DNA from: a virus
Lineage: Duplodnaviria; Caudoviricetes
Virus record (IMG/VR): IMGVR_UViG_3300026518_000670
Span: 1 to 55,640 of that record
DNA length: 55,640 bases
Strand: one strand, 5' to 3'
The translations under genes were made by a program, and so were the position numbers. The notes beneath the pieces are model-generated. The model did no database searches. It was not told the DNA's origin and saw nothing but the letters and a program-made list of their open reading frames with translations. Each line of letters begins with the position of its first letter. Position 1 is the first letter of the stretch. Positions 1 through 55,640 of this stretch are shown one piece after another.

Positions 1-693
1 TCAGAAGGATCTGCCGATACCGAGCGTGGTATGCCAGCGCCAGATCGGAGGCCACGCGCCAGCGTGGCCGGGAAAGCCGCCGCCGTCCCTGTACCAGTCC
101 AGCGACACGGACCACTGGCCGTGGCGGATGTACGTGCCTGCCGTGTAGCCGAAGGCCCAGCGCAGGTCTGACGTGCTGACGGGGACACGGTACTTGACGA
201 CGTAACTGCCGTCCGGCTGCAGGACGGGAAGATACCAGTCCGGTACGCGCAGCCGCCATGCCTGCCGGTAGTAGATGGGGCCTGCACGCACGCCCCACTG
301 CCACGGTCCCGATGTGTGCCAGCCTGCGGTGAGCGCGAGCGCGCCGATCCAGCCTCTGCCCATGTAGTGGGCGCGTGGCAGGCACGGGCCGACACATGAG
401 CGCGTGGCAGGGTCGTAGTTGCTGTCCGCCGGGACTGCGTAGGCATCGGAACTGTAATGCCCGAACCATATGGCCTTCCCGGTTGTCGTCCAGTGCTGGT
501 TGATATCCCAGCGAAGCCCCAGAGAAACCTCGGGATGGTTGAGCTTGAGGCTGTGCGGGAAAGCGCGCTGATACCACGTCCCATCGTGGCGCGCGGTCGC
601 GTGGGCAAAGCCGACGCCAACAACAGGCCGCACCTGAGCGGAGCTACCAACAGGGACGAGCAGAAGTGCCATAATATATGACTTATTTTTCAT
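1..693 (-). CDS. Putative outer-membrane beta-barrel protein (lysogenic conversion moron)
   Basis: N-terminal signal peptide (MKNKSYIMALLLVPVGSSA), alternating amphipathic aromatic-rich strands, C-terminal Phe beta-signal (TTLGIGRSF). Confidence 0.65.
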   Translation of the reverse strand: MKNKSYIMALLLVPVGSSAQVRPVVGVGFAHATARHDGTWYQRAFPHSLKLNHPEVSLGLRWDINQHWTTTGKAIWFGHYSSDAYAVPADSNYDPATRSCVGPCLPRAHYMGRGWIGALALTAGWHTSGPWQWGVRAGPIYYRQAWRLRVPDWYLPVLQPDGSYVVKYRVPVSTSDLRWAFGYTAGTYIRHGQWSVSLDWYRDGGGFPGHAGAWPPIWRWHTTLGIGRSF

Positions 694-1751
694 GTTATGT
701 GATAAAGAGTGGAAGAAATGTTCGCATAATTATCTTCCCCGCCGTATGTCAATGCTGAGTTGTCTGGTAGCTGGCAGGTCCCGAAGTTGAAGATGTATGA
801 GGGATTCCAGTATGCGACCAAGCTAAATGTGCCAGCTATGGTATCGTACTTCATGATTCTATCATTATAGGTCGTTCCGTCCTTACCTCCCCAATAATAC
901 ACATCAGTGCCTATTGCGACTGCACCATTCTGCCCAAAAGCATGCAATTCGGTAAGATAAACGTAAACGTATGTGGGCGCTGCACCGCTGGTATATTTAT
1001 ATTTTTGCACTTGATAACTTGTCCCGCCCGAACGTACATTCCCGCCAACTATCCACAGATTCCCGTCCGATGTACGTGCTAGCGCCCCGCCCCAAACCCC
1101 GCCTGTACTATTGCCTGTGGCACCGTATGCTCCGTCAGAAAGTCTATAAGCGAATGTCTGGAATGTAGTCAGGCTATCTGGCGGGGGGAGACACACATAT
1201 GCCCACGTGCCGTCACAATAGGCTCCCGTAGCCGCTTGGGAGTACCCATATGGAATCGGGGCCAAATCAGTGAATGTCATCGCCACAGGGTCATAGGCAA
1301 AAACGGTGGATACATAATACCCTCCACCATCCCTACCGCCCATGATGTAGATCTTGGATCCATCCGTGAACTGTATATGCGCGACACGCTCGTACCCTGT
1401 ACGGGTAGCTTCCAGCGTCCATGCTTGTGTCGCTACGTCGTAGACCCACATCTGCGCAGCCGAGCCAGTAGGACCGTTCGCGCCGCCATACATGTAGACC
1501 TTTCCGTTCAAGTAGGTCAGTGAATTTGCTGCGCGCGCCCCAGGAGATCCTGTGTACGATATGGATGTCACTGTCCCTGACAGTGACGTAAGCGCGGTGG
1601 ATACCTCGCCTATCATGCCAGACGGCAGAATATCGAGTACATACGGGTTCGTGCTTGGCACCTCGACAATGCGATTTGTGCTGTCGATGCCAAGCACGTT
1701 GCCACTCGATACCTGGCCGAGCTTGCCCGACGAGAGGATGCCGATAGCCAT
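690..1751 (-). CDS. Kelch-repeat beta-propeller protein, putative receptor-binding/tail-associated
   Basis: Kelch motifs GKVYMYGG, SKIYIMGG, NLWIVGG, DVYYWGG, ALTYGG with downstream YD...W/F. Visibly AT-richer than neighbours. Lies at the end of the virion operon. Confidence 0.75.
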   Translation of the reverse strand: MAIGILSSGKLGQVSSGNVLGIDSTNRIVEVPSTNPYVLDILPSGMIGEVSTALTSLSGTVTSISYTGSPGARAANSLTYLNGKVYMYGGANGPTGSAAQMWVYDVATQAWTLEATRTGYERVAHIQFTDGSKIYIMGGRDGGGYYVSTVFAYDPVAMTFTDLAPIPYGYSQAATGAYCDGTWAYVCLPPPDSLTTFQTFAYRLSDGAYGATGNSTGGVWGGALARTSDGNLWIVGGNVRSGGTSYQVQKYKYTSGAAPTYVYVYLTELHAFGQNGAVAIGTDVYYWGGKDGTTYNDRIMKYDTIAGTFSLVAYWNPSYIFNFGTCQLPDNSALTYGGEDNYANISSTLYHIT

Positions 1752-2263
1752 TATGCGCGGGTGATGGGGTCGTCGATCGACACTTCTAGCGCGCCGGCAG
1801 CCGTGGCCACTCCGAGGATCTGACGGATATTGCCGGTAGCAGTCGGCCCGCTGGCCAATGGCACCGCGCCGCCTGCGGTGGCGGCCGATAGCACATAAGT
1901 CCCGGCGGTCAGCCCAGCTACTTGGTTGTTTGTGCCACGGAAGTACACGGTAGCCGTGCCCGCAGCCGCAACCGCTGACAGTACGAAGCCGTGAGCAGGT
2001 TTAGTGCTGTCTGTAGCATTAGCCTTGCGGCAATTCGGAGTGCTGGCATTGTCATAGACATTCACGAAATCGCCTGCGGCAAGGGCCTCGCTTGCAACAA
2101 TGGCCTGCGTGTCCGCGCCTACGCCAGTTGGCAGCAACGAGGTATCCAGCTTTCCGTTAGCGTCAAGTGCCGGAATCTTTCCGGCGTCTGCCGCTCCTGC
2201 ACTTGTCACCAGACCCGCAATTTCATTGATCTTGTTTGCGATGAGACCAAGATAGTTTGCCAT
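1751..2263 (-). CDS. Virion structural protein (decoration/fibre-like, Ala/Gly-rich)
   Basis: ASEALAAGDFVNVY...AHGFVLSAV pattern resembles small cement/fibre-type proteins. Translationally coupled to the next gene. Confidence 0.55.
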   Translation of the reverse strand: MANYLGLIANKINEIAGLVTSAGAADAGKIPALDANGKLDTSLLPTGVGADTQAIVASEALAAGDFVNVYDNASTPNCRKANATDSTKPAHGFVLSAVAAAGTATVYFRGTNNQVAGLTAGTYVLSAATAGGAVPLASGPTATGNIRQILGVATAAGALEVSIDDPITRA

Positions 2264-2268
2264 GATCG

Positions 2269-2751
2269 TTATCCTCTGTGGATGGGTTGCTCGATATTGA
2301 TGTTAACAGTCGTCGCGCTCAACGCGACGCCAACCTGAAGAAGCCATCCGGTAGTCGGTGGCGATTGTGTGAGTGCTCCACTGGCAGCACAAAAGACTGG
2401 ACCCTCGGAAAAACTCCAACCAGGGTCATTCACGGAGCCACCTAGGCGCACACTGACACTTGCACCTACAGTGGATGTGGATTGTAGGGCGACGCCTACT
2501 ACCTGCTCTGCGTGGGTGCTTACCGACGTGTCTACTGGATACAGATTGCCGCCCGATGCGCGGACTACGTACATGGCGAGCACGGTTGCACCCGCTGGGA
2601 AAGACACGTCAGGCGCAGAACCTGGCGCACCGTCAGGACCAGGCTTTCCCATAATCCCTGGTGTTCCTGCCTCTACTTTCGTTGACCCCGTCTTGACTTT
2701 CACAAGCGACGGTTTCGAAACAACGGTGATGGATCCGCTTGTTGAGCTCAT
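2269..2751 (-). CDS. Virion structural protein with short collagen-like segment
   Basis: GxY triplets (GTPGIMGKPGPDGAPG). C-terminal domain resembles that of 1751..2263. Confidence 0.55.
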   Translation of the reverse strand: MSSTSGSITVVSKPSLVKVKTGSTKVEAGTPGIMGKPGPDGAPGSAPDVSFPAGATVLAMYVVRASGGNLYPVDTSVSTHAEQVVGVALQSTSTVGASVSVRLGGSVNDPGWSFSEGPVFCAASGALTQSPPTTGWLLQVGVALSATTVNINIEQPIHRG

Positions 2752-2831
2752 TTATAGGACTCCAAAATCGTTCGTTAGGCCAGTATTCAAAATCTGTTTT
2801 ATCCGATAACTATTTTCGTACTTGGTGTCAG

Positions 2832-5800
2832 TTAATGCACTACCGAAATACCGGCCTCTCGCTGTGCCATCTGGCGCACACGTTGACTCAAGACCACGCC
2901 ATGTTCGGCTTGTGCGCTGAGGCGCGCACGTTGCCGCAAGGACTGAACCAAGGTCTTCGTGGTGATGGCAATCGCTGGATTTTTCGCGTTGAAAGACCGG
3001 ATCTTTTTCAGAGCTACCTGTCGTGCCTGGTCATCGTGTTCATGCACGGCCATGGCAAAAGCATTCATCAAAGAAGTGCGTCGGTTCTTTATCTGGTCCG
3101 AATAGTTGTACAGCGCACTGTTTATGCGGTACTGGTCAGCAAGGTTGGTCGGTGTGAATCCCAGGGCCTGGACCAAAGCATTTTCAGCACTCGGATCTTC
3201 CAGAATGGGGTCGCCGCGCAACGTGTTGACTCCGTGCGCCGCGTAACGGAGTGCCTTCATGCCGCTCTTTGCTGCAGTCGGGATCATGCGCTCAACGCCA
3301 CGCCAAATATGCCCCTGGGTTATATATTGCTGGCCGATAAACCAGTTTTTCACCATGCCACCCATGGGTCCGGCAATCGACTCGAGCATGTTGTAGTAGG
3401 CATCCTTGCCTTCCAACTGACGATCTGCGTCACGGAACCAGAGGTTGGACAGAGAAACTCGACTGGAAATATGCAGTCCGAGACGATCAACCGCGCCATC
3501 GGCGATGACGTCAGCACCAGTTTGACCGAAATGCTCAGCCAGCCACTGCCGAAATTCGGTCTCGAAATCCCACGGCTCATCGTCATCGCCGGCCGCGGCG
3601 TGTGCTGCATTGGCCACCATCTTCATGAGATTGAACAGGGGTAGGCCTACCGTGCCTGCGAGCAAGGCCGTCATCCCCAACATGCCGGTCAGGGTGCGCC
3701 TGGCCAAGCGCCGGACTTCCGGTGACTGGCCACGTACCGCCTGATACAGATTGCGGTACATCAGCCAGGTCATGCCCACCGAGTAGTTTTTGAACTGCAG
3801 CAGCACCTTCGATACACCGTTTTGCATGAACCGAGGCCGGTTTGCATTGCTGTAGTCGAAATGCGTCCCGTTGATGGTGTCCGAGGCATGCCGTACCGCT
3901 TCATCGAAGCTCTTTCCGTCGGCACGAGCCAAGCGGAACGCCGCCACGCCGGCGGCCTCGCGGTTGACCACCTCGGCCTTGTGGAACATCCACGACATGA
4001 CATTCATGACCTTGGCCCAGCCAGGGTTCGACGTCAGCACGTTGCCCTCGGCCGTTCCGGCCAGGGTGTGCGCATTGGTCCGGTCGATGTCGCCGCGGCG
4101 CTCCAGCACCTTGTAGGCACGCTTCTCCTCCTCATTGAGTGTGCGCATGATGTTGCCGCCGGTCCGCAGCGCGGCCGCTGTGGCGCGCCCAAGCTCGCGC
4201 GAGGCCTTGCCCCAGCCGTGCTTGGCGGCCAGCACCGGGAGCGTCACCTGGGCGCCCTGCGTGAGGTTCACGAGGGCCGAGGCCGGGCTGGCGCCGAGGT
4301 AGTACATGAATCCGATCGAAGTGGCCATATTGGCAAGCTGGCTGTCCTTGGGCGACATGATCCAGTCGTGCCGGCGCTTCAGTTCGGTGAGCAGCGCGTC
4401 GCCCTTGGCCGCGGACAGGCCCTCGGCCTTCGTGCTCTCGCCGAATTCGCTGCTCCGGCGGTAGTTGTCCAGGCTGATCTGCATCGCCTCGAGGACGGTG
4501 CTCATCTGCTGGCTGTAGCGCAGGCGCGCCAGTTGGTGCGCTCCATGGAACCCGTTCTTGGCGAAGGCGCGCAGCGCATCGTCACTGAAACCAGGGACAG
4601 ACCGCCGATGGATGCTGCGCTTGCGCATGCTCATCTCGGGCAGGCTCTTCAGGAACATCTGATAGATATCGTCCTGCACCTTCTCCGAGACTCGCGCCTT
4701 CTGCAGCATCCCGATGATGTCCTTCACGAACGTACCTGATGGTGCATCCTTGGCGCGTGCCGAGCTGTCACGCCGGCCGGTGGCCTCGATCGTGAATCCG
4801 GCCTTGCGCAGCTTACTTTCAGCGGCCTTCAGCTCCGCAGCCGACTCGAACATCTTGAACGCGTACTGGTTGTTCGAATCGGTTGCCGACAACCAGTAAT
4901 CTCCGTTGCGATCGAGCGGGAAATACACACCCTCGCGCCGGTTCGATTCGAACTGGAAGCGAATGCGGTCCTTCATGCTGCGTCGATAGGTTTCCGGCAC
5001 ATCCATGGCATCGATGCGTTCCAGTAACGCGCGCTCGGTGGCATCGGCATGTTCGCGGTACCAATTGCGTACTTGACGGTATGTTTCCCTGGCTGATTCA
5101 GGCAATGCATTCCAACGCGCCACCAAGGTTGGCCAGCGTTTTTCACGCAGCTTCTCGCGCGCAGGGATGGCGCGCAGGCGCTTGACCTCGTCCATCATCA
5201 GGGTCTTGTCGTCACCCGGCCGACCGCGCATCTGGCCGCGCAAGGCGCGAATGCGGTCCTTGATCTTCTCCGGCGTCCATTCGGACAGTTCACCACGGCT
5301 GTCCTCCATCGACAGTCTCGTGTATTCCTCGGACGGATCCAGTCCAAGAATCGTGGCGTCATGCATCAGTTTGTTCAGGCGCTTGGCATGTTCGGTCAAA
5401 CCCCCACGCATGCCCTTGATGCCCTTGTGGAAGGCCCATCCTCGCCATTGGTCGGCGATCGGCGCCACGCCCTTCATCAGCATGCTGTTCGGATGCTCGC
5501 TGGCATCAGGAGATCCGGTCATCAACTGATTGCGATCGGCATCCATGCGCTGGTTGATGTCGGCATATTGCCTGGCGCCTTTGAGCGCCGGGTGCTCTTC
5601 GGCAAGCTCAAGGACGTGGCGCAACTGCAGCGCACCAAGGGTGGCCGGCTTGATGTCCTCCCATTTTCCCGTCAGCCAACCCTTCGCACGCTCCCAGGCG
5701 GACTGGTCCGGCGTCTCCAGCACCGAGGACATGGTGTTGACGCTGGCATCGGGTAGGCTGAAGTTGCGGCGCCCAGAACCAGAAACCCCGCCATTCGGCG

Positions 5801-8800
5801 GGGTCTCGGTAGTCGTGCTCAGGATGTCTTGTGGCGCTTCTTTGCGAAGGCCTTTCGCGCGTATGCGCTCACTGCGCGACCGTGCTGCCGCAGCTGCTCG
5901 ATTTCGGAGCTCGCCAGCTGATCGGAAGCCGATGAGGTAGCGGGCCTCATCGGCTGTGAGCGCGGCGGGGTCGACGTGGAACTGGTTTCTGATTTCATCG
6001 CCGTACCTCCCTTCAATTTGCTGCTTCAGCTTGGCATCGGCCCGCAGTGTACCGGATCGGCTGGCATTGGTCAGCACGGCGGTACCCACGACCTCTCCGC
6101 CATTGGCCTGAATGTAGCTGGCCAGGTCGGCCAGCGTGCCGCCCATCGTGGTGACGTCATCCACCAGCACGTAACGGCCACCTTCCTTCACCGGACCAGA
6201 GAAAGTGGAACGCGCAATCATTCGCTCCATGGCGTTGGCACCGGTGTGCAGCGTCCTGTTGGTCTGGACGATTTCCGTGTCATCGGTGCCACCTGTGTGT
6301 TCTGCAAGGTAGGCAGCCAGGGTTCTGGGTATGGCGTTCTTGCCCGTCGCTTCCTCGGCATGGGGCGCCACGAAGATCGCATCTGAGCCAAACTTCTCAG
6401 CCTGCTTGGCCAACGGTGCAGCCACCTCAGTTACTAGGTCCACGGCTGCCTGCATATCGCCGGCTTTGGCAGCGGCATAGTGTGGGTTTCGCTTGAGTGG
6501 CTGCATGTTCCGCCACAGGGCTATCGGATCTGATGCCTCGTCCGGGATGCCCTTGGACCGGGTCTGGTCTGGCAGGGAGAATCGAATGTCCGGATTATTG
6601 GAGTCAAATGTCCCGCGGTTTTCCGTTGCACTCTTGATCTGATTGGCCTTGAAAGCCACCCACTGCCTGGCTTCGGGAATGTGGATGCCGTCATAGCCTT
6701 GGGACTGAAGCTTGTCTCTCAGCGCCCGCGCCTCTTTCTGGCTGTCGATTGCCATCAATTCGTCGAGTGTCATGGACTTCGGTTTCTTGATCGACAAGTA
6801 GGCGTCAATCACGCGCTCATCTGCCGGTACGCCTTGGCTTGCGGTTTCAGCATAGCGCTGAGCACTGGACCTTTTTTCGGCAAAGAAATGCCCGAGTGGC
6901 GCTGTCATGTGCCCGGTATTGTTGCCAAGGCTTGCGTCATCGAAGGTGTAGAAGCCCTCGGATGTGCCGTGATAGACCATCTTCGGCTGACCGTCTGGCG
7001 TCGTGACCTTGGATCCGTCGAAGAACTTGCGGAACGCCGGCGACGACGTGGGCTCGGCCTGCGCGAACGAAATGGCGCCCCCGCCGGCGACCGGCCGCGA
7101 GTCGATGGTATCGCCGGTCTGTAGGAAGCGCTCCGAGCGCACCAACAGTTGCCGCAGCTCATCCTCGGACAGCTTCAGTGAGGGCATGAAGCGGCGCACG
7201 AACGCGTGCACGGCCGCGACGACCCGGTCCATTATGCCGTTGCGCACGCCCTTTTCAGCCATGACCGCCAGGGTTTCCTCCGCGAAGGTGCCGGGGTCGA
7301 CGTCGCCATACCTGCGGCTGACCTCTGCCAGCACGTCCCGCATGGCCTTGCTTCCCTTGCCCTGCTCGCGAAGATCCTGGATGGACTGCGCAATCTTGTC
7401 CCAAGCGCCGGCGCCCAGCGCGTCGTCGACGATGCGGTCGATGCCATAGTGGCCGATCGCCTCGTGCGCGAGTACCTGGTGCACGCGCTCGGAGCTCTTC
7501 AAGTTCGGCGCGACCAGGTAGATGGTGCGGCCGTCATAGAAGCCCTCGGCCGAACGCCAACGCGGATCCGTCTTGGCATCGGCCGGGAGCTGGCGCGCGC
7601 TTTCCAGGACGTGCACCTTCGGCATGTCTCCGCGCCATTTCTCGGTGACCTTGTCGACCGCCGCTTGCGCGCGCTTGTAGGTGTCCGATCCGACCGGAGC
7701 CGTAGCCACACCCACCTGTTGCGCCTCGCTGGGCTCCTGGAAGCTGTAGAAGTGACCGGCCATTGTCTGCTGGCCACGTGCAGCTGCGGAATTGAAGAAT
7801 TTGGTCGTGGACGTGGTCTTCCCGTCTTCGGGGGTAAACACGTCCAGCGCACGAATCCCCATGTCATTGATCAACCGACCGAGATTCTGGGCGGGCTCGA
7901 GTTTGTCGGCCATGATGATGCCGGCGCTGGCATTCGCCTGCGTCAGAATGGATGCAATCCGCGCGCTGCCCGAATCGGTACGGCCGGTCCGGAGCTTCGC
8001 CATTTCACTCATCGACACCGGCATGAACCCGATGACGTTGTGCCTGTTGTTCAGCAGGATGACCCCGGGTTCCTTGAACTTGCGCGCAATTTGGGGCGCA
8101 TCTTCGGGCGACGTGATCTTGAACGCTCCGAACTGCTTGGTGATCCGGCGATATCGGCGTTCCAGGCGCGGCACGGTCCCGGTGCGCGCCGCAGTCGTGA
8201 TCTTGGACCGGAAGCCGCCCACCGCGCCACCTTCCTGATAGAACGACGCATCGGTTTCCCCGGGCGCCACGGTAATCATACCGTGCGCAGTGATCCCGCT
8301 TCCTTTCATCAAGTCGATCAACGTGTCCGTGATGTTCTTGTCGGCGCGGCTCTGGTCCACATTTCCGCTGGGGTGGTTGTGCGCGAACCAGACGTCAGTG
8401 GCACCGGGAATCTCTGCCACGGAACCGAAGACCAGGCCGGGATTGACTGTGGCGCCGTCCGCGATTCCGATTGTGTGCCGGAGCACAGCCAAGGGCCGGC
8501 CGTCGGCATCGGCCACGACGGCCAGGAACTGTTCCTGGGGGGATTTGCGCAGGGGCGCGATGATGTGCGCGGCATCTTCCCAGCGCGTGATGCGCTTGAT
8601 GCCCGACCGGAACTGGCCGGTGGCGACCTGCTTTACGTGCTGGGTGAGCTCGAGTGCTCCGCGTCGGGTTGCGGCCTCGGACTCGGGGTTTCCGCTCTGG
8701 GCGAATAGGTCGAGCTGACCAGGTACGGGGCTTCCGGCCCGCCGTCCAGACGGAGCGGTAGATTCAGATACACCAGATTGCCGTACCTTGCTGAGCTTTC

Positions 8801-11800
8801 CATAGGATGCGCCTCCGGCGGGTAGCGTGGTGGTGGCGTCGGGGAAACCAGATGCTCGGACATCACGCGAGAAGGTCATGGCCTGGATACGGGAGACCCG
8901 GGTGTGGTAGCTATCGCGCGCGCGCAGGTACTGATTCGAGCGCACAAGGAGCTGCTCGAGCTCGGCCCGCCCGACCTTCCAGCTGGGCATGATCTTGCGG
9001 ATGAACTTGTGAATGGCACTAATTGCCCGATCCAGCCAGGCGTTTCGCACACCCCACTCGGCCAAAACAGCCAGTGTTTCAGCGGCGAATTCAGACGATC
9101 CTGTGCTGGAACCGTACCGTCTCTGCACCTCGGCGATCACACTCTCGATGCGGCTGAGACCTCGATTGATGTCCTTGCCGGCGGCAGCGTTCTGTTCCTG
9201 CTTCTGCAGCACGCGATCGCGCATGCCCTGCACCGAGGTGGCGACCCTGTCCCATGCGCCAGCGCCCAGCTCGTCATCGATGATACGGTCGACTCCGTAA
9301 TGGCCGACCGCCTCGTGCGCCAGCGTGCGCTGCACGTCGGCCTTGTCGAACAGGTTGGATGCGACCAGGTAGAGCGTGCGTCCATCGTAGAAGCCCTTGG
9401 CGCCTTTGTAGCGCGGATCCGTCTTCGCCGAGCCCGGAAGTGCCTCGCCATCATCGACCACGTGAACCTTGGGCTGCTGATTGCCCCACGCGCGCGTCTG
9501 CTGTGCGACGACGTCCTGCACCTTTCTGGCATGCGCGGCACGTGCATTGCGTGCCTCCGCATCGACCCCGGAGAGATTGTCACGACTCAGCGAGAACAGC
9601 TTCACGTTTCCTTCGGGCGTCTTCTCGCTGTCGATGGTGTTGAAGAATTCGTCGTAGGCCGCACGGATCGCGGGGATTTCGTCGGCCGTGGGATACGGGT
9701 AATCACCGTTGCGATCGAATGCTTCTCCGCTTACCACGTTTGCCAGGTAGTCATTGGCAGCGTTCTGGTCCTTGAGCTTGCCAATCACGTACGATTCGAA
9801 TGCCCGCGCCGACATTTCGCGCCCGGTCGACCAGTATTTCTTGCTCTTGATCTTGTCCAGGCGTTCGGAGCGCCGACGCACGTCGCTTTCAGCGATCGTG
9901 TTCTTGATGCGCACGAATGCGCGCGTGAGCTCGTCGCGCACACCCGGGACAGACTGGCGGCCGGACTCCGTCATGAATCCATCGGGGGATCGACGATCGG
10001 TTCGGCGCTTCTGGAAGTGGTTGTCCAGGGCGTGCCACCATTCGTGCGCCAGCGATCCCGGACCGCCATGCTTGGTGAGGTTGATCACCACGGCACGGGA
10101 CTCGAAATGTGCCGCCGCTGGGTTCTTTCCGCCCTTGCCGCGCGCCCCGAAGGCCAGACCGAGCTCACCATTCAGCGAGAGCGCGGCCGGGGGGATTTCC
10201 AAGACACCGGCCATATCCATCAGCGCGTCGTAGGCATTGTTGAGGTCCTGCTGCCTACGCGCGTACTCCACATAGTTGCCGAACTGGACACCACGGAAAC
10301 CGAAGGTGTCGCTGAACTGCTGCGGCGTGACGTCAGCACCATCGCGGTGATCAATGCCGATGCGGGTCTCGTTTTCGGCGCGGCGCACGGCCGGCTTCTC
10401 GCGCATCTTGGCCACGCGCTCAATGAGAGCTTCGCGATTTTCGTTCAGATAGGCGCGAGCCTTCTTCAGCGCTACGCTCTTATCCGCATCGTCGAAATGC
10501 TCCATGTCGATCGCGTCGCGCGGGATCTTCAGGCCGATGAAGTATCCTAACTTTCCCGGTCTGGCGTAGATGATCAGTGGCGGCTGACGCTTGGCCTTCT
10601 GCTTCTTCTGCTTCAGCTCCGGCAGCTTCTTCTTGAATTCCGCCAGGGCCTCTTCGCGCGTGTTTCCGACGGCCATCTGGTTGGGCCAGTTGCCGAAGAC
10701 ATTGCTGCGTCCCTTCTTCTCGATGGACCATTTCGAGACGTTCTCCTCCCCCCTGAATAGGGCGTAATGGTTCTGTTGGAAGGTCACCCCCTGAAGCGAT
10801 ATGTCGTGTCCGATTTCCTGGTACAGCTCCATTCGGCCTCGGATGCCACGGTTCAAGACTTCGCGTTCGGGTTTGCTCATTTCCTCCCGCACGCGCTCCC
10901 ACGACACATCGCCAGATAGAAGGTCTTGGGCAAACCCACGCAGCAGCTTCACTGAATCAACCCATCCCCTGAGCTTCCAGCCGCGCGGCTTCCGCGGAAT
11001 TTCGTCGCGGATGGCGTGTACGAAAGACACAACCTCGGGATCGACGCCGTTCTCGAGCAACTTCTCGTATTTCGGAGCCGGCCAGCTCTCCGAGAGAGGC
11101 GTTTCGGCAATGTCTGCTTCGCCAGCCCTTTTCAAGGCATCGACGTACTCGGTGCCGTAGTGCTTGCGCGCGCCGTGCAGGGTCTGGCCGAAATCTTCGA
11201 TCTTTTCGCCCTTTTCGGTCGCTGTCTTGTCGGTACCGGGGTCCTTCACCGTCTGCTGCGGCGCGGCCTTGTTGTTGCCGGCCGGGATCAGGGCATTGAT
11301 CGCCTTGTTCGCGGCCTTGTCGTCCATGTGCATGTAGTAAAGGTCGTCGACGGCTGCCGCGATCTGCTGCGCCGAGACGCCGGCGTCGACGGCGCGCTCG
11401 ATCAGGCTGCTGTCAAGCCGGTCGTACTTGTTGGCCAGGGTCATGGCCATGTTGTCGTGCGCGTTGTTCGCCATGAAGAACGAATAGGCAAAGCCCTCGG
11501 GGGTCACGCTGCGCGCGTTCTTCGTGGCCTGGCTCTTGCCGCCGTACTTCTGATGCATCTTGGAGCCTTCGGTGGGCTCCACGGGCGCGATCGGCAGATC
11601 CGCGTTGAAGCGGCCCCACAGCAACGTCTTCTTCGTGTACGGGTCGCCCAGATCGTTAGGGTTGAACGACAGGCGCCACGGCGGCAGGCCGCCAAGCTTT
11701 TCGATGCGCCCGACCGGGTTCTCGATCGCCCAGACCGCAGGCTTGAAGTATTCGATGGTCCGCAGGGTCTGATGCACCAGCTTGACGCTTGAGACGGTGC

Positions 11801-14800
11801 GGCCGTCAGCGTCTTTCGCCGCAAAATGGCGGGCGCCGGACACGGCGAAGTCCGTGCACGGGCATGCCGCAAGAATGGCGTGCACGTCAAGGCCGTCGAA
11901 GCTTCCGAACAGTTCGTTGAAAAAATCCACGCTGAAGTTATGGATGTCCCCGACCTTGCGTTCCTTGCCGTTCGCATCCGTGAAAGTGCCGGTGTCCTGG
12001 ATGTCGAAGCGATAGACCTGGTAGCCGGCTTCCTCCCACGGCTTTGACCACTGACCTGTCAGGTCAAACAGCGACAGCACGATCTTCTGGCTGTTTTCGT
12101 TGCGTATTTCCGTGTCCGCGCCTTGCGCGGCGGCGTGCGCTCGCCACTTGGCGATCTTCTGCTTGGCTTCCTTGACCGACATCCAGCCGTGCTCGTCCGT
12201 GTAGACCTTGGCCTTTTTGTCGAGGCGTTCAATCTCGGATTTTGCCGGCGGCTTGAAGATGTTCGTTACCGCCTGGCCGTCCTCCATCATGCTCTTCTGA
12301 GCCTGATTGAACTCCTGAACGATCTGGCCCAGCTCGCGATCGTCGGCGCCGACATGGACATGCTCGGGGGCGGTGGCGTTGTCGAGCGACTTCTCGTATT
12401 TCTCTGACGGCCGCGAGTACATGATGCCATCGGGCGTTTCGGCGCGCGTCCATCCGTCTTGGGCCTGCCGGCGCTTGAGCGCGTACAGCAGGCGATTTGT
12501 ATCGCCCTTGCTATTGCCCTCTTTCCAACCCTTCTTGAGCATGACAGAACGGACGAAATCGCCCGAATTCTCGCCTTCTCTTGGCAAGATCAACAGCTCG
12601 GCCTGACCGCTTGTTTCGATCATGCGCCGTGCGGTGGGCATGGAAAGGTTAAGCCGCGCATCAAATCCGGCCGGATCCAGGTGCAGCATCACACCACGGT
12701 TCTGTCCCTGGCCAAGAGCCAGATCCCGCGTGCTGGCGGCAAACTTCTCGTTTAGCCCGGGGCCGGAGCTCCTGCGCATGCCTTCCATAAGCTCCACGGC
12801 GCCATGCGCGTTCGTTTCCCGGTACAGGTCCGTGGTGACCTTGTCCGCCGGACGCATGGGGTTGTACTTGGGTATCTCGTGCCGTTCGAGCTCGGTTTGT
12901 GCCGAAGGGTCGGCCGCGCTCGCATCCGGCGCGCGCTCGCTGACCGGATTCGATGTGTCGCCGTTGTGCAACCAGTCCTTGAATTCGGCCATGGACATGT
13001 CGTTCACGGGTCCGACCTTCCAGCCCTTGTCGAAGTTGGACAGGTACGCAGCTATGGCCTGTTTCTCGCTGTCAAAGCCGATCATGGCTTTGTGCTCGTC
13101 GAACTTGCCAGTCTTCTGGTCGATCTGATCGACCACATAGACGCGATCGCTGTCCGGGTTCGGGCCCACGTAGACGTCGACCTGTTCGTTGTCGGCTCCC
13201 ACGGTGCGTTTCACGTATCCGTAGTGATCGCTCATCGTGTTCGACCAGGCCTTGCCGTCCTCACTCACACCGCTGCGCGTGGATCCGCGCGGGTTCTCGA
13301 TGCTGATGTCCAGACCCTGCACCGAGACGTGGCCTTTCTTGTAGTTGCCCGCATCCTTCTGGGCATCCGTGGGCTCCGGCGCTTCGTTATTCGGCGATGA
13401 GGCTGCTTCTTTGGCTGCCGATTCGACCTTCGCGGCCGTGTCAGCTGGCTTGGCATTCTCCTTGGCCGGTGCCTTGATCTCGGTTTCCGGCACAGCTTTC
13501 AGGCCCTGTTCGATATCGTCCGGGTGCTGCTGCATCAGGACGGATTGCGGATCCCTGAGCTGCGCCGGTTTTGTCTCACCGATCGCTTTCAGCGCTATGC
13601 GTGCCTGCTCATCGCTGAGCGCCTGCACCTTCGGACGCAGCGCCTCAGCGCGCGCGCTGAGCTCTTGGCTGGCCTGGGACGGGTTTTTCTGTTGTTCCTG
13701 GTATCTGGCATGCGCAGCCTGCGCTTTAGGGGAAGGCTGGGCCGGATTGAGCGCCTTCTCAATAGCTGCATGGTCCTTGGCATCGAAGCGCAGGCCTCCG
13801 GCCTTGAGCGCGCGGCCCTTCTTCTTGAATCCCGCCTTGCTGAGCGCGGCACGAATCGCCGCCGGGTCGCCGTGCACGACCAGCCCCTTTGGTCCCTTCT
13901 GCGTGATCTTGAACGACTGGCCGGCGGACTGAGGCGCGGCATTCTCGGACGACTGCGTCTTGGCTTCCTCGGGCGCCGGCGCCGGTGTCGGCGTTTTCTC
14001 CGGAATCGGGGGCTTGGCTACTTCCCGGGCTTTCTCGCCGCCGGCAGAACCAGCTTGGGTTCCTGCACGTCGAGCTTGTTCCCCGCCGACACCACGGCCT
14101 GCATCATGGCCCTGTCGAGCTCGGGGCTCGCTTGGTTTGCCTGCCGCGTTGAAGAGGGTTCCTGCCTGCTTCGGGGCGCTTTCTTCGCTCCCATACCGTT
14201 TCTCCTGGTCCCTGCGGACCATGTCGATGACATCGGCGGCCGCGAGCTTCGGTGCACCGAACATATCATCATTGCTGGCGTGCTGCTGGTGGCGTTGCAC
14301 AATCTCTCCGGCATACCGCAAGCCTTCGGCCATGCGCTTGGCCGATCGCGCGTTCGCCGCGAAGAACTCGGCCCAGGCATCGCCTGACGTGTCGCGCCCG
14401 ACAAGATCGCCCTGCGCGAGCAGCTTCCCGACCTTCTGGCCATTGTTGTGGGCCTGATGGATGACGTTCATCGCCGCAGCGAAGCGCTGCGCGTAATCGC
14501 CCATCGGCCCCTTCGGGTCGATTTTCGCCCACGTCGGCGCGGCGATGACCAGTGCGTTGAGTGCGTTCCTGGCATCGGGGTTCGTTTCCTCGGCCTGCGC
14601 GGCGATCAGCTTCGGATCCCCGTACGCCTTGGCGAAGATCGCGGCGCGGAGCCGGTCGAAGTACGCCTTGTTGGCCGCGCCGTCGGCCGTGACCAGTTGT
14701 CCGCGCTCGGCCGGGCCAAGCGCGTTCAGGAACTTGCGGTGGAAGGTGGCGCTCATGTTGGTGGAGATTCCACCATCGGCTGTCAGCGGCAGGTCGGCCA

Positions 14801-17126
14801 GGTCTGGGAGCGCGCGCGCATCGGTCTGCGCTTGTTCGGTAGGGGAAAGTCCCAGGCTCGTCGAGGCATTCGATGCCGCACCCATGTCGCCCTGGTTGTG
14901 CTTGGCGTCGTACAGACGCACGACCATCGGCCGTTCCTTGGACTGGATCGCGGACGGCGAAATGCCAAGCATTTGCGTATCGTCGATCAGGCCCTGCTTG
15001 TAGTCCTTGCCGTTTCCGCGCTTCCACGCGGCCTGGATGCCTGCGGTGCGGCCGTTGTTCAGGGCCTGCAGTGGAGCATTGGCGTAATCGCTGTTGACGG
15101 TGCCATCTGCGTGATGGGATGCGGCCACAGTGTTGGCGTCGACGACCGCGTACTGCACCGGAATGGATCGGCCATCAGCCAGCCTCACCTGGTCGGTCTT
15201 GCCTCTGTCCTCGGCCGGCACGGCCTCGTCAGGCGTCTTCGACGCTACCATCGGCGCGCCCGAGTTGGCGTCGCGCGAGAACGACAGACGCGTCGGGTCC
15301 GGGTTCTTGGCGATTTCCTGCATCTGGACGACGCTGGCTGCCCTCGATCGGTCACGGTTCTGCAGCGTGGCTCCCTCCGGCGCCGCGCTCTGTTCTGTGC
15401 CTGCGGCTACCGCCTGTGACTGCTCGGCCTTGGTGGCCGCCGTGGCGGTATCGGGCGAGGACTGCAAATCTGCCTGCATCTCGTCGAAGTTCCGTGTCGC
15501 CGGCTCAAGCGGACGGTTTGCTTGCAAGGCCTCCCCCATCATGCGACTTGCCGGGCGACGGGCTTTCTTGATTTCGGATTCGGATACGCCCCATGCCTTG
15601 GCCAGCTCGGGCACGTTGATGCGGGTGGACCGATGCGCGCGCCACTGCGCATCGATTTGGTGGGCCAGCTGCCGCACCAGCTGGCCTGGATGCGGAGCAT
15701 GGGCTTCTCCGGTGTCTTGATCGATCCATGCGGCCGGTAGCGGCTCTACCAGGGCCGGCTTCTCAGCTTTGACTGAATTTGCTGCGGGGCGGGTTGTTTC
15801 GCCAGCCTGATTGTCTGGGCCGGCCACCGTGCCCGTCACCTTTGCACCCTCAGCTGCTGTCTTTGAGGCTGCTTCGGCCAGTGGATCGATTTGATTGGCC
15901 ACATCGCTGATACTGCCCGGTGCGGCGCCAGGGAAGCGTTCAACAACGGGTTCACCGGCATGATCTTGGGTGTGCGAAGTGCGATGCAAAACACCTGCCG
16001 GCGCATCGAAGACACCACCACCCAGCGCACCGGCTGCGCCACTTTCGAAGTAATCGCGCCAGGCATCCGGGCCCGTGGTTGGTGCACCGCCGCCCACACG
16101 CTCAAGGTACGACTGGGCCACCTCCGTACTGCCCTCACGCGCAGCGCCGCCAAGTGCCTCGCGCGCCACACGTCGCAAGACGCTGCCGCCCTTCGGGCTG
16201 GCATGCAGAAAGCGCCCGAGATTGATGGCTTCGGCAGCGGTATCAATGGAGCCCGCAACAATGCCAGCCCCGACTGCCTGCGCGGCCTGGCCGCGCGATA
16301 TGTCTTGCGGGTTCACACCCTGATCGAGACGATTTTCCACCGCCTGACCCGTTTCCAGCGCTGAATTGAGTCCGGTAGCGCCAAGCACACCGCCCAGCTT
16401 TCGAGCCTCGGCGGTTCCGGCATCGCGGATGAGCTTTGCGGCTCCTGCCTCTGCCACATCCTTGCTGACACCCTTGGCCAGTTGATTCTCGACATAGCGT
16501 TCGGCAAGTTGCCTGGCCTCATGCAAAAGAGCCTTTTTCCCGACCAGACCCGCAGCTCCGCCAGTGATGGCGCCGGCGACATTCCCCGCCCCTGGCACAC
16601 CCGACCCAACTGTGCCTCCGATGGCTGCTCCTCCAAGCGCCGTAATAGCTGACTGTAGGGCCTGACCGGAAAGGTTGCCAAGCGTCGATCCGGCCCAGTC
16701 ACCGAATTTTGCTTTGCCCTTGAACACATCTTCCAGGCTGGGGCCAGCCAATGGCTCGCCTTGCTTTTTCCCGTACCGGTACAGACTCGCGCCGTAGCGG
16801 GTGAGCTTGGGGCTATCAATCAGCTGGCCGGCCGCGATACCGGCCGCACCCAGCAATTCCTGGTCCTGTGGAATGGTTTGCTGCAACCCGCGCTTGAAGG
16901 ATGTCCCGAACCCACTCGAGCGCGACTCATCGACCGATGGTGATGCAGGCGAGCCCGACTCCAGCATCGTGAAACCTTGAGGTGGCGTAGGACGCTTGAG
17001 CGTAGGTGGCGACGATGCAGAAGGCTTCGAAGTGCGGGCGCTGGTATCAGTGTTGTCTTGCTGTACGGGATCGAGGACACGAAACCCGGATGGCGGAGCA
17101 AGGAGGTCAGTCACAGCGGTATCCAT
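2832..17126 (-). CDS. Giant polyvalent internal virion/DNA-ejection protein (PLxRFG-type C-terminus), 4764 aa
   Basis: Motifs N to C: Gly/Ala hydrophobic helices; DdrB-like ParB (LQNRDRSR, YAVVD..., NNGRT); inorganic pyrophosphatase (GNYKKGH, HYGY, DVYVG, FDEHK); C5-DNA MTase-like (LSLFDLTG, CPCTDF, IENP); LPD5/LPD1-like (KIEDFG, GVQFGNY, AHEWWH); two HEAxGHYG zincin domains; JAB/RadC (HNHPSG...D); ADP-ribosyltransferase (VYHGT, GYDGI); PRTase (VLVDDVTTMGGT); YFPLDRNG. Confidence 0.9.
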   Translation of the reverse strand: MDTAVTDLLAPPSGFRVLDPVQQDNTDTSARTSKPSASSPPTLKRPTPPQGFTMLESGSPASPSVDESRSSGFGTSFKRGLQQTIPQDQELLGAAGIAAGQLIDSPKLTRYGASLYRYGKKQGEPLAGPSLEDVFKGKAKFGDWAGSTLGNLSGQALQSAITALGGAAIGGTVGSGVPGAGNVAGAITGGAAGLVGKKALLHEARQLAERYVENQLAKGVSKDVAEAGAAKLIRDAGTAEARKLGGVLGATGLNSALETGQAVENRLDQGVNPQDISRGQAAQAVGAGIVAGSIDTAAEAINLGRFLHASPKGGSVLRRVAREALGGAAREGSTEVAQSYLERVGGGAPTTGPDAWRDYFESGAAGALGGGVFDAPAGVLHRTSHTQDHAGEPVVERFPGAAPGSISDVANQIDPLAEAASKTAAEGAKVTGTVAGPDNQAGETTRPAANSVKAEKPALVEPLPAAWIDQDTGEAHAPHPGQLVRQLAHQIDAQWRAHRSTRINVPELAKAWGVSESEIKKARRPASRMMGEALQANRPLEPATRNFDEMQADLQSSPDTATAATKAEQSQAVAAGTEQSAAPEGATLQNRDRSRAASVVQMQEIAKNPDPTRLSFSRDANSGAPMVASKTPDEAVPAEDRGKTDQVRLADGRSIPVQYAVVDANTVAASHHADGTVNSDYANAPLQALNNGRTAGIQAAWKRGNGKDYKQGLIDDTQMLGISPSAIQSKERPMVVRLYDAKHNQGDMGAASNASTSLGLSPTEQAQTDARALPDLADLPLTADGGISTNMSATFHRKFLNALGPAERGQLVTADGAANKAYFDRLRAAIFAKAYGDPKLIAAQAEETNPDARNALNALVIAAPTWAKIDPKGPMGDYAQRFAAAMNVIHQAHNNGQKVGKLLAQGDLVGRDTSGDAWAEFFAANARSAKRMAEGLRYAGEIVQRHQQHASNDDMFGAPKLAAADVIDMVRRDQEKRYGSEESAPKQAGTLFNAAGKPSEPRARQGHDAGRGVGGEQARRAGTQAGSAGGEKAREVAKPPIPEKTPTPAPAPEEAKTQSSENAAPQSAGQSFKITQKGPKGLVVHGDPAAIRAALSKAGFKKKGRALKAGGLRFDAKDHAAIEKALNPAQPSPKAQAAHARYQEQQKNPSQASQELSARAEALRPKVQALSDEQARIALKAIGETKPAQLRDPQSVLMQQHPDDIEQGLKAVPETEIKAPAKENAKPADTAAKVESAAKEAASSPNNEAPEPTDAQKDAGNYKKGHVSVQGLDISIENPRGSTRSGVSEDGKAWSNTMSDHYGYVKRTVGADNEQVDVYVGPNPDSDRVYVVDQIDQKTGKFDEHKAMIGFDSEKQAIAAYLSNFDKGWKVGPVNDMSMAEFKDWLHNGDTSNPVSERAPDASAADPSAQTELERHEIPKYNPMRPADKVTTDLYRETNAHGAVELMEGMRRSSGPGLNEKFAASTRDLALGQGQNRGVMLHLDPAGFDARLNLSMPTARRMIETSGQAELLILPREGENSGDFVRSVMLKKGWKEGNSKGDTNRLLYALKRRQAQDGWTRAETPDGIMYSRPSEKYEKSLDNATAPEHVHVGADDRELGQIVQEFNQAQKSMMEDGQAVTNIFKPPAKSEIERLDKKAKVYTDEHGWMSVKEAKQKIAKWRAHAAAQGADTEIRNENSQKIVLSLFDLTGQWSKPWEEAGYQVYRFDIQDTGTFTDANGKERKVGDIHNFSVDFFNELFGSFDGLDVHAILAACPCTDFAVSGARHFAAKDADGRTVSSVKLVHQTLRTIEYFKPAVWAIENPVGRIEKLGGLPPWRLSFNPNDLGDPYTKKTLLWGRFNADLPIAPVEPTEGSKMHQKYGGKSQATKNARSVTPEGFAYSFFMANNAHDNMAMTLANKYDRLDSSLIERAVDAGVSAQQIAAAVDDLYYMHMDDKAANKAINALIPAGNNKAAPQQTVKDPGTDKTATEKGEKIEDFGQTLHGARKHYGTEYVDALKRAGEADIAETPLSESWPAPKYEKLLENGVDPEVVSFVHAIRDEIPRKPRGWKLRGWVDSVKLLRGFAQDLLSGDVSWERVREEMSKPEREVLNRGIRGRMELYQEIGHDISLQGVTFQQNHYALFRGEENVSKWSIEKKGRSNVFGNWPNQMAVGNTREEALAEFKKKLPELKQKKQKAKRQPPLIIYARPGKLGYFIGLKIPRDAIDMEHFDDADKSVALKKARAYLNENREALIERVAKMREKPAVRRAENETRIGIDHRDGADVTPQQFSDTFGFRGVQFGNYVEYARRQQDLNNAYDALMDMAGVLEIPPAALSLNGELGLAFGARGKGGKNPAAAHFESRAVVINLTKHGGPGSLAHEWWHALDNHFQKRRTDRRSPDGFMTESGRQSVPGVRDELTRAFVRIKNTIAESDVRRRSERLDKIKSKKYWSTGREMSARAFESYVIGKLKDQNAANDYLANVVSGEAFDRNGDYPYPTADEIPAIRAAYDEFFNTIDSEKTPEGNVKLFSLSRDNLSGVDAEARNARAAHARKVQDVVAQQTRAWGNQQPKVHVVDDGEALPGSAKTDPRYKGAKGFYDGRTLYLVASNLFDKADVQRTLAHEAVGHYGVDRIIDDELGAGAWDRVATSVQGMRDRVLQKQEQNAAAGKDINRGLSRIESVIAEVQRRYGSSTGSSEFAAETLAVLAEWGVRNAWLDRAISAIHKFIRKIMPSWKVGRAELEQLLVRSNQYLRARDSYHTRVSRIQAMTFSRDVRASGFPDATTTLPAGGASYGKLSKVRQSGVSESTAPSGRRAGSPVPGQLDLFAQSGNPESEAATRRGALELTQHVKQVATGQFRSGIKRITRWEDAAHIIAPLRKSPQEQFLAVVADADGRPLAVLRHTIGIADGATVNPGLVFGSVAEIPGATDVWFAHNHPSGNVDQSRADKNITDTLIDLMKGSGITAHGMITVAPGETDASFYQEGGAVGGFRSKITTAARTGTVPRLERRYRRITKQFGAFKITSPEDAPQIARKFKEPGVILLNNRHNVIGFMPVSMSEMAKLRTGRTDSGSARIASILTQANASAGIIMADKLEPAQNLGRLINDMGIRALDVFTPEDGKTTSTTKFFNSAAARGQQTMAGHFYSFQEPSEAQQVGVATAPVGSDTYKRAQAAVDKVTEKWRGDMPKVHVLESARQLPADAKTDPRWRSAEGFYDGRTIYLVAPNLKSSERVHQVLAHEAIGHYGIDRIVDDALGAGAWDKIAQSIQDLREQGKGSKAMRDVLAEVSRRYGDVDPGTFAEETLAVMAEKGVRNGIMDRVVAAVHAFVRRFMPSLKLSEDELRQLLVRSERFLQTGDTIDSRPVAGGGAISFAQAEPTSSPAFRKFFDGSKVTTPDGQPKMVYHGTSEGFYTFDDASLGNNTGHMTAPLGHFFAEKRSSAQRYAETASQGVPADERVIDAYLSIKKPKSMTLDELMAIDSQKEARALRDKLQSQGYDGIHIPEARQWVAFKANQIKSATENRGTFDSNNPDIRFSLPDQTRSKGIPDEASDPIALWRNMQPLKRNPHYAAAKAGDMQAAVDLVTEVAAPLAKQAEKFGSDAIFVAPHAEEATGKNAIPRTLAAYLAEHTGGTDDTEIVQTNRTLHTGANAMERMIARSTFSGPVKEGGRYVLVDDVTTMGGTLADLASYIQANGGEVVGTAVLTNASRSGTLRADAKLKQQIEGRYGDEIRNQFHVDPAALTADEARYLIGFRSAGELRNRAAAAARSRSERIRAKGLRKEAPQDILSTTTETPPNGGVSGSGRRNFSLPDASVNTMSSVLETPDQSAWERAKGWLTGKWEDIKPATLGALQLRHVLELAEEHPALKGARQYADINQRMDADRNQLMTGSPDASEHPNSMLMKGVAPIADQWRGWAFHKGIKGMRGGLTEHAKRLNKLMHDATILGLDPSEEYTRLSMEDSRGELSEWTPEKIKDRIRALRGQMRGRPGDDKTLMMDEVKRLRAIPAREKLREKRWPTLVARWNALPESARETYRQVRNWYREHADATERALLERIDAMDVPETYRRSMKDRIRFQFESNRREGVYFPLDRNGDYWLSATDSNNQYAFKMFESAAELKAAESKLRKAGFTIEATGRRDSSARAKDAPSGTFVKDIIGMLQKARVSEKVQDDIYQMFLKSLPEMSMRKRSIHRRSVPGFSDDALRAFAKNGFHGAHQLARLRYSQQMSTVLEAMQISLDNYRRSSEFGESTKAEGLSAAKGDALLTELKRRHDWIMSPKDSQLANMATSIGFMYYLGASPASALVNLTQGAQVTLPVLAAKHGWGKASRELGRATAAALRTGGNIMRTLNEEEKRAYKVLERRGDIDRTNAHTLAGTAEGNVLTSNPGWAKVMNVMSWMFHKAEVVNREAAGVAAFRLARADGKSFDEAVRHASDTINGTHFDYSNANRPRFMQNGVSKVLLQFKNYSVGMTWLMYRNLYQAVRGQSPEVRRLARRTLTGMLGMTALLAGTVGLPLFNLMKMVANAAHAAAGDDDEPWDFETEFRQWLAEHFGQTGADVIADGAVDRLGLHISSRVSLSNLWFRDADRQLEGKDAYYNMLESIAGPMGGMVKNWFIGQQYITQGHIWRGVERMIPTAAKSGMKALRYAAHGVNTLRGDPILEDPSAENALVQALGFTPTNLADQYRINSALYNYSDQIKNRRTSLMNAFAMAVHEHDDQARQVALKKIRSFNAKNPAIAITTKTLVQSLRQRARLSAQAEHGVVLSQRVRQMAQREAGISVVH
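5785..5804 (-). other. Intragenic GC-rich hairpin, terminator-like on the coding strand
   Basis: ACCCCGCC-GAAT-GGCGGGGT followed by TTCT on the minus strand. Encodes TPPNGGV in an interdomain linker. Confidence 0.4.
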
Positions 17127-18505
17127 TGTCCATTGACGTTGACGATTCGATGCCCCTGCTTGTCGGCGGCCACGGGCAGGCCCATCAGCTGTGCCGACTG
17201 CAGCCTGGCATCGGCAATCGCCATCGGTTTTCCAGACAGCGCTGCATTCTTCACGGCATCATTGGCATACTTGGTGATATTGTCGAGAACCGTCTGCGCT
17301 CGCTTTTGCCCCGGCGAGTCCTTGGTGATCCGCAAGCGTACCGGCTTACCATCAGCGCCCAGCGCACGGCGTACGGTGCCATTGGGACCAATCAGGCCCA
17401 GAGAGCCATCATCGAGTGTGACTTCCTTGGGTTGGCGTGACAGCAGTGCGCGGCTTTGATTGCCTTCGGCGCGCACCATTTCACGCTGCAGGGCACTCTC
17501 ATCCGAAGCACTCTGGCGCGCACTGGCAGACGTATCGGCAGCATGTTGACGGGCCGATGCAGCCTGGTTTCGTGCGAGCTGCGCCAGCCCTTTTTCAGCC
17601 GACCGGCGCTGGCGTACGGTTCCTGCGTCCATTTCCACGCCAAGGTTGTGCGCTGCCGTTCCCAGTGGAGATCTCCAATCCTGGTTGGCTATCGACACGG
17701 CATCGGACTGATCCAGCTTGCGTTGCCAGGCCGGGCTGGTGTTGTCGAACATCGGTCCCTGTCTTGCGCGAAGGATGCGATCGGCCATGTCGCTGCTTGA
17801 CTGCGTGCCTCCATATACGTCGCTGGCCAGCGGCCGCATCAGGTTGGAAGCCGGAGCCACATTCAACTGCTTCGCGGCATCGGCAATGTCTTGCTGTGTA
17901 AGGGTGCGCTTGATGCCGGCACTTCCATCGCTGAACACAGCCACCGGTGTACCGTCGGCATTGGTTTGCTGCACGGGTGCAAGGTTTCGGTGCAGATATG
18001 TATCGGTTTGTTTGCTGATATCACCGGCCAATTTTTGGTACGCCGGGCTGCCGACTACCTTGGATGGGTCGACCGTTTGGGGTGGGGATGCATTCGTATC
18101 CTGACCCGGGTGCACCACCATGGCCGTCGGTGGCGGCGTGCCTGTGGCTTGTGGGGCCTGTTCTGGTTTGAGGACACCGGCATTTTCCAGATCAGACGTT
18201 GTGGGATTGAAGGTGGGAAACACGACACGCCCATTGACGTCGAGCGTGGGTTTGCCTTGTGCCCACCCCTGTACCCGGTGCGATAGGTTGAGAAAATCGC
18301 GCGCTCCCTGCATGGGTTCGCCATAACGTGCGCGGATGTTGGCCTTGACCGCGGCCATATCGTCCTTTGGCAGACCCACGGTACCCATGTTCGGGTCGGT
18401 GTTGACTTGCCGTGGCGCGGGCGCCGGTGCAGGACGGGTCAGCTTGGATGCCTCGCGCATCTTTTTCGGATCGCTGCGCGTGTCATCGGGAAGTACCAGT
18501 GCCAT
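17111..18505 (-). CDS. Putative internal virion (ejection) protein
   Basis: 464-aa Ala/Gln/Pro-rich ORF overlapping the start of the giant gene. Position typical of podovirus ejection proteins. Confidence 0.55.
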   Translation of the reverse strand: MALVLPDDTRSDPKKMREASKLTRPAPAPAPRQVNTDPNMGTVGLPKDDMAAVKANIRARYGEPMQGARDFLNLSHRVQGWAQGKPTLDVNGRVVFPTFNPTTSDLENAGVLKPEQAPQATGTPPPTAMVVHPGQDTNASPPQTVDPSKVVGSPAYQKLAGDISKQTDTYLHRNLAPVQQTNADGTPVAVFSDGSAGIKRTLTQQDIADAAKQLNVAPASNLMRPLASDVYGGTQSSSDMADRILRARQGPMFDNTSPAWQRKLDQSDAVSIANQDWRSPLGTAAHNLGVEMDAGTVRQRRSAEKGLAQLARNQAASARQHAADTSASARQSASDESALQREMVRAEGNQSRALLSRQPKEVTLDDGSLGLIGPNGTVRRALGADGKPVRLRITKDSPGQKRAQTVLDNITKYANDAVKNAALSGKPMAIADARLQSAQLMGLPVAADKQGHRIVNVNGQWIPL

Positions 18506-18517
18506 CTGCGTTCTCCG

Positions 18518-20431
18518 TTACACCAGGGGTGTCGTGTCATCGAGCGAGCCGGAATAGCTGAAACTTGTGCCGCACGAGGACGACTCGCTGCGTCCCGAGT
18601 GCACGCCGGCAGAGAAGTTCACGGCGCTCATGCTCGAAGCGGCCAGCTGCGTGGAGGTCTGGGCGATACCTTGCAGTTTGGCCACGATGACCCGGCCCAG
18701 TTCCACGACTTGATTGATCGCCAGCTCGGTATTTTTCAGCTGCGTGTCCACCCGCGCGCGCTCGGCTTCCAGGCCAACACTCACCTTGCGCAGGTTGGCA
18801 TCACTGGCAATACCCTGAACCCGGGCTGAGGTCTCATACACACCGAGCCGGGTGCGGTAGATGTCGGCCGTCGCCGTCAGACGCGTTTTCTCTGCTTCAA
18901 GGTCTGCCAGCAGCTTGTCGCGCTGTGTTTGCCAGCTATCCAGGCGCAGCTTGTTCTGATCGATCTCCAGCTGCGATCGCCGCACTTTCTGATCCTGGGC
19001 ATTCCCCCATGCCTGAATGCGCGTGGCGTAGCCCTGCTCGACCAGCCCGTACAGCTGGGCACGGGTGTTGTTGCTCTCCAGCTTGCTGCGGAAGGCATCC
19101 CATTCGGTTTTGTAGGCGTTGACACGCTCGGCATAGGCTTCGATCCGGGAGCGCTGGAGCTGGATCTGGGAATTGTTCTGCTCAATCACCGCACTGGCGG
19201 CCTGAACGTCCGCCTTGTACATGTCAATCAGCGACTGGACGCCGGCCAACTGGGCATTGTAGACACGCACCTTCTGTTCATTGAGCGTCCCTTTCAGACG
19301 TTCACCTTCCAGTTGCGCGCGGTATTTCTCCAGTTCAAGCAATTTCCCCTGCAGCTGCTCACGCCATACCTGTGCCTCGGTCTGGTAGGCCTGCAGGTCC
19401 AGGGTCGCCAGGGAAACGCGTGCATCAAAGATCCGGATGCGCACATCCTGTACCGCCTGCGCTGTGGCCAGGCTGACACGCATGAACTCGGCGTGGTCTT
19501 CCATCATCCTTGACTCAAGCGCCACACCTTCGGTAACCGCAAACCGAAGGTTCTCGATCGCAATCTGCTGGTCCTGGATATGGATGTCACGCGACAGTTT
19601 GTTGCGCTCGTTCTGGCTGTTCTGGCGCACCATGCTCAAGCGCTTGTTCAGGAGCCCACTTGGCTCGGAGAATCCGCGCGCCGCGTACTCGTCGACCGCC
19701 TGTTGGGTGGCACGCTCTTCTTCGGCATCGACCGCCGAAAAAGCACGGTCGCGCAGAGCCTGCGCAACATTCGCCGGCAAGCCTGTACCCCCATCGAGCA
19801 TGCTACCAACTCGCGTTTTCACGCGGTTGAGCAGGTCGGAGGTGTACTTCTCCGGCGTGAAAGCGAAGGTCTCAAGCGGTGCCTCAATGCTTGATATATC
19901 CGGCTTTTTCGCCGTGAAGGGTTCGAATGTGATGGTTGGAAGGGTTGGAAGATTGAGGCTGTCCAACACCGGGACATCCGGCAGTACCAGTGTAGGTCGA
20001 ACCGACGTGGGTACAGGCGCCAAAGCCACCGTGTCCGAAGGTGGCTGCGCGCTCAATGGCGCCGGCTCAGTGTAGTTCCTCAGCGCCGGCAACGGATTGA
20101 CCGGAGCTGTTGGGACCGGGTCAAACGCAAAGGGTGTCAGGGCGATGGAAGGGGCATCGGGCAGTGTGCCAGGATCCCTGAATGTCAGGTCTTTGGGCTC
20201 AGCCGGAGCTGGCGGCAGTTTGATCGAGAACAGGTCCTCATTGAAATTGAACCCGACATTGAACTTCACAGGTGTAATTTGAAATCCATCCAGGCTGGAT
20301 ATTTCATCTCGTGCCAGCTTGTAGGCTTCGGTGGCGAACTGGGTGTATTTGTCATACGCCAGAGCGACCATATTCACGGCCGGGTCGCCCAGTTGGATCG
20401 CACACCCTGTTTGCGTGATGTTCGGTGCCAT
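18518..20431 (-). CDS. Virion structural protein (Pro-rich N-half, long coiled-coil C-half)
   Basis: Start reassigned to MAPNIT at 20431 (TAATG overlap with upstream stop). Long heptad-rich region. Confidence 0.6.
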   Translation of the reverse strand: MAPNITQTGCAIQLGDPAVNMVALAYDKYTQFATEAYKLARDEISSLDGFQITPVKFNVGFNFNEDLFSIKLPPAPAEPKDLTFRDPGTLPDAPSIALTPFAFDPVPTAPVNPLPALRNYTEPAPLSAQPPSDTVALAPVPTSVRPTLVLPDVPVLDSLNLPTLPTITFEPFTAKKPDISSIEAPLETFAFTPEKYTSDLLNRVKTRVGSMLDGGTGLPANVAQALRDRAFSAVDAEEERATQQAVDEYAARGFSEPSGLLNKRLSMVRQNSQNERNKLSRDIHIQDQQIAIENLRFAVTEGVALESRMMEDHAEFMRVSLATAQAVQDVRIRIFDARVSLATLDLQAYQTEAQVWREQLQGKLLELEKYRAQLEGERLKGTLNEQKVRVYNAQLAGVQSLIDMYKADVQAASAVIEQNNSQIQLQRSRIEAYAERVNAYKTEWDAFRSKLESNNTRAQLYGLVEQGYATRIQAWGNAQDQKVRRSQLEIDQNKLRLDSWQTQRDKLLADLEAEKTRLTATADIYRTRLGVYETSARVQGIASDANLRKVSVGLEAERARVDTQLKNTELAINQVVELGRVIVAKLQGIAQTSTQLAASSMSAVNFSAGVHSGRSESSSCGTSFSYSGSLDDTTPLV

Positions 20432-22110
20432 TACTTGATTCTCCGATCCTTGACGAGCGGCAACCACCGGAAGCCGTCCAGGCTGAAATCAGCCCCGGCA
20501 ACGTTGGCTATTTCAAAGCCCCAGTACGCGCTTCGCAGACCGCGCCCGATCTTCGCCCTGCCATACGTAATTTCCTGCGCCGGCCGAGATTCGAGCGCAT
20601 ACCAATGTTCCTCGAGGTCACCGGCATCATTGGTGACAATGACCTTGAGCAGCATGCCGCCATCAGCGCGATAGCCCAGATACATCGATTCGGCGCCCTT
20701 GAGCGCGCTGGTGCCATAGTCTTCAAGGCCGAGACGGACCCGCGCCTCAATGGGTACACCGGCGTCATCTGGGCCTTCGAGCAGGTAGATGCCGGTATCG
20801 CTGCATCCAAAATACCGGTCACCGAACCGCGCGAACGAATTGAACGGGAAGTTGGTGTAGCTGGTGAATGCCTGCGTTTCGGCATGCAGCACCCAAGCCG
20901 TGTGCACGCCGTCGGGGAGGTGGAAGGTAGCCAGCACGCCCAGACCATCACGTATCAACGTGAACAGGTCGGCACGGGTGAGCGGTCCGTCATGCAAGCC
21001 CATGGTGTCATCGACCAGGGCCGTGAAGGTGGCTCTGCCGTACGGAACCGCATGCGCGCCGAGAGTATCCATCAGGGCCTGATAGCCCGTCAGGTGATTG
21101 GCATCGGATGCCTTCACTCCCAGCTTGGCCAGCACCGTGGCTGGCCAGACAAACCCGGTCTGGTCGGCCAGTCCAAGCGCTGACACCAGTGCATTGCGCG
21201 CATCAAGCAGGGATCCTGGCCCTGCCAGCAGGCCCAGGACATCACGCACTTCAAGTAACAACGAGCCCCAGGCACTGGGTGTGCCTTTGACGCCGATCTT
21301 TTCGGACATCAGCAGGCGCAGCACGATCCCGACAACATCGGCAAAACCGAGTTTTTCCGCGGCGTGCTGAAGACCATCGAGCAGTGTGGTCGGCGGCGTT
21401 GACACCAGACCGAGTACCGCTTTGCGCAGCATGACCCAGTCCGGCTGCGCCAACCCGGTCAGCCCAAGTCCTTGCACATACCTGGTCCCGACGGCGCCCA
21501 CTGCGCGGATCTGAAGAAAGCCAGGCGATTGCACCGCATACAGCAGGTTGTCGATGGGCCCGGAGGCAAAAGCAAAGCCTGATAGCGGCGGGAGTATTCC
21601 CCGAGCCCAGGAGCGCGGTACGTCATGTCCAATGCCCAGCAGGGACGGCAATTTTCCGCTGGCTGCACCCGATCCAATCGAATAGCTGAACCCCGATGAT
21701 TGCAGGAGCGGCAACGCACCCGAGCCGATGCTGGCGGGTGGCGTGATGGTCGTTTGATAGGCCAGCCCGGCCAGGATCGGCAATTGCCCGTACATGACGG
21801 ACTGGCTTCCGGTCCATGCCCGCGCCCGCAACGGTGGCAGTGCCCCGTTACCATGCGAGAGGATCCCGGCACGACCGCGCAGCATGGGCAGCTGCCCAAG
21901 TCCTGACGCGCTGCCAAGTACACCGCCCAGACCACGAATCTGCGGCAGCTGCCCTCTTCCCGCGGCGCCGGAACGACCCGACCCAGCAAAAACGGGCAGC
22001 TTTCCGATACCCACGGCCGACTGTGGTGCATCCATGCCGCGCCCACGAAGTACCGGTAGCGCCGCTGATCCCGAGGCTGATCGGTAATTGGTGAATTGGA
22101 TGGATGCCAT
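20431..22110 (-). CDS. Tail/virion protein with two internal repeat blocks
   Basis: About 8 G-x-LP-x-L repeats, then about 8 (D/E)-x-LG-(L/V) repeats, then a globular C-terminal domain (YTNFPFNSFARFG...). Confidence 0.6.
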   Translation of the reverse strand: MASIQFTNYRSASGSAALPVLRGRGMDAPQSAVGIGKLPVFAGSGRSGAAGRGQLPQIRGLGGVLGSASGLGQLPMLRGRAGILSHGNGALPPLRARAWTGSQSVMYGQLPILAGLAYQTTITPPASIGSGALPLLQSSGFSYSIGSGAASGKLPSLLGIGHDVPRSWARGILPPLSGFAFASGPIDNLLYAVQSPGFLQIRAVGAVGTRYVQGLGLTGLAQPDWVMLRKAVLGLVSTPPTTLLDGLQHAAEKLGFADVVGIVLRLLMSEKIGVKGTPSAWGSLLLEVRDVLGLLAGPGSLLDARNALVSALGLADQTGFVWPATVLAKLGVKASDANHLTGYQALMDTLGAHAVPYGRATFTALVDDTMGLHDGPLTRADLFTLIRDGLGVLATFHLPDGVHTAWVLHAETQAFTSYTNFPFNSFARFGDRYFGCSDTGIYLLEGPDDAGVPIEARVRLGLEDYGTSALKGAESMYLGYRADGGMLLKVIVTNDAGDLEEHWYALESRPAQEITYGRAKIGRGLRSAYWGFEIANVAGADFSLDGFRWLPLVKDRRIK

Positions 22111-22112
22111 GG

Positions 22113-22601
22113 TCAGGCCGCGCTCGGTACGCTGTCACCGGCGGCATACAGACAGCTGCCGGCAAATACCACGCCACTGTGCAGCGCGGGTCGGGTGGCC
22201 ATCAGCTGACCCTGCAGCCAATACTGCACCTGCGTACCGAGCCGGCGCACCTCAAGCAACTGGCCTACGCCGTAGGACACCGGTGAGCCGACCAACACGC
22301 CTTTCTCGAGCTGTTGGGCATACCCCATATCTGCTTGCGAATAGACGTACCAGCCGTGCAGGATGGTGCTAGGAAACAGTGGCTGTGCTCGATTCGCGCG
22401 CAGGCCCACGATGATCCCGACGGGCAAGGTATCCAGACTCCAAGCCAGTCGCACGTCACCCGGCAATTCAATGATGCTGTCGGCACCGGCCGTCCATCCG
22501 ATATCTGGATCCACCTGGGTGTGAGGCGCAATGTAGGGAGTAGCAGGATACTGCGGACAGACATAGCACCCCGCGCTGTCGAAATAGCACCCACGGCTCA
22601 T
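22113..22601 (-). CDS. Hypothetical virion protein
   Basis: ATGA-coupled to the upstream gene. Beta-rich. Confidence 0.5.
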   Translation of the reverse strand: MSRGCYFDSAGCYVCPQYPATPYIAPHTQVDPDIGWTAGADSIIELPGDVRLAWSLDTLPVGIIVGLRANRAQPLFPSTILHGWYVYSQADMGYAQQLEKGVLVGSPVSYGVGQLLEVRRLGTQVQYWLQGQLMATRPALHSGVVFAGSCLYAAGDSVPSAA

Positions 22602-22876
22602 CCGAAGCACACCGTTTTATAACGCAAAATCGTGTACACGAAGGTGCCTCCTGGGGTGTAGCTGCTTGGCGTACCCGATCCAAGGTTGGATGATGCACTC
22701 GTGCTGGCCACAAACTGCCAGCCGTAAACAGGAACCTGATGGCAACCTGCAGCGCCTCCCGAACTGGCCGGCGCACCGCTTACAGGGGGCTGCGGGCACG
22801 TGCGGCTGTAGGCTTGCGCCGGCTGGGCAGGTTGCCCTGGTATCTGCCGGACTACCGGCAGCTTGATCAGGCTCAT
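22598..22876 (-). CDS. Hypothetical protein
   Basis: Translationally coupled at both ends within the tail operon. Confidence 0.45.
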   Translation of the reverse strand: MSLIKLPVVRQIPGQPAQPAQAYSRTCPQPPVSGAPASSGGAAGCHQVPVYGWQFVASTSASSNLGSGTPSSYTPGGTFVYTILRYKTVCFG

Positions 22877-23325
22877 TACTGCTGCATGTACAGCTGGAAG
22901 CTGTCGATCGGCTGCACGTTGGCCGCCACCAGGCTGACACTGGACAGCTGCAGGTCGTAGGAAGCATCCAGACCAATGGTGCCCTGCACCCGATAATCAC
23001 CGGCCACCGCTGCTGCAGATCCGTTATCGGTGCCGACGCAGTACCGGTAGAAGACAGCCGTCCCTGATGTGCCGATCGTGCCCGACCAGGTTTCCGTGCC
23101 CGTTTTCTTGATCACGCCATTGGCTACCGCGCCATCGAAAGTTAGGCCCGTCGATGTGCCGTTGTTGGTAATGGTCACCAGAAGCGTGCTGCTTGGATCG
23201 ATAGCCGCATCGGCCGAGGCCGGTGTGGGTCCGGAGTAGATGTAAATCTTTCCGGTATCGAGCAATGATTTCAGGCTGCCGGTGGCCAGCATCGCGTTCA
23301 GAAGTTCGGTGGACAATTTCAGCAT
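22876..23325 (-). CDS. Virion structural protein (paralogue of 23344..23790)
   Basis: IYIYSGPTPASAD...RVQGTIG...DLQLS pattern shared with the neighbouring gene. Confidence 0.65.
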   Translation of the reverse strand: MLKLSTELLNAMLATGSLKSLLDTGKIYIYSGPTPASADAAIDPSSTLLVTITNNGTSTGLTFDGAVANGVIKKTGTETWSGTIGTSGTAVFYRYCVGTDNGSAAAVAGDYRVQGTIGLDASYDLQLSSVSLVAANVQPIDSFQLYMQQ

Positions 23326-23343
23326 GTCACTATCCTCATAGCG

Positions 23344-23790
23344 TCAGATCCCTACTGGAGGCAGGGTGTAGAGAAAACTGTCAATCTGCAGGATGTCTCC
23401 TGCATTGAATGTGGTCTTGGTCAGCGTCAGGTCAGAGGGTGATGCGGTCGATCCGACATCGCCGTCAATCCGCGCCGCAGTGATCGAATCAAGCCCATCG
23501 TCCACAGGCCCTACAAGGCGCCACCACAGCACCTGCCCGGGCTTGTTGGCGAAAAGATTCCATACCTCATTGAGTGGTTTGACCACGTACGTGTCGGCCA
23601 GCACGAAACGCAATCCAGGACTGGCAAGACCGACAGTGTTGATCCTGGCCATCGGTGCCGCAGGCTCCCCCATGTCGGAACTAGCCGGCCTGGGGCCACT
23701 GAACAGACGGATTTCTCCACCATCGAAAAGATCGGCGAAACTTTTCGTCCCGAGAATCGATCGCTTGTATCCGGATGAAACGATGAGCAT
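23344..23790 (-). CDS. Virion structural protein (paralogue of 22876..23325)
   Basis: IRLFSGPRPASSD...RIDGDVG...DLTLT. Confidence 0.65.
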   Translation of the reverse strand: MLIVSSGYKRSILGTKSFADLFDGGEIRLFSGPRPASSDMGEPAAPMARINTVGLASPGLRFVLADTYVVKPLNEVWNLFANKPGQVLWWRLVGPVDDGLDSITAARIDGDVGSTASPSDLTLTKTTFNAGDILQIDSFLYTLPPVGI

Positions 23791-23799
23791 GCTGTGTCC

Positions 23800-24489
23800 T
23801 CAGCAGTAGCACTGAATGCCGGAAATCAAATCAACACCCTGCAACTGCAGGGGCGTGCCGCTGGGCGTGCTGCCGTCGTAGCTGAGCGTCAGCTCGATGC
23901 TTCCGCCTGTCATGTCGACCCAGCCGGTACCTGTGCTGAATGCCGAGTCAAAATCCACTGGTTGCAGCAGGTATATCCAAGGATCTGCAGTTTCATCGAC
24001 ACTGCCGCCACCGCTCGGGTAGGTCAGGCCGGTGTTGGCGTCTTTCAGTACGGCACCGCCCGCGTCGCGCAGGGTGACATGTGTGATATCGAATGGAATG
24101 CTGTAGACCGACCCCGATACATTGATCACTTCGGAGCTTACCCAGGACGGCACCGGCGAAGGCTTGGTAATGCGTAGCCGTGCTATTCCGCTGTGCGGCC
24201 CGAGACCACAGAAACTGCAGGCGTTGGCAGCCGGTGTACGCAAGATCGCATCAGCCGGCAAAGACACCACGATGGCCGGCTGACCCGGGCCGATCGAAGC
24301 CACCACATCCACCGATCCCACATAATGGTCGCCATTGGCATCCAGGTCAGAGCTCGTGGGGTATGCCACCGTTCGGGTTGGATTGGCCGGGTCTCCCAGT
24401 GCCAGCAGATTGAGTGCTGGCGCCAGCACCGGCAGTGTACAGTCCTCACGGCAGCGCACCAGATCGGTCCAGAAACAGTTTCCGCTCAT
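23800..24489 (-). CDS. Hypothetical tail-region protein
   Basis: 229-aa ORF, ATGA overlap with the upstream gene. Confidence 0.5.
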   Translation of the reverse strand: MSGNCFWTDLVRCREDCTLPVLAPALNLLALGDPANPTRTVAYPTSSDLDANGDHYVGSVDVVASIGPGQPAIVVSLPADAILRTPAANACSFCGLGPHSGIARLRITKPSPVPSWVSSEVINVSGSVYSIPFDITHVTLRDAGGAVLKDANTGLTYPSGGGSVDETADPWIYLLQPVDFDSAFSTGTGWVDMTGGSIELTLSYDGSTPSGTPLQLQGVDLISGIQCYC

Positions 24490-27149
24490 ACCGCTACCGC
24501 CTCAGCCAGCCAGTCTGCATGCAGTTTGGGGAGCGATGCATCTGACCACCATTTACCGCCGACCACGGGCCGCCCTTCCTGCGTTGTGATGGCCGTCGAC
24601 CCTGCATTGATTGCTGCGATGTAGTCATTGGGTCCAGGCATGCATTTTCCGGTGTTGTAGCCGGTTCCGGCTGCATAGCGACCGACCTGGTAGCCATAGA
24701 TGACGGCTCCGAATCGCTCGGCATAGAAGGGTTGTACAAACTGATCCATGACCACAGGAAACTGGGCCAGGATGTCTGAGCCTTGAGGTGTCGCCACGGC
24801 TGGCGGTGCCGTGTACGTGCACATGTAGTAGAAATGCCACACATCGTTGTATGGATGCGGCCAGGCCGATTCATCAATGAGCGCGCCCTTGCGATACACT
24901 CGTACCCGATGGGATGCCTCACCCGTGCTGAGAAGGCATCCAGGTCGCGCAGCAGAGAATGTGAAAGGTGCGCGCCATGGGGCGCCAGGGTAGCTCCCGA
25001 ATTGATACATCTGGGCGTAATCGATCGCGCGCACGTTGCGGGCGCCACTGACGACAAAGGTCGCGGACGACACATCCAGCACCTGAACCCCAGCTGCCTT
25101 GAAATCGAGCTCCGGAACGGCATTGTCGGTGTAGTAAAGCGCCAGCTCTTCCAGATCGCGTTCGAACTGCGCACCCATCCCGCCGATGCCGACGTATTGA
25201 TAGGCCATGCCGTCGTAGAGGTACTGCCACGTGTCGGCATAGCCCGGTTGCTGGCCGATACGCACATTGGCCACGGCAAAGGCCGCATAGGCAATGCGTA
25301 TCGAACCATGGGCGTTGTAGTCAGCAGCCAGAGGCACCAGACCGTTGTGCACGACCGGCACACCCGCTGGAAAACCCGAAGGGTGATGGGCAAGCTGCTC
25401 ATCGGAATACACGACCGCGCTCGAATACCCCAGCGCTGTGGCCTGCACCGTGACGGTCACAGCGGCATCGATGAACACCTCCAGCGCGCGTACATCACCG
25501 GCCAGGTTGTCATTGGTGCACCAGGTCCAAAAGCCGTTGCCTGCGGCCTGTGCGCTCGCATAGCGAGAGGCCATGGCATCAGCGACTGCCTGCGCATCAG
25601 CATAATCGCGCAATGCACAGGCCTTGGAGCCATCTGGTGCGAATGACCACAGACTCAGGTAATGAATGCCTGGCACAGAGATCGTCCCGGCATCCTTCCA
25701 CACCGTAACCGGTTGCTCGGCATGCAGCCGCAGCTTCGGTTTGTTCTTGAAATCTGCGTACCAGACATGCGCTACGGCCGTCAGCCCCTGGGTTGCTGAC
25801 GTCAAACCGACATTGTCTGAAGGTTGATGGGCAAGAACGATCAGCCGATCGCGATCTGGTAGTACCTGAATCCCGGCGCCCAGCACCAGGCCATCCGGTA
25901 CCGTGCCCAGCAACCGGCCCCGGCAATACACATGTGGACCCAGCGCCGGCCGTGTGCCGTAGGTGCCCGTGGCAAACCGGACGTAGAACTCACCATTGCT
26001 GTCGTACAGGCTGAGCGGCGCGTACACCGTATGGTTGTGGTAGGTGATCGGCCAGGTCAGGAACCCGATGTTCTGGCTCGGCGGCCCGTCCCAGCTGATC
26101 GGCGGCAGGCCGCCGTCCGCCGATTGAAACGTGCGCCGGCCCGCCAGTATCCAGTCCTCGCGCGGCTCGATGGTGAGCGTCGTACGGGCCTCATGCGAAC
26201 CAACATCGGCAAAAAGTGGCGTCTTGCCTGCCGTGATCTGGAGCTCGGCGCTATGTTGTGTGGTCCAGGCATTCATCACCCAGGTCACCGAACCGCCTAC
26301 CGCTACCAATTCCGTGTACGGCCCGGATGCGCTGTACCCGTTCCCGTCCTTGGAACGGCGCTCGACGGCCGTGGTGTAACCTCTCGGGAAGCTGGTCTGG
26401 CGCGCGCCAAATTGGGCAAGCAAAATGGCCAGTTCCTGCGCGGGCCTGTAATACCCCCGCGGCATCAAATAGGCGCCATCAAGCCCGGATGCAATCCGAT
26501 AGGCATTGACCTGCGCAAATACCGTGCGTCTGGCGCCGATGTTGTCGGCTTCGCTGCGCGGTCGAAAGTCAACGAATTCGGGCCGGTATCCTCCCCACGT
26601 GGGCCCCGTAGGCCGAGCATCATGCCTCGGACTGAGAAATGGCCGCGGTCCAAGATTGCTGTAGAACATAGGCGCAACCGTGGCATCTTCCGGGGGATAG
26701 CCGGCCGCGCGATCGGGCGTCATCAAGGCCTGGTTCCAGGCACCGCCGGGCGTCCACCGCGTCGGGTCGAGTCCAGGCCGAAGGTTTCCGGCGCTGTACG
26801 GGTTGGTGCCCACCGGCACGATCGGCAGTCCTCGGCCGTGCGTGGCCGATACATCTGCCGGTCGCACGACGAAGCCGCGTGGCGCCCAAATCGCCGCTCT
26901 GCCTGTGTGTACCCAGTCGCGCGCGGCTTCCCGGTCCACCTCTACAATGGGTGTCGTCCCGTCGTATCGCGCGATGATGACCGTGCCATCGGGCAATGTG
27001 CGTTGCATGCGTCCCTGTCGATTGCCGCTCAGTTCCAGTTGCCGCATCAGCGTGCCGAGCAGCTTGCGTGCCGTATCGGCATGCAGATCGGCCATTTCCT
27101 GCGTGGTCTGCGCCGACCGGCGCCGGCGCATCCATCCCGTGAACCGCAT
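24486..27149 (-). CDS. Large tail-region protein
   Basis: 887-aa ORF in the structural operon. N-terminal RTLPDGTVI motif, aromatic beta-rich C-half. Confidence 0.6.
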   Translation of the reverse strand: MRFTGWMRRRRSAQTTQEMADLHADTARKLLGTLMRQLELSGNRQGRMQRTLPDGTVIIARYDGTTPIVEVDREAARDWVHTGRAAIWAPRGFVVRPADVSATHGRGLPIVPVGTNPYSAGNLRPGLDPTRWTPGGAWNQALMTPDRAAGYPPEDATVAPMFYSNLGPRPFLSPRHDARPTGPTWGGYRPEFVDFRPRSEADNIGARRTVFAQVNAYRIASGLDGAYLMPRGYYRPAQELAILLAQFGARQTSFPRGYTTAVERRSKDGNGYSASGPYTELVAVGGSVTWVMNAWTTQHSAELQITAGKTPLFADVGSHEARTTLTIEPREDWILAGRRTFQSADGGLPPISWDGPPSQNIGFLTWPITYHNHTVYAPLSLYDSNGEFYVRFATGTYGTRPALGPHVYCRGRLLGTVPDGLVLGAGIQVLPDRDRLIVLAHQPSDNVGLTSATQGLTAVAHVWYADFKNKPKLRLHAEQPVTVWKDAGTISVPGIHYLSLWSFAPDGSKACALRDYADAQAVADAMASRYASAQAAGNGFWTWCTNDNLAGDVRALEVFIDAAVTVTVQATALGYSSAVVYSDEQLAHHPSGFPAGVPVVHNGLVPLAADYNAHGSIRIAYAAFAVANVRIGQQPGYADTWQYLYDGMAYQYVGIGGMGAQFERDLEELALYYTDNAVPELDFKAAGVQVLDVSSATFVVSGARNVRAIDYAQMYQFGSYPGAPWRAPFTFSAARPGCLLSTGEASHRVRVYRKGALIDESAWPHPYNDVWHFYYMCTYTAPPAVATPQGSDILAQFPVVMDQFVQPFYAERFGAVIYGYQVGRYAAGTGYNTGKCMPGPNDYIAAINAGSTAITTQEGRPVVGGKWWSDASLPKLHADWLAEAVAV

Positions 27150-27152
27150 CGA

Positions 27153-27737
27153 TCAGGGCACGTCCTGGGCTGTGATGTCGTACTCGACGTTGAGCTTGTC
27201 ACCGATCTGGAGATTTGACCGCGCGGCCGCGTCTTTCGAACAGCACAAAAGGACGCCGGTCGTGGCGTTCTTCGCCGACGCGGTCAGCATGGCAAATCCC
27301 CAGACGGTGCTGTTGATCACCGAAATGGTAAATGTGGCCGGGGTTGCCGCATTGGCTGCCGTTTTGGTGGCAATGGCATCCGGTGTCCATGCCGGTCGTG
27401 TGGTTTCGCTGTAGTCGACGAACTCGGTCTGTGTGGCATCGAAGTTGGCCGCGGTCAGCGCCGTACCGTCCGGCACCACGTTGCCTGCGAATGGCGCGAT
27501 GTAGAAAGCGGTGCGCTGGGCGCCCTGGGCCAGATACACCTTGAGGATGTCGATCAGGCCCTGATCGACCAGAACGTTTGGTGAAATGCGTGCATCTTCA
27601 CCATTGAGTGAGGACTTGAAGGCACCCCCCACGAACGCGCCTGCGGCGGGCAGCAGGATCCTGCCATCGCCAGACGGTTCATATCGGTGAGTGCGCAGCG
27701 CGCGCGCCAGATCATTGCGAAGTGATGGGTTCAACAT
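27153..27737 (-). CDS. Virion structural protein
   Basis: NVLVDQGL...YSETTRPAW...ATFT pattern typical of small tail proteins in this phage group. Confidence 0.6.
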   Translation of the reverse strand: MLNPSLRNDLARALRTHRYEPSGDGRILLPAAGAFVGGAFKSSLNGEDARISPNVLVDQGLIDILKVYLAQGAQRTAFYIAPFAGNVVPDGTALTAANFDATQTEFVDYSETTRPAWTPDAIATKTAANAATPATFTISVINSTVWGFAMLTASAKNATTGVLLCCSKDAAARSNLQIGDKLNVEYDITAQDVP

Positions 27738-27749
27738 GATGTCGGGCTC

Positions 27750-27932
27750 CTACCATTTGCCGATTGGGCACGCGGCCCGTTGGAAACGTGTCTTGGACAG
27801 CACGGGGCAACCGCACTTGCCGCACAGTTCCAAAGACGTGATGGGCTGAATCCGCTTGTGCGGACACTCCCTGCAGATCCCGAGGCGTTTTTCACGCACG
27901 TCCGGGGTGACCTTCTCAAGAAGATTTTTCAT
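27750..27932 (-). CDS. Small Cys-rich zinc-binding protein (DUF6171-like), 60 aa
   Basis: RLGICRECP...CGKCGC...CPIGKW. ATG at 27932 overlaps the upstream TGA (ATGA). Confidence 0.7.
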   Translation of the reverse strand: MKNLLEKVTPDVREKRLGICRECPHKRIQPITSLELCGKCGCPVLSKTRFQRAACPIGKW

Positions 27933-29251
27933 TGGTCGTGCCTGATGACGGTGACTTTGGCTACATCTTGAATCGCCAGGCCTCGCGCCTGGCCGCCGCC
28001 GGCGAGCGTGGTTACCACCTGATGCAGGCCATCGTGCTGGCGGAACATAGATGCACCGGTTGTTGCGGTGGGCGCCACCGTCTGCTTTTCCCGTAGCGGA
28101 AGAACGCCGCCCCCGGGGACGCCGATAACCCCGATGCCGTTGCTGGCCATCCAGTAGGCCACTTCCTCGGCATCCTGCATGCCGAAAACACTCCCGGGCA
28201 TGCGCGCCAAAGTGCCTGGCACAGCGCCATACGGGTAGACAATGCGAGGCGAGAACTGGGATGGATCCCCGGATAGGAAGTAGGTGCGATTCCCACTGGC
28301 GACAAACAGGCCCGCACCGGCTGTTCCCTGGCCCACTGAGGCCAGAAGGTCGCCAGACCCTGACAGGCGCAAACGGCTGTCGCGCGGATGGTGCAACCCG
28401 TAGCGGAGCGGCTCGGACCATACCAGCGTGCCATCGGCCTGCAGCACGAACAGGCGGCCGGTGTGCAGGCAGATGTAGCGGCCGGGCGGCATCGGCTCCA
28501 GGAACTGGGTGTCGAGCGGGCGGCCATGCCGGCCACCGCCGATATAGGCTGTCTGCAGGCCCACCGGGACGTCGATCGAGCGCTTCAACGTCTCGCCGTC
28601 CGCAGGCGACAGGTAGACCCGAACCCCGGTCACGTCCGTTGATGCCGGCTGCGGGATCTTGGCCAGCGTGATGCCGCCGCCGTTCGGCAGATCGATCGTC
28701 GCGGCCAGGCCGGTGCCCGATTCTTCGCCGGTGGCCAGCGTGTATGTGATGGCCACCTGGTAGGTGCCCTGCGCCAGCGAACCATCCGCGGCGACCAGCT
28801 GCGGCTGGCCGGCGGGGTTCGGGCAGCCCCATGGCGCCGGCGTACCATCCACCAGCACCGCGCCCTTGCGCACGCCATTGGACCAGAAAATGCGATCCCC
28901 GATGATCTCGTAACTGACACGCTTGCGCGGCTCCAGGCCGGCCTGCACGTCGAACACGCTGCCATCGGGATCGAGCGCGCGCAACGTACCGTTCTCCACG
29001 AACAGCGCGAAGGACATGGACGGTGCCTTCCAGAGCGAATGCATGCGCGTGCCGGCGTGCTGCAGGGTGTATCCCTTGCGACGGTGCGGCTTCCCCGCGC
29101 CGGTGGCCAGATCCACGTTCTCTGCCTGCAGCAGCGCTGCTTGCGCGTTCCCGTTGTCGTTGATGGTAAGTTCGTGCGGCTGGTGCTGGTTGTCGATGCC
29201 CGCTGGCCATCCGGATCGACGGCGCAGATTCTTTTCAGATATACCGGCCAC
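27929..29251 (-). CDS. Tail protein (nozzle/tubular-protein position)
   Basis: 440-aa beta-rich ORF following adaptor genes. N-terminal WPAGIDN...AENVDL motif. Confidence 0.55.
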   Translation of the reverse strand: MAGISEKNLRRRSGWPAGIDNQHQPHELTINDNGNAQAALLQAENVDLATGAGKPHRRKGYTLQHAGTRMHSLWKAPSMSFALFVENGTLRALDPDGSVFDVQAGLEPRKRVSYEIIGDRIFWSNGVRKGAVLVDGTPAPWGCPNPAGQPQLVAADGSLAQGTYQVAITYTLATGEESGTGLAATIDLPNGGGITLAKIPQPASTDVTGVRVYLSPADGETLKRSIDVPVGLQTAYIGGGRHGRPLDTQFLEPMPPGRYICLHTGRLFVLQADGTLVWSEPLRYGLHHPRDSRLRLSGSGDLLASVGQGTAGAGLFVASGNRTYFLSGDPSQFSPRIVYPYGAVPGTLARMPGSVFGMQDAEEVAYWMASNGIGVIGVPGGGVLPLREKQTVAPTATTGASMFRQHDGLHQVVTTLAGGGQARGLAIQDVAKVTVIRHDQ

Positions 29252-29255
29252 CGTA

Positions 29256-29414
29256 CTATCCTCTGCCCTGGCGAACGTTTTGGCCTGAGTTCTTGGGTCG
29301 ATGGTGATCGATCAAGGCCTTGGTATCGCGTCCGATGGGTATTGCTCTGGGCTTGATGTTGGGTATTGATACCTTCGTGTGCACGCGGTCTCTGGTGACC
29401 ACATTCACTTTCAT
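29256..29414 (-). CDS. Small basic hypothetical protein (52 aa)
   Basis: ATG overlaps the upstream stop (TGATG) and the ORF fills the intergenic gap. Confidence 0.45.
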   Translation of the reverse strand: MKVNVVTRDRVHTKVSIPNIKPRAIPIGRDTKALIDHHRPKNSGQNVRQGRG

Positions 29415-29848
29415 CACACCGTATCCGCAGGCAGAAAAGCTACCTTTCCGGACACCACCGGAATTGCATACTTGGTAACCGGATTGACCAGCACCAAGCT
29501 CCAGCGCAACTTGGTCTTGATGTTGGTGGGACTGCCTTTCCAGGTATCTGCACCCGCCACGGACAACAGGATGGTGCCGTTGGACGGCACTGGAACGCTG
29601 AATCCCTCCACAACCGGCCATACCGGACTCACGGCATAGAAGCCGGTGCTGGTGATTTCGAAAATGGGGTCGGAGATAGGTGTGCCAGATACAGCATCAA
29701 CAAGCGGTGCACTCTCGCGAAGCTGGGCTCGAACGGCATACCCCGTGAGATCCACGGGGAGATTGGCGTCATCGAGGATCTGCAGTGATTCTTCCCACGT
29801 CACGCCAAGCGGGACAGCCGGGCTGTAGTTTCCGAATTGTCTGGCCAT
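29414..29848 (-). CDS. Virion structural protein
   Basis: PVDLTGYAVRAQLR motif common in phage tail/baseplate Ig-like domains. Confidence 0.6.
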   Translation of the reverse strand: MARQFGNYSPAVPLGVTWEESLQILDDANLPVDLTGYAVRAQLRESAPLVDAVSGTPISDPIFEITSTGFYAVSPVWPVVEGFSVPVPSNGTILLSVAGADTWKGSPTNIKTKLRWSLVLVNPVTKYAIPVVSGKVAFLPADTV

Positions 29849-30531
29849 CAGTACATGTGTGCCCTGCGCACGCGCGGTGGGCTGTCGGCCCAGCGCGCCA
29901 TGTCGTGGAAGGTGGGCCGCGATCCGAATCGTGATTCGAAGATCGCCAGCTGCGTCTCGGCCTTAGCCGTGTCGTAGGTTTCTGAACCCTGCTTCAGATA
30001 GGCCTCATAACAGGCCCAGTGCTTGAGGTCTTCAGCATTGGAAAGGTGGATTATCGGCTCGTCCTGAGAGGTTTCCATTTCTTCGAGCTCGACAGGCACA
30101 CGCCAGCATCGAAGCCGCAGTTCGTAGGCCACATCCGGCACCGGATGAAGCCGGATGCTCTTTTGCGCCAGATCCATAATCATGTATTCAGGCGTGGCTG
30201 GCGTCTGGTTCCCGTTGTCCCAGGCATCATTGATCTTGTCCATCGATGCCGCGGTCACCGCATGCAGCTTTTTGTCCTGCCCGGTGAGCATGCCCGAGCC
30301 TGGCACCAGGATGCTCGCATCCAGAGAGATGGATGCCACACCGGCCTGCAGAGGGAGAAGACAGCGTTTTGGATCGCTGACGGCATCCACCTTCAGCATT
30401 CGGCCCCGAATGCAGACTTCGCGAACGGCATTATTCATCCATCGCGTCAGCTCATCGTCGCCCCACAAGTAGGGCTGAACCGTATCGTCAAGCGTGCTGC
30501 GCGTGGCGGACAGAAGTTCTGCGAGGATCAT
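29848..30531 (-). CDS. Head-tail adaptor protein
   Basis: LDD...YLWGDDELTRWMNNAVRE...IRLHPVPD...LKHWACYEAY pattern of podovirus adaptors. Position after head genes. Confidence 0.7.
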   Translation of the reverse strand: MILAELLSATRSTLDDTVQPYLWGDDELTRWMNNAVREVCIRGRMLKVDAVSDPKRCLLPLQAGVASISLDASILVPGSGMLTGQDKKLHAVTAASMDKINDAWDNGNQTPATPEYMIMDLAQKSIRLHPVPDVAYELRLRCWRVPVELEEMETSQDEPIIHLSNAEDLKHWACYEAYLKQGSETYDTAKAETQLAIFESRFGSRPTFHDMARWADSPPRVRRAHMY

Positions 30532-30537
30532 GAATGA

Positions 30538-30990
30538 TCAACCCTGTCCGGCCACCTTGGCGTGCTCGATGACCGTGGCCAGATGATCGGAAACCCCTTT
30601 GCGCGGGCTATCCTTGGTCTGCTCCAGGGCATGGGCACACTTGACCACTTCGATGCTGCTGACCGCGCGAAGCAAGCCCTTGATTTCCTCGGCGGTTCCC
30701 GAAATAAGTGATTCGGCTTCATCACGCACTTCCTGCGCAAAACTGGCCAGGCCCAGACTGTCATCGTCTTCGTCTTCGTCTTGATCATTCGGCAGCGGTG
30801 GCGGATTGCGCTGCAACTTTGCGCCCGCGGGGTAGAAGTGTCCGGTCTCGATCAGCCCCTTGGCATCCTTGTCCGGTACTTCACTGACAAATTCGCCATT
30901 TTTGTCACGCTTGAAGACGTAGCGCGATCCGAAGTAATCGACGTTGCGCACATCAACATTCTTTGGCTTGATCGCACTTACAAGTTTCAT
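30538..30990 (-). CDS. Hypothetical protein
   Basis: 150-aa ORF, same strand as the operon, with an acidic linker. Confidence 0.6.
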   Translation of the reverse strand: MKLVSAIKPKNVDVRNVDYFGSRYVFKRDKNGEFVSEVPDKDAKGLIETGHFYPAGAKLQRNPPPLPNDQDEDEDDDSLGLASFAQEVRDEAESLISGTAEEIKGLLRAVSSIEVVKCAHALEQTKDSPRKGVSDHLATVIEHAKVAGQG

Positions 30991-31014
30991 CTTTGATTTC
31001 CCGTGACGGTAATG

Positions 31015-31041
31015 AAAACCCCCGGCATCACGCCGGGGGTT
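31015..31041 (-). terminator. Rho-independent terminator after head genes
   Basis: AACCCCCGGC-GTGAT-GCCGGGGGTT-TT on the minus strand. Confidence 0.7.
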
Positions 31042-31077
31042 GGGTCGATCCTATGGTCTGCTTACCTCGACCATGGA

Positions 31078-31521
31078 TCAGTCGACAGCGTGATCCCAGG
31101 CACGCACGGCCAGGTCCAGCTGCACCTTGCCGGCGGCAGCCTGTGTGGCCAGCGCGGCGGTCAAGGTCAGATAGATCGGCACTTCCACGTCGGGATCGCC
31201 GATGGCCACATCCGGAAGCGAACCCACGTTGCGGGTAACGGCCGTCCCTGCTGTCAGGCCGGTGGCCAGTGCGGTTGGCGTGACCAACGTGCCGACGTTG
31301 TAGGTGCCGGTTGGGGTGGCATTGGAATCCAGCACCGGGAAACTCAACCGCGTCAGGTGTGGGATGAGCTTGCTGCCTGCCGGCACTACGCCGACCTGGA
31401 TCACATCACCGTTCAGGTACGCCGGCGCGCCAGACAAATCGATAGATTGACGATCGACGTACACGGCACCGGAAGTCTCCGGGGTGACCCGTGGCTTCTG
31501 CTTGGCATTGTCGTACTGCAT
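31078..31521 (-). CDS. Putative capsid cement/decoration protein
   Basis: Directly after the capsid gene. AAGAGG SD before ATG at 31521. GDVIQVGVVPAGS beta-sandwich pattern. Confidence 0.6.
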   Translation of the reverse strand: MQYDNAKQKPRVTPETSGAVYVDRQSIDLSGAPAYLNGDVIQVGVVPAGSKLIPHLTRLSFPVLDSNATPTGTYNVGTLVTPTALATGLTAGTAVTRNVGSLPDVAIGDPDVEVPIYLTLTAALATQAAAGKVQLDLAVRAWDHAVD

Positions 31522-31566
31522 GAGAAGGTACCTCTTGGAAGATGGAACTGCACTGAATGGCAAATG

Positions 31567-31590
31567 CCCTGCCGGCTCATGCCGGCAGGG
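31567..31590 (-). promoter_or_regulatory. AUGA-loop RNA hairpin 3
   Basis: CCCTGCCGGC-ATGA-GCCGGCAGGG, perfect 10-bp stem, no poly-U tail. Confidence 0.6.
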
Positions 31591-31611
31591 TCAGTTCACC
31601 GGTCTGATGTA

Positions 31612-32712
31612 TCAGTTCGGATCGAGCGCGTACGTGTCGACCGAATAGGCGCCGAAGCGCGCGCCCTTGAACCACGCGGCCTTGGTGCCCTTGATCGTGG
31701 ACGACGTGATTACCACCTGGTTGCCGCGATCCTCGGTCTCCTCGAACCAGTCGAAACGAAGACCCTGGCCGGGTGAACCATAGGCGTTGAGCAGCGCCTG
31801 CCGGCCCATGAATGCGGCGCGTGCGGCAGGCTGCAGCGAATCGACGCCGGCATCGTTGAACCGGATGATCGCCTGGTGGCTATGCAACACCACGCCGCGG
31901 TACTCGCCCATGGAGCCGGTATAGATCGGGTTGGATTTGCCGCGTTGGCTGGCAATCTTCTGGATGTCCAGCCACTGACCCGTCGTCGTGTTCGTACGCA
32001 GGGCATGCTCCTGGAACGGATGCATGCACATCACGTACTTGTTCTCGCCGTTGATGCGAATCGGCCGGATACGGATCTTGCCCGATGCGCCACCACCACT
32101 GGTCTGGGCCTTGGTCACACAGCGATCGACGACACGCAGATCCATGGCGTCATCGGCACCGATGTTGTTGAAGGCCGTGGCATTGCCGCCGTACACGATA
32201 TGACCGGTGTCGGGAGCCTGGAGCGGGTTGCCCGCATATCCGGTATATCCGGGATCCTCGATGAAGTCATCGTTGATGCCGCGGGCGCCTGCCAGGTAGA
32301 TCATCTGGCATTCGTCGTCCCAGCGCGCCCACCATTCGGCCATGCGTGCCCGGGCCACGGTGCGCAGGTTGTGCAGGGTGCGCTTGCGCGACATCCGGCC
32401 ACCGGCATTGACGCCACAGCGGATCTGGTCGACGTTGACCTTGTCCGTGAACGGCTGCAATGCCTCTTCCTTGCCGCGCAGCACGGCATCGCCGTACGTC
32501 GGCTTCTGGGTCAACTGACCGAACAGCGTGACGGTGATGGAGTCACCGGCTTCGGATTCGAGTTCGGTCAGCACCTGGATCGGTGTCGGCGCATCGACTG
32601 CCTTGCTCGAGAAACGTGCGCCGAAGTAACTTTCGCGCGCCATGTCCACAAACAGGGCGGCCGACCAGCGCTTGACTGCGACTGGATCATTGATACCCAC
32701 AATCGTCTGCAT
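31612..32712 (-). CDS. Major capsid protein, N4-gp56 family (DUF4043-like)
   Basis: AVKRWS, ELESEAGDSIT, GKEEAL, DQIRCGV...GGRMSRKRTLHNLR, IFxG-like IYTGSMGEYRGVVLHSH, WFEETEDRGN. Confidence 0.9.
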   Translation of the reverse strand: MQTIVGINDPVAVKRWSAALFVDMARESYFGARFSSKAVDAPTPIQVLTELESEAGDSITVTLFGQLTQKPTYGDAVLRGKEEALQPFTDKVNVDQIRCGVNAGGRMSRKRTLHNLRTVARARMAEWWARWDDECQMIYLAGARGINDDFIEDPGYTGYAGNPLQAPDTGHIVYGGNATAFNNIGADDAMDLRVVDRCVTKAQTSGGGASGKIRIRPIRINGENKYVMCMHPFQEHALRTNTTTGQWLDIQKIASQRGKSNPIYTGSMGEYRGVVLHSHQAIIRFNDAGVDSLQPAARAAFMGRQALLNAYGSPGQGLRFDWFEETEDRGNQVVITSSTIKGTKAAWFKGARFGAYSVDTYALDPN

Positions 32713-32741
32713 GAGTCTTTCCTCTTGATTTTCAGGGGTTC

Positions 32742-32788
32742 GGCACTCATGCGCCTGATGATGGAACGCGGGTGCTCATGCGCCCGCG
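32742..32788 (-). promoter_or_regulatory. Two AUGA-loop RNA hairpins in the capsid 5' UTR
   Basis: CGCGGGCGC-ATGA-GCACCCGCG (32767-32788) and GGCGC-ATGA-GTGCC (32742-32755). Confidence 0.6.
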
Positions 32789-32800
32789 GGTTCGGCCAGG

Positions 32801-33046
32801 TCAGGCCGTGATTGGTGTGCGCTGCAGGACTGGTCGCCCGGCGTGCGGCTTCTCGCTTCTTTCCGTCGGATAAACGCGCGACAGGGCCTTGCTCGAAGGG
32901 ATCTTCGCACCTGCCTTGTACGCCTGAATATCCTCGTTACTGTCAATGCTGATCCGCGCCCGCTTCCCGGATTTTTCCTCGAGCTTGATCACCGAGTCTC
33001 CGATCCGGACGGCATCGCCCGGGGCAAGATCAAGCTTCAACGCCAT
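32801..33046 (-). CDS. Small protein with CsrA/RsmA-like beta pattern
   Basis: LKLDLAPGDAVRIGD-SVIKLEEKSGKRARISIDS aligns by eye with CsrA [35 protein letters not shown]. Lacks the CsrA HR44 motif. Confidence 0.55.
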   Translation of the reverse strand: MALKLDLAPGDAVRIGDSVIKLEEKSGKRARISIDSNEDIQAYKAGAKIPSSKALSRVYPTERSEKPHAGRPVLQRTPITA

Positions 33047-33049
33047 CGG

Positions 33050-34045
33050 TTACTGGCCTCGGATATCCGAGCCCGGGCTGCTCGACAGATACCGCTCGCG
33101 CTCGGATTCGCTCATGTTGGCCATGGCATCTTCCAGGTCGCTGATGTCGGCATTGTCGAGTTGGGAATAGGTCGCGTTGCCGCGGGAATCCACGTCGGCA
33201 GCGGCGGGCGCGCGTTCCAGGTCGGGTGTTTTCTCACTCTTGTCCTGCCGCTTGCTGACCGCCTCAGTGATTTTGCGCGAATCCTCATGCTTGCGCGCTG
33301 GCGCCGGTGACTGTCCGGCACCTGGCTGTTGGTAGTTGAGGGCCTCGAAAGCCGTCTCTTCGGCGCGCCTGATCAGGGCAGCGGGAGTCAACGTGCCATT
33401 GGTCTGCTGATCAATGAGCGCGATGGCGTTCTGCATGGCCTGCGCACGGATGGGATTGGCCATGAAATGCTGGTTCTTGGATTCCCACTGCTTGGCTTCG
33501 GCCTCGAAATTGCTCTGTGCCTCTGCCGCTTGTTCGCTCTGAGCACTCTCCCACGCCTCATGCCTCGCCACGTAGCGGGATTCTTCGCGGTTGAGCTCGC
33601 GCAGCTGCTGCTGATACTCGAACGTGTCAAGATCGCCGTTATCGTACTTTTCAGCCAGCGACTTGAATTCGGCATCGAAATCCTTTGGTGCAGTGGGTTC
33701 GGGCTCCGCCGCGCGCGCGGTTCTCGTCTCATCGGCAGCATCGGCATCATCACCCGCGGGTTTGCCCTGGTCCTGGTCCTCGTCACCGGCATCGGGTTTG
33801 CCAGACGAGTCATCACCTGCTGTATCCGCACCATCGTCCCCGCCATCCTGCGCGCCGCTCGCGTCCGCATTGGCGTCCTTTTCGGTCTCCGACCCATCGG
33901 CATCGTCCGCGTGGCCTGCTTCGGCCTCACCCTTGTCGTCCTGATCAATCTCGCCGGCCAGTCTGGATTCTTCTTCCAAAGGCTCCAAGCCATTGTTGAC
34001 GTCGTCTTCGATGTCGTTTTCGTCGCGGTTGTTTTCGGTGCTCAT
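33050..34045 (-). CDS. Putative scaffolding protein
   Basis: Very acidic N-terminus plus coiled coil. Lies between portal and capsid genes. Confidence 0.7.
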   Translation of the reverse strand: MSTENNRDENDIEDDVNNGLEPLEEESRLAGEIDQDDKGEAEAGHADDADGSETEKDANADASGAQDGGDDGADTAGDDSSGKPDAGDEDQDQGKPAGDDADAADETRTARAAEPEPTAPKDFDAEFKSLAEKYDNGDLDTFEYQQQLRELNREESRYVARHEAWESAQSEQAAEAQSNFEAEAKQWESKNQHFMANPIRAQAMQNAIALIDQQTNGTLTPAALIRRAEETAFEALNYQQPGAGQSPAPARKHEDSRKITEAVSKRQDKSEKTPDLERAPAAADVDSRGNATYSQLDNADISDLEDAMANMSESERERYLSSSPGSDIRGQ

Positions 34046-36222
34046 GGTGTCTCCGACATGTCCGGTAGTTGCGGTTTGTGGGCATCCGTGGTCTGCACGG
34101 CCGGCCCGTGGAATAGCCGATCAGCGGCTGGTGCGAGTGGTAGAACACGTGAAAGGATCGATGCGGTATCAATGGCGTCACGTTTGCCAGCGACCGTGAT
34201 CTGCCGTGCACGTGCAGCCGCTTCTCCGGCGCGTGCCATCTTGAGATTGACCTCGGCATTGAGGCTGGCATCTTGCAGGCCCTGCTGGCGCGCCGCTTCT
34301 TTTGCCTTCTGCTCTTCAGCTTGCTTCACTTCGGGCGAATTTTCCTTGCCCAGTGCCACCTGACCATTGATCTTGCGTATGCGCGCCGCCAGCTCGTTCT
34401 TGTTCGGCAGGTCCGTGATGTCGATGGCGATATCCAGAAGCTGGACAGCCACATCGCCTGGCAGGCGCCCAATCAACTCGAACAGAGATTCGGCCAGGGC
34501 CATGCGGATGGTCTCGCGATAGTCCATCTGGTCGACGATGAAATCGGCCTGCTGCCGGGCGATGTCGTTTTCAAACACGACCTCCCCTGTTACCGGATCC
34601 AGCTTGGGCTGGTTGATCTTGATCCATTCCAGGCCGCCATCAGGCCCAGAGATGCGGATGACCTGGGGGAGCGTCATGAATTGCTCCGTCAGGCTGACGG
34701 TCTTCTGCCCACTGATCTGGATGGATTGGCGGTAATTGTCGAAAAGCGCGGCCGTGGTCACGGCGCCCTGCTGTTGCTTGGCCAAGATCGCGCGCCCGGA
34801 TTGGTCGCCTACACTCTGGCCCGTGTTCTCGCGCGTTACCCCACTGGCTTCGAAGATGTTGTTCTTGGCCTCGGCCAACATCTCCATCTGGCCATTGGCC
34901 TTGGCCTCATTCGTGCGGATCACGAATTTCCCGGAACTCAGGGCCCCTGGCTTGAGCCGCATCTCGCCATCGGAGCGATGCGCCTCATCCAGCACAGTTT
35001 CTTCTGAGTCCTCATCGACAGCATCGGACTCATACATCACCTGCTGGGTGCTCAGATCAAACAGGATCTTCGAGCGCCTCTTGTTGTATTCGTCCTGCGC
35101 ATCACGAGCAGGCCGCACCAGTCCGTACGGCATGCCATCCCGGTGCCGGCGCTTGCACCACACTGCGGTGAACGGGAACTCGCCATGCTTGTATGGGCTT
35201 TTCTGGACCTTGAGCAATGCTCCGGGCGTCCAGAACGCCACCCACACTTCTTCCGCCACGCTGTCGACCAGACTGACCACACCCGTGCTGACGGCCTCGG
35301 CCATGTCCCGATCTTCCGGGTCATAGGTCTTGCCGTGGTAGTCATCTTCCCCATAGGCCACCATGGTCTTGGTCGGCTTGATCTTGCGGTACCACGTCTC
35401 GATGACCAGCACCCGCTGTCGCGCGCCCTGGATAGCCAGGCCGTTGATCATGCTGCCGTGGGTGATGATCCGGGAGCCACGACCGTAAAACATCTGGGGC
35501 ATGGTCCCGTCCAGCTCCATCTGCTCCTGTTCGAGCCCGTACATCGCCACGGTCTGATTGCGCAGCGCCTGCTCACGATCCGGGAACAGCGCGGTGGCGT
35601 AGTCAAGATCCAGCCACTTTGGTCGATGGATGTAACGGCAATCCTTCAGATCATTGCGGACGGAAAATGGGTCCCACCACATCGATTTCCAGTCCACGTG
35701 GCGCAAACCCACCGGGAAATCGAACTTGTCGGATCGGTAGTATTCCTCCATCCATCCCACGCCGACGATGGCAGCATCCGTGAAGGCACGGCTGCGCTCC
35801 CATCCTGCGCCGTTCTGATCTGAAACGAACTTCAGGACCTCCTTTTTGACCTGCGCACCCTTCACGTCGTCGTCTTCGCGCGGGAGCACATCCCAGTCGA
35901 TACGCGTGCGCCGTTCCGTTCCGGCCACCCAATCCACCATCATCGTGATGATGGGGAATGTCAGGGGTGCTTGGCCGCGATCCTCCAGGACCTTGGCGTC
36001 CTCCGGGGACCATTGTTCGACATCGTAGTAGTCGTGATCCTTCCACATTTCAGCCCGGTTGTCGGCATGGCCATTCAGCGCTTCGGCCCACCACGCTTCG
36101 AACTGGGCAAGATGTTCTCGATAGGGCTGCGCGTCGTACCTGTGCGTGGTCAGCGAGTCGAGCGTGATGCCTCCCCCATGCTCGGAGAACGCATCCTTGG
36201 ACTGGATCAGGTTGATGTCCAT
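34042..36222 (-). CDS. Portal protein (P22-like)
   Basis: DYYD..QW...LEDRGQAPL, GVGWME, SPYKHGEFPF, PYGLVR..RDAQDEYNKRRSK, SGRAILAKQQQG. Confidence 0.9.
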   Translation of the reverse strand: MDINLIQSKDAFSEHGGGITLDSLTTHRYDAQPYREHLAQFEAWWAEALNGHADNRAEMWKDHDYYDVEQWSPEDAKVLEDRGQAPLTFPIITMMVDWVAGTERRTRIDWDVLPREDDDVKGAQVKKEVLKFVSDQNGAGWERSRAFTDAAIVGVGWMEEYYRSDKFDFPVGLRHVDWKSMWWDPFSVRNDLKDCRYIHRPKWLDLDYATALFPDREQALRNQTVAMYGLEQEQMELDGTMPQMFYGRGSRIITHGSMINGLAIQGARQRVLVIETWYRKIKPTKTMVAYGEDDYHGKTYDPEDRDMAEAVSTGVVSLVDSVAEEVWVAFWTPGALLKVQKSPYKHGEFPFTAVWCKRRHRDGMPYGLVRPARDAQDEYNKRRSKILFDLSTQQVMYESDAVDEDSEETVLDEAHRSDGEMRLKPGALSSGKFVIRTNEAKANGQMEMLAEAKNNIFEASGVTRENTGQSVGDQSGRAILAKQQQGAVTTAALFDNYRQSIQISGQKTVSLTEQFMTLPQVIRISGPDGGLEWIKINQPKLDPVTGEVVFENDIARQQADFIVDQMDYRETIRMALAESLFELIGRLPGDVAVQLLDIAIDITDLPNKNELAARIRKINGQVALGKENSPEVKQAEEQKAKEAARQQGLQDASLNAEVNLKMARAGEAAARARQITVAGKRDAIDTASILSRVLPLAPAADRLFHGPAVQTTDAHKPQLPDMSETP

Positions 36223-36223
36223 A

Positions 36224-36688
36224 TCAGCCAACCACGCGCTTGCCGCCGCGCTCAACAAAGAAATCGAGACCGTCCTGGGCACAGCGCTCCATGAATGCAT
36301 CCAAGCTCCGGTCCTTGAACATGTCTGGATCCGGCGGAGAATTCTTCAGGTCTTCCATGAAATCCATGATCGCGTCGAGTAGCCGAAAACAGTCATCCTT
36401 GGTCACAAACCCCCATATCTGACGAGCCAGTGGTGGCACCATCTCGCTCAGCGCATCGCGCTCAGCGAATCGCCACATGTCCCCCAGCTTCACATAGACC
36501 CCGGCTTGTGGATTTCCGCGTCGGCACAACCACAAGGCTGCTTCGTGACGATGATTTGGTGTGCCGAAATCGCCGTAATGCAGCTCGATGACCAGGTCGC
36601 CCTTGCCCCCCACGAACGAGTACCTGCGAGACACACTTCCGGCATGCTGTTCCTCGGCGAGATGCGATGGGACAATGATGGCACTCAT
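36224..36688 (-). CDS. Hypothetical protein
   Basis: 154-aa ORF between terL and portal. Confidence 0.65.
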   Translation of the reverse strand: MSAIIVPSHLAEEQHAGSVSRRYSFVGGKGDLVIELHYGDFGTPNHRHEAALWLCRRGNPQAGVYVKLGDMWRFAERDALSEMVPPLARQIWGFVTKDDCFRLLDAIMDFMEDLKNSPPDPDMFKDRSLDAFMERCAQDGLDFFVERGGKRVVG

Positions 36689-36837
36689 GATTTTTGCTCA
36701 CCCTCTCGCGCGGTGCGAACCCAGGCATTGTGCTGAATCATTCGAGCTACAACCTGTGATCCATGGCCGTACAACGCACCTCGAATAGCAATGGCGAGGA
36801 TCCTGTGCATGGGTATCGTGTGGGTCTCCTGTTTCAT
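36685..36837 (-). CDS. Small hypothetical protein (50 aa, MKQETHTIP...), absent from the ORF track
   Basis: ATGA overlaps at both ends (terL stop at 36834; next start at 36688). Confidence 0.55.
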   Translation of the reverse strand: MKQETHTIPMHRILAIAIRGALYGHGSQVVARMIQHNAWVRTAREGEQKS

Positions 36838-38408
36838 GCGGTCTTCCATCCTCGATGGCGCTCTCGGCGCCGGCTTGTTGTGGACTGGTCATTGACACCC
36901 TGCAGCGGATAGCCCTGTGCAAACTGGCGGAAAGCATCCGCACCGTTCGAGGCCCAGTTGTGCAGCGGATAGTCGTGCCAGGCCTGCACCGTGTCATTCC
37001 ACTTGTGCTGGTAGGCTGCCAGCGCCAGCAGTCCACCCCTGCCTTCCCCGGGGATGATCTCTCCGCACCGGGTAGCATCAAATCGACACCGTCCGAACAC
37101 CTGGCGCACCATGTCGATGCCATCGTTGATGTTCTCGATGCGCGGCACCATCACTGTTGGCCTGACCCCGAGGCTTTCCAGGACCTGCAGGCGCGTCATG
37201 TTGCCTTCGGCTGCCCAGTCGGTATTGACCCCGTCATGAGGCAGATAATGGCGGCCGTAGTGATAGCCGAGCTCTTGTAGCTTGCGGGCGTAGAAAGCGG
37301 CTTGTTCGCCGCTGTTTTCGTAGTAGTCGATGAAGTGATGCCAGGGACCGACCTGCTGGTGGAACCAGATCGCCGTCGTGTCGTTCATGCCGATGTCCCA
37401 GAACGTGTTTACTGGCACGCCCGGGATGACCGGTAGATCGCAGACCCGACCATCCTTGTACGCCTTGGTCAGCTGCTTGCCGTAGTACGCCCCCTCCACG
37501 TGCACCGCAAACGCTTCTTCAGGCGTGGAAGGGTGCTCCTGCTTCATCTTGTCGCCCTGCTCTTCAGACTTTTTGACGTACCATGCTTTTTGTCGCGCGC
37601 TGAGCGCGATGCCGTGATCAGCGGCCAAGGTCTCGAAGTAGGCTTCAAGCTCGCTCGGAATGGGCACTCCGTCGGGGTCCAGCACATTGACGGGATCCTC
37701 AAACCACGCGGAAAAGCTGAACCGGTAATCCATGCTGCTCAGCTTGGCCGTTCCGGCCTCGACCATGGCTTGCAGCTTCTGTGCACGCGTGCACATCCGG
37801 TAGAAATCGCCCAGCCTTCCATGGGCCGTGCTCTCGATCGTGCACAGGCAGTCCGGGGGAAGCGTGTTCAGTGCACCTGTTTTGACCTCGCCGGCGCGCA
37901 GCGGCCAGAACGCTCCCATCGGCCCGTATTCGGACACCCAGAGAAACTGCAGGGTGCCACCACGATGGCTGAGACCGACGGTGATTCGGCTTCCATTCGA
38001 CAATTCGATCTCACCGGTCATATCGCGCCTGACCAGCGTACGCACGTCCCTGAGCCACCCTGGCAACCGGTCGTAGGCAAACAGCACCTTGGTGCGGAAA
38101 ACCTTCTCGGCCTCCGAAGCCTGGTGCATCACGATGCCGCATGCGGTGTTGGATCGAAATAACGCGGTATCCAGCGCAAGGATCGAACCCAGCGTGGTCA
38201 TGCCATGCTGGCGGGACTTGAGCTTGATATTGCGTATGTGCATGTTGGCGAGAAACTCGCTCTGCACATGGTTGGGCTTGAAGACGATCTCACGCCCATG
38301 CTTGTCCAGAATCTTGTACAGGTTCGACAGGCGCCATTCCCGATCCTGCAACAGCCGCTTGAGACGATCGATCTTTGCCTGATCTATCTCATGGCTACTC
38401 GGTCGCAT
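36834..38408 (-). CDS. terL: Terminase large subunit
   Basis: Walker A LKSRQHGMTT, Walker B FLWVSE, motif IESTA, nuclease WDIG, C-terminal HNWASNGADAFR. Confidence 0.92.
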   Translation of the reverse strand: MRPSSHEIDQAKIDRLKRLLQDREWRLSNLYKILDKHGREIVFKPNHVQSEFLANMHIRNIKLKSRQHGMTTLGSILALDTALFRSNTACGIVMHQASEAEKVFRTKVLFAYDRLPGWLRDVRTLVRRDMTGEIELSNGSRITVGLSHRGGTLQFLWVSEYGPMGAFWPLRAGEVKTGALNTLPPDCLCTIESTAHGRLGDFYRMCTRAQKLQAMVEAGTAKLSSMDYRFSFSAWFEDPVNVLDPDGVPIPSELEAYFETLAADHGIALSARQKAWYVKKSEEQGDKMKQEHPSTPEEAFAVHVEGAYYGKQLTKAYKDGRVCDLPVIPGVPVNTFWDIGMNDTTAIWFHQQVGPWHHFIDYYENSGEQAAFYARKLQELGYHYGRHYLPHDGVNTDWAAEGNMTRLQVLESLGVRPTVMVPRIENINDGIDMVRQVFGRCRFDATRCGEIIPGEGRGGLLALAAYQHKWNDTVQAWHDYPLHNWASNGADAFRQFAQGYPLQGVNDQSTTSRRRERHRGWKTA

Positions 38409-39321
38409 CGCCAGGGATCCCGGTTCCGGCCCCGTCGATGGCACTTAGCATGTCTTCCAGCGCTCGATGGTTGTGGTCTACCTTACCCTCGAACCGACGC
38501 GTGAACATGCCGATATGTTTGCCGTAGTCGATCAACGCACCCTTCTGATCGTGCGTCAGCACCTGGATACCGTGCTGGGTCATTTTCACGCCGGCGAACA
38601 GCAGCTTGGCTTCAGGGCCAAGATCGCGAGTGTCCTTGATCAGGACCGCCTCGATACCCCTGCCAAAGCACTCCGGGCAGTCTGGGTTCGGGTCGTGATA
38701 CGGGTTGAATCCGGTTCCCCCCTCTTCATCGAACTGATGTTTTGACGGGTTCTTGCAGGCTTCCTTCTGATGTTTTGACGGGTTCTTGCAGGCTTCCTTC
38801 AGTTCTTTCTCCCAGTTCTTCCTGGCCTCGACCATCTCCTGTGGCGTGCGCTGGAACCGATGACCATCGCCCCAGCAGTACCTGCAGCAGCAGCGCCATA
38901 CTTCAGTCAGCTCACGTGCATCGGCCGTGGCGATGGCCACCAGCCTGGCGGCGACATCATCTGCCTCCATACCGTTGCGCTGTGCGATGTCATGCATGCC
39001 TTCCTGAATCTTCGACTGGACCTCCGGAAGAGCAAGCAGGTCCGATGCCTGGGTTCGGGCGCTGCGCGGGCTGTACCCGGCCTCGATCGCAGCCTGACGC
39101 CCATTGTGGTGCACCAGGTAGCGCTGCACGAAGACCTCGACCCTGGAGATGCCTCGCTGCTTCTGCTTTCCTGTGGTTTTGGCAGTGTGGTTGGCGGTCT
39201 TCTTGGCCGGCGAACGCTTGGCCGCAGGCCGCTTCTTCACCGGTGCAGGACGTGCACCCTTGGCCCTACTCGATTTGACGGCCTTGGCGGTTTTCTTGGC
39301 GGTAGTTTTTTTGGTGGCCAT
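38395..39321 (-). CDS. terS: Terminase small subunit
   Basis: FVQRYLVHHNGRQAAIEAGYS...ASDLL HTH, CCRYC...CPEC insert, Lys/Ala-rich N-tail. Confidence 0.88.
   Translation of the reverse strand: MATKKTTAKKTAKAVKSSRAKGARPAPVKKRPAAKRSPAKKTANHTAKTTGKQKQRGISRVEVFVQRYLVHHNGRQAAIEAGYSPRSARTQASDLLALPEVQSKIQEGMHDIAQRNGMEADDVAARLVAIATADARELTEVWRCCCRYCWGDGHRFQRTPQEMVEARKNWEKELKEACKNPSKHQKEACKNPSKHQFDEEGGTGFNPYHDPNPDCPECFGRGIEAVLIKDTRDLGPEAKLLFAGVKMTQHGIQVLTHDQKGALIDYGKHIGMFTRRFEGKVDHNHRALEDMLSAIDGAGTGIPGDATE
38734..38799. repeat. Perfect 33-bp tandem duplication inside terS
   Basis: CTGATGTTTTGACGGGTTCTTGCAGGCTTCCTT twice, encoding KEACKNPSKHQ twice. Confidence 0.95.
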
Positions 39322-39339
39322 GTTCGGAAATGTTCAGGA

Positions 39340-39669
39340 TCACTGCGCGCACCGGATCGCCTGCGCGCGCAGCTTTCGATACTCCCTTGCGTCGGTGCCC
39401 TTGAGCTGGAGCAGGACCTTTGCCCGCTCGTCCTGCGACAGGCTGATGTAATTGGCGGGCAACTGGCTGAGCCACTTCTCAAAGCGCTCGAAGGCCTTGG
39501 GCATGCATTCAGCGGGTTTGACTTTGGGCGGTTGCGGCAGCTGCTGGGGCGCCACCGCGGGCGGCTTCGTCATAGAGCTGCATGAACTGGCGAGTACCAG
39601 CAGGATCAGTGCCACGCAGATCAGGAACAGCCGATACCGGCTGCATCTTTGGCAGATGGAAATGAACAT
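39340..39669 (-). CDS. Outer-membrane spanin (Rz1-like lipoprotein)
   Basis: Hydrophobic stretch plus lipobox-like LASSC, Pro-rich mature part. Overlaps the i-spanin 3' end in another frame. Start uncertain. Confidence 0.65.
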   Translation of the reverse strand: MFISICQRCSRYRLFLICVALILLVLASSCSSMTKPPAVAPQQLPQPPKVKPAECMPKAFERFEKWLSQLPANYISLSQDERAKVLLQLKGTDAREYRKLRAQAIRCAQ

Positions 39670-39934
39670 TCTGGATCTGCTCCTGCAGGGCATCACCCTG
39701 CGTGTCGATTGTGTGATGCATGTCCAGCAGATTCGCAGACAGACCCTGCTCGCGTTTCTCTTCCTTGGCACGCTGCTTGATCTGTAACCCGGCGCGATGT
39801 GCAATTTCCTGCGTTTGCTGCTGCGCCTGTCGGCGCGTATCGCTGCCGTGCTTCCAACCGCACACCTTCCAACCCACGACGAACCCGAGCACAAACACGG
39901 CCATCGCGATGACAATTTTCCTGGCCAGGGTCAT
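39509..39934 (-). CDS. Inner-membrane spanin (Rz-like)
   Basis: Single N-terminal TM (IVIAMAVFVLGFVVGW) then coiled coil. Within the lysis cassette. Confidence 0.7.
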   Translation of the reverse strand: MTLARKIVIAMAVFVLGFVVGWKVCGWKHGSDTRRQAQQQTQEIAHRAGLQIKQRAKEEKREQGLSANLLDMHHTIDTQGDALQEQIQNVHFHLPKMQPVSAVPDLRGTDPAGTRQFMQLYDEAARGGAPAAAATAQSQTR

Positions 39935-40125
39935 TGCGGATCAACGATGGTGATGGCAATGGACAACTGCTTCACACCCGCACTCCCGCCATGCGCTTGC
40001 ACATGCTCGATGGCCAGCCGATCGGCCTCTCGACGTGTACGGCAAAGGTATGCCGGCCGCACGCCACTCTTGTCGACCACGACGCCGTAGCATTTCTCCG
40101 GGACACCATCGGTACGCATATTCAT
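39931..40125 (-). CDS. Hypothetical protein
   Basis: 64 aa, ATGA-coupled on both sides. Confidence 0.5.
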   Translation of the reverse strand: MNMRTDGVPEKCYGVVVDKSGVRPAYLCRTRREADRLAIEHVQAHGGSAGVKQLSIAITIVDPQ

Positions 40126-40454
40126 TTCTTGGTGCTGTTCGTGTGTTGAAGATCGCGAATGTCTTGGGTATTTCTCAGCACCTGGACCTTGATCTCTGCC
40201 GTGGTCTGTCGCATGACCGGAACATCGGAAAGCTGCTTGCTCAGGGCAGAGAGCTGGGCATTGGTCACTGCCTGCTGGGTTTTGATGTCCTGCAGATCAC
40301 TGCCCTGTCTGAGCTGTGTGTCGGAGATGCCTTGGTATGTCAGATATGCAAGTCCCATCAGAGTGGTGCCTGCGGCAGCTACGACCCACTTTTCGATCGG
40401 CCCCAGCTTGAAGTGCCAATGGCCATCATCGTGGCGTTCAATATCCATGCTCAT
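40122..40454 (-). CDS. Single-TM coiled-coil protein in the lysis cassette
   Basis: TM WVVAAAGTTLMGLAYLTY followed by heptads. Confidence 0.6.
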   Translation of the reverse strand: MSMDIERHDDGHWHFKLGPIEKWVVAAAGTTLMGLAYLTYQGISDTQLRQGSDLQDIKTQQAVTNAQLSALSKQLSDVPVMRQTTAEIKVQVLRNTQDIRDLQHTNSTKK

Positions 40455-41091
40455 TAACCACTCCCGCGGTGCATGGACAAGCAGACTTGCCCCATCCTGC
40501 TTGTACATAACGCGGTGCCAGGGTATGCAAAATCCTTCGTGGGTATCCACGATTCTCAAGCCAAGCCGAGATTGATCGTCCGGCATTGACCACTTCAGTA
40601 TTGCCCCACCATCTACCAGGATTGAGCTGCACATCGCGTGCAGTCCGTTGATCCCGGTACACCCACCCCAAGCCGCCGTTGTATGCAGATAGCGTCATGG
40701 CCCACCGGTCGCATAGTGTTTGTGCTCGAATCGCGCGGTACAGATCCGCGTCGTACCGCGCCGCGCACCGTATTGCCCATCGAGGATCGAACGGTTGTGC
40801 TGGAGCGCAGGCGGTCGGATGCAGTCGGGCCATGTCGCGGGCGGTCGCCGGCATGAACTGGGCCATGCCAAGCGCACCGGCATGTGATCGCGCATCGGGT
40901 TTCCAGGCACTTTCCTGATGCAACTGCGCTGCAAGCGTGGCAATCGGCGCGTTCAGACCAAATTGCTGATGCGCTACGGTGACCACCGTACGGCGCCAGC
41001 GCTGCGCGCCGGATGGAGGTGTCACCGCCAACACCACCACCGGCAGCGCAAGCGCCAGCGCACCCAGTAGGCGAAGGAACCGCCGATTCAT
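40438..41091 (-). CDS. Endolysin, SLT lytic transglycosylase with N-terminal signal/anchor
   Basis: QLHQESAW catalytic Glu, GALGMAQFMPAT, SAYNGGLG, ENRGYPRRI. Confidence 0.9.
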   Translation of the reverse strand: MNRRFLRLLGALALALPVVVLAVTPPSGAQRWRRTVVTVAHQQFGLNAPIATLAAQLHQESAWKPDARSHAGALGMAQFMPATARDMARLHPTACAPAQPFDPRWAIRCAARYDADLYRAIRAQTLCDRWAMTLSAYNGGLGWVYRDQRTARDVQLNPGRWWGNTEVVNAGRSISAWLENRGYPRRILHTLAPRYVQAGWGKSACPCTAGVVNEHGY

Positions 41092-41381
41092 ACCGCCAGG
41101 CTCACGCCGATTATGGTGGCGGCCACGATGACCCCGAGTGTCAGTTTGTCCACCGAGCGTTCGAGCGCTGTCGCACGTTCTGATGGGTCGGTTCTTGCAA
41201 CGTTGCGCGAGATCCAGTAACCACCCCATGCGCCGCTGGCAACCTTCGCGCAGGCTCCGGCCCAGGCCACGAGATACTGCACACCGCCGAACAGCAGTCC
41301 GACAAGCAACGCGCCGATGACGGCCAGCGCCAGCCAGCCCGAAGCGCGCAGGCGCCGGGGTAAATCGATGGGTAGATTCAT
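41088..41381 (-). CDS. Putative holin (2-3 TM)
   Basis: Small multi-TM protein immediately upstream of the endolysin. GYWISR motif. Confidence 0.7.
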   Translation of the reverse strand: MNLPIDLPRRLRASGWLALAVIGALLVGLLFGGVQYLVAWAGACAKVASGAWGGYWISRNVARTDPSERATALERSVDKLTLGVIVAATIIGVSLAV

Positions 41382-41443
41382 GGGATGTCCTTATTGCCGC
41401 GCAGTCTGGAATGGAACCGGGTCAATGGCGCCCGTGTCCCGCG

Positions 41444-41477
41444 CATGAAAAAGCCGGCGGATGCCGGCTCTTTCATG
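41444..41477 (-). terminator. Terminator in the late leader (tR'-like)
   Basis: AGCCGGC-ATCC-GCCGGCT-TTTT on the minus strand, with extended CATGAAA/TTTCATG arms. Confidence 0.7.
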
Positions 41478-41547
41478 AGCTTACCAACAGGGGAGATGAA
41501 ATCACGATGTACTTGCTTGGGAGGCAATCCCAGACACGCACGCGAAC

Positions 41548-41615
41548 ATTCAGACCTCTCCGGTTCCCAATGTCAACTGCGGGTCAACTGCGGCTTACTT
41601 GCGGGTCAAGTGCGG
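41548..41615 (-). promoter_or_regulatory. Putative late promoter with four tandem 11-bp repeats
   Basis: GTCAACTGCGG twice, CTTACTTGCGG, GTCAAGTGCGG (41572-41615). The promoter-proximal repeat forms TTGACA (41571-41576, minus). Weak -10. Confidence 0.6.
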
Positions 41616-41618
41616 TCC

Positions 41619-42134
41619 TCAGTCCCCGTAGAGAAAGTCACGCGCATCGCTGGCGGCATTCTTCGCTTCGGCTTCCAGATAGGAGACCACATATCGGTAA
41701 ATCTGGCCGAAGTCCCCTTTGCGCATCTTCATGGCCTTGGCCCGGGTCGCATTGCGCTCGGCACGCTTGGGCCAGACCAAATCATTCATCACGAACTGGA
41801 TGACCAGGCGCAATCGTGCGCATCGGGGCCCTTCGAGCATCTTCGCGTACTGTGGCGCGTGCTGCAGTGCCCGCAGGTGTTCGGCATACGTCTGATCGAT
41901 AATGCTCTGAAAGCTCGCTGAACTCTGAAATACGATAGCCAGCGCGACCATCTTGCCAATCGTGTGCTGCGAACTGGCCAGCGCGTGGGCGATGTCCGCC
42001 GGCGTACCTGCTGGCGACGGCTTGCCACCGCGCCCGCCATGCGGCACGACATAGCAACCACGGCCGGCCAGGCGTTCGAGAATCTCGGCAGGCTCCAGGC
42101 GCGCGCGCCCCCAAAGATCATTGCTCTGGCGCAT
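41619..42134 (-). CDS. Late transcription regulator (Q-like position)
   Basis: Last early gene before the late promoter and lysis genes. C-terminal HTH-like (RAKAMKMRKGDFGQIY). Confidence 0.55.
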   Translation of the reverse strand: MRQSNDLWGRARLEPAEILERLAGRGCYVVPHGGRGGKPSPAGTPADIAHALASSQHTIGKMVALAIVFQSSASFQSIIDQTYAEHLRALQHAPQYAKMLEGPRCARLRLVIQFVMNDLVWPKRAERNATRAKAMKMRKGDFGQIYRYVVSYLEAEAKNAASDARDFLYGD

Positions 42135-42381
42135 CAGCTTTCTCCCCTACAGCTTCTCGGTACGCCTCTTCGTCGAAGACGAATCCGCGGCTCTGGCTCA
42201 CGCACGCCGGGAAAGCCTTTGGCGGCTGCAGACCACACACCGCGCGCCGACCCACAGTAGCGAAGATGTGCGCGCGACGTGTGCAGTAGTTGCATCCACC
42301 ATCCCGAATGACACGCTTGCGTTGTGTCAGGCCCTGCCCGCGTGCCGTGAATCGCTCAGGTTGGGTAAACGCCTTCGTCAT
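42118..42381 (-). CDS. Small Cys-containing hypothetical protein
   Basis: ATGA-coupled. CNYC...C...C. Confidence 0.5.
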   Translation of the reverse strand: MTKAFTQPERFTARGQGLTQRKRVIRDGGCNYCTRRAHIFATVGRRAVCGLQPPKAFPACVSQSRGFVFDEEAYREAVGEKADAPEQ

Positions 42382-42932
42382 GCCTTGTCCACATAGGCCT
42401 TCCAGACCTCGAGCGCTTCGTCGCACGAGCTGCAGCAATGTGCCTCATAGCCTTCACGCTCGGAATCGAGCAGCCACTTCACCTGGGCCTGACTGGCCTT
42501 GCCGACTCGAGACTTCATCTCGATGTAGAGGCCATGCTTGCCCCCGCGCGCGATCGCGCAGTGAATGTCTGACACGCCGGCTTTCACACCCTCCTGCTGG
42601 AAATGCCAGGCCTCGCGTTTGCCACGCCTGCCCCCATTGGGAATGGCGTAGGTGCGCTCTGCCGGTATCTTGTAGCGGTCCGGGTCGGTGCAGGACAGGT
42701 CGTAGATCCTCGCGAAGAACATCACCTGCTGTTCGTGCTCTTCCTCTTGCCGTCGGGCCGTTGCGTTGGTTGCCTTCTTGCCGCCGACATGGCCAGGCTG
42801 CATCAAAAATCCCTGATCTCCATCGGCGCTCTTGCCCATCTTCTGCTGTTTGTGGTCTTCACCCTCCTGCAAGCGCCTGCGCATCTCCGGCGGCATCGCA
42901 TCCAGGCTTCTGTAACGCAGGCCCCGGCTCAC
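42378..42932 (-). CDS. VRR-NUC domain endonuclease
   Basis: EHEQQ, AIPNGG, GVKAGVSD, LYIEMK, QVKW. Confidence 0.88.
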   Translation of the reverse strand: MSRGLRYRSLDAMPPEMRRRLQEGEDHKQQKMGKSADGDQGFLMQPGHVGGKKATNATARRQEEEHEQQVMFFARIYDLSCTDPDRYKIPAERTYAIPNGGRRGKREAWHFQQEGVKAGVSDIHCAIARGGKHGLYIEMKSRVGKASQAQVKWLLDSEREGYEAHCCSSCDEALEVWKAYVDKA

Positions 42933-43396
42933 TTGGGCACCTCCAGTCCTGCGGTAGCAAGTTGCTCACGCGCACGCGCTGTCAGGCCTTGCATGGCCTC
43001 GATGAAGCGTGATGTCTCGCTCAATATCTCATCCTGTACGCGCAGGATCACCACCAGCTGCTCGCGGTTCAGGTCGGCATAGGTACTGTCCTGGGCCCGG
43101 ATATGCGGTTCAGGCATTTCAAAGCGGGCATCGAACCCGCCCACCGGTCTGAAGGCGGATGCCTGGCGCCCGTGCGTATCTTTCTTGCCCCCGACAACCT
43201 CGACCAGTCCGGTCTTGCTCATGTGCCGCAGCCGCGCTGCGATCGACATCCTGCTGAGCTGTTCGATCACCCCAGCTGGCCAACCATGCCCCGCAGCCAG
43301 TCCCTGTGCGATGTCCTCCAGCGCCTCGCTGGTGGACGGCCTTCCTGACCGGTGCAGCGCGGCCAGCACGATCTGATTGAGCTTCTCCGATCTCAT
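42929..43396 (-). CDS. Hypothetical winged-helix protein
   Basis: SIAARLRHMSKTGLVE wHTH-like pattern. Confidence 0.55.
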   Translation of the reverse strand: MRSEKLNQIVLAALHRSGRPSTSEALEDIAQGLAAGHGWPAGVIEQLSRMSIAARLRHMSKTGLVEVVGGKKDTHGRQASAFRPVGGFDARFEMPEPHIRAQDSTYADLNREQLVVILRVQDEILSETSRFIEAMQGLTARAREQLATAGLEVPK

Positions 43397-44178
43397 GCCG
43401 AACCCCCTTTGCGGCGCAGGCTCGGCCAGTCACAGGCGATCACCACGCTCTGGTCGTCGGTCAGGCGGTCCCAGATTCGTCCCCCGAGGAACGTGTCCAG
43501 GCCATCCACCTGAGTTCCGTCTTCCTGCTTGCTGGCGTGCGCAGGCAGGTTTGAAATTAGGACCGTCGGCTTGCGTGCCGCGTAGCGTCCGTTCAGCGCC
43601 TCAAACAGCATCAGGATCTCGCCCTCGTTGCCGCGGTGAGCTCCGACGTCGTCCAGAATGAGCAGATCCACGTCGATCAGGTCGCGCAGCGCGTCGGTCT
43701 CGGTCTTGTCTCTGCGTTTCCAGGTATCGCGCTGGTGCCGGATGGCCGCGTATGCGGTCATGAACAGGACGGTGCGGTTGTGAGTGCGGATCAGGACATC
43801 CCCTATCGAGCAGGCCAGGCCGGTCTTTCCAGAACCCATCGGTCCTACCAGCAACAGGTTCGTCCCGCGCTTCTCGATCCTGGGCCAGTTCTCCGCGTAG
43901 CGCTCGCAGCGCTGCCTGGCAAGGCGCGCGCGCTCACGGTCTTCGGGGTCATCGATCGCATGGATGGGGAAACTATCGAAGCTGTACTCGCGGAAGCGGG
44001 CCGGCATCAGCGACGACCCGATTCGCTTCTCGAGCTCCCGGGCGCGCAGCTGGCGCTTGTGCTCGGCATCGCGTCGATGGATCGCCTCCTCATCCTCGCG
44101 TCTGCGAGCCTCGATCAGGGCTTCTCCGGTCATCTGCGGTGTCAATTCGTCAGCGCAGTGCTTGGGGTAGCTGGTCAT
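43393..44178 (-). CDS. DnaC/IstB-like helicase loader ATPase
   Basis: PARFREYSFDSF, Walker A GPMGSGKT, Walker B LLILDD, ISN, RIWDRL. Confidence 0.9.
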   Translation of the reverse strand: MTSYPKHCADELTPQMTGEALIEARRREDEEAIHRRDAEHKRQLRARELEKRIGSSLMPARFREYSFDSFPIHAIDDPEDRERARLARQRCERYAENWPRIEKRGTNLLLVGPMGSGKTGLACSIGDVLIRTHNRTVLFMTAYAAIRHQRDTWKRRDKTETDALRDLIDVDLLILDDVGAHRGNEGEILMLFEALNGRYAARKPTVLISNLPAHASKQEDGTQVDGLDTFLGGRIWDRLTDDQSVVIACDWPSLRRKGGSA

Positions 44179-45040
44179 CGTTGGTGCCCTGGTAGGTGGT
44201 TCCGTAGTAGTCCGATCGCATCTGTCCGGACGCGTCTGCGGCAAGGTTTCCGACCGTGGCGTTGTCACGCCGCCGGCCCTGCAGCGTGCTGAGCAGGTAG
44301 CGCAGATTCGGTGGCCGGCCCTTTTTCCGGCTGGTCAGTTCCTTCGCGGTGTCGGTGAGCTGGCGCACCGTGAACCCTTCGCCGAGGGCATCGAGCAGCT
44401 CGACCCGGCTGGGGTGCACGTCGACCATGCCCAGCTCGCGCAGCGCCTTGGCGGCGCTCACGGCCGCCGTGTGGGTCTGGTCCACTTGCTCGTGGCTCAA
44501 GGCTTCGGCAGGTGGATCCTGCGCGCCGGGCGGCGCGGTCGCATCGCCTCCCGTACATTGCGGGCTCGCAGTAGGTTCTCCTAGTTCATTGGCTCTTGGG
44601 GATTGGGGAGGTTTCGTTCCGGGTTCGTTCTGGGTTCCTTGCTGGGTTTCTTCTGTAAACCCACTGGGTTTCCCGTTGGGTTTTTGATTCGCCGGCTTTT
44701 TCTTCGGCCTTCCACCCTTGGAGCCGTTGGCGCGCGCGGCATCTAGCCTCGGCTTGGCCTTCTCAATCTCGGCCTCGCAGCGCTCATTTACCCATTCAGA
44801 ACTGGAACCGTTTTTCCCTTCACATTCGGTGTGCGAAAAGAACTCGTTCAGGACGAAATCCACGGCCCGTTTTTCGCTCGCTTTCGTCGCCCTGGCAATG
44901 ATGTATCGCTGGGCATGCGGGATTGCCCGCTCGTTCCCGTAGTACCAGTCGATCAGCCGACCGTAGGCGCCGTCCTGCTCCATCGTCAGGTGCGCGGTCT
45001 TGACCAGGTAGTGGGCCGGGTAACGCGGGTAGAAGTTCAT
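44150..45040 (-). CDS. Replication initiator, YdaU/DUF1376 family
   Basis: MNFYPRYPAHY...HLTMEQDGAYGRLIDWYY, NERCEAEI, NGSKGGRP. Confidence 0.85.
   Translation of the reverse strand: MNFYPRYPAHYLVKTAHLTMEQDGAYGRLIDWYYGNERAIPHAQRYIIARATKASEKRAVDFVLNEFFSHTECEGKNGSSSEWVNERCEAEIEKAKPRLDAARANGSKGGRPKKKPANQKPNGKPSGFTEETQQGTQNEPGTKPPQSPRANELGEPTASPQCTGGDATAPPGAQDPPAEALSHEQVDQTHTAAVSAAKALRELGMVDVHPSRVELLDALGEGFTVRQLTDTAKELTSRKKGRPPNLRYLLSTLQGRRRDNATVGNLAADASGQMRSDYYGTTYQGTNDDQLPQALR
44621..44685. repeat. Putative replication origin iterons within the initiator gene
   Basis: Five GGGTT motifs (44621, 44632, 44644, 44666, 44678) at about 11-12 bp phase, plus one inverted AAACCCA. Confidence 0.55.
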
Positions 45041-45198
45041 CAGTCGCTGACCACCACACGAGCTATTTTCGCGTTGCACTGGCTGGCGATGCGTCGAGCT
45101 TCTGAACGTGATTTGCACTTCATGGCCGGCTCTCCCGTATCCGGGTCGAAAACCAGCCAATACAACACGCTGCCACGCGGAAATTTGCACTTTTTCAT
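45040..45198 (-). CDS. Small hypothetical protein (52 aa)
   Basis: GGAGG SD. Coupled to both neighbours. Confidence 0.55.
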   Translation of the reverse strand: MKKCKFPRGSVLYWLVFDPDTGEPAMKCKSRSEARRIASQCNAKIARVVVSD

Positions 45199-45416
45199 GT
45201 CACCTCCACTTTCTCTTGACTTCCCAGGTCTTTGACTGGGCACACATGTCCACGCCCTTTGTTCTCGGCAAAGGCTCGCCACCGGTAGGCAGTTGCCCGA
45301 CTGCATCCGGTCCTGGCCCTGATTTCGCCAACGCTCGGTATATACCTGAGTGAGCCCATCCAATAGGCCACTTCCACCGCAGGGGTCTGGTAAAAGCGCG
45401 CACGCGATCGAGCCAT
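45195..45416 (-). CDS. Small HTH DNA-binding protein
   Basis: SVGEIRARTGCSRATAYRW HTH. Confidence 0.7.
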   Translation of the reverse strand: MARSRARFYQTPAVEVAYWMGSLRYIPSVGEIRARTGCSRATAYRWRAFAENKGRGHVCPVKDLGSQEKVEVT

Positions 45417-45685
45417 CAGGAATCTTCCCTATGCGTATGACGAGGTATCGGCAGGCCTTCCAGTGCCCGGCGCGCGCGCGCGCCACGATCCTTGACTGCG
45501 GCCGGCAAGCTCCAGCGTCGGCCGTGATAGTGATTGCGCGTCCAGTGGCTGCGGTCGGCGTAGAACAGCAGCGCCTGGCGGATGCTCTCCGTGGAATGCT
45601 CGCGTCGATGTTCCCGCCAATGCGCGATCGTGCCGGCGACAGCTGCCAGCACGATCACTACCGTGAGGATCACCAGCAGAGGCAT
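45416..45685 (-). CDS. Small membrane protein
   Basis: N-terminal hydrophobic helix. TGATG coupling. Confidence 0.55.
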   Translation of the reverse strand: MPLLVILTVVIVLAAVAGTIAHWREHRREHSTESIRQALLFYADRSHWTRNHYHGRRWSLPAAVKDRGARARRALEGLPIPRHTHREDS

Positions 45686-46182
45686 CAGAATCCGCCGCCT
45701 TGTACGTCATCGACGCCTTCCAGCCGGAAGCGCACGGCGGGATATCCGTCCGGCGCCGGGCCTAGGTGGCGCGGCGGCGCGCCGTCATCCAGACGCGACA
45801 GCTCATGGCCCAGCGCCTCGATCACGGCCGCCGAGCGCTCATGGGCCTCAGCGATGCGCTCGAGGATGTACTGGAGGCGTTCCTCGGTCGGTATCGCAGT
45901 GGCGCGGAAGCCGAGATCCAGGGCCATGGCCTCGAACAAACCGAAGCGATGGAAGCGCTTCATCAGGGCCCAGATCTCGACGATCTTGAAGAACTCCGGA
46001 CGGCGTGGGTTCAGACAGGCATTCCAGCGTGCGATCGCCGCGTCCCAGGTCAGTTTTTCCTCGTCCCACAACCCTTCTTCCAGCAGGAACTCGATCATCT
46101 GCTTGCGCAGGCGTGGATCTACAGCGAGGGTATCGCGCAGTGCTTCCAGGCCGGCCTGCATCCAGGAATTGTCAAGCCACAT
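45685..46182 (-). CDS. CII-like regulator
   Basis: Position after cro. GAGGAGG SD. CLNPRRPEFF motif resembles phage CII-family proteins. Confidence 0.55.
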   Translation of the reverse strand: MWLDNSWMQAGLEALRDTLAVDPRLRKQMIEFLLEEGLWDEEKLTWDAAIARWNACLNPRRPEFFKIVEIWALMKRFHRFGLFEAMALDLGFRATAIPTEERLQYILERIAEAHERSAAVIEALGHELSRLDDGAPPRHLGPAPDGYPAVRFRLEGVDDVQGGGF

Positions 46183-46185
46183 GCG

Positions 46186-46479
46186 TCAAACCTCCTCGTG
46201 ATCTGTCCTCTCGGGTGCTGGACCCAAGGATTGCGATGGAACGGAGCCGACCTCACGCTTCGTATCAAGCGCCTTTTTTGCAGGCGTGGCCGAGCACTCC
46301 AGTTCCATGATGGCCTTCTCGAGGGCGTTGACAGTCGTGAAGCTGGGACGCTTCCCGCGTTTCTCGTTGGCGAACTTGCTGATCCACGAGGTGCTCAAGC
46401 CCGATACCTGGCTCACTTCCGGATATCGGCCCCTGAAGCAGCGGAGGCGGGAACGAAGGATGGCGATGTCGTTGGGCAT
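46186..46479 (-). CDS. cro: Cro-like HTH protein
   Basis: YPEVSQVSGLSTSWISKF...PSFTTVNAL. Divergent from cI. Confidence 0.75.
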   Translation of the reverse strand: MPNDIAILRSRLRCFRGRYPEVSQVSGLSTSWISKFANEKRGKRPSFTTVNALEKAIMELECSATPAKKALDTKREVGSVPSQSLGPAPERTDHEEV

Positions 46480-46486
46480 GCACGAG

Positions 46487-46529
46487 ATTGGAGCACATTT
46501 GTGCTCATCTTGGCAACACAACTGTACTC
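46487..46529. promoter_or_regulatory. OR operators and pR-like promoter
   Basis: Palindrome GAGCACATTTGTGCTC (46491-46506) and degenerate CAACACAACTGTACTC (46514-46529). Minus-strand TTGCCA with TGcTCCAAT extended -10. Confidence 0.7.
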
Positions 46530-46552
46530 ACCAAGAGAATTACGCTTCGCTG

Positions 46553-46951
46553 ATGGCAAGTGATACCACTCTCGCGCTCCGCGACAACGTCAGGCGACTC
46601 ATGGATTACAGGGGGATGTCGCAGCGCGAACTTGCGAAGGAGGCGGGGATCTCACAGAGCGCAGTCGGTTTCCTTCTGCGCTATTCGGACATGAACGATC
46701 GACATCCCACCACTTCGACGGTCGAGGCAATAGCCAAGGCCTTTTCCATTCGAGCCTGGCAACTCATGATTCCCGATGCCCCACTCGAGCTGCTTTTGTC
46801 ACAGCAGCTCGAAAAGCACACCATGGATTACATGCAGGTAGGACCAGAGGGAAGAGAGGCTGTCGATCGCATTACGGAGGTTGAGGTGCGGTCTGCCACC
46901 TTGCAAAAAGGACTGAATACCGGTGACGGTTCAGTTAGGAAAGCAGGATAG
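46553..46951 (+). CDS. cI: CI-like repressor (XRE HTH; no S24 peptidase domain evident)
   Basis: NVRRLM...MSQRELAKEAGISQSAV...PTTSTVEAIAKAF. Confidence 0.85.
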   Translation: MASDTTLALRDNVRRLMDYRGMSQRELAKEAGISQSAVGFLLRYSDMNDRHPTTSTVEAIAKAFSIRAWQLMIPDAPLELLLSQQLEKHTMDYMQVGPEGREAVDRITEVEVRSATLQKGLNTGDGSVRKAG

Positions 46952-46980
46952 CCAGGGACGGCCAGGTTCGGGGGCAGGCC

Positions 46981-47844
46981 TTATTTTCCTTGGGATGGGG
47001 TGTAATACAGGCTGCCCCGACTCGGTCTGGTCTCTTGAAGCGAGCGACCCTGCTCGCATAATCGCTCCACCGCCCTACGCGCGCGCGCGCTGTTATGTTT
47101 TTCGGCAAAGGCCTGGGCGCCATCACAGGCGGCATCCGCGCTGACGCTAACGCCGTGGTCACGGACCACCCTGTACTGCCTCTCCCACCGGATTTCCGAC
47201 GGATCCCGGTAGCGCCCCTGCACCGGGTCGAACACCTGAGCGCCGCGGTCTGGAAGATTCTCGCGGATCTCGCGCCCTGTCTGCGCGTCGTAAGCGATCA
47301 ACTTCCCGGTCGGCACCGTGCTCGTCCAGCACTCACCCTCCGCGTAGTAGACCGCTCCGGACGGCCGCGTGCACCGCATCCCGACGATCTCGCCGCGCGC
47401 ATACGCCGATGCGCCCAGACCCGGGTCATGCGGCAACACTGATCCTGATTTGCCGATCGCCGGCCGACGAGAGCGGGCGGCTACCTTTCGTGTCTGCCAA
47501 TCTGGTCTCGCGCGCGCACGATCATAGGCGATGCGCAGCACTTCCCAATCACCAAGATCCGGTCTCGCGACTGCGTGGATTTCTTTTTGCAGCAGTCCCA
47601 GATTCGATCCCATCAGGATCTCTGGGTGGACCTGTGCAAATCCCTCGACAGCGCGCTTCCACGAGCTTTCGGTTGATGTTTCGCCATCGCGAAAGGTCTT
47701 GTGTGACACCTGGGCACGTGGGTTTTTGCAGGGGATGTTCTGGTACACAGGGACGCCATCCTTGCCCTTGCACTGGTAGATGTTGCCGGCATGAGCGCCT
47801 GCTGTCAGCAGCGCCAGGACCGCGCAAACCGCTCTGATCGTCAT
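46981..47844 (-). CDS. Exported DUF4124-domain protein (immunity-region moron)
   Basis: Signal peptide ending AHA, then IYQCKGKDGVPVYQNIPC. Confidence 0.7.
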   Translation of the reverse strand: MTIRAVCAVLALLTAGAHAGNIYQCKGKDGVPVYQNIPCKNPRAQVSHKTFRDGETSTESSWKRAVEGFAQVHPEILMGSNLGLLQKEIHAVARPDLGDWEVLRIAYDRARARPDWQTRKVAARSRRPAIGKSGSVLPHDPGLGASAYARGEIVGMRCTRPSGAVYYAEGECWTSTVPTGKLIAYDAQTGREIRENLPDRGAQVFDPVQGRYRDPSEIRWERQYRVVRDHGVSVSADAACDGAQAFAEKHNSARARRAVERLCEQGRSLQETRPSRGSLYYTPSQGK

Positions 47845-47890
47845 GATCTGCTCCCTTCACATCCGATCTGTGCAGTATCTCGCTTGGCTT

Positions 47891-47937
47891 GAGCACATTT
47901 GTGCTTGACACCGTCCGTATCGAACACTAATGTGCTC
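47891..47937 (+). promoter_or_regulatory. OL operators and pL-like promoter
   Basis: GAGCACATTTGTGCTT (47891-47906) and GAACACTAATGTGCTC (47922-47937) overlapping TTGACA-17 bp-TAATGT. Confidence 0.8.
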
Positions 47938-47958
47938 GATAAGACGGGAGGGCTACCC

Positions 47959-48267
47959 ATGCTGGCCACAGAACAACACCAACCGACGAGCATCATGATT
48001 GCACCAATGACCACTGCCGACGCGGTATGCCATGCCGCACACGCCCGCTCTGTGGCACGCGCCAAGAGCGAATTCCGGCGTGCCATGGGTCAGCTGGTGC
48101 GGCTGCGTGCAGGCACGTTGTCGCAAGGGGATCTGAACGACCTGCACGGCCGCGCCCTGCGCACCTGGCCGAACCTGCAGCTCAACGAAACCGCCAAATA
48201 TCAGGAACTTTTGTTGCGCGACCTCACGGGTGCGTACGAGGCCTTGTTACGGGAGGAAGAGGCATGA
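47959..48267 (+). CDS. First early-arm hypothetical protein
   Basis: GGGAGG SD just after pL. Confidence 0.6.
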   Translation: MLATEQHQPTSIMIAPMTTADAVCHAAHARSVARAKSEFRRAMGQLVRLRAGTLSQGDLNDLHGRALRTWPNLQLNETAKYQELLLRDLTGAYEALLREEEA

Positions 48268-48944
48268 ATACAGCCAAGAAGCACAGCATGGTGAACAGGA
48301 CCGCGTTCGGTATCTTCCTTTCCGTCCTGTTTGTCATGATGGGTGTGGATCTGTGGCCACACCCGCGCACGATGCAGACGCCGCTTTCCTTGCCCGCACC
48401 GGCGGCACCATCCCTGCGCGCGCACCCACAGCCGGCCGTGGCTGGGCTCCCGCTTGCCGCCACGCGCAGCGCACCCGTGCTGATGGGTCGCGCTTGCGTT
48501 GCGCTGGCTGTGTACGTCGAAGCACCGCATGCGGGATGGCTGGAACAGGCCACCATCGCATCCACCGTCATCAATGCCGCGCGCGCCCACCATCAAGCAT
48601 CCCCATGTCAAGCGATCCGTCAGCCAGGCCTCGTGCCCGGCATAGCGGCTTACCTGGACGATACGCCGCCTTGGCGGGCGCACCCTCAACGCTGGATGCA
48701 TGCGATGGACGTGGCCGATTCAGTGCTCAGCGACGACTACTCGTTTGGTACCCGGGGATGCACGACCACCACACGAATGCTGCCTTCCCGGGCCCCGCGC
48801 CCGGCATGGGCCCGGTCCATGCGGATGACATGCCGCGTCGGACAACACCTTTTTTTCACGCCAGCCATACCTCCCGTGGTTGCGGTTGCCCAGCGAACCC
48901 CCCCCCCGACGAATGGGCAGTCGATGAATGCAGCATGCATGTGA
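48264..48944 (+). CDS. SleB-like cell wall hydrolase (Hydrolase_2), divergent, with N-terminal TM
   Basis: CVALAVYVEA...QATIASTVIN...CQAIRQPG...VGQHLFF matches the CLAxxxYxEAR...C.VV.Q...IGxHxFY pattern. Confidence 0.6.
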   Translation: MNTAKKHSMVNRTAFGIFLSVLFVMMGVDLWPHPRTMQTPLSLPAPAAPSLRAHPQPAVAGLPLAATRSAPVLMGRACVALAVYVEAPHAGWLEQATIASTVINAARAHHQASPCQAIRQPGLVPGIAAYLDDTPPWRAHPQRWMHAMDVADSVLSDDYSFGTRGCTTTTRMLPSRAPRPAWARSMRMTCRVGQHLFFTPAIPPVVAVAQRTPPPTNGQSMNAACM

Positions 48945-49021
48945 GGGCGATCAGGGCCGTCCCTCGCCGGCACCGGCAGCCGACTGCATAGCCGGAACCT
49001 CACCACCGCAAGGAAAGGCCC

Positions 49022-50074
49022 ATGTACAAGTCCATTTCAGTCGAAGTCGACGTCGATGTGTCTGACGTGATCGACATGCTTGACCCAGACGATCTGCACC
49101 AGTTCGGGTTATCGGAAATCGATGTCCGAAGCGCGCACAAAAGCCCATGGATCGACGTGCGCTTAGCCGTCCTCCGCGGCGATCGTGCCGGCGGCAACCA
49201 CAAGATCCTTCCGGCGTCGGTCGTCAACGCAGGCGTGGCCGACAAGGTCCGCAAGATCGCCGAGGCCGAGGGCCGGCGCGTCGGCAGCCGCGAGCGCAAG
49301 CGCATCAAGCAAGCCGTCTTCGACGAGCTCATGCCTCGCGCATTCTCCCAGCCTTCCAGTCTGCAGGTCTGGCTGGACCTCACCAACGGATGGGCCGCGA
49401 TCGATACCAGCAGCCGCAAGGCCGCCGAATCGGCAATCAGCATGGTGCGCGAGGCCCTGGGCAGCTTCCCGGCGGTGCCACTGGCGCCCGAGCGCTCCGT
49501 GCGCCAGGTGCTGACCCACTGGCTGCAGACCGGCGACCTGCCGCCCGGCCTTGTGCTGGGCGATGAATGCGAGCTGCGCGACGCGGCCAACGCCGGCGGC
49601 GCGGTCACCCGCAGCCGGCATCAGGAGCTGGAGTCGGACGAGATCCGCGAGCACCTGCGCGCCGGAAAGCAGGTCTACCAGCTGGGCCTCGAATTCGACG
49701 AGCGCCTCGGCTTTGTCTTGGACGAGGCCCTGACCGTGCGCAAGCTCAAGCTCTTCGACGTGGTGGAGGACCAGCTCGACACCAGCGGCGCCGAGACCAT
49801 CGCCGACGATCTCGGCGCGCGCGTGCGCCAGCTCGAGACCTTCATCGGCACCGAGGCTCACGCGGCGCTCACGAGATCGAGGCCGTCGACGTCAGCGCCG
49901 GTCAGAAGGACGACATCGTCGCGCTGGCCAAAGCCACCGGCGCCGACCTGGCCGCAGAATGGAAGGTTACCGAGGACTGGCTGGCCACGATTTCCAAGCC
50001 CGCCCTGCTGGCTGGCTGCCACCGGCCCTGCGCGAGAAGGAGAAGCCGCGCCGCAAGAATGTCACCGGCGGTAA
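49022..50074 (+). pseudogene. rdgC: Chimeric ORF containing the central part of RdgC
   Basis: KILPASVV...EGRRVGSRERKRIK...ELMPRAF...LGSFP...LGDECELR...EIREHLRAGKQVYQLGL matches RdgC. The normal MWFKNL-type N-terminus and the C-terminus are replaced. Confidence 0.7.
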
Positions 50075-50088
50075 GGCCGCCGCAGCCA

Positions 50089-50358
50089 ATGACCAAGAGG
50101 AGGCAGACCGTGATGCTGCAGGCGCTTGAAATGGGTGCCCGTGGGCTACCTTCACGTGGCCTTAAGCCGGCGGCCGAGTTGGCCAAAGTCCGGCCGCACG
50201 GTACGCGCCTGAAATACGTCGGTGGCTGCCGGTGTGATGCGTGCCGGTCAGCAAACTCCGCCTACGAGCGAGATCGTCAACTGGCGCGAAAGCATGGCGA
50301 CTGGAATGGCCTGGCGAGCGCTCGACGCGCGCGCCGACCCAGGGTAGTCCAGCCATGA
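50089..50358 (+). CDS. Small Cys/His zinc-binding protein, possibly truncated
   Basis: HGTRLKYVGGCRCDACRSAN motif frequent in phage proteins. Start uncertain. Confidence 0.5.
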   Translation: MTKRRQTVMLQALEMGARGLPSRGLKPAAELAKVRPHGTRLKYVGGCRCDACRSANSAYERDRQLARKHGDWNGLASARRARRPRVVQP

Positions 50359-50699
50359 GCTACTGCCGCTGGTCCACCGACTGCGACGTCTACGTCTACG
50401 AGGGCGGTATGAGCGGTTTCATGGTGCATGTGGCCGCCTCGCGCTACGTCTTCAAGGATCCGCTTCCTGATCCCGTCCTCTACACAAAGAGAAACTTCAA
50501 GGAATGGTTTGCCTGGCATGAGCGCGTGCGCGAGATGACCAATGTGGCCGCGCTAGAGACGATCGACCTTCCGCACGACGGCGAGACCTTCAACGAACCG
50601 ACACCTGCGGCATGCGCTGACCGCCTAGAGCAGCTCAAGGCGCTCGGCTACCGGGTACCGCAATACGCCATCGATGCCCTTCGCGAGGATATCGAATGA
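50355..50699 (+). CDS. Hypothetical phage protein
   Basis: MSYCRWS..DVYVY N-terminus. ATGA-coupled. Confidence 0.65.
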   Translation: MSYCRWSTDCDVYVYEGGMSGFMVHVAASRYVFKDPLPDPVLYTKRNFKEWFAWHERVREMTNVAALETIDLPHDGETFNEPTPAACADRLEQLKALGYRVPQYAIDALREDIE

Positions 50700-50785
50700 A
50701 ACCGACCATCATTGTCGCCGGCCTTGGCCGCTGCGATGGCGACGCAATGGACGCTTTAATCCGCGTTGACTTGCAAGCCCTCTAA
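50696..50785 (+). pseudogene. 29-aa remnant with sulfotransferase-like P-loop start
   Basis: MKPTIIVAGLGRC, then divergence. Stop codon lies inside the CTCTAAC core site. Confidence 0.35.
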
Positions 50786-50808
50786 CGATCTCGGACGCAG
50801 TGTTATGC
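50780..50808. other. Internally deleted attC-like site
   Basis: CTCTAAC-N15-GTTATGC. Confidence 0.45.
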
Positions 50809-50828
50809 GCCACCTACCGGAAAACGAA

Positions 50829-51047
50829 ATGAAAGATGACCGTGCAACATCCATCGAACTGATACGCGACGACTACGACGATTTTGTGCACCCGTACCCG
50901 TGGCGCTTCGCGATCACCCACAAAGGCAAGAGGCACGAGTTTTGCGGGGCGCCAAACAAATGCAAAACACCTGGAGCCGCATTGCGCAGGGCACAACAAC
51001 GACTGAAATGGCTCGAAGACGGCACCTACGCCGAACGCTACAAGTGA
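50829..51047 (+). CDS. Cassette-borne hypothetical protein (72 aa)
   Basis: Bounded by complementary cores GTTATGCG ... CGCATAAC. Confidence 0.65.
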   Translation: MKDDRATSIELIRDDYDDFVHPYPWRFAITHKGKRHEFCGAPNKCKTPGAALRRAQQRLKWLEDGTYAERYK

Positions 51048-51048
51048 C

Positions 51049-51108
51049 GCATAACGATTGCGATAAGCCGCCGCGCTTTTTGCGGTCGGCTTAATTAGCT
51101 GGTTAGGT
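51049..51108 (-). mobile_element. attC-type recombination site (60 bp)
   Basis: Minus strand: ACCTAAC-CAGCT-AATTAAGC-CGACCGCAAAAAGCGCGGCG-GCTTATC-GCAATC-GTTATGC, i.e. 7-5-8-20-7-6-7 geometry with an unpaired A after AAGCCG as in the aadA1-type attC. Confidence 0.75.
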
Positions 51109-51111
51109 GCG

Positions 51112-51291
51112 ATGATTGACTGGGCACGAATAAACGACTTGATTGAATGCTCGGCCTGTGGCGGTACTGGACAGAATGAGCGAATACCAGACGACCAGCG
51201 GAAAGCATGGATTGAGCCATGCCCCTGGTGCAAAGAGCGCGGGTATTTCCTGCCGGGAGAAAATAATGGGATACGAACCGAAACTGACTGA
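51112..51291 (+). CDS. Small zinc-finger protein (59 aa, DnaJ-type CxxCxGxG), absent from the ORF track
   Basis: CSACGGTG...CPWCKERG. Starts 3 nt after the attC. Confidence 0.55.
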   Translation: MIDWARINDLIECSACGGTGQNERIPDDQRKAWIEPCPWCKERGYFLPGENNGIRTETD

Positions 51292-51544
51292 ACGGGAACG
51301 CGGAATATGGCGCATGGCGCTAACGCTGGCGAATAATATCTGTGTGCGCGAGAGCGACAGAATGAACGCCGATGATTACACCGCCGAGGCACAGACGGCG
51401 GCGGATTGCGCGAAAGCAATACGCGACTGGCTTGACACCGATGACGAGCATCTTGCGCGGATGCTGCGTGATGCAGGGGTGCGCGAATACCCTGACCCGA
51501 TATGCGAGGCGCTGAATAGTGGTAATGGTTCATACCGGCCTTAG
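51266..51544 (+). CDS. Cassette-borne hypothetical protein (92 aa)
   Basis: GGGAG SD. The stop TAG overlaps the GCACCTAAC core. Confidence 0.65.
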   Translation: MGYEPKLTERERGIWRMALTLANNICVRESDRMNADDYTAEAQTAADCAKAIRDWLDTDDEHLARMLRDAGVREYPDPICEALNSGNGSYRP

Positions 51545-51545
51545 C

Positions 51546-51572
51546 ACCTAACGCCGCCTTAACCGGCGCGGC
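51546..51572. other. Half attC-like site
   Basis: ACCTAAC-GCCGC-CTTAACC-GG. The partner arm is absent. Confidence 0.5.
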
Positions 51573-51587
51573 CACAGGAGATTGACG

Positions 51588-52061
51588 ATGTGTGACCTAC
51601 TCACAGACCCTTACATGGACGCCGCGCGCGCGCCAGCCGGCTACAGCAAGCCCCAAGTAGGCGCTCTGACGCGTTTCAGCCACAAGGGAGGCACGTTCAA
51701 CACTTACCTGTCGGATCTCCGACGAAGTGGCTTCCTGGACGAGCATGACGGCCTGCTGTTTGCCTCGGTGTACGGCATCCAAGCGCTGGGCGCCGATGTG
51801 CCGATCGCGCCGAAGAGCCACGACGACGTCATGGCGCAGTGGCAGCGCGCGCTGCGTGCCGGCGCGTTCCGGATCCTGCACAGCATCGTTGCCGCGGGTC
51901 CGGCGGGTATCAGCCGCCAGGACTTGGCCCTGGCCGTCGACATGACGGCCAGCGGGGGCACGTTCAACACGTACCTGTCCGATCTTCGCCGCAACGGCCT
52001 CATCACGGATCGGGACAGCATCTGCTATGCGAACGACATCCTTTTCCCGGAGGACCCATGA
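51588..52061 (+). CDS. Tandem winged-helix protein, probably a C-terminal fragment of a larger protein
   Basis: GGTFNTYLSDLRR occurs twice. Confidence 0.6.
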   Translation: MCDLLTDPYMDAARAPAGYSKPQVGALTRFSHKGGTFNTYLSDLRRSGFLDEHDGLLFASVYGIQALGADVPIAPKSHDDVMAQWQRALRAGAFRILHSIVAAGPAGISRQDLALAVDMTASGGTFNTYLSDLRRNGLITDRDSICYANDILFPEDP

Positions 52062-52609
52062 TCAAGGAAGCGATCCAGCGCAAGCTGGCCCTGTATTTCC
52101 AGCTCCACTACGTCCAGACCCGAATGCCCGATTTCATCATCGGAGGTCTCGACGACGCCTATCTGTTGCGCTGGTACATCACGCCGTGGACCGCCTGGCG
52201 CCGGGACGTCCCGGATAAGGACCGCAGTTGGTGGTTTCGCCTGGTCGCGCGGCTGCCGGCGATCTACCTGCACGTCTTCCTGCGCGACGACGACGATCGC
52301 GCGCTGCACGATCATCCATGGAACAACGTGAGTTGGGTGCTCCTGGGCAGCTACATCGAACACACCATCCGCGCCGGCGGCATCCATGTCCGCACGCTTC
52401 GCCCGCGCGGATCGGTGAAGTTCCGCTTCGCCAGAACTGCGCACCGCGTGGAACTGATCAATCGCGCGCCTTGCATGAGCCTGTTCTTCACTGGCTGGCG
52501 TTGGCGCCACTGGGGTTTCCACTGCCCCGACCGTGGCTGGGTGCCATGGCGTGTTTTCACTGCCGTGAATGATGGCGACCGCGGCGCGATCGGACGGGGA
52601 TGCAACTGA
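52058..52609 (+). CDS. Cupin-like protein (HDHPW family)
   Basis: IYLHVF..DDDRALHDHPW...GSYIE...HRVEL...LFFTG...WGF. Confidence 0.75.
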   Translation: MIKEAIQRKLALYFQLHYVQTRMPDFIIGGLDDAYLLRWYITPWTAWRRDVPDKDRSWWFRLVARLPAIYLHVFLRDDDDRALHDHPWNNVSWVLLGSYIEHTIRAGGIHVRTLRPRGSVKFRFARTAHRVELINRAPCMSLFFTGWRWRHWGFHCPDRGWVPWRVFTAVNDGDRGAIGRGCN

Positions 52610-52977
52610 TGGATTTGACCAAAGCTTTTTCCATCGCAGAACAAGACAGCCCGGCTTCATGGATCGCCAAGGAAGCTCTTCGGACCATGGCCGCCGAGAT
52701 CGAACGCCTTCAGTCCCGTATATCGCCACAGGCTCACGATCCCAAAATCAGACCGATCCGTTATCTCGATTCACACGCTGACATGCTTCGTATTTGGGCC
52801 ACTGGGATCGACTCAGGCGAAATCGATCTCCCTGATTCGGTGCTCATGGTCGTAATCCATAACGACGGACGAAAACCACAACTTTTCCAAACCGCGACTG
52901 CACCCAACAATCTGATCGCCATCGGAGCATTGATGCATTCCGTCTACCGCATTCTTGGAGTTTTAGACGATGACTGA
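52600..52977 (+). CDS. Hypothetical protein
   Basis: Overlaps both neighbours in the operon. Confidence 0.55.
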   Translation: MQLMDLTKAFSIAEQDSPASWIAKEALRTMAAEIERLQSRISPQAHDPKIRPIRYLDSHADMLRIWATGIDSGEIDLPDSVLMVVIHNDGRKPQLFQTATAPNNLIAIGALMHSVYRILGVLDDD

Positions 52978-53881
52978 CCGCAAACCCATCCTGTGCCTCG
53001 ACTTCGACGGCGTCATCCACGCCTACACGAGCGGCTGGAAAGGTGTTACTCGCATTCCCGACCCCCCGGTCCCTGGCGCGCTGCAGTTCATCGTGGCCGC
53101 GCTGGACCGGTTCCAGGTGGCCATCTACTCGAGCCGGTCCCGGACCTGGTTCGGACGCCAGGCCATGCGGGCGTGGCTGCTCAAGCACCTGATCGACCTG
53201 TCGCCTAACACCCCGCAGGAGGCCCCGGACTGGTGGTACCGGCGTGTCGCGCGCACGGCCTTCGCGGATCCGTGGTCCGAAGAGGTGATCTGGGCGGCAA
53301 AGAACGTGTGCCGGGAAATCCTGTGGGCCAAGCACAAGCCGCCGGCTACGGTCAGCATCGACGATCGCGCGCTGCTGTTCGACGGCACGTTTCCGTCCTT
53401 GGACATGCTGGCCAGCTTCCAGCCCTTGACCAAGCGCTTCGTAGGCGTCGACCACGGATCCGATGATCTGACATGTATGGTCACGGCCGACCGGGACGAG
53501 ATCGGAACGATCGGTCATGTTGACCACGGCAAGACGACGCTTGCGGCGGCGCTGACGAAAGTCGGAATGCAACAGCCGCCCGCTTGGGAAGACAGGAATC
53601 TTATCGAGCTCGCGGCCAAAGTTGCGGGGTACGAATCCGAAGGCTATGAAGACGGCGGTTGGCTGGTGATGCGGTACGGACTGCATACCGCTTTATGGAT
53701 TCCCGCGATCGAGCGGTATTGGAATCCCCTCGAAGATGACGGCGACGCGCTGCGCCTGGCGGTGATGCTGAATCTCAGCTTCGAATCGAGTCCGACGGAG
53801 GAACTGCACGGAACAGATCGGTACGCCGCCACCCGCAAAGCGATCGTCATGGCTGCGGTCGCCATGGCCGAGGATTGCTGA
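52970..53881 (+). CDS. Mosaic protein: HAD-family hydrolase + EF-Tu-like P-loop peptide + WNPLxDDGDA domain
   Basis: CLDFDGVI, SSR, KPP..SIDDRA (HAD motifs I-IV); IGTIGHVDHGKTTLAAALTKVG; WNPLEDDGDALRLAV...ATRKAIV. Confidence 0.8.
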   Translation: MTDRKPILCLDFDGVIHAYTSGWKGVTRIPDPPVPGALQFIVAALDRFQVAIYSSRSRTWFGRQAMRAWLLKHLIDLSPNTPQEAPDWWYRRVARTAFADPWSEEVIWAAKNVCREILWAKHKPPATVSIDDRALLFDGTFPSLDMLASFQPLTKRFVGVDHGSDDLTCMVTADRDEIGTIGHVDHGKTTLAAALTKVGMQQPPAWEDRNLIELAAKVAGYESEGYEDGGWLVMRYGLHTALWIPAIERYWNPLEDDGDALRLAVMLNLSFESSPTEELHGTDRYAATRKAIVMAAVAMAEDC

Positions 53882-53894
53882 GGCATCGCTATCC

Positions 53895-54107
53895 ATGGCA
53901 CAAGGGATCCTTTCTACCGCTGAGCTCCTGAAGGCGACTGGCTACAAGCGGCCAGCCGATCTCGCGAGCTGCCTGCAGCGCCAGGGAGTGCGGTTTTTCG
54001 AGGGGAGGGATGGACCTTGGACGACGATCGGACTGATCGAAGCCGCCGGTGGCCTGCGACCGGCCGGGAACGATGCAGGCGAGATGTACGGAGCGACTAT
54101 CCTGTGA
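53895..54107 (+). CDS. Excisionase-like protein (DUF4224-like)
   Basis: LSTAELLKATGYKRP...LQRQGVRF. Overlaps the integrase start. Confidence 0.7.
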   Translation: MAQGILSTAELLKATGYKRPADLASCLQRQGVRFFEGRDGPWTTIGLIEAAGGLRPAGNDAGEMYGATIL

Positions 54108-55234
54108 AGCGCGGCCGGCCACGCAAATACGACGACACCATCCCCGCTCACATCGACCAGCGCAAGATCCCAGACGGGGTCTATTGGGACGCGCGCGATC
54201 GCATCTGGTACAACCGCCTCTCGCAGCCACGCCGTCTCGCCGGCCCGAAGGCAAGCCTGGCCGACCTGCATCGCCTGATCGAGCTTCGGCGCAACGGTGA
54301 TGCCGGCACCATACGGTCACTGCACGCGAAGTTCTGCGGCTCCGACGTCTGGAAGCACCTATCCAAGTCCACGCAGGACGACTACGACTACTGCCTGCAG
54401 GTCCTGGAGCGCCAGAAAACACGCCACGGGCAGCCCGTAGCTGCGCTGGAGGTCGACCGGCTGTCCCGTGTGCTGATCCAGCGCCTGGTCAGCCTGATCG
54501 GCGCGGAGCACCCTTCGAAGGCCGCGCACGTGCTGCGCTACCTGCGGCGCCTGATCAAGTGGGGCATGCAGCATGGCGAGTGCGCGGAGCGCGAGAACCC
54601 GGCCGCGGCCGTCGACGCGCCCAAGGAGCTCCGCGCACCAACCATACCGGACAAGGCCACCATGCGGGGCTACATCACGTTCCTGCGCGCGCATGGCGCG
54701 ATTCAAACCCGACGCAAGGGAAGTCTTCCACCCTATCTGTGGGCGCTGACGGAGATCGCCTACCGGTGCCGGCTACGCGGTGTTGAAGTGGTCAACCTGA
54801 CCGATGATCTGGAAACCAAGGAGGGACTGCGCACGGAGCGGCGCAAGGGCAGCCGGGACAACATCGTTGCCTGGTGTCCGGAACTACGGGAGGCGTGGGA
54901 TGCGCTGCACGAATGGCGGCGCGAGGTATGGGCCCGGATCCCGGGCTTCGTGATCCCGATTCAAGCATCCCGGCGCGTGCTGGTAGTCAACCAGGCCGGT
55001 CAGCCATTGCAGCGTGAGGCGCTCAAAAGTGCGTGGGATCGCGGCGTGCGCCTGGCCCTGGCCGAGGGCGTGCTGCAAAAGCGCTTCGGCATGCATGCCA
55101 TGAAGCACCGCGGCGTCAGCGACACCGCCGGCACCAGAGACGTCAAGCAGCAGGCGTCAGGCCACAAGGAAGCCCGCATGCTCGACGTCTACGACCACGA
55201 ACTGCCGCTGGTGAAGCCGGCCGGCATCGACTGA
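54104..55234 (+). CDS. int: Tyrosine recombinase / phage integrase
   Basis: GTG start. Catalytic R (RLRGVEV), K (RKGSR), HAMKH, SGH, Y (DVYD). Confidence 0.88.
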   Translation: MKRGRPRKYDDTIPAHIDQRKIPDGVYWDARDRIWYNRLSQPRRLAGPKASLADLHRLIELRRNGDAGTIRSLHAKFCGSDVWKHLSKSTQDDYDYCLQVLERQKTRHGQPVAALEVDRLSRVLIQRLVSLIGAEHPSKAAHVLRYLRRLIKWGMQHGECAERENPAAAVDAPKELRAPTIPDKATMRGYITFLRAHGAIQTRRKGSLPPYLWALTEIAYRCRLRGVEVVNLTDDLETKEGLRTERRKGSRDNIVAWCPELREAWDALHEWRREVWARIPGFVIPIQASRRVLVVNQAGQPLQREALKSAWDRGVRLALAEGVLQKRFGMHAMKHRGVSDTAGTRDVKQQASGHKEARMLDVYDHELPLVKPAGID

Positions 55235-55244
55235 GGATTTTGAA

Positions 55245-55640
55245 ATGGACAAGATAACCCTGCGCGCCATGCAGCGTCCGCCAATCACCGACATTTGGTT
55301 CGCATGGTTCCCGGTCCGTCTTGGAGCATTAGGCTCAGGGAAGCTGGCTTGGATGCAGCGGGTGTGGCGCAATCGGTGCGGCGGAGTGAAGATCTACCAA
55401 CCGCTGGATCGTCCCATGCCTTATCGCCCGGCACCGTGCCCCAACTGTGGCGTCGAGGCTGTGCGCGGATGGGTGGAGTGGATCGATGGTGAAGAGCGGT
55501 TCTTCGTCCAGCACGGCGAACCTATATGCACAACTGGCTCGCGCCGCATGGAGGCGTTCATTCTAGACGAATGGGAGGTCATGGTCTTCCGTTACTGGAC
55601 CTATCTTCACGCAGATTCCACCGAATCCACAAATGGATGA
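55245..55640 (+). CDS. Hypothetical protein with CxxC
   Basis: GAGG SD. WFAWFPVR and PCPNCG motifs. Confidence 0.55.
   Translation: MDKITLRAMQRPPITDIWFAWFPVRLGALGSGKLAWMQRVWRNRCGGVKIYQPLDRPMPYRPAPCPNCGVEAVRGWVEWIDGEERFFVQHGEPICTTGSRRMEAFILDEWEVMVFRYWTYLHADSTESTNG

What the first reader, a model, noticed from the sequence alone, without database searches (positions are those of the whole stretch)
31515..33046. CsrA-like protein with three AUGA-loop hairpins complementary to capsid and cement start codons: candidate translational control circuit
Seen in sequence: two hairpins in the capsid 5' UTR (32767-32788, 32742-32755) and one between the capsid and the next gene (31567-31590) all present GC-AUGA-G at the apex. 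Both downstream genes share the SD AAGAGG and the start context CUC-AUG-CAG. CUCAUGC is the exact reverse complement of GCAUGAG; for the capsid, an 8-nt GCAUGAGU/ACUCAUGC pairing links 32745-32752 with 32709-32716. A GCCGAACCC direct repeat brackets the UTR hairpins. Established: CsrA/RsmA dimers bind two hairpin loops carrying ANGGA. Inference: the 81-aa CsrA-like protein encoded directly upstream has altered specificity (AUGA). It may stabilise the hairpins and so free the AUG from an inhibitory alternative pairing, coupling capsid and cement synthesis.
Basis: partly seen in the sequence, partly recalled or inferred. Interest (0 to 1): 0.82.

Follow-up and report, generated by a model that had tools for sequence, protein, structure and literature searches.

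The report
Phage CsrA-like protein, capsid-leader RNA switch
A prophage encodes a very diverged relative of the bacterial RNA-binding regulator CsrA right next to its capsid gene, and the capsid messenger starts with a widely conserved small hairpin that can either stand alone or fold over the capsid start signal, so the pair probably forms a switch for capsid production.

Summary
All three GC-AUGA-G hairpins, the shared AAGAGG/CUCAUGCAG start contexts and the 8-bp alternative pairing sit at the stated coordinates.

The 81-aa protein is a diverged CsrA-family member (PHROG 8397 E=1.7e-11; family profile to RsmE 2jpp E=1.6e-6).

In loci chosen only by capsid homology:
- A CsrA-like ORF occurs in 144 of 166 sequences.
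- 94 of 100 unique capsid leaders hold one hairpin, GCGC-A(N)GA-GUGC.
- The loop is AGGA, the canonical CsrA site, in most; it is AUGA in the window's clade.
- Outer stem pairs covary.
- Loop plus 3' arm is complementary to the capsid start region, and naked-RNA folding prefers that occluding pairing in 90 of 94 leaders.

Best reading: the protein binds the hairpin and frees the start site. Binding and direction are inferred.

Not supported:
- A window-specific AUGA specificity. Loop position 2 changes at least 20 times on the capsid tree, and single phages carry both AGGA and AUGA versions.
- Conservation of the third hairpin's AUGA loop.

My literature searches found no description. Earlier AI notes of this scan report the same system on other DNA.

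The parts
32801..33046 (-). CsrA-like protein gene (81 aa, P0001). It lies between the scaffold-like gene and the capsid gene.
   Evidence: PHROG 8397 'CsrA-like regulator', E=1.7e-11. Pfam CsrA scores only 12.8 bits, below the cut-off of 27. The family profile A3 hits RsmE 2jpp at E=1.6e-6 and 7 further CsrA entries. The top Foldseek matches of the AF2 model (pLDDT 74.7) are CsrA/RsmA/RsmE chains, though with E of 0.07 or worse. The same position is annotated 'CsrA-like regulator' in Bcep22 and GP4.
32767..32788 (-). Leader hairpin 1 with apex GC-AUGA-GC. Candidate first docking site.
   Evidence: Folds. In 17 leaders of the two-hairpin clade, RNAalifold predicts it with compensatory changes in 4 of 7 pairs, while the apex stays conserved. 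The CM built on hairpin 2 gives it only 9.0 bits, E=6.1.
32742..32755 (-). Leader hairpin 2, GGCGC-AUGA-GUGCC. This is the family-wide conserved hairpin; its loop and 3' arm are also the anti-start-site strand.
   Evidence: A strict hairpin is present in 94 of 100 unique leaders. Alignment A4 gives a covariation score of 0.238 against 0.120 shuffled, with 0 of 500 shuffles as high. CM R1 scores it 23.3 bits, E=7.8e-4, the only hit in the window below E=0.01.
32709..32716 (-). ACUCAUGC: the capsid start codon (32710-32712) and flanks. It pairs with 32745-32752 in the occluded form.
   Evidence: MFE of the leader. The unpaired probability of the AUG is 0.01 in the window and averages 0.03 in the AUGA class, n=24.
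32721..32726 (-). Capsid Shine-Dalgarno AAGAGG. It contains GGA within AGAGGA, counting the following A.
   Evidence: Read.
31612..32712 (-). Major capsid protein gene (366 aa).
   Evidence: Pfam Phage_capsid_3 E=4.3e-51. PHROG 334 'major head protein' E=7e-100.
31567..31590 (-). Hairpin 3: 10-bp GC-rich stem with apex GC-AUGA-GC, between the capsid gene and the next gene. Possible extra docking site, or an ordinary inter-cistronic stabiliser.
   Evidence: Many relatives have a GC-rich hairpin at this place, but with other loops such as UUCG, GCAA and GGAA. Only L149 (AAGA) and L128 (AGGAA) resemble the leader element. It is not among the CM R1 hits with E up to 10.
31518..31524 (-). CUCAUGC at the start of the next gene (AUG at 31519-31521). 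It is the exact complement of the hairpin apex GCAUGAG.
   Evidence: The 6 nearest relatives lack CUCAUG here.
31078..31521 (-). Virion structural (decoration-like) protein gene, 147 aa. Positional counterpart of Bcep22 gp56.
   Evidence: PHROG 8455 'virion structural protein', weak at E=0.0019. 27% identity to Bcep22 gp56, E=2e-4.
31015..31039 (-). Terminator-like hairpin followed by a U run; the likely end of the capsid transcription unit.
   Evidence: Read. A terminator is annotated at the same place in Bcep22. The simple scan did not list it.
33050..34045 (-). Scaffold-like gene (331 aa). It overlaps the portal stop by 4 nt.
   Evidence: PHROG 8246, E=3e-17. Position read.

Best explanation
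The window holds the head module of a Bcep22-like prophage: terminase, P22-type portal, scaffold-like gene, CsrA-like gene, capsid, virion protein, terminator.

The capsid leader is a two-state RNA.
- State 1 has hairpin 2 (GGCGC-AUGA-GUGCC), with hairpin 1 beside it, and an open start site.
- State 2 has the loop and 3' arm of hairpin 2 paired with ACUCAUGC. This buries the capsid AUG.
- State 2 is the more stable state for naked RNA.

The dimeric CsrA-fold protein encoded just upstream most likely docks on the loops of hairpins 1 and 2, which are 29 nt apart. That would lock state 1 and switch capsid translation on, or keep it on. CsrA does this at E. coli ymdA, and the Com protein of phage Mu does it at mom.

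Shown: CsrA-family homology of the protein; conservation and covariation of the hairpin; conserved, class-specific complementarity to the start region; linkage of gene and hairpin across relatives.

Inferred: that this protein binds the hairpin, that it is a dimer, and that the effect is activation.

The loop rule in this family is A-N-G-A, with N = G, U or A. AUGA is therefore one of its normal variants rather than a private code.
For: Protein:
- PHROG 8397 at E=1.7e-11.
- The profile of 48 family members hits RsmE 2jpp at E=1.6e-6 and 7 other CsrA entries.
- The top fold matches are CsrA chains, TM 0.6-0.8 normalised to the target.

Linkage. The loci were picked by capsid homology alone.
- A CsrA-like ORF is found in 144 of 166 sequences. 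Most of the misses have under 300 nt of upstream sequence.
- 131 leaders were extracted, of which 100 are unique.
- 94 of the 100 hold the strict hairpin 19-43 nt before the AUG.
- Where an extra gene separates the two, the hairpin stays with the capsid start.
- L015 and L122 have neither the gene nor a canonical hairpin.
- Hairpin density is 12.7 per kb in leaders against 0.39 per kb elsewhere.

RNA-level structure:
- Pair 4-18 of alignment A4 is AU 24, GC 20, CG 15.
- A G.U wobble is kept in 72 of 75 distinct rows.
- The covariation score is 0.238 against 0.120 shuffled, 0 of 500 shuffles as high.
- The stem of hairpin 1 covaries under a conserved apex.

Switch:
- Duplex energy with the phage's own start region averages -12.5 kcal/mol. 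It is -10.2 with other phages' start regions (z=-10.7) and -7.1 with shuffled ones. Each loop class pairs best with its own class.
- The ungapped paired run is 6.59, against 5.56+/-0.12 permuted.
- The occluding pairing has probability above 0.5 in 90 of 94 leaders.
- In the window it is favoured by 6 kcal/mol.

Ligand logic:
- The commonest loop is AGGA in a short hairpin. That is the known CsrA site type: GGA in a hairpin loop (SELEX consensus, passages of PMC7652899).
- Burkholderia hosts of Bcep22-like phages are reported to lack a chromosomal csrA (passage of PMC7366521). There the phage protein is the only CsrA-type ligand.
- The 29-nt spacing lies inside the 10-63 nt range that a CsrA dimer can bridge.

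Precedents:
- CsrA activates ymdA by destabilising a structure that blocks ribosome binding (abstract of PMC7492729).
Against: - No binding, dimer or expression data exist for any member.
- Pfam's own CsrA model is far below its cut-off: 12.8 against 27 bits. BLASTP finds no alignment to the host's canonical CsrA.
- Foldseek E-values are not significant, at 0.07 or worse.
- All permutation tests on the leaders are confounded by relatedness.
- The phylogenetically controlled test of 'AUGA loop goes with CUCAUG start' has no power and is null: 7 independent pairs, median p=1. The raw table is 12 of 24 against 5 of 70.
- Hairpin 2 does not vary within the window's own clade, so it shows no covariation there.
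- Single-hairpin relatives with an AGGA loop and an AAGGAG Shine-Dalgarno look like classical dual-site CsrA-repressed leaders. In 13 of 67 relatives the scaffold AUG sits inside the loop of the same hairpin, where binding would repress. The sign of control may therefore differ, or be repression throughout.
- L131 and L162 have the hairpin but no detectable CsrA-like gene in the DNA held.
- Six of the 100 unique leaders fail the strict definition.
Confidence: 0.5

Rival explanations
1. Dual-site repression with homeostasis. The CsrA-like dimer binds the hairpin loop(s) together with the GGA of the Shine-Dalgarno (AAGAGGA here, AAGGAG in most relatives) and blocks ribosome entry, as CsrA does on glgC or on B. 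subtilis hag. A phage assembly protein could then titrate it, as FliW does, tying capsid synthesis to assembly.
For: - The architecture of an upstream hairpin plus a GGA-bearing Shine-Dalgarno 20-40 nt downstream is the classical repressed leader (passages of PMC7652899).
- hag is likewise an abundant structural subunit held in homeostasis by CsrA and FliW.
- In 13 of 67 relatives the scaffold start codon lies in the AUGA loop of the same hairpin core, where a bound protein must block initiation.
- One peptide of the JC1 homologue was found in purified virions, which hints at contact with head proteins (passage of PMC9144972).
Against: - It gives no role to the conserved, class-specific complementarity between hairpin and start region. 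That pairing already shuts the site in 90 of 94 predicted ensembles.
- A repressor acting on top of a self-occluding leader would leave the most abundant virion protein without a way to be made.
- In the occluded form, both the loop and the Shine-Dalgarno or AUG are paired and so unavailable to the protein.
Confidence: 0.25
2. RNA-only element. The hairpin and start-region switch tunes or times capsid translation by itself, through kinetic folding, temperature, ribosome standby or mRNA stabilisation, or it is read by a host factor such as the host's canonical CsrA. The neighbouring small protein would then have another job, for example in head assembly.
For: - The host genome has a canonical CsrA: 93.6 bits, [16 protein letters not shown]....
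- L131 and L162 keep the hairpin with no CsrA-like gene in the DNA held.
- The JC1 homologue may be virion-associated.
- The complex job gave no verdict on dimer formation, so dimerisation remains unshown.
Against: - Gene and hairpin travel together in nearly all loci that have enough sequence.
- Loop positions 1, 3 and 4 and the closing pairs are nearly invariant, although several of them are not needed for pairing with the start region. Hairpin 1 keeps its apex while its stem drifts. This points to a trans-acting reader of the loop.
- A canonical CsrA needs GGA, which was 100% conserved in SELEX. AUGA and AAGA loops lack it.
- Burkholderia hosts are reported to lack csrA.
Confidence: 0.2
3. 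The window's protein has a changed specificity, AUGA instead of GGA. This would form a private circuit insulated from the host's CsrA and would also recruit the next gene through hairpin 3.
For: - All three hairpins in the window carry the same apex, GCAUGAG.
- In two-hairpin relatives the two loops usually match: AUGA/AUGA, AAGA/AAGA in L088, L011, L037 and L028, AUAG/AUAG in L095, AGGA/AGGA in L068.
- The window's clade has DS/ES where AGGA-class proteins have the CsrA-like AP.
Against: - The loop class changes at least 20 times on the capsid tree, sometimes between close relatives.
- Proteins with nearly the same N-terminal and beta-5 regions go with AGGA, AAGA and AUGA loops; compare L053, L127 and L033.
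- Single phages carry both AUGA (scaffold start) and AGGA (capsid leader) versions.
- Some hairpin 1/2 pairs do not match: AUCA, ACGA or AACA with AUGA.
- Matching loops may simply reflect pairing to one and the same start region.
- The AUGA loop of hairpin 3 is not conserved.
Confidence: 0.15

Closest known systems
CsrA/RsmA/RsmE and their GGA-hairpin operators (glgC, hcnA; PDB 2jpp)
   Same: Small beta-rich protein of the same family by profile and by fold ranking. The target is a short hairpin that presents A-G-G-A in its loop in most relatives. Two sites lie within bridging distance.
   Different: - Phage-encoded and very diverged; below the Pfam cut-off.
- The target is the gene next door in the same operon, not a global regulon.
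- The first G of GGA is replaceable, giving AUGA and AAGA loops.
- It has a GCGC/GUGC stem with a fixed G.U pair and a tetraloop or pentaloop, rather than the SELEX hexaloop.
- No decoy sRNA was seen.
CsrA activation of E. coli ymdA (PMC7492729)
   Same: Binding in the leader destabilises a structure that hides the ribosome-binding site (abstract). Here the predicted default fold hides the AUG or the Shine-Dalgarno.
   Different: At ymdA the mechanism has been demonstrated; here it is inferred. Here the bound form is proposed to be an alternative hairpin. The design is conserved across at least 94 distinct phage leaders.
Phage Mu Com/mom translational activation (PMC6483171)
   Same: A small phage RNA-binding protein binds the mRNA of a phage gene and activates its translation (abstract start). 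That com lies directly upstream of mom, and that binding opens a start-site-occluding stem, is my recollection and comes from no call.
   Different: Com is a zinc finger, not a CsrA fold. Its target is a DNA-modification gene, not the capsid.
B. subtilis CsrA-FliW-Hag partner switch
   Same: A CsrA-family protein controls translation of a very abundant self-assembling structural subunit through a leader hairpin plus the Shine-Dalgarno (passages of PMC7652899).
   Different: That system is repression, relieved by a protein antagonist. No antagonist has been identified here. Start-region complementarity is not a known feature of the hag leader, as far as I recall.
'CsrA-like regulator' / 'carbon storage regulator' genes of Bcep22-like phages (Bcep22 gp54, JC1 gp47, GP4 gp04)
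   Same: Same gene at the same place in the same head module.
   Different: In the passages I read, the literature treats them as moron or host-directed genes of unknown role (PMC9144972; PMC7366521; PMC8450108). None of those passages mentions a leader hairpin or the capsid gene as a target.

Membership tests
CsrA/RsmA protein family (Pfam PF02599) | Sequence match to the family model above the curated cut-off. | tested here: not met
   Pfam CsrA scores 12.8 bits, E=0.12, against a cut-off of 27. The host's own CsrA scores 93.6 bits. There is no BLASTP alignment between the two.
CsrA/RsmA protein family (Pfam PF02599) | Remote homology by profile to solved CsrA/RsmE proteins over the RNA-binding core (beta1-beta5). 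| tested here: met
   The profile of 48 relatives hits RsmE 2jpp at E=1.6e-6 (positions 3-53 against 2-53), and also CsrA entries 1y00, 2bti, 5z38, 1vpz, 7yr6, 5dmb and 1t3o. PHROG 8397 'CsrA-like regulator' scores E=1.7e-11.
CsrA/RsmA protein family (Pfam PF02599) | CsrA fold. | tested here: inconclusive
   The AF2 monomer has pLDDT 74.7 and pTM 0.46. Eleven of the 12 best-ranked Foldseek rows listed (ranks 1 to 13, before unrelated folds begin) are CsrA, RsmA or RsmE; the other, 5dmb_D, is listed as a translational regulator bound to a flagellar assembly factor. Most align at rmsd about 2 A over 44-46 columns, but E is 0.07 or worse.
CsrA/RsmA protein family (Pfam PF02599) | Interleaved homodimer with two RNA-binding surfaces. 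| tested here: inconclusive
   The one complex job gave no verdict. See Tried and rejected.
CsrA/RsmA protein family (Pfam PF02599) | Binds GGA in the loop of a short hairpin. | not testable with these tools
   Indirect only. The conserved neighbouring hairpin has an AGGA-type loop in 50 of 94 unique leaders, AUGA-type in 24 and AAGA in 14.
Phage 'CsrA-like regulator' of Bcep22-like podophages (PHROG 8397) | Match to the PHROG, and position between the scaffold-like gene and the major head gene. | tested here: met
   E=1.7e-11. Same gene order as Bcep22 and GP4. The gene ends 55-130 nt before the capsid start in most of the 131 leaders.
Conserved capsid-leader hairpin of this phage group (no Rfam family) | GCGC-A(N)GA(N)-GUGC hairpin 19-43 nt upstream of the capsid AUG. 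| tested here: met
   Window hairpin 2 scores 23.3 bits, E=7.8e-4, with the CM built from 94 leaders, itself included. Rfam has no match in 31000-33500 apart from one chance-level hit, E=0.93.
Conserved capsid-leader hairpin of this phage group (no Rfam family) | Loop plus 3' arm complementary to the phage's own start region. | tested here: met
   8 bp in the window, favoured by 6 kcal/mol. Across the family, the own start region pairs better than permuted ones.
Intrinsic terminator (for hairpin 3) | GC-rich stem followed directly by a U run. | tested here: not met
   The stem is followed by CAUUUGCCAUU. It is not listed by the terminator scan.

The most novel reading that the evidence does not exclude
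A whole, widespread group of podophages (Bcep22-like phages and hundreds of environmental relatives) runs its head assembly line with a private CsrA-fold riboregulator. One protein would read one A-N-G-A hairpin placed in different ways:
- upstream of the capsid start, as the 'on' arm of a bistable leader (activation);
- around the scaffold AUG in some lineages (repression);
- in this window, also before the decoration-like gene.

That would set the scaffold:capsid:decoration ratio at the level of translation. It would be a CsrA relative that has given up the otherwise invariant first G of GGA, and it would turn the so-called csrA 'moron' of these phages into a core morphogenesis gene.
Probability: 0.3. 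Interest if true: 0.8.

Novelty: new variant of a known kind. Interest (0 to 1): 0.66.

Why it matters
In the passages I read, phage 'csrA' genes are listed as morons or as tools to tamper with host regulation, with no known target. My searches found no paper that links them to a hairpin or to the capsid gene.

The data give this gene family a concrete, testable cis-neighbour target. They also define a compact protein-responsive RNA switch: about 14 nt of hairpin plus about 9 nt of complement. The switch is conserved in 94 of 100 distinct leaders, and its loop breaks the GGA rule of CsrA recognition.

If the link is confirmed, several things follow:
- It would be a new example of translational control of virion stoichiometry.
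- It would offer a natural set of hairpin variants for studying the specificity of the CsrA fold.
- It would be a small orthogonal part for synthetic translational control.

Tried and rejected
- Word enrichment of GCATGAG in the window: none, 15 seen against 15.4 expected. It was dropped as an argument.
- Rfam: no family covers the leader.
- Sigma-70 promoter scan of 30900-34200: none found on either strand. I did not pursue a promoter reading of the leader.
- Hairpin 3 as an intrinsic terminator: no U run, rejected.
- A DNA-level palindrome or protein-DNA site: unlikely, because the stem keeps a G.U pair in 72 of 75 rows and lies only on the sense strand.
- A leader peptide starting at the AUG of hairpin 1 and ending at the UGA of hairpin 2: in frame in the window, not in L086. 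Rejected.
- Other targets in the window: CM R1 finds only hairpin 2 below E=0.01. The GCGC-AGGAA-GUGC at 30722-30742 lies inside an ORF with no start site after it (E=0.083) and was treated as chance.
- Protein residues that track the loop class: the alignment sorted by class is dominated by phylogeny. No call was made.
- Independent-pairs test of AUGA against CUCAUG, and of AGGA against UCC: no power, p not significant.
- Homodimer prediction: 'no answer', score 0.32 against a mark of 0.42. It is not evidence either way.
- Sequencing runs: no RNA holder listed.
- The search for homologous proteins found only 1 relative by words. Single-protein scans for the capsid found 1 locus in genome contigs and none in viral contigs, and 1 further genome of 401 in the order. 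The alignment-based scans then worked.
- Alignment A1 used wrong coordinates for L005 and was replaced by A2.
- Paper search was badly posed (min_terms 1) and uninformative.
- The founding Bcep22 paper (PMC3187461) is not held. What it, or any supplement, says about gp53/gp54 was not seen.


Full report
**What is there**

All genes in 31000-38500 run on the minus strand.
- A large terminase (36834-38444).
- A P22-type portal (34042-36300; Pfam P22_portal E=5e-144).
- A scaffold-like gene (33050-34045; PHROG 8246).
- An 81-aa ORF (32801-33046).
- The major capsid gene (31612-32712; Phage_capsid_3 E=4.3e-51, PHROG 334 E=7e-100).
- A 147-aa virion-protein gene (31078-31521).

A terminator-like hairpin with a U run follows at about 31015-31039. 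The order is that of Burkholderia phage Bcep22 and Ralstonia phage GP4, where the small gene is annotated 'CsrA-like regulator'.

**The observation**

The 8-bp pairing GCAUGAGU/ACUCAUGC is not just possible. It is part of the minimum-free-energy fold of the leader (z=-3.4 against shuffles). It beats the fold with hairpin 2 enforced by 6 kcal/mol (-35.0 against -29.0).

The word GCATGAG is not enriched in the window. Two strict AUGA hairpins in 111 kb of both strands is close to the 1.3 expected. Within the window alone, only the placement is striking.

**The protein**

- Pfam's CsrA model is far below threshold: 12.8 bits against 27.
- BLASTP finds nothing in common with the host's own canonical CsrA, which scores 93.6 bits.
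- PHROG 8397 'CsrA-like regulator' matches at E=1.7e-11.
- An exhaustive HMMER search gave 52 hits, most of them proteins of about 50-95 aa.
- A profile of 48 of them hits RsmE (2jpp) at E=1.6e-6 over the whole beta core, plus seven other CsrA entries.
- An AF2 model (pLDDT 74.7) ranks CsrA, RsmA and RsmE chains first in the PDB, though not significantly.

I take CsrA-family homology as shown. The dimer and RNA binding are inferred.

**Relatives**

I fetched loci by capsid homology only, so that nothing about the leader could bias the set.
- One prophage in Dokdonella soli.
- One further genome of 401 in the order.
- 80 IMG/VR loci and 80 metagenome loci.
- Bcep22 and GP4.

An HMM of the small protein finds an ORF in 144 of 166 sequences. 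Nearly all of these end 55-130 nt before the capsid start, and most misses have under 300 nt of upstream sequence. That gave 131 leaders, of which 100 are unique.

**The hairpin**

Ninety-four of the 100 unique leaders hold a hairpin with a GCGC/GUGC core, closed by C-G, 19-43 nt before the AUG. The loops, read as DNA in the script output, are:
- AGGA 29, AGGAA 9, AGGAC 8, AGGAG 3, AGGAU 1;
- AUGA 21, plus AUGAU, AUGAG and AUGAC once each;
- AAGA 14;
- AUUAG 2, AGCA 2, AUAG 1, ACGA 1.

Of the six failures, three are near-variants (L138, L133, L042), two are unclear (L026, L057), and one leader (L116) was too short to score.

In the 94-row alignment, loop positions 1, 3 and 4 and the four inner pairs are at least 90% conserved. 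The next pair out is AU 24, GC 20, CG 15 of 75 distinct rows. The covariation score is 0.238 against 0.120 in shuffles (0 of 500 as high) and at most 0.164 in slid controls. A G.U pair is kept in 72 of 75 rows, which argues for RNA rather than DNA.

The same definition hits 12.7 per kb in leaders and 0.39 per kb elsewhere in these loci. Where another gene is inserted after the CsrA-like gene, the hairpin stays at the capsid start (GP4; L050, L056, L058, L073, L148 and L159). L015 and L122 have neither gene nor canonical hairpin. L131 and L162 have a hairpin but no detectable gene in the DNA held.

Window hairpin 2 is therefore the local copy of a family-wide element. Its usual loop is the textbook CsrA site, a GGA in a short hairpin loop (passages of PMC7652899).

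**The second state**

The loop and 3' arm of the hairpin are complementary to the start region.
- In the AUGA class the partner covers the AUG in 17 of 24 leaders. An example is CAUGAGUGC/GCACUCAUG in L087, L009, L010 and L012.
- In the AGGA class the partner covers the Shine-Dalgarno and spacer (median -11 to -3), reaching the AUG in 1 of 50.
- In the AAGA class it ends just before the AUG, as in AAGAGUGC/GCACUCUU in L038 and L114.

Duplex energy with the own start region averages -12.5 kcal/mol. It is -10.2 with other phages' start regions (z=-10.7 over 2000 permutations) and -7.1 with shuffled ones. Each class pairs best with its own class. The ungapped paired run is 6.59, against 5.56+/-0.12 permuted and 4.35+/-0.11 shuffled.

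In partition-function folds of hairpin-to-AUG segments, the occluding pairing has probability above 0.5 in 90 of 94 leaders and the local hairpin in 4 of 94. The AUG is unpaired with probability 0.03 in the AUGA class. The Shine-Dalgarno is unpaired with probability 0.14 in the AGGA class.

Caveats:
- These tests do not control for relatedness.
- The one test that does is null for lack of power: 7 independent pairs, median p=1. The raw table is 12 of 24 against 5 of 70, Fisher p=1.7e-5.

**The two-hairpin clade**

The window belongs to an 18-row clade on the capsid tree, which also holds Bcep22. In 17 of its leaders RNAalifold predicts both hairpins. Hairpin 1 has compensatory changes in 4 of 7 pairs under a conserved apex. 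Hairpin 2 is invariant.

The two loops usually match: AUGA/AUGA; AAGA/AAGA in L088 and L011; AUAG/AUAG in L095. They do not always match: AUCA, ACGA or AACA occur with AUGA, and AUGA with ACGA. In the window the loops are 29 nt apart, inside the 10-63 nt that a CsrA dimer can bridge.

**Is AUGA a private code?**

Probably not.
- The loop class changes at least 20 times on the capsid tree (shuffled mean 39.3), sometimes between near neighbours.
- Proteins with nearly the same N-terminal strand and beta-5 region accompany all three loops.
- In 13 of 67 relatives with a complete scaffold ORF, the scaffold start codon sits in the AUGA loop of the same hairpin core. The capsid leader of the same phage mostly has an AGGA-type loop.

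The simplest reading is an A-N-G-A rule, with N set by what the RNA must pair with or encode.

**Hairpin 3**

Many relatives have a GC-rich hairpin after the capsid gene, but with UUCG, GCAA, GGAA and other loops. The six nearest relatives have neither AUGA there nor CUCAUG at the next start. Only L149 (AAGA) and L128 (AGGAA) resemble the leader element.

In the window the 10-bp stem is too stable to be displaced by 7 bp. It may be a recently recruited docking site, or an ordinary inter-cistronic stabiliser with a chance loop.

**Mechanism**

The leader is self-occluding. The occluding strand doubles as a CsrA-type hairpin. A CsrA-type protein is encoded next door. And capsid must be made in bulk. 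The best-fitting model is therefore that the protein captures the hairpin form and opens the start site.

This has a demonstrated precedent in CsrA at ymdA (abstract of PMC7492729). It has a phage analogue in Com and mom (abstract start of PMC6483171).

Classical dual-site repression, perhaps with hag/FliW-like homeostasis, is the main rival. The scaffold-start hairpins in relatives favour it.

**Literature and earlier notes**

The passages I read treat these genes as morons or host-directed, with no target named: JC1 (PMC9144972), the Pseudomonas CsrA survey (PMC7366521) and the Serratia Rsm paper (PMC8450108).

Searches for CsrA with Bcep22, for CsrA-like/phage/capsid/hairpin, and for CsrA/prophage/capsid/translational gave nothing on point. 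The Bcep22 founding paper and all supplements were not available.

Earlier AI notes of this scan describe the same gene-plus-hairpin system on other genomes. I reached my reading before seeing them, and they are not independent evidence.

Noticed in passing
L119:1263-1276, L022:1268-1281, L030:1285-1296, L043:128-141, L084:1260-1273, L150:649-662, L153:1256-1269 and others: In 13 of 67 relatives with a complete scaffold ORF, the scaffold start codon lies in the AUGA tetraloop of the same GCGC/GUGC hairpin core, right after a Shine-Dalgarno. The capsid leader of the same phage mostly has an AGGA-type loop. The window lacks this: there the portal stop and scaffold start overlap (34042-34045) with no stem.
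   Followed up: partly
L102, L144, L061, L030, L071, L134, L139, L146, L152; also L050, L056, L073, L160, L163, L051 (leaders): A conserved CCAAGCAUGGCA element lies about 60-70 nt upstream of the AGGA hairpin. It often encodes the C-terminal VPSMA of the CsrA-like protein. It persists, twice in L051, where that gene is displaced, so it may be a nucleotide-level element. Unexplained.
   Followed up: no
window 30722-30742 (-): GCGC-AGGAA-GUGC, an exact core of the family hairpin, lies inside the unannotated 150-aa ORF 30538-30990. CM R1 gives 15.9 bits, E=0.083. No start site follows it, so it is probably chance.
   Followed up: partly
window 31015-31039 (-): A terminator-like 8-bp GC stem with a U run lies right after the decoration-like gene, matching the terminator annotated after gp56 in Bcep22. 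The simple terminator scan did not list it.
   Followed up: no
L149:3623-3642: This relative has a full family hairpin (CCGGGCGC-AAGA-GUGCCCGG) between its capsid gene and the next gene, followed by ACUCAUG at that gene's start. It is the only clear parallel to the window's hairpin 3.
   Followed up: partly
window 32568-32750 (-) and 32747-32779 (-): The AUG in the hairpin 2 loop opens a 60-aa ORF out of frame with the capsid gene. The AUG in the hairpin 1 loop opens a 10-codon frame that stops at the UGA of the hairpin 2 loop. Neither has a Shine-Dalgarno, and the second is not in frame in L086.
   Followed up: partly
L005:2570-2827 (-): In genome G022 the CsrA-like ORF reads through the leader hairpin and overlaps the capsid start by 29 nt. 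In this lineage the hairpin is therefore coding sequence.
   Followed up: no
window 33284-33290 and 33557-33563 (-): Two more GCAUGAG words lie inside the scaffold-like gene. The first sits in a 14-nt loop of a weak 5-bp stem, by my own reading. Seven of the window's 15 copies of the word lie in 31518-33563.
   Followed up: no
G000:C30:8895-9050 (L166): The host genome (2.8 Mb, 54 contigs) carries one canonical CsrA. The phage protein therefore coexists with a GGA-reading host regulator.
   Followed up: partly

What the first reader, a model, noticed from the sequence alone, without database searches (positions are those of the whole stretch)
50696..51572. Integron attC-type gene cassettes in a phage early operon, genes antisense to the attC
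Seen in sequence: a 60-bp element (51049-51108) with exact attC spacing (7-5-8-20-7-6-7) and an inner stem with one unpaired base. The cassette rule holds twice: GTTATGCG (50802)...CGCATAAC (51055) encloses one gene, and GTTAGGTGC (51102)...GCACCTAAC (51552) encloses two. Stop codons abut or overlap the cores. A deleted site (50780-50808) and a half site (51546) flank the array, and the enclosed DNA is AT-richer. The unpaired-base pattern orients the attC on the minus strand while the genes are on the plus strand, opposite to typical integron cassettes. No IntI is present in the window. Inference: a CALIN-like array through which the phage exchanges small early genes, using a host IntI or an unknown ssDNA-hairpin recombinase, with expression from pL.
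Basis: partly seen in the sequence, partly recalled or inferred. Interest (0 to 1): 0.8.

Follow-up and report, generated by a model that had tools for sequence, protein, structure and literature searches.

The report
Integron gene cassettes inside a prophage
Two small integron-type gene cassettes, one still carrying an intact recombination hairpin, sit in reversed polarity among the early genes of a prophage whose host owns an integron integrase; phage-borne cassettes have been reported before, but this orientation has not, as far as I could find.

Summary
Window 51049-51108 is a 60-bp attC recombination site. Two covariance models built from other attC sites score it at 53-56 bits (E about 1e-11) on the + strand only. 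Its central hairpin recurs letter for letter in 92 metagenome stretches and one viral contig. Some of those copies lie next to integron integrase genes. The 8-mer and 9-mer inverted repeats that frame the ORFs are the only copies of those words in the window.

The polarity claim also holds. The same model hits 11 of 11 control sites of known gene direction on the strand opposite the genes. Here it hits the gene strand.

My reading is that two cassettes were inserted at the stop codon of a 29-aa phage ORF: 50786-51054 (ORF A) and 51055-51551 (ORFs B and C). The first has lost its hairpin. The host genome carries an intact IntI, attI and cassettes on another contig.

Ongoing exchange and expression are untested. 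attC clusters in phages are already published (PMC9892861). Two other phage-like contigs show the same reversed polarity, one at 12 of 12 sites.

The parts
50696..50785 (+). 29-aa phage ORF. Its start overlaps the stop of the upstream gene, and its stop codon TAA (50783-50785) forms the left insertion junction CTCTAA|C.
   Evidence: no family
50780..50808 (+). 29-bp attC remnant: core CTCTAAC, 15 nt, core GTTATGC. The L boxes and hairpin are missing.
   Evidence: Model R2 matches both cores with 34 model positions deleted (13.6 bits, E 0.33). Model R3 does not find it at E<=1. Its spacers resemble the G356 site.
50786..51054 (+). Cassette Y (269 bp), bounded by AA|C crossover points. It holds ORF A and the attC remnant.
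   Evidence: The 8-mer GTTATGCG near its start is the exact complement of CGCATAAC at its end. G+C 0.54-0.57.
50829..51047 (+). ORF A, 72 aa (alternative start 50805, 80 aa). Function unknown.
   Evidence: Homologues of 72 aa at 86% (Rhodanobacter sp. AS-Z3) and 76% identity. No family in Pfam, PHROGs, NCBIfam or PADLOC.
51049..51108 (+). Intact 60-bp attC site. The + strand is the recombinogenic bottom strand. Predicted integrase cut at GCATAA|C, between 51054 and 51055.
   Evidence: R1 70 bits on + against 15 bits on -. R2 53.5 bits. R3 56.3 bits, + only. Unpaired T at 51086 and A at 51093 on the 3' arm, 6 bp apart.
51055..51551 (+). Cassette X (497 bp): attC followed by ORFs B and C.
   Evidence: The 9-mer GTTAGGTGC (51102-51110) is the exact complement of GCACCTAAC at the cassette's end.
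51112..51291 (+). ORF B, 59 aa, with CxxC...CxxC zinc-ribbon motifs. Its start lies 4 nt after the right core.
   Evidence: Weak DnaJ_CXXCXGXG and Anti-TRAP matches below cut-off. One homologue in 1.84 billion representatives (55% identity, E 3.5e-9).
51266..51544 (+). ORF C, 92 aa, overlapping ORF B by 26 nt. Function unknown.
   Evidence: Four homologue clusters at 64-72% identity, one member from an Opitutaceae MAG. No family.
51544..51552 (+). Right junction GCACCTAA|C: end of cassette X, then phage DNA resumes.
   Evidence: No attC model match beyond it.
51552..51587 (+). 36-nt phage intergenic remainder with a short hairpin and a GGAG ribosome-binding site, upstream of the winged-helix gene (ATG at 51588).
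   Evidence: Joined to 50785 it gives stop, 36 nt, start (inference).

Best explanation
The 766 bp from 50786 to 51551 are two integron gene cassettes lodged in the early/recombination region of a prophage. They lie between a 29-aa phage ORF and a winged-helix gene, about 2.5 kb upstream of the phage integrase.

Cassette X (51055-51551) carries an intact 60-bp attC and ORFs B and C. Cassette Y (50786-51054) carries ORF A and an attC that has lost its hairpin.

The site is reversed relative to ordinary integrons. The strand that folds and is cut by integron integrases (the bottom strand) is the coding strand of the cassette ORFs and of the surrounding phage operon.

Inferred steps:
1. An integron integrase inserted the cassettes at a G|TT secondary site. 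On the + strand this is the TAA|C of the small ORF's stop codon. The host encodes such an integrase elsewhere in its genome.
2. The hairpin of the last attC was later deleted, which fixed the insert.
3. The ORFs are read through from the phage's early promoter.
4. The intact site could still accept or exchange cassettes if IntI is expressed.

The function of the cargo is unknown.
For: Shown, identity of the site:
- The central 24-nt hairpin recurs exactly in 92 metagenome stretches and 1 viral contig.
- 67 of 75 unique complete copies have AAC and GTT cores at the same spacing.
- The L-box pairs covary. Pair 21/53 reads AU 26, CG 22, UA 5, and 0 of 500 shuffles reach the observed covariation score.
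- Integron-integrase homologues lie 0.5-3 kb from family copies in L086, L152 and L113.
- Models built only from other attC sites score the window site at 53.5 bits (E 1e-11, R2) and 56.3 bits (E 7e-12, R3). It is the best of only 3 hits in the 2.8-Mb genome.
- 46 nt match at 78-80% the attC of the DUF1010 cassette of class 1 integrons, for example in plasmid R46.

Shown, polarity:
- R3 hits 11 of 11 control sites on the strand opposite the genes: R46 4, host integron 1, L086 4, L152 1, C19 toxin-antitoxin cassette 1. It hits the window site on the gene strand only.
- The unpaired bases lie on the arm opposite AAC, with a T and a second base 6 bp apart. Passages of PMC5027507 describe this pattern for bottom strands.

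Shown, cassette framing: the exact 8-mer and 9-mer complements.

Shown, foreign cargo:
- No PHROG family.
- No hit in 50,697 phage records, nor in IMG/VR for ORFs A and C.
- The homologues come from different phyla.

Shown, the enzyme is present in the host:
- IntI at C52 scores 489 bits against a cut-off of 265, with attI and a 72-bp attC beside it.
- A second attI lies beside a truncated intI at C42.

Inference: joining 50785 to 51552 restores a compact stop, 36 nt, RBS, ATG intergenic region.
Against: - No relative of this phage with an empty site, or with other cassettes there, was found, so no core-bounded indel is documented.
- Only one site is intact. The remnant scores E 0.33 with one model and is missed by the other.
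- The left core GCATAAC departs from RYYYAAC at one base. The base at the usual G position of the unpaired pair is A.
- The restored target GTTAGAGGGC matches only 3 of the 4 bases of the right-hand motif reported for E. coli genome sites (section read).
- Having the ORFs on the bottom strand is unusual for cassettes: about 18% of flanking ORFs in this attC family (22 of 122 called).
- Nothing shows recombination, excision or transcription. The second sequencing run gave no joint and no cover over the region.
Confidence: 0.75

Rival explanations
1. A piece of a chromosomal cassette array was picked up by the phage through illegitimate or short-homology recombination, not by an integron integrase. 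The cores at the ends are simply where the array fragment happened to break or later decayed.
For: - Both outer sites are defective.
- Phage early regions are highly mosaic: 54 loci share the upstream gene, 53 of them share none of the other 9 window proteins tested, and one (L054) has a single weak match.
- The authors of PMC9892861 favour off-target homologous or illegitimate recombination at GTTRRRY-like motifs for phage clusters (section read).
Against: - Both ends fall exactly on AA|C crossover points, and the cassette-rule complements are perfect.
- The joined flanks give an undamaged intergenic region and an intact stop codon. Random breakage would rarely do that.
Confidence: 0.15
2. 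The hairpin is only a transcription terminator, attenuator or RNA-processing signal of the phage operon, and its likeness to attC is chance.
For: - It is intergenic, G+C-rich, and folds better than shuffles (z -2.5).
- attC sites are said to be weak terminators (PMC9892861).
Against: - It has no T tail and is not called by the terminator scan.
- Three covariance models give E 1e-11 to 5e-21, and the match is asymmetric between strands.
- It belongs to a family found next to IntI genes.
- Framing words sit at the ORF ends.
Confidence: 0.02
3. The cassettes belong to a phage-specific pool of reversed-polarity cassettes that are built and exchanged among phages. They were not borrowed from a bacterial integron.
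For: - An IMG/VR contig (L080/L154) has 12 of 12 attC sites on the gene strand. Mom-like, C5-methyltransferase and RNA ligase genes are each bounded by sites.
- The phage-like contig L127 (dCMP deaminase, DNA methyltransferase) shows the same polarity.
Against: - The phage contig L105 has the ordinary polarity, with a degenerate core.
- The sample is four contexts.
- ORFs A-C have no phage relatives.
- Reversed toxin-antitoxin cassettes occur in ordinary arrays, for example L145 (identified by eye).
Confidence: 0.3

Closest known systems
attC clusters (CALINs) and integrons in phage genomes (PMC9892861; Results and discussion read in full)
   Same: attC sites and cassettes without a nearby IntI inside phage or prophage genomes. 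The cargo is often orphan genes or DNA methyltransferases. Five of six tested phage attC sites were recombined by IntI1.
   Different: That paper requires at least two predicted sites per cluster. It calls the TJE1 and PH101 arrays typical in direction and does not discuss sites reversed relative to genes ('orientation' and 'antisense' searched). Here there is one intact site plus a remnant, reversed polarity, and a host with its own integron. Its supplementary tables, which list positions, could not be seen.
Isolated cassettes inserted at genome (attG) sites, called SALINs (bioRxiv 10.1101/2022.09.11.507474; abstract and two sections read)
   Same: Cassettes outside an integron, inserted at a GWT site. 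They are expressed if a promoter lies upstream and can be excised. Small clusters may arise this way.
   Different: Those were shown for IntI1 in the E. coli chromosome. Here the target is a prophage, the second cassette's site is decayed, and the restored target fits the reported flanking motif only in part.
attC of the DUF1010 (orfD-type) cassette of class 1 integrons, for example plasmid R46
   Same: The same architecture. 46 nt are 78-80% identical, including the stem AAGCCG...CGGCTT.
   Different: In R46 the site lies downstream of its gene in ordinary polarity (R3 hits the opposite strand). The E-values of the DNA match are weak (0.04-0.5).
Reverse-oriented toxin-antitoxin cassettes of chromosomal integrons (PMC13108822, passages read)
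   Same: Cassette genes that do not depend on the integron promoter. ORFs B and C overlap like a two-gene module.
   Different: No toxin or antitoxin family matches ORFs A-C, and no promoter-like site lies in the cassettes.
PeSL promoter/stem-loop cassettes of T4-type phages (PMC2839356, passages read)
   Same: Repeated intergenic stem-loops flank orphan early genes, and the genes are shuffled as small circles.
   Different: PeSLs carry a sigma-70 promoter, act as terminators, and recombine by homology with no dedicated recombinase. The element here has no promoter-like or terminator-like signal and has integrase cores.

Membership tests
integron attC site | Outer cores RYYYAAC ... GTTRRRY | tested here: met
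   GTTAGGT fits. GCATAAC fits 6 of 7 (A at position 3). 67 of 75 family copies keep AAC and GTT in place.
integron attC site | Imperfect palindrome of 57-141 bp with L boxes, unpaired central spacers of 5-6 nt and a terminal loop | tested here: met
   60 bp with spacers of 5 and 6 nt. L-box covariation in the family and in unrelated sites, 0 of 500 shuffles as high.
integron attC site | Extrahelical bases on one arm, the first and last separated by a 6-bp stem, marking the bottom strand | tested here: met
   T at 51086 and A at 51093 on the arm opposite AAC, with 6 bp between them. The rule is taken from passages of PMC5027507. The usual G is an A here.
integron attC site | Match to an attC covariance model | tested here: met
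   Models made here from 31 and 24 other sites: 53.5 and 56.3 bits, + strand only. The same models recover known attC sites of R46 and of the host integron. IntegronFinder's own model was not available.
integron attC site | Occurs in arrays linked to an integron integrase | tested here: met
   Family copies lie beside IntI homologues in L086, L152 and L113, that is 3 of 84 unique copies; most contigs are only 1-3 kb. This does not hold for the window copy itself.
integron attC site | Recombined by an integron integrase | not testable with these tools
   Needs a recombination assay.
integron gene cassette | The first bases of the cassette complement the inner core of its own attC | tested here: met
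   8 of 8 and 9 of 9.
integron gene cassette | ORF on the top strand, upstream of its attC | tested here: not met
   The ORFs lie on the bottom strand.
CALIN (cluster of attC sites lacking an integrase) | At least two attC sites and no IntI nearby | tested here: inconclusive
   One clear site. The second scores E 0.33 with R2 and is missed by R3. No IntI in the window.
complete integron | intI and attI next to the array | tested here: not met
   The IntI lies on contig C52, while the window lies on C40.
intrinsic terminator / PeSL | Stem followed by a T run; sigma-70 promoter beside the stem | tested here: not met
   0 promoter-like sites in 48800-52300, and no terminator-like site at the element.

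The most novel reading that the evidence does not exclude
Some phages keep their accessory early genes as attC cassettes in reversed polarity, so that the recombinogenic bottom strand is the coding (non-template) strand. If the genes run with replication, it is also the lagging-strand template.

Such arrays would be highly recombinogenic whenever a host IntI is induced. They would let phages swap early genes with each other. Cassettes that cross between phage arrays and host integrons would land antisense and stay silent.

The window would be a small, partly fixed example, and the 12-site array of L080/L154 a full one.
Probability: 0.3. Interest if true: 0.85.

Novelty: new variant of a known kind. 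Interest (0 to 1): 0.7.

Why it matters
Integrons are the main gene-capture system of Gram-negative bacteria, and how cassettes move between cells is only partly understood. A prophage that carries cassettes inside a host with a working-looking integron is a direct vehicle for that traffic.

The reversed polarity is the new point. It recurs in two further phage-like contigs, one of which has methyltransferase, Mom-like and RNA ligase genes each boxed by attC sites. It suggests either selection for a particular strand in phages or a separate phage pool of cassettes. Published work links strand placement to excision rate (PMC13108822, passages read).

The idea is testable with standard recombination assays in laboratory strains and with a census of attC polarity across phage genomes.

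Tried and rejected
- Rfam scan of 50000-52200 at E<=10 gave 8 matches, all far below their gathering scores and none at the element in a meaningful family.
- Looking for relatives of the phage failed. There was no megablast match in 50,697 phage records. There were only short matches in 61 related genomes and in 400 genomes of the class, except the 40-nt hairpin match in G356.
- The upstream gene has 52 relatives in IMG/VR and 2 in genomes. 53 of these 54 loci share none of the 9 other window proteins tested, and one (L054) has a single weak match, so no empty-site comparison was possible.
- The winged-helix gene has one relative (L069), where it is the C-terminal part of a 574-aa ORF with unrelated surroundings.
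- ORF A was not found in 400 genomes of the order.
Whether those genes sit beside attC sites elsewhere is therefore untested.
- Sequencing runs: X1 is probably the source sample. X2 holds identical fragments of the prophage at low depth but gave no contig over 50757-51912 and no joint, so it says nothing either way.
- A blastn of the 71-nt element against phage records found nothing.
- The cargo function searches led nowhere: Pfam, PHROGs, NCBIfam, PADLOC and the ESM Atlas. ORF B had no word-index homologue.
- My first hairpin-plus-core scan of the G+C-rich window and genome gave many chance hits and was dropped in favour of covariance models.
- I considered that the 253-aa minus-strand ORF 50814-51575 might be the true cassette gene. 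I rejected this because it runs through the attC, it looks compositionally like an antisense frame, and the + ORFs have conserved homologues.
- I considered reading the site in the + direction as an ordinary top strand. I rejected this on the strand-specific model scores and on the side of the unpaired bases.
- The claim that reversed polarity in phages is not in print rests on two full-text searches and a word search of PMC9892861. That paper's supplements were closed and could bear on the claim.

Rows dropped before model building:
- Of 35 short candidate sites, 4 were left out of A2. Two were too similar to the family hairpin (L086:6363, L146:4095) and two were doubtful (L091:316, L131:267).
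- For A3, the 7 sites from L080/L154 were also left out.
- Of 75 unique family copies, 8 without both cores were left out of A1.
Full report
**What is in the sequence.** Window 51049-51108 reads GCATAAC, 5 nt, 8 nt, 20 nt, 7 nt, 6 nt, GTTAGGT. As single-stranded DNA, both strands fold into a 12-bp stem with one unpaired base. On the + strand that base is a T at 51086, on the 3' arm.

CGCATAAC/GTTATGCG occur only at 51048-51055 and 50802-50809. GCACCTAAC/GTTAGGTGC occur only at 51544-51552 and 51102-51110. Each is the sole pair in the 55.6-kb window, and shuffles give means of 1.52 and 0.18 copies.

From those means I estimate the chance of such a complement within 300 or 500 bp of a given core at about 0.004 and 0.0008. 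This is my arithmetic, not a tool result.

Three + strand ORFs fill the two intervals, and their stop codons touch the cores. G+C falls to 0.53-0.59 between 50725 and 51549, but other parts of the operon are equally low.

**Setting.** The window is a prophage.
- Minus-strand structural genes: small and large terminase, portal, major head protein and endolysin.
- Replication genes: a DnaC-like loader and a primosomal protein.
- A + strand block: RdgC (Pfam E 4e-66), a phrog_13573 gene, the region in question, a winged-helix gene and a phrog_4786 gene.
- A phage integrase at 54017-55234.

The three enclosed ORFs have no PHROG family. They have no tblastn match in 50,697 phage records. ORFs A and C have no relative in IMG/VR.

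ORF A has a 72-aa homologue at 86% identity in Rhodanobacter sp. AS-Z3 and one at 76% on a 1.2-kb metagenome contig. ORF C has four homologue clusters at 64-72%, one with a member from an Opitutaceae MAG. ORF B, a CxxC...CxxC protein, has one homologue in 1.84 billion representatives. None has an assignable function.

**Is it an attC site?** A DNA search of 400 genomes of the class hit the hairpin in genome G356 (40 nt, 85%). There it is the third of three core-bounded hairpins, spaced 1.3-1.5 kb apart around low-G+C genes. That genome's IntI is on another contig.

Searching the 24-nt centre of the hairpin found exact copies in 92 metagenome stretches and one IMG/VR contig. Of 75 unique complete copies, 67 have AAC and GTT cores at the same distances. 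In their alignment the L-box pairs change on both sides, and no shuffle out of 500 reaches the observed covariation.

Homologues of the host's IntI lie 0.5-3 kb from family copies in L086 (54% over 240 aa), L152 (61% over 147 aa) and L113 (58% over 43 aa, at a contig end). Most contigs are too short to say.

Because the family was selected by its centre, I built two further models from other attC-like sites found on the same contigs: R2 from 31 sites, and R3 from 24 sites with none from the viral contig. These sites covary strongly: 11 of 14 inner pairs change on both sides, and 0 of 500 shuffles are as high.
- R2 gives the window site 53.5 bits (E 1e-11).
- R3 gives it 56.3 bits (E 7e-12).
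- In the whole 2.8-Mb genome R2 finds only three sites at E<=1: this one, the host integron's own attC (36.6 bits), and one beside a toxin-antitoxin-like pair on C19.
- R3 also recovers four attC sites of the class 1 integron of plasmid R46. One of these is 78% identical to the window site over 46 nt.

I regard the identity as established short of an enzyme assay.

**Polarity.** According to passages of PMC5027507, the extrahelical bases lie on the same arm as AAC in the top strand and on the opposite arm in the bottom strand. The paper describes a conserved T at position 23-24 and a second base at position 16, separated by a 6-bp stem.

On the window's + strand the AAC arm is 5'. T 51086 (position 23 from the 3' end) and A 51093 (position 16) are on the 3' arm, with 6 bp between them. 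The + strand is therefore the bottom strand.

The models agree. All were built in bottom-strand orientation.
- R1 scores 70 bits on + against 15 bits on -.
- R2 and R3 hit + only.

As a control, R3 hit 11 of 11 sites of known gene direction on the strand opposite the genes: R46 4, host integron 1, L086 4, L152 1, C19 1.

The consequence is that the cut should fall at GCATAA|C (51054|51055). The cassettes are then 50786-51054 (ORF A) and 51055-51551 (attC, ORF B, ORF C). The framing words satisfy the cassette rule in either reading.

**The flanks.** Positions 50780-50808 (CTCTAAC, 15 nt, GTTATGC) match both cores of R2 with the whole hairpin deleted (13.6 bits, E 0.33). R3 does not report it at E<=1. 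I read it as cassette Y's attC after loss of its hairpin. This is plausible but weakly supported.

Beyond 51552 no model finds anything. In the bottom-strand reading nothing is needed there, because GCACCTAA|C is simply the end of cassette X.

Joining 50785 to 51552 gives the stop codon of the 29-aa ORF, then 36 nt with a small hairpin and a GGAG, then the ATG of the winged-helix gene. That tidy restoration is my main reason to prefer integrase-mediated insertion at a secondary GTT site. Such insertion is described for E. coli in bioRxiv 10.1101/2022.09.11.507474 (abstract and two sections read). The alternative is random capture. This step is inference.

**The enzyme.** The host genome has an intact integron integrase at C52:26598-27539, scoring 489 bits against a cut-off of 265. 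None of 14 control genomes passes the cut-off. It has attI, an A+T-rich first cassette and a 72-bp attC beside it. A second attI copy lies next to a truncated intI at the end of C42. The host's own attC differs in sequence from the prophage site.

**Not a terminator or a PeSL.** There is no T tail, and no sigma-70-like promoter anywhere in 48800-52300.

**Other phage contexts.** The one viral contig with the family hairpin (L080/L154, 61.5 kb) encodes a DNA polymerase exonuclease subunit, a Gp2.5-like SSB, an HNH endonuclease, a Mom-like protein, a C5 methyltransferase and an RNA ligase, all on one strand. Eight of 10 ORFs tested have PHROG hits.

R3 was built without any site from that contig. 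It finds 12 distinct attC sites there, all on the gene strand, so that single genes are boxed by sites. Adjacent cores obey the cassette rule at 6-7 of 7 bases (compared by eye).

L127 (dCMP deaminase, DNA methyltransferase) has two sites, again on the gene strand. The second of these lies inside an ORF and is doubtful. L105 is also phage-like (two methyltransferases, an exonuclease, a ribonucleotide reductase). It has one site in ordinary polarity with a spoiled core.

Among the 84 unique family copies, the nearest called ORFs are on the ordinary strand in 100 of 122 cases. This comes from a crude ORF call, and 46 flanks had no ORF. Reversed polarity is therefore a minority state. In this small sample it is found in three of four phage-like contexts. 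That is suggestive, not proven.

**What is known.** PMC9892861 (Results and discussion read in full) reports 3 integrons, one In0 and 17 attC clusters in 10,705 phage genomes. It shows IntI1 recombining 5 of 6 phage attC sites. The category is therefore published.

That paper does not discuss sites reversed relative to genes. Two full-text searches found no such report.

Passages of PMC13108822 state that placing bottom strands on the lagging-strand template greatly raises excision. This is the basis of the speculative reading that reversed phage arrays are built for high turnover.

**Verdict.** The site's identity and polarity are supported by independent models with internal controls. Insertion by IntI is inferred from the junctions. 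Present activity, expression and cargo function are unknown.

It is a new variant of a known kind. It is of above-average interest because of the polarity and the parallel 12-site phage array.

Noticed in passing
outside the window: G000 contig C52:26598-29314 and C42:172532-173505: The host carries a complete integron (intI, attI, an A+T-rich first cassette, a 72-bp attC) that runs off the end of contig C52. A second copy of the attI region, 99% identical over 327 bp, lies next to only the first 58 codons of intI at the end of C42, followed by a different cassette.
   Followed up: partly
outside the window: G000 contig C19:69187-69269: An attC related to the family (34 bits with R1, 29 bits with R2) lies in ordinary polarity beside a HigB/HigA-like pair (named by eye). 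An identical 60-bp direct repeat occurs at 68646-68705 and 70855-70914 around it.
   Followed up: partly
L080:4626-6964 and L154:2305-4834 (one IMG/VR contig): Twelve attC sites, all on the gene strand, box single phage genes (Mom-like, C5 methyltransferase, RNA ligase and small orphans) in a phage-like contig.
   Followed up: partly
window 52970-53881: A 303-aa ORF contains a short stretch matching the EF-Tu GTP-binding motif (Pfam GTP_EFTU, residues 177-199, E 2e-5, below cut-off). Contig depth spikes at 53501-53559 in both sequencing runs, as expected if many organisms' tuf genes map there.
   Followed up: no
window 2832-17126 (-): A single 4764-aa ORF lies in the structural half of the prophage. 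It was not analysed.
   Followed up: no
window 52600-52977: A 125-aa ORF with no Pfam or PHROG family sits in a stretch of 0.49-0.55 G+C. It looks like another foreign insert in the same operon, but no attC model hit lies beside it.
   Followed up: partly
L069:4759-6483: The only relative found for the window's winged-helix gene (73% identity) is the C-terminal part of a 574-aa ORF. The window's 157-aa gene may therefore be a free-standing or truncated domain.
   Followed up: no
L086:2365-3813: The integron integrase homologue is split into two ORFs. attC sites of the same polarity lie on both sides of it, which is an unusual layout.
   Followed up: no
L079:7124-10069 (G356 contig C2): Three attC-like sites surround low-G+C minus-strand genes. 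They lie on a different contig from that genome's IntI, so this is a cluster without an integrase.
   Followed up: partly
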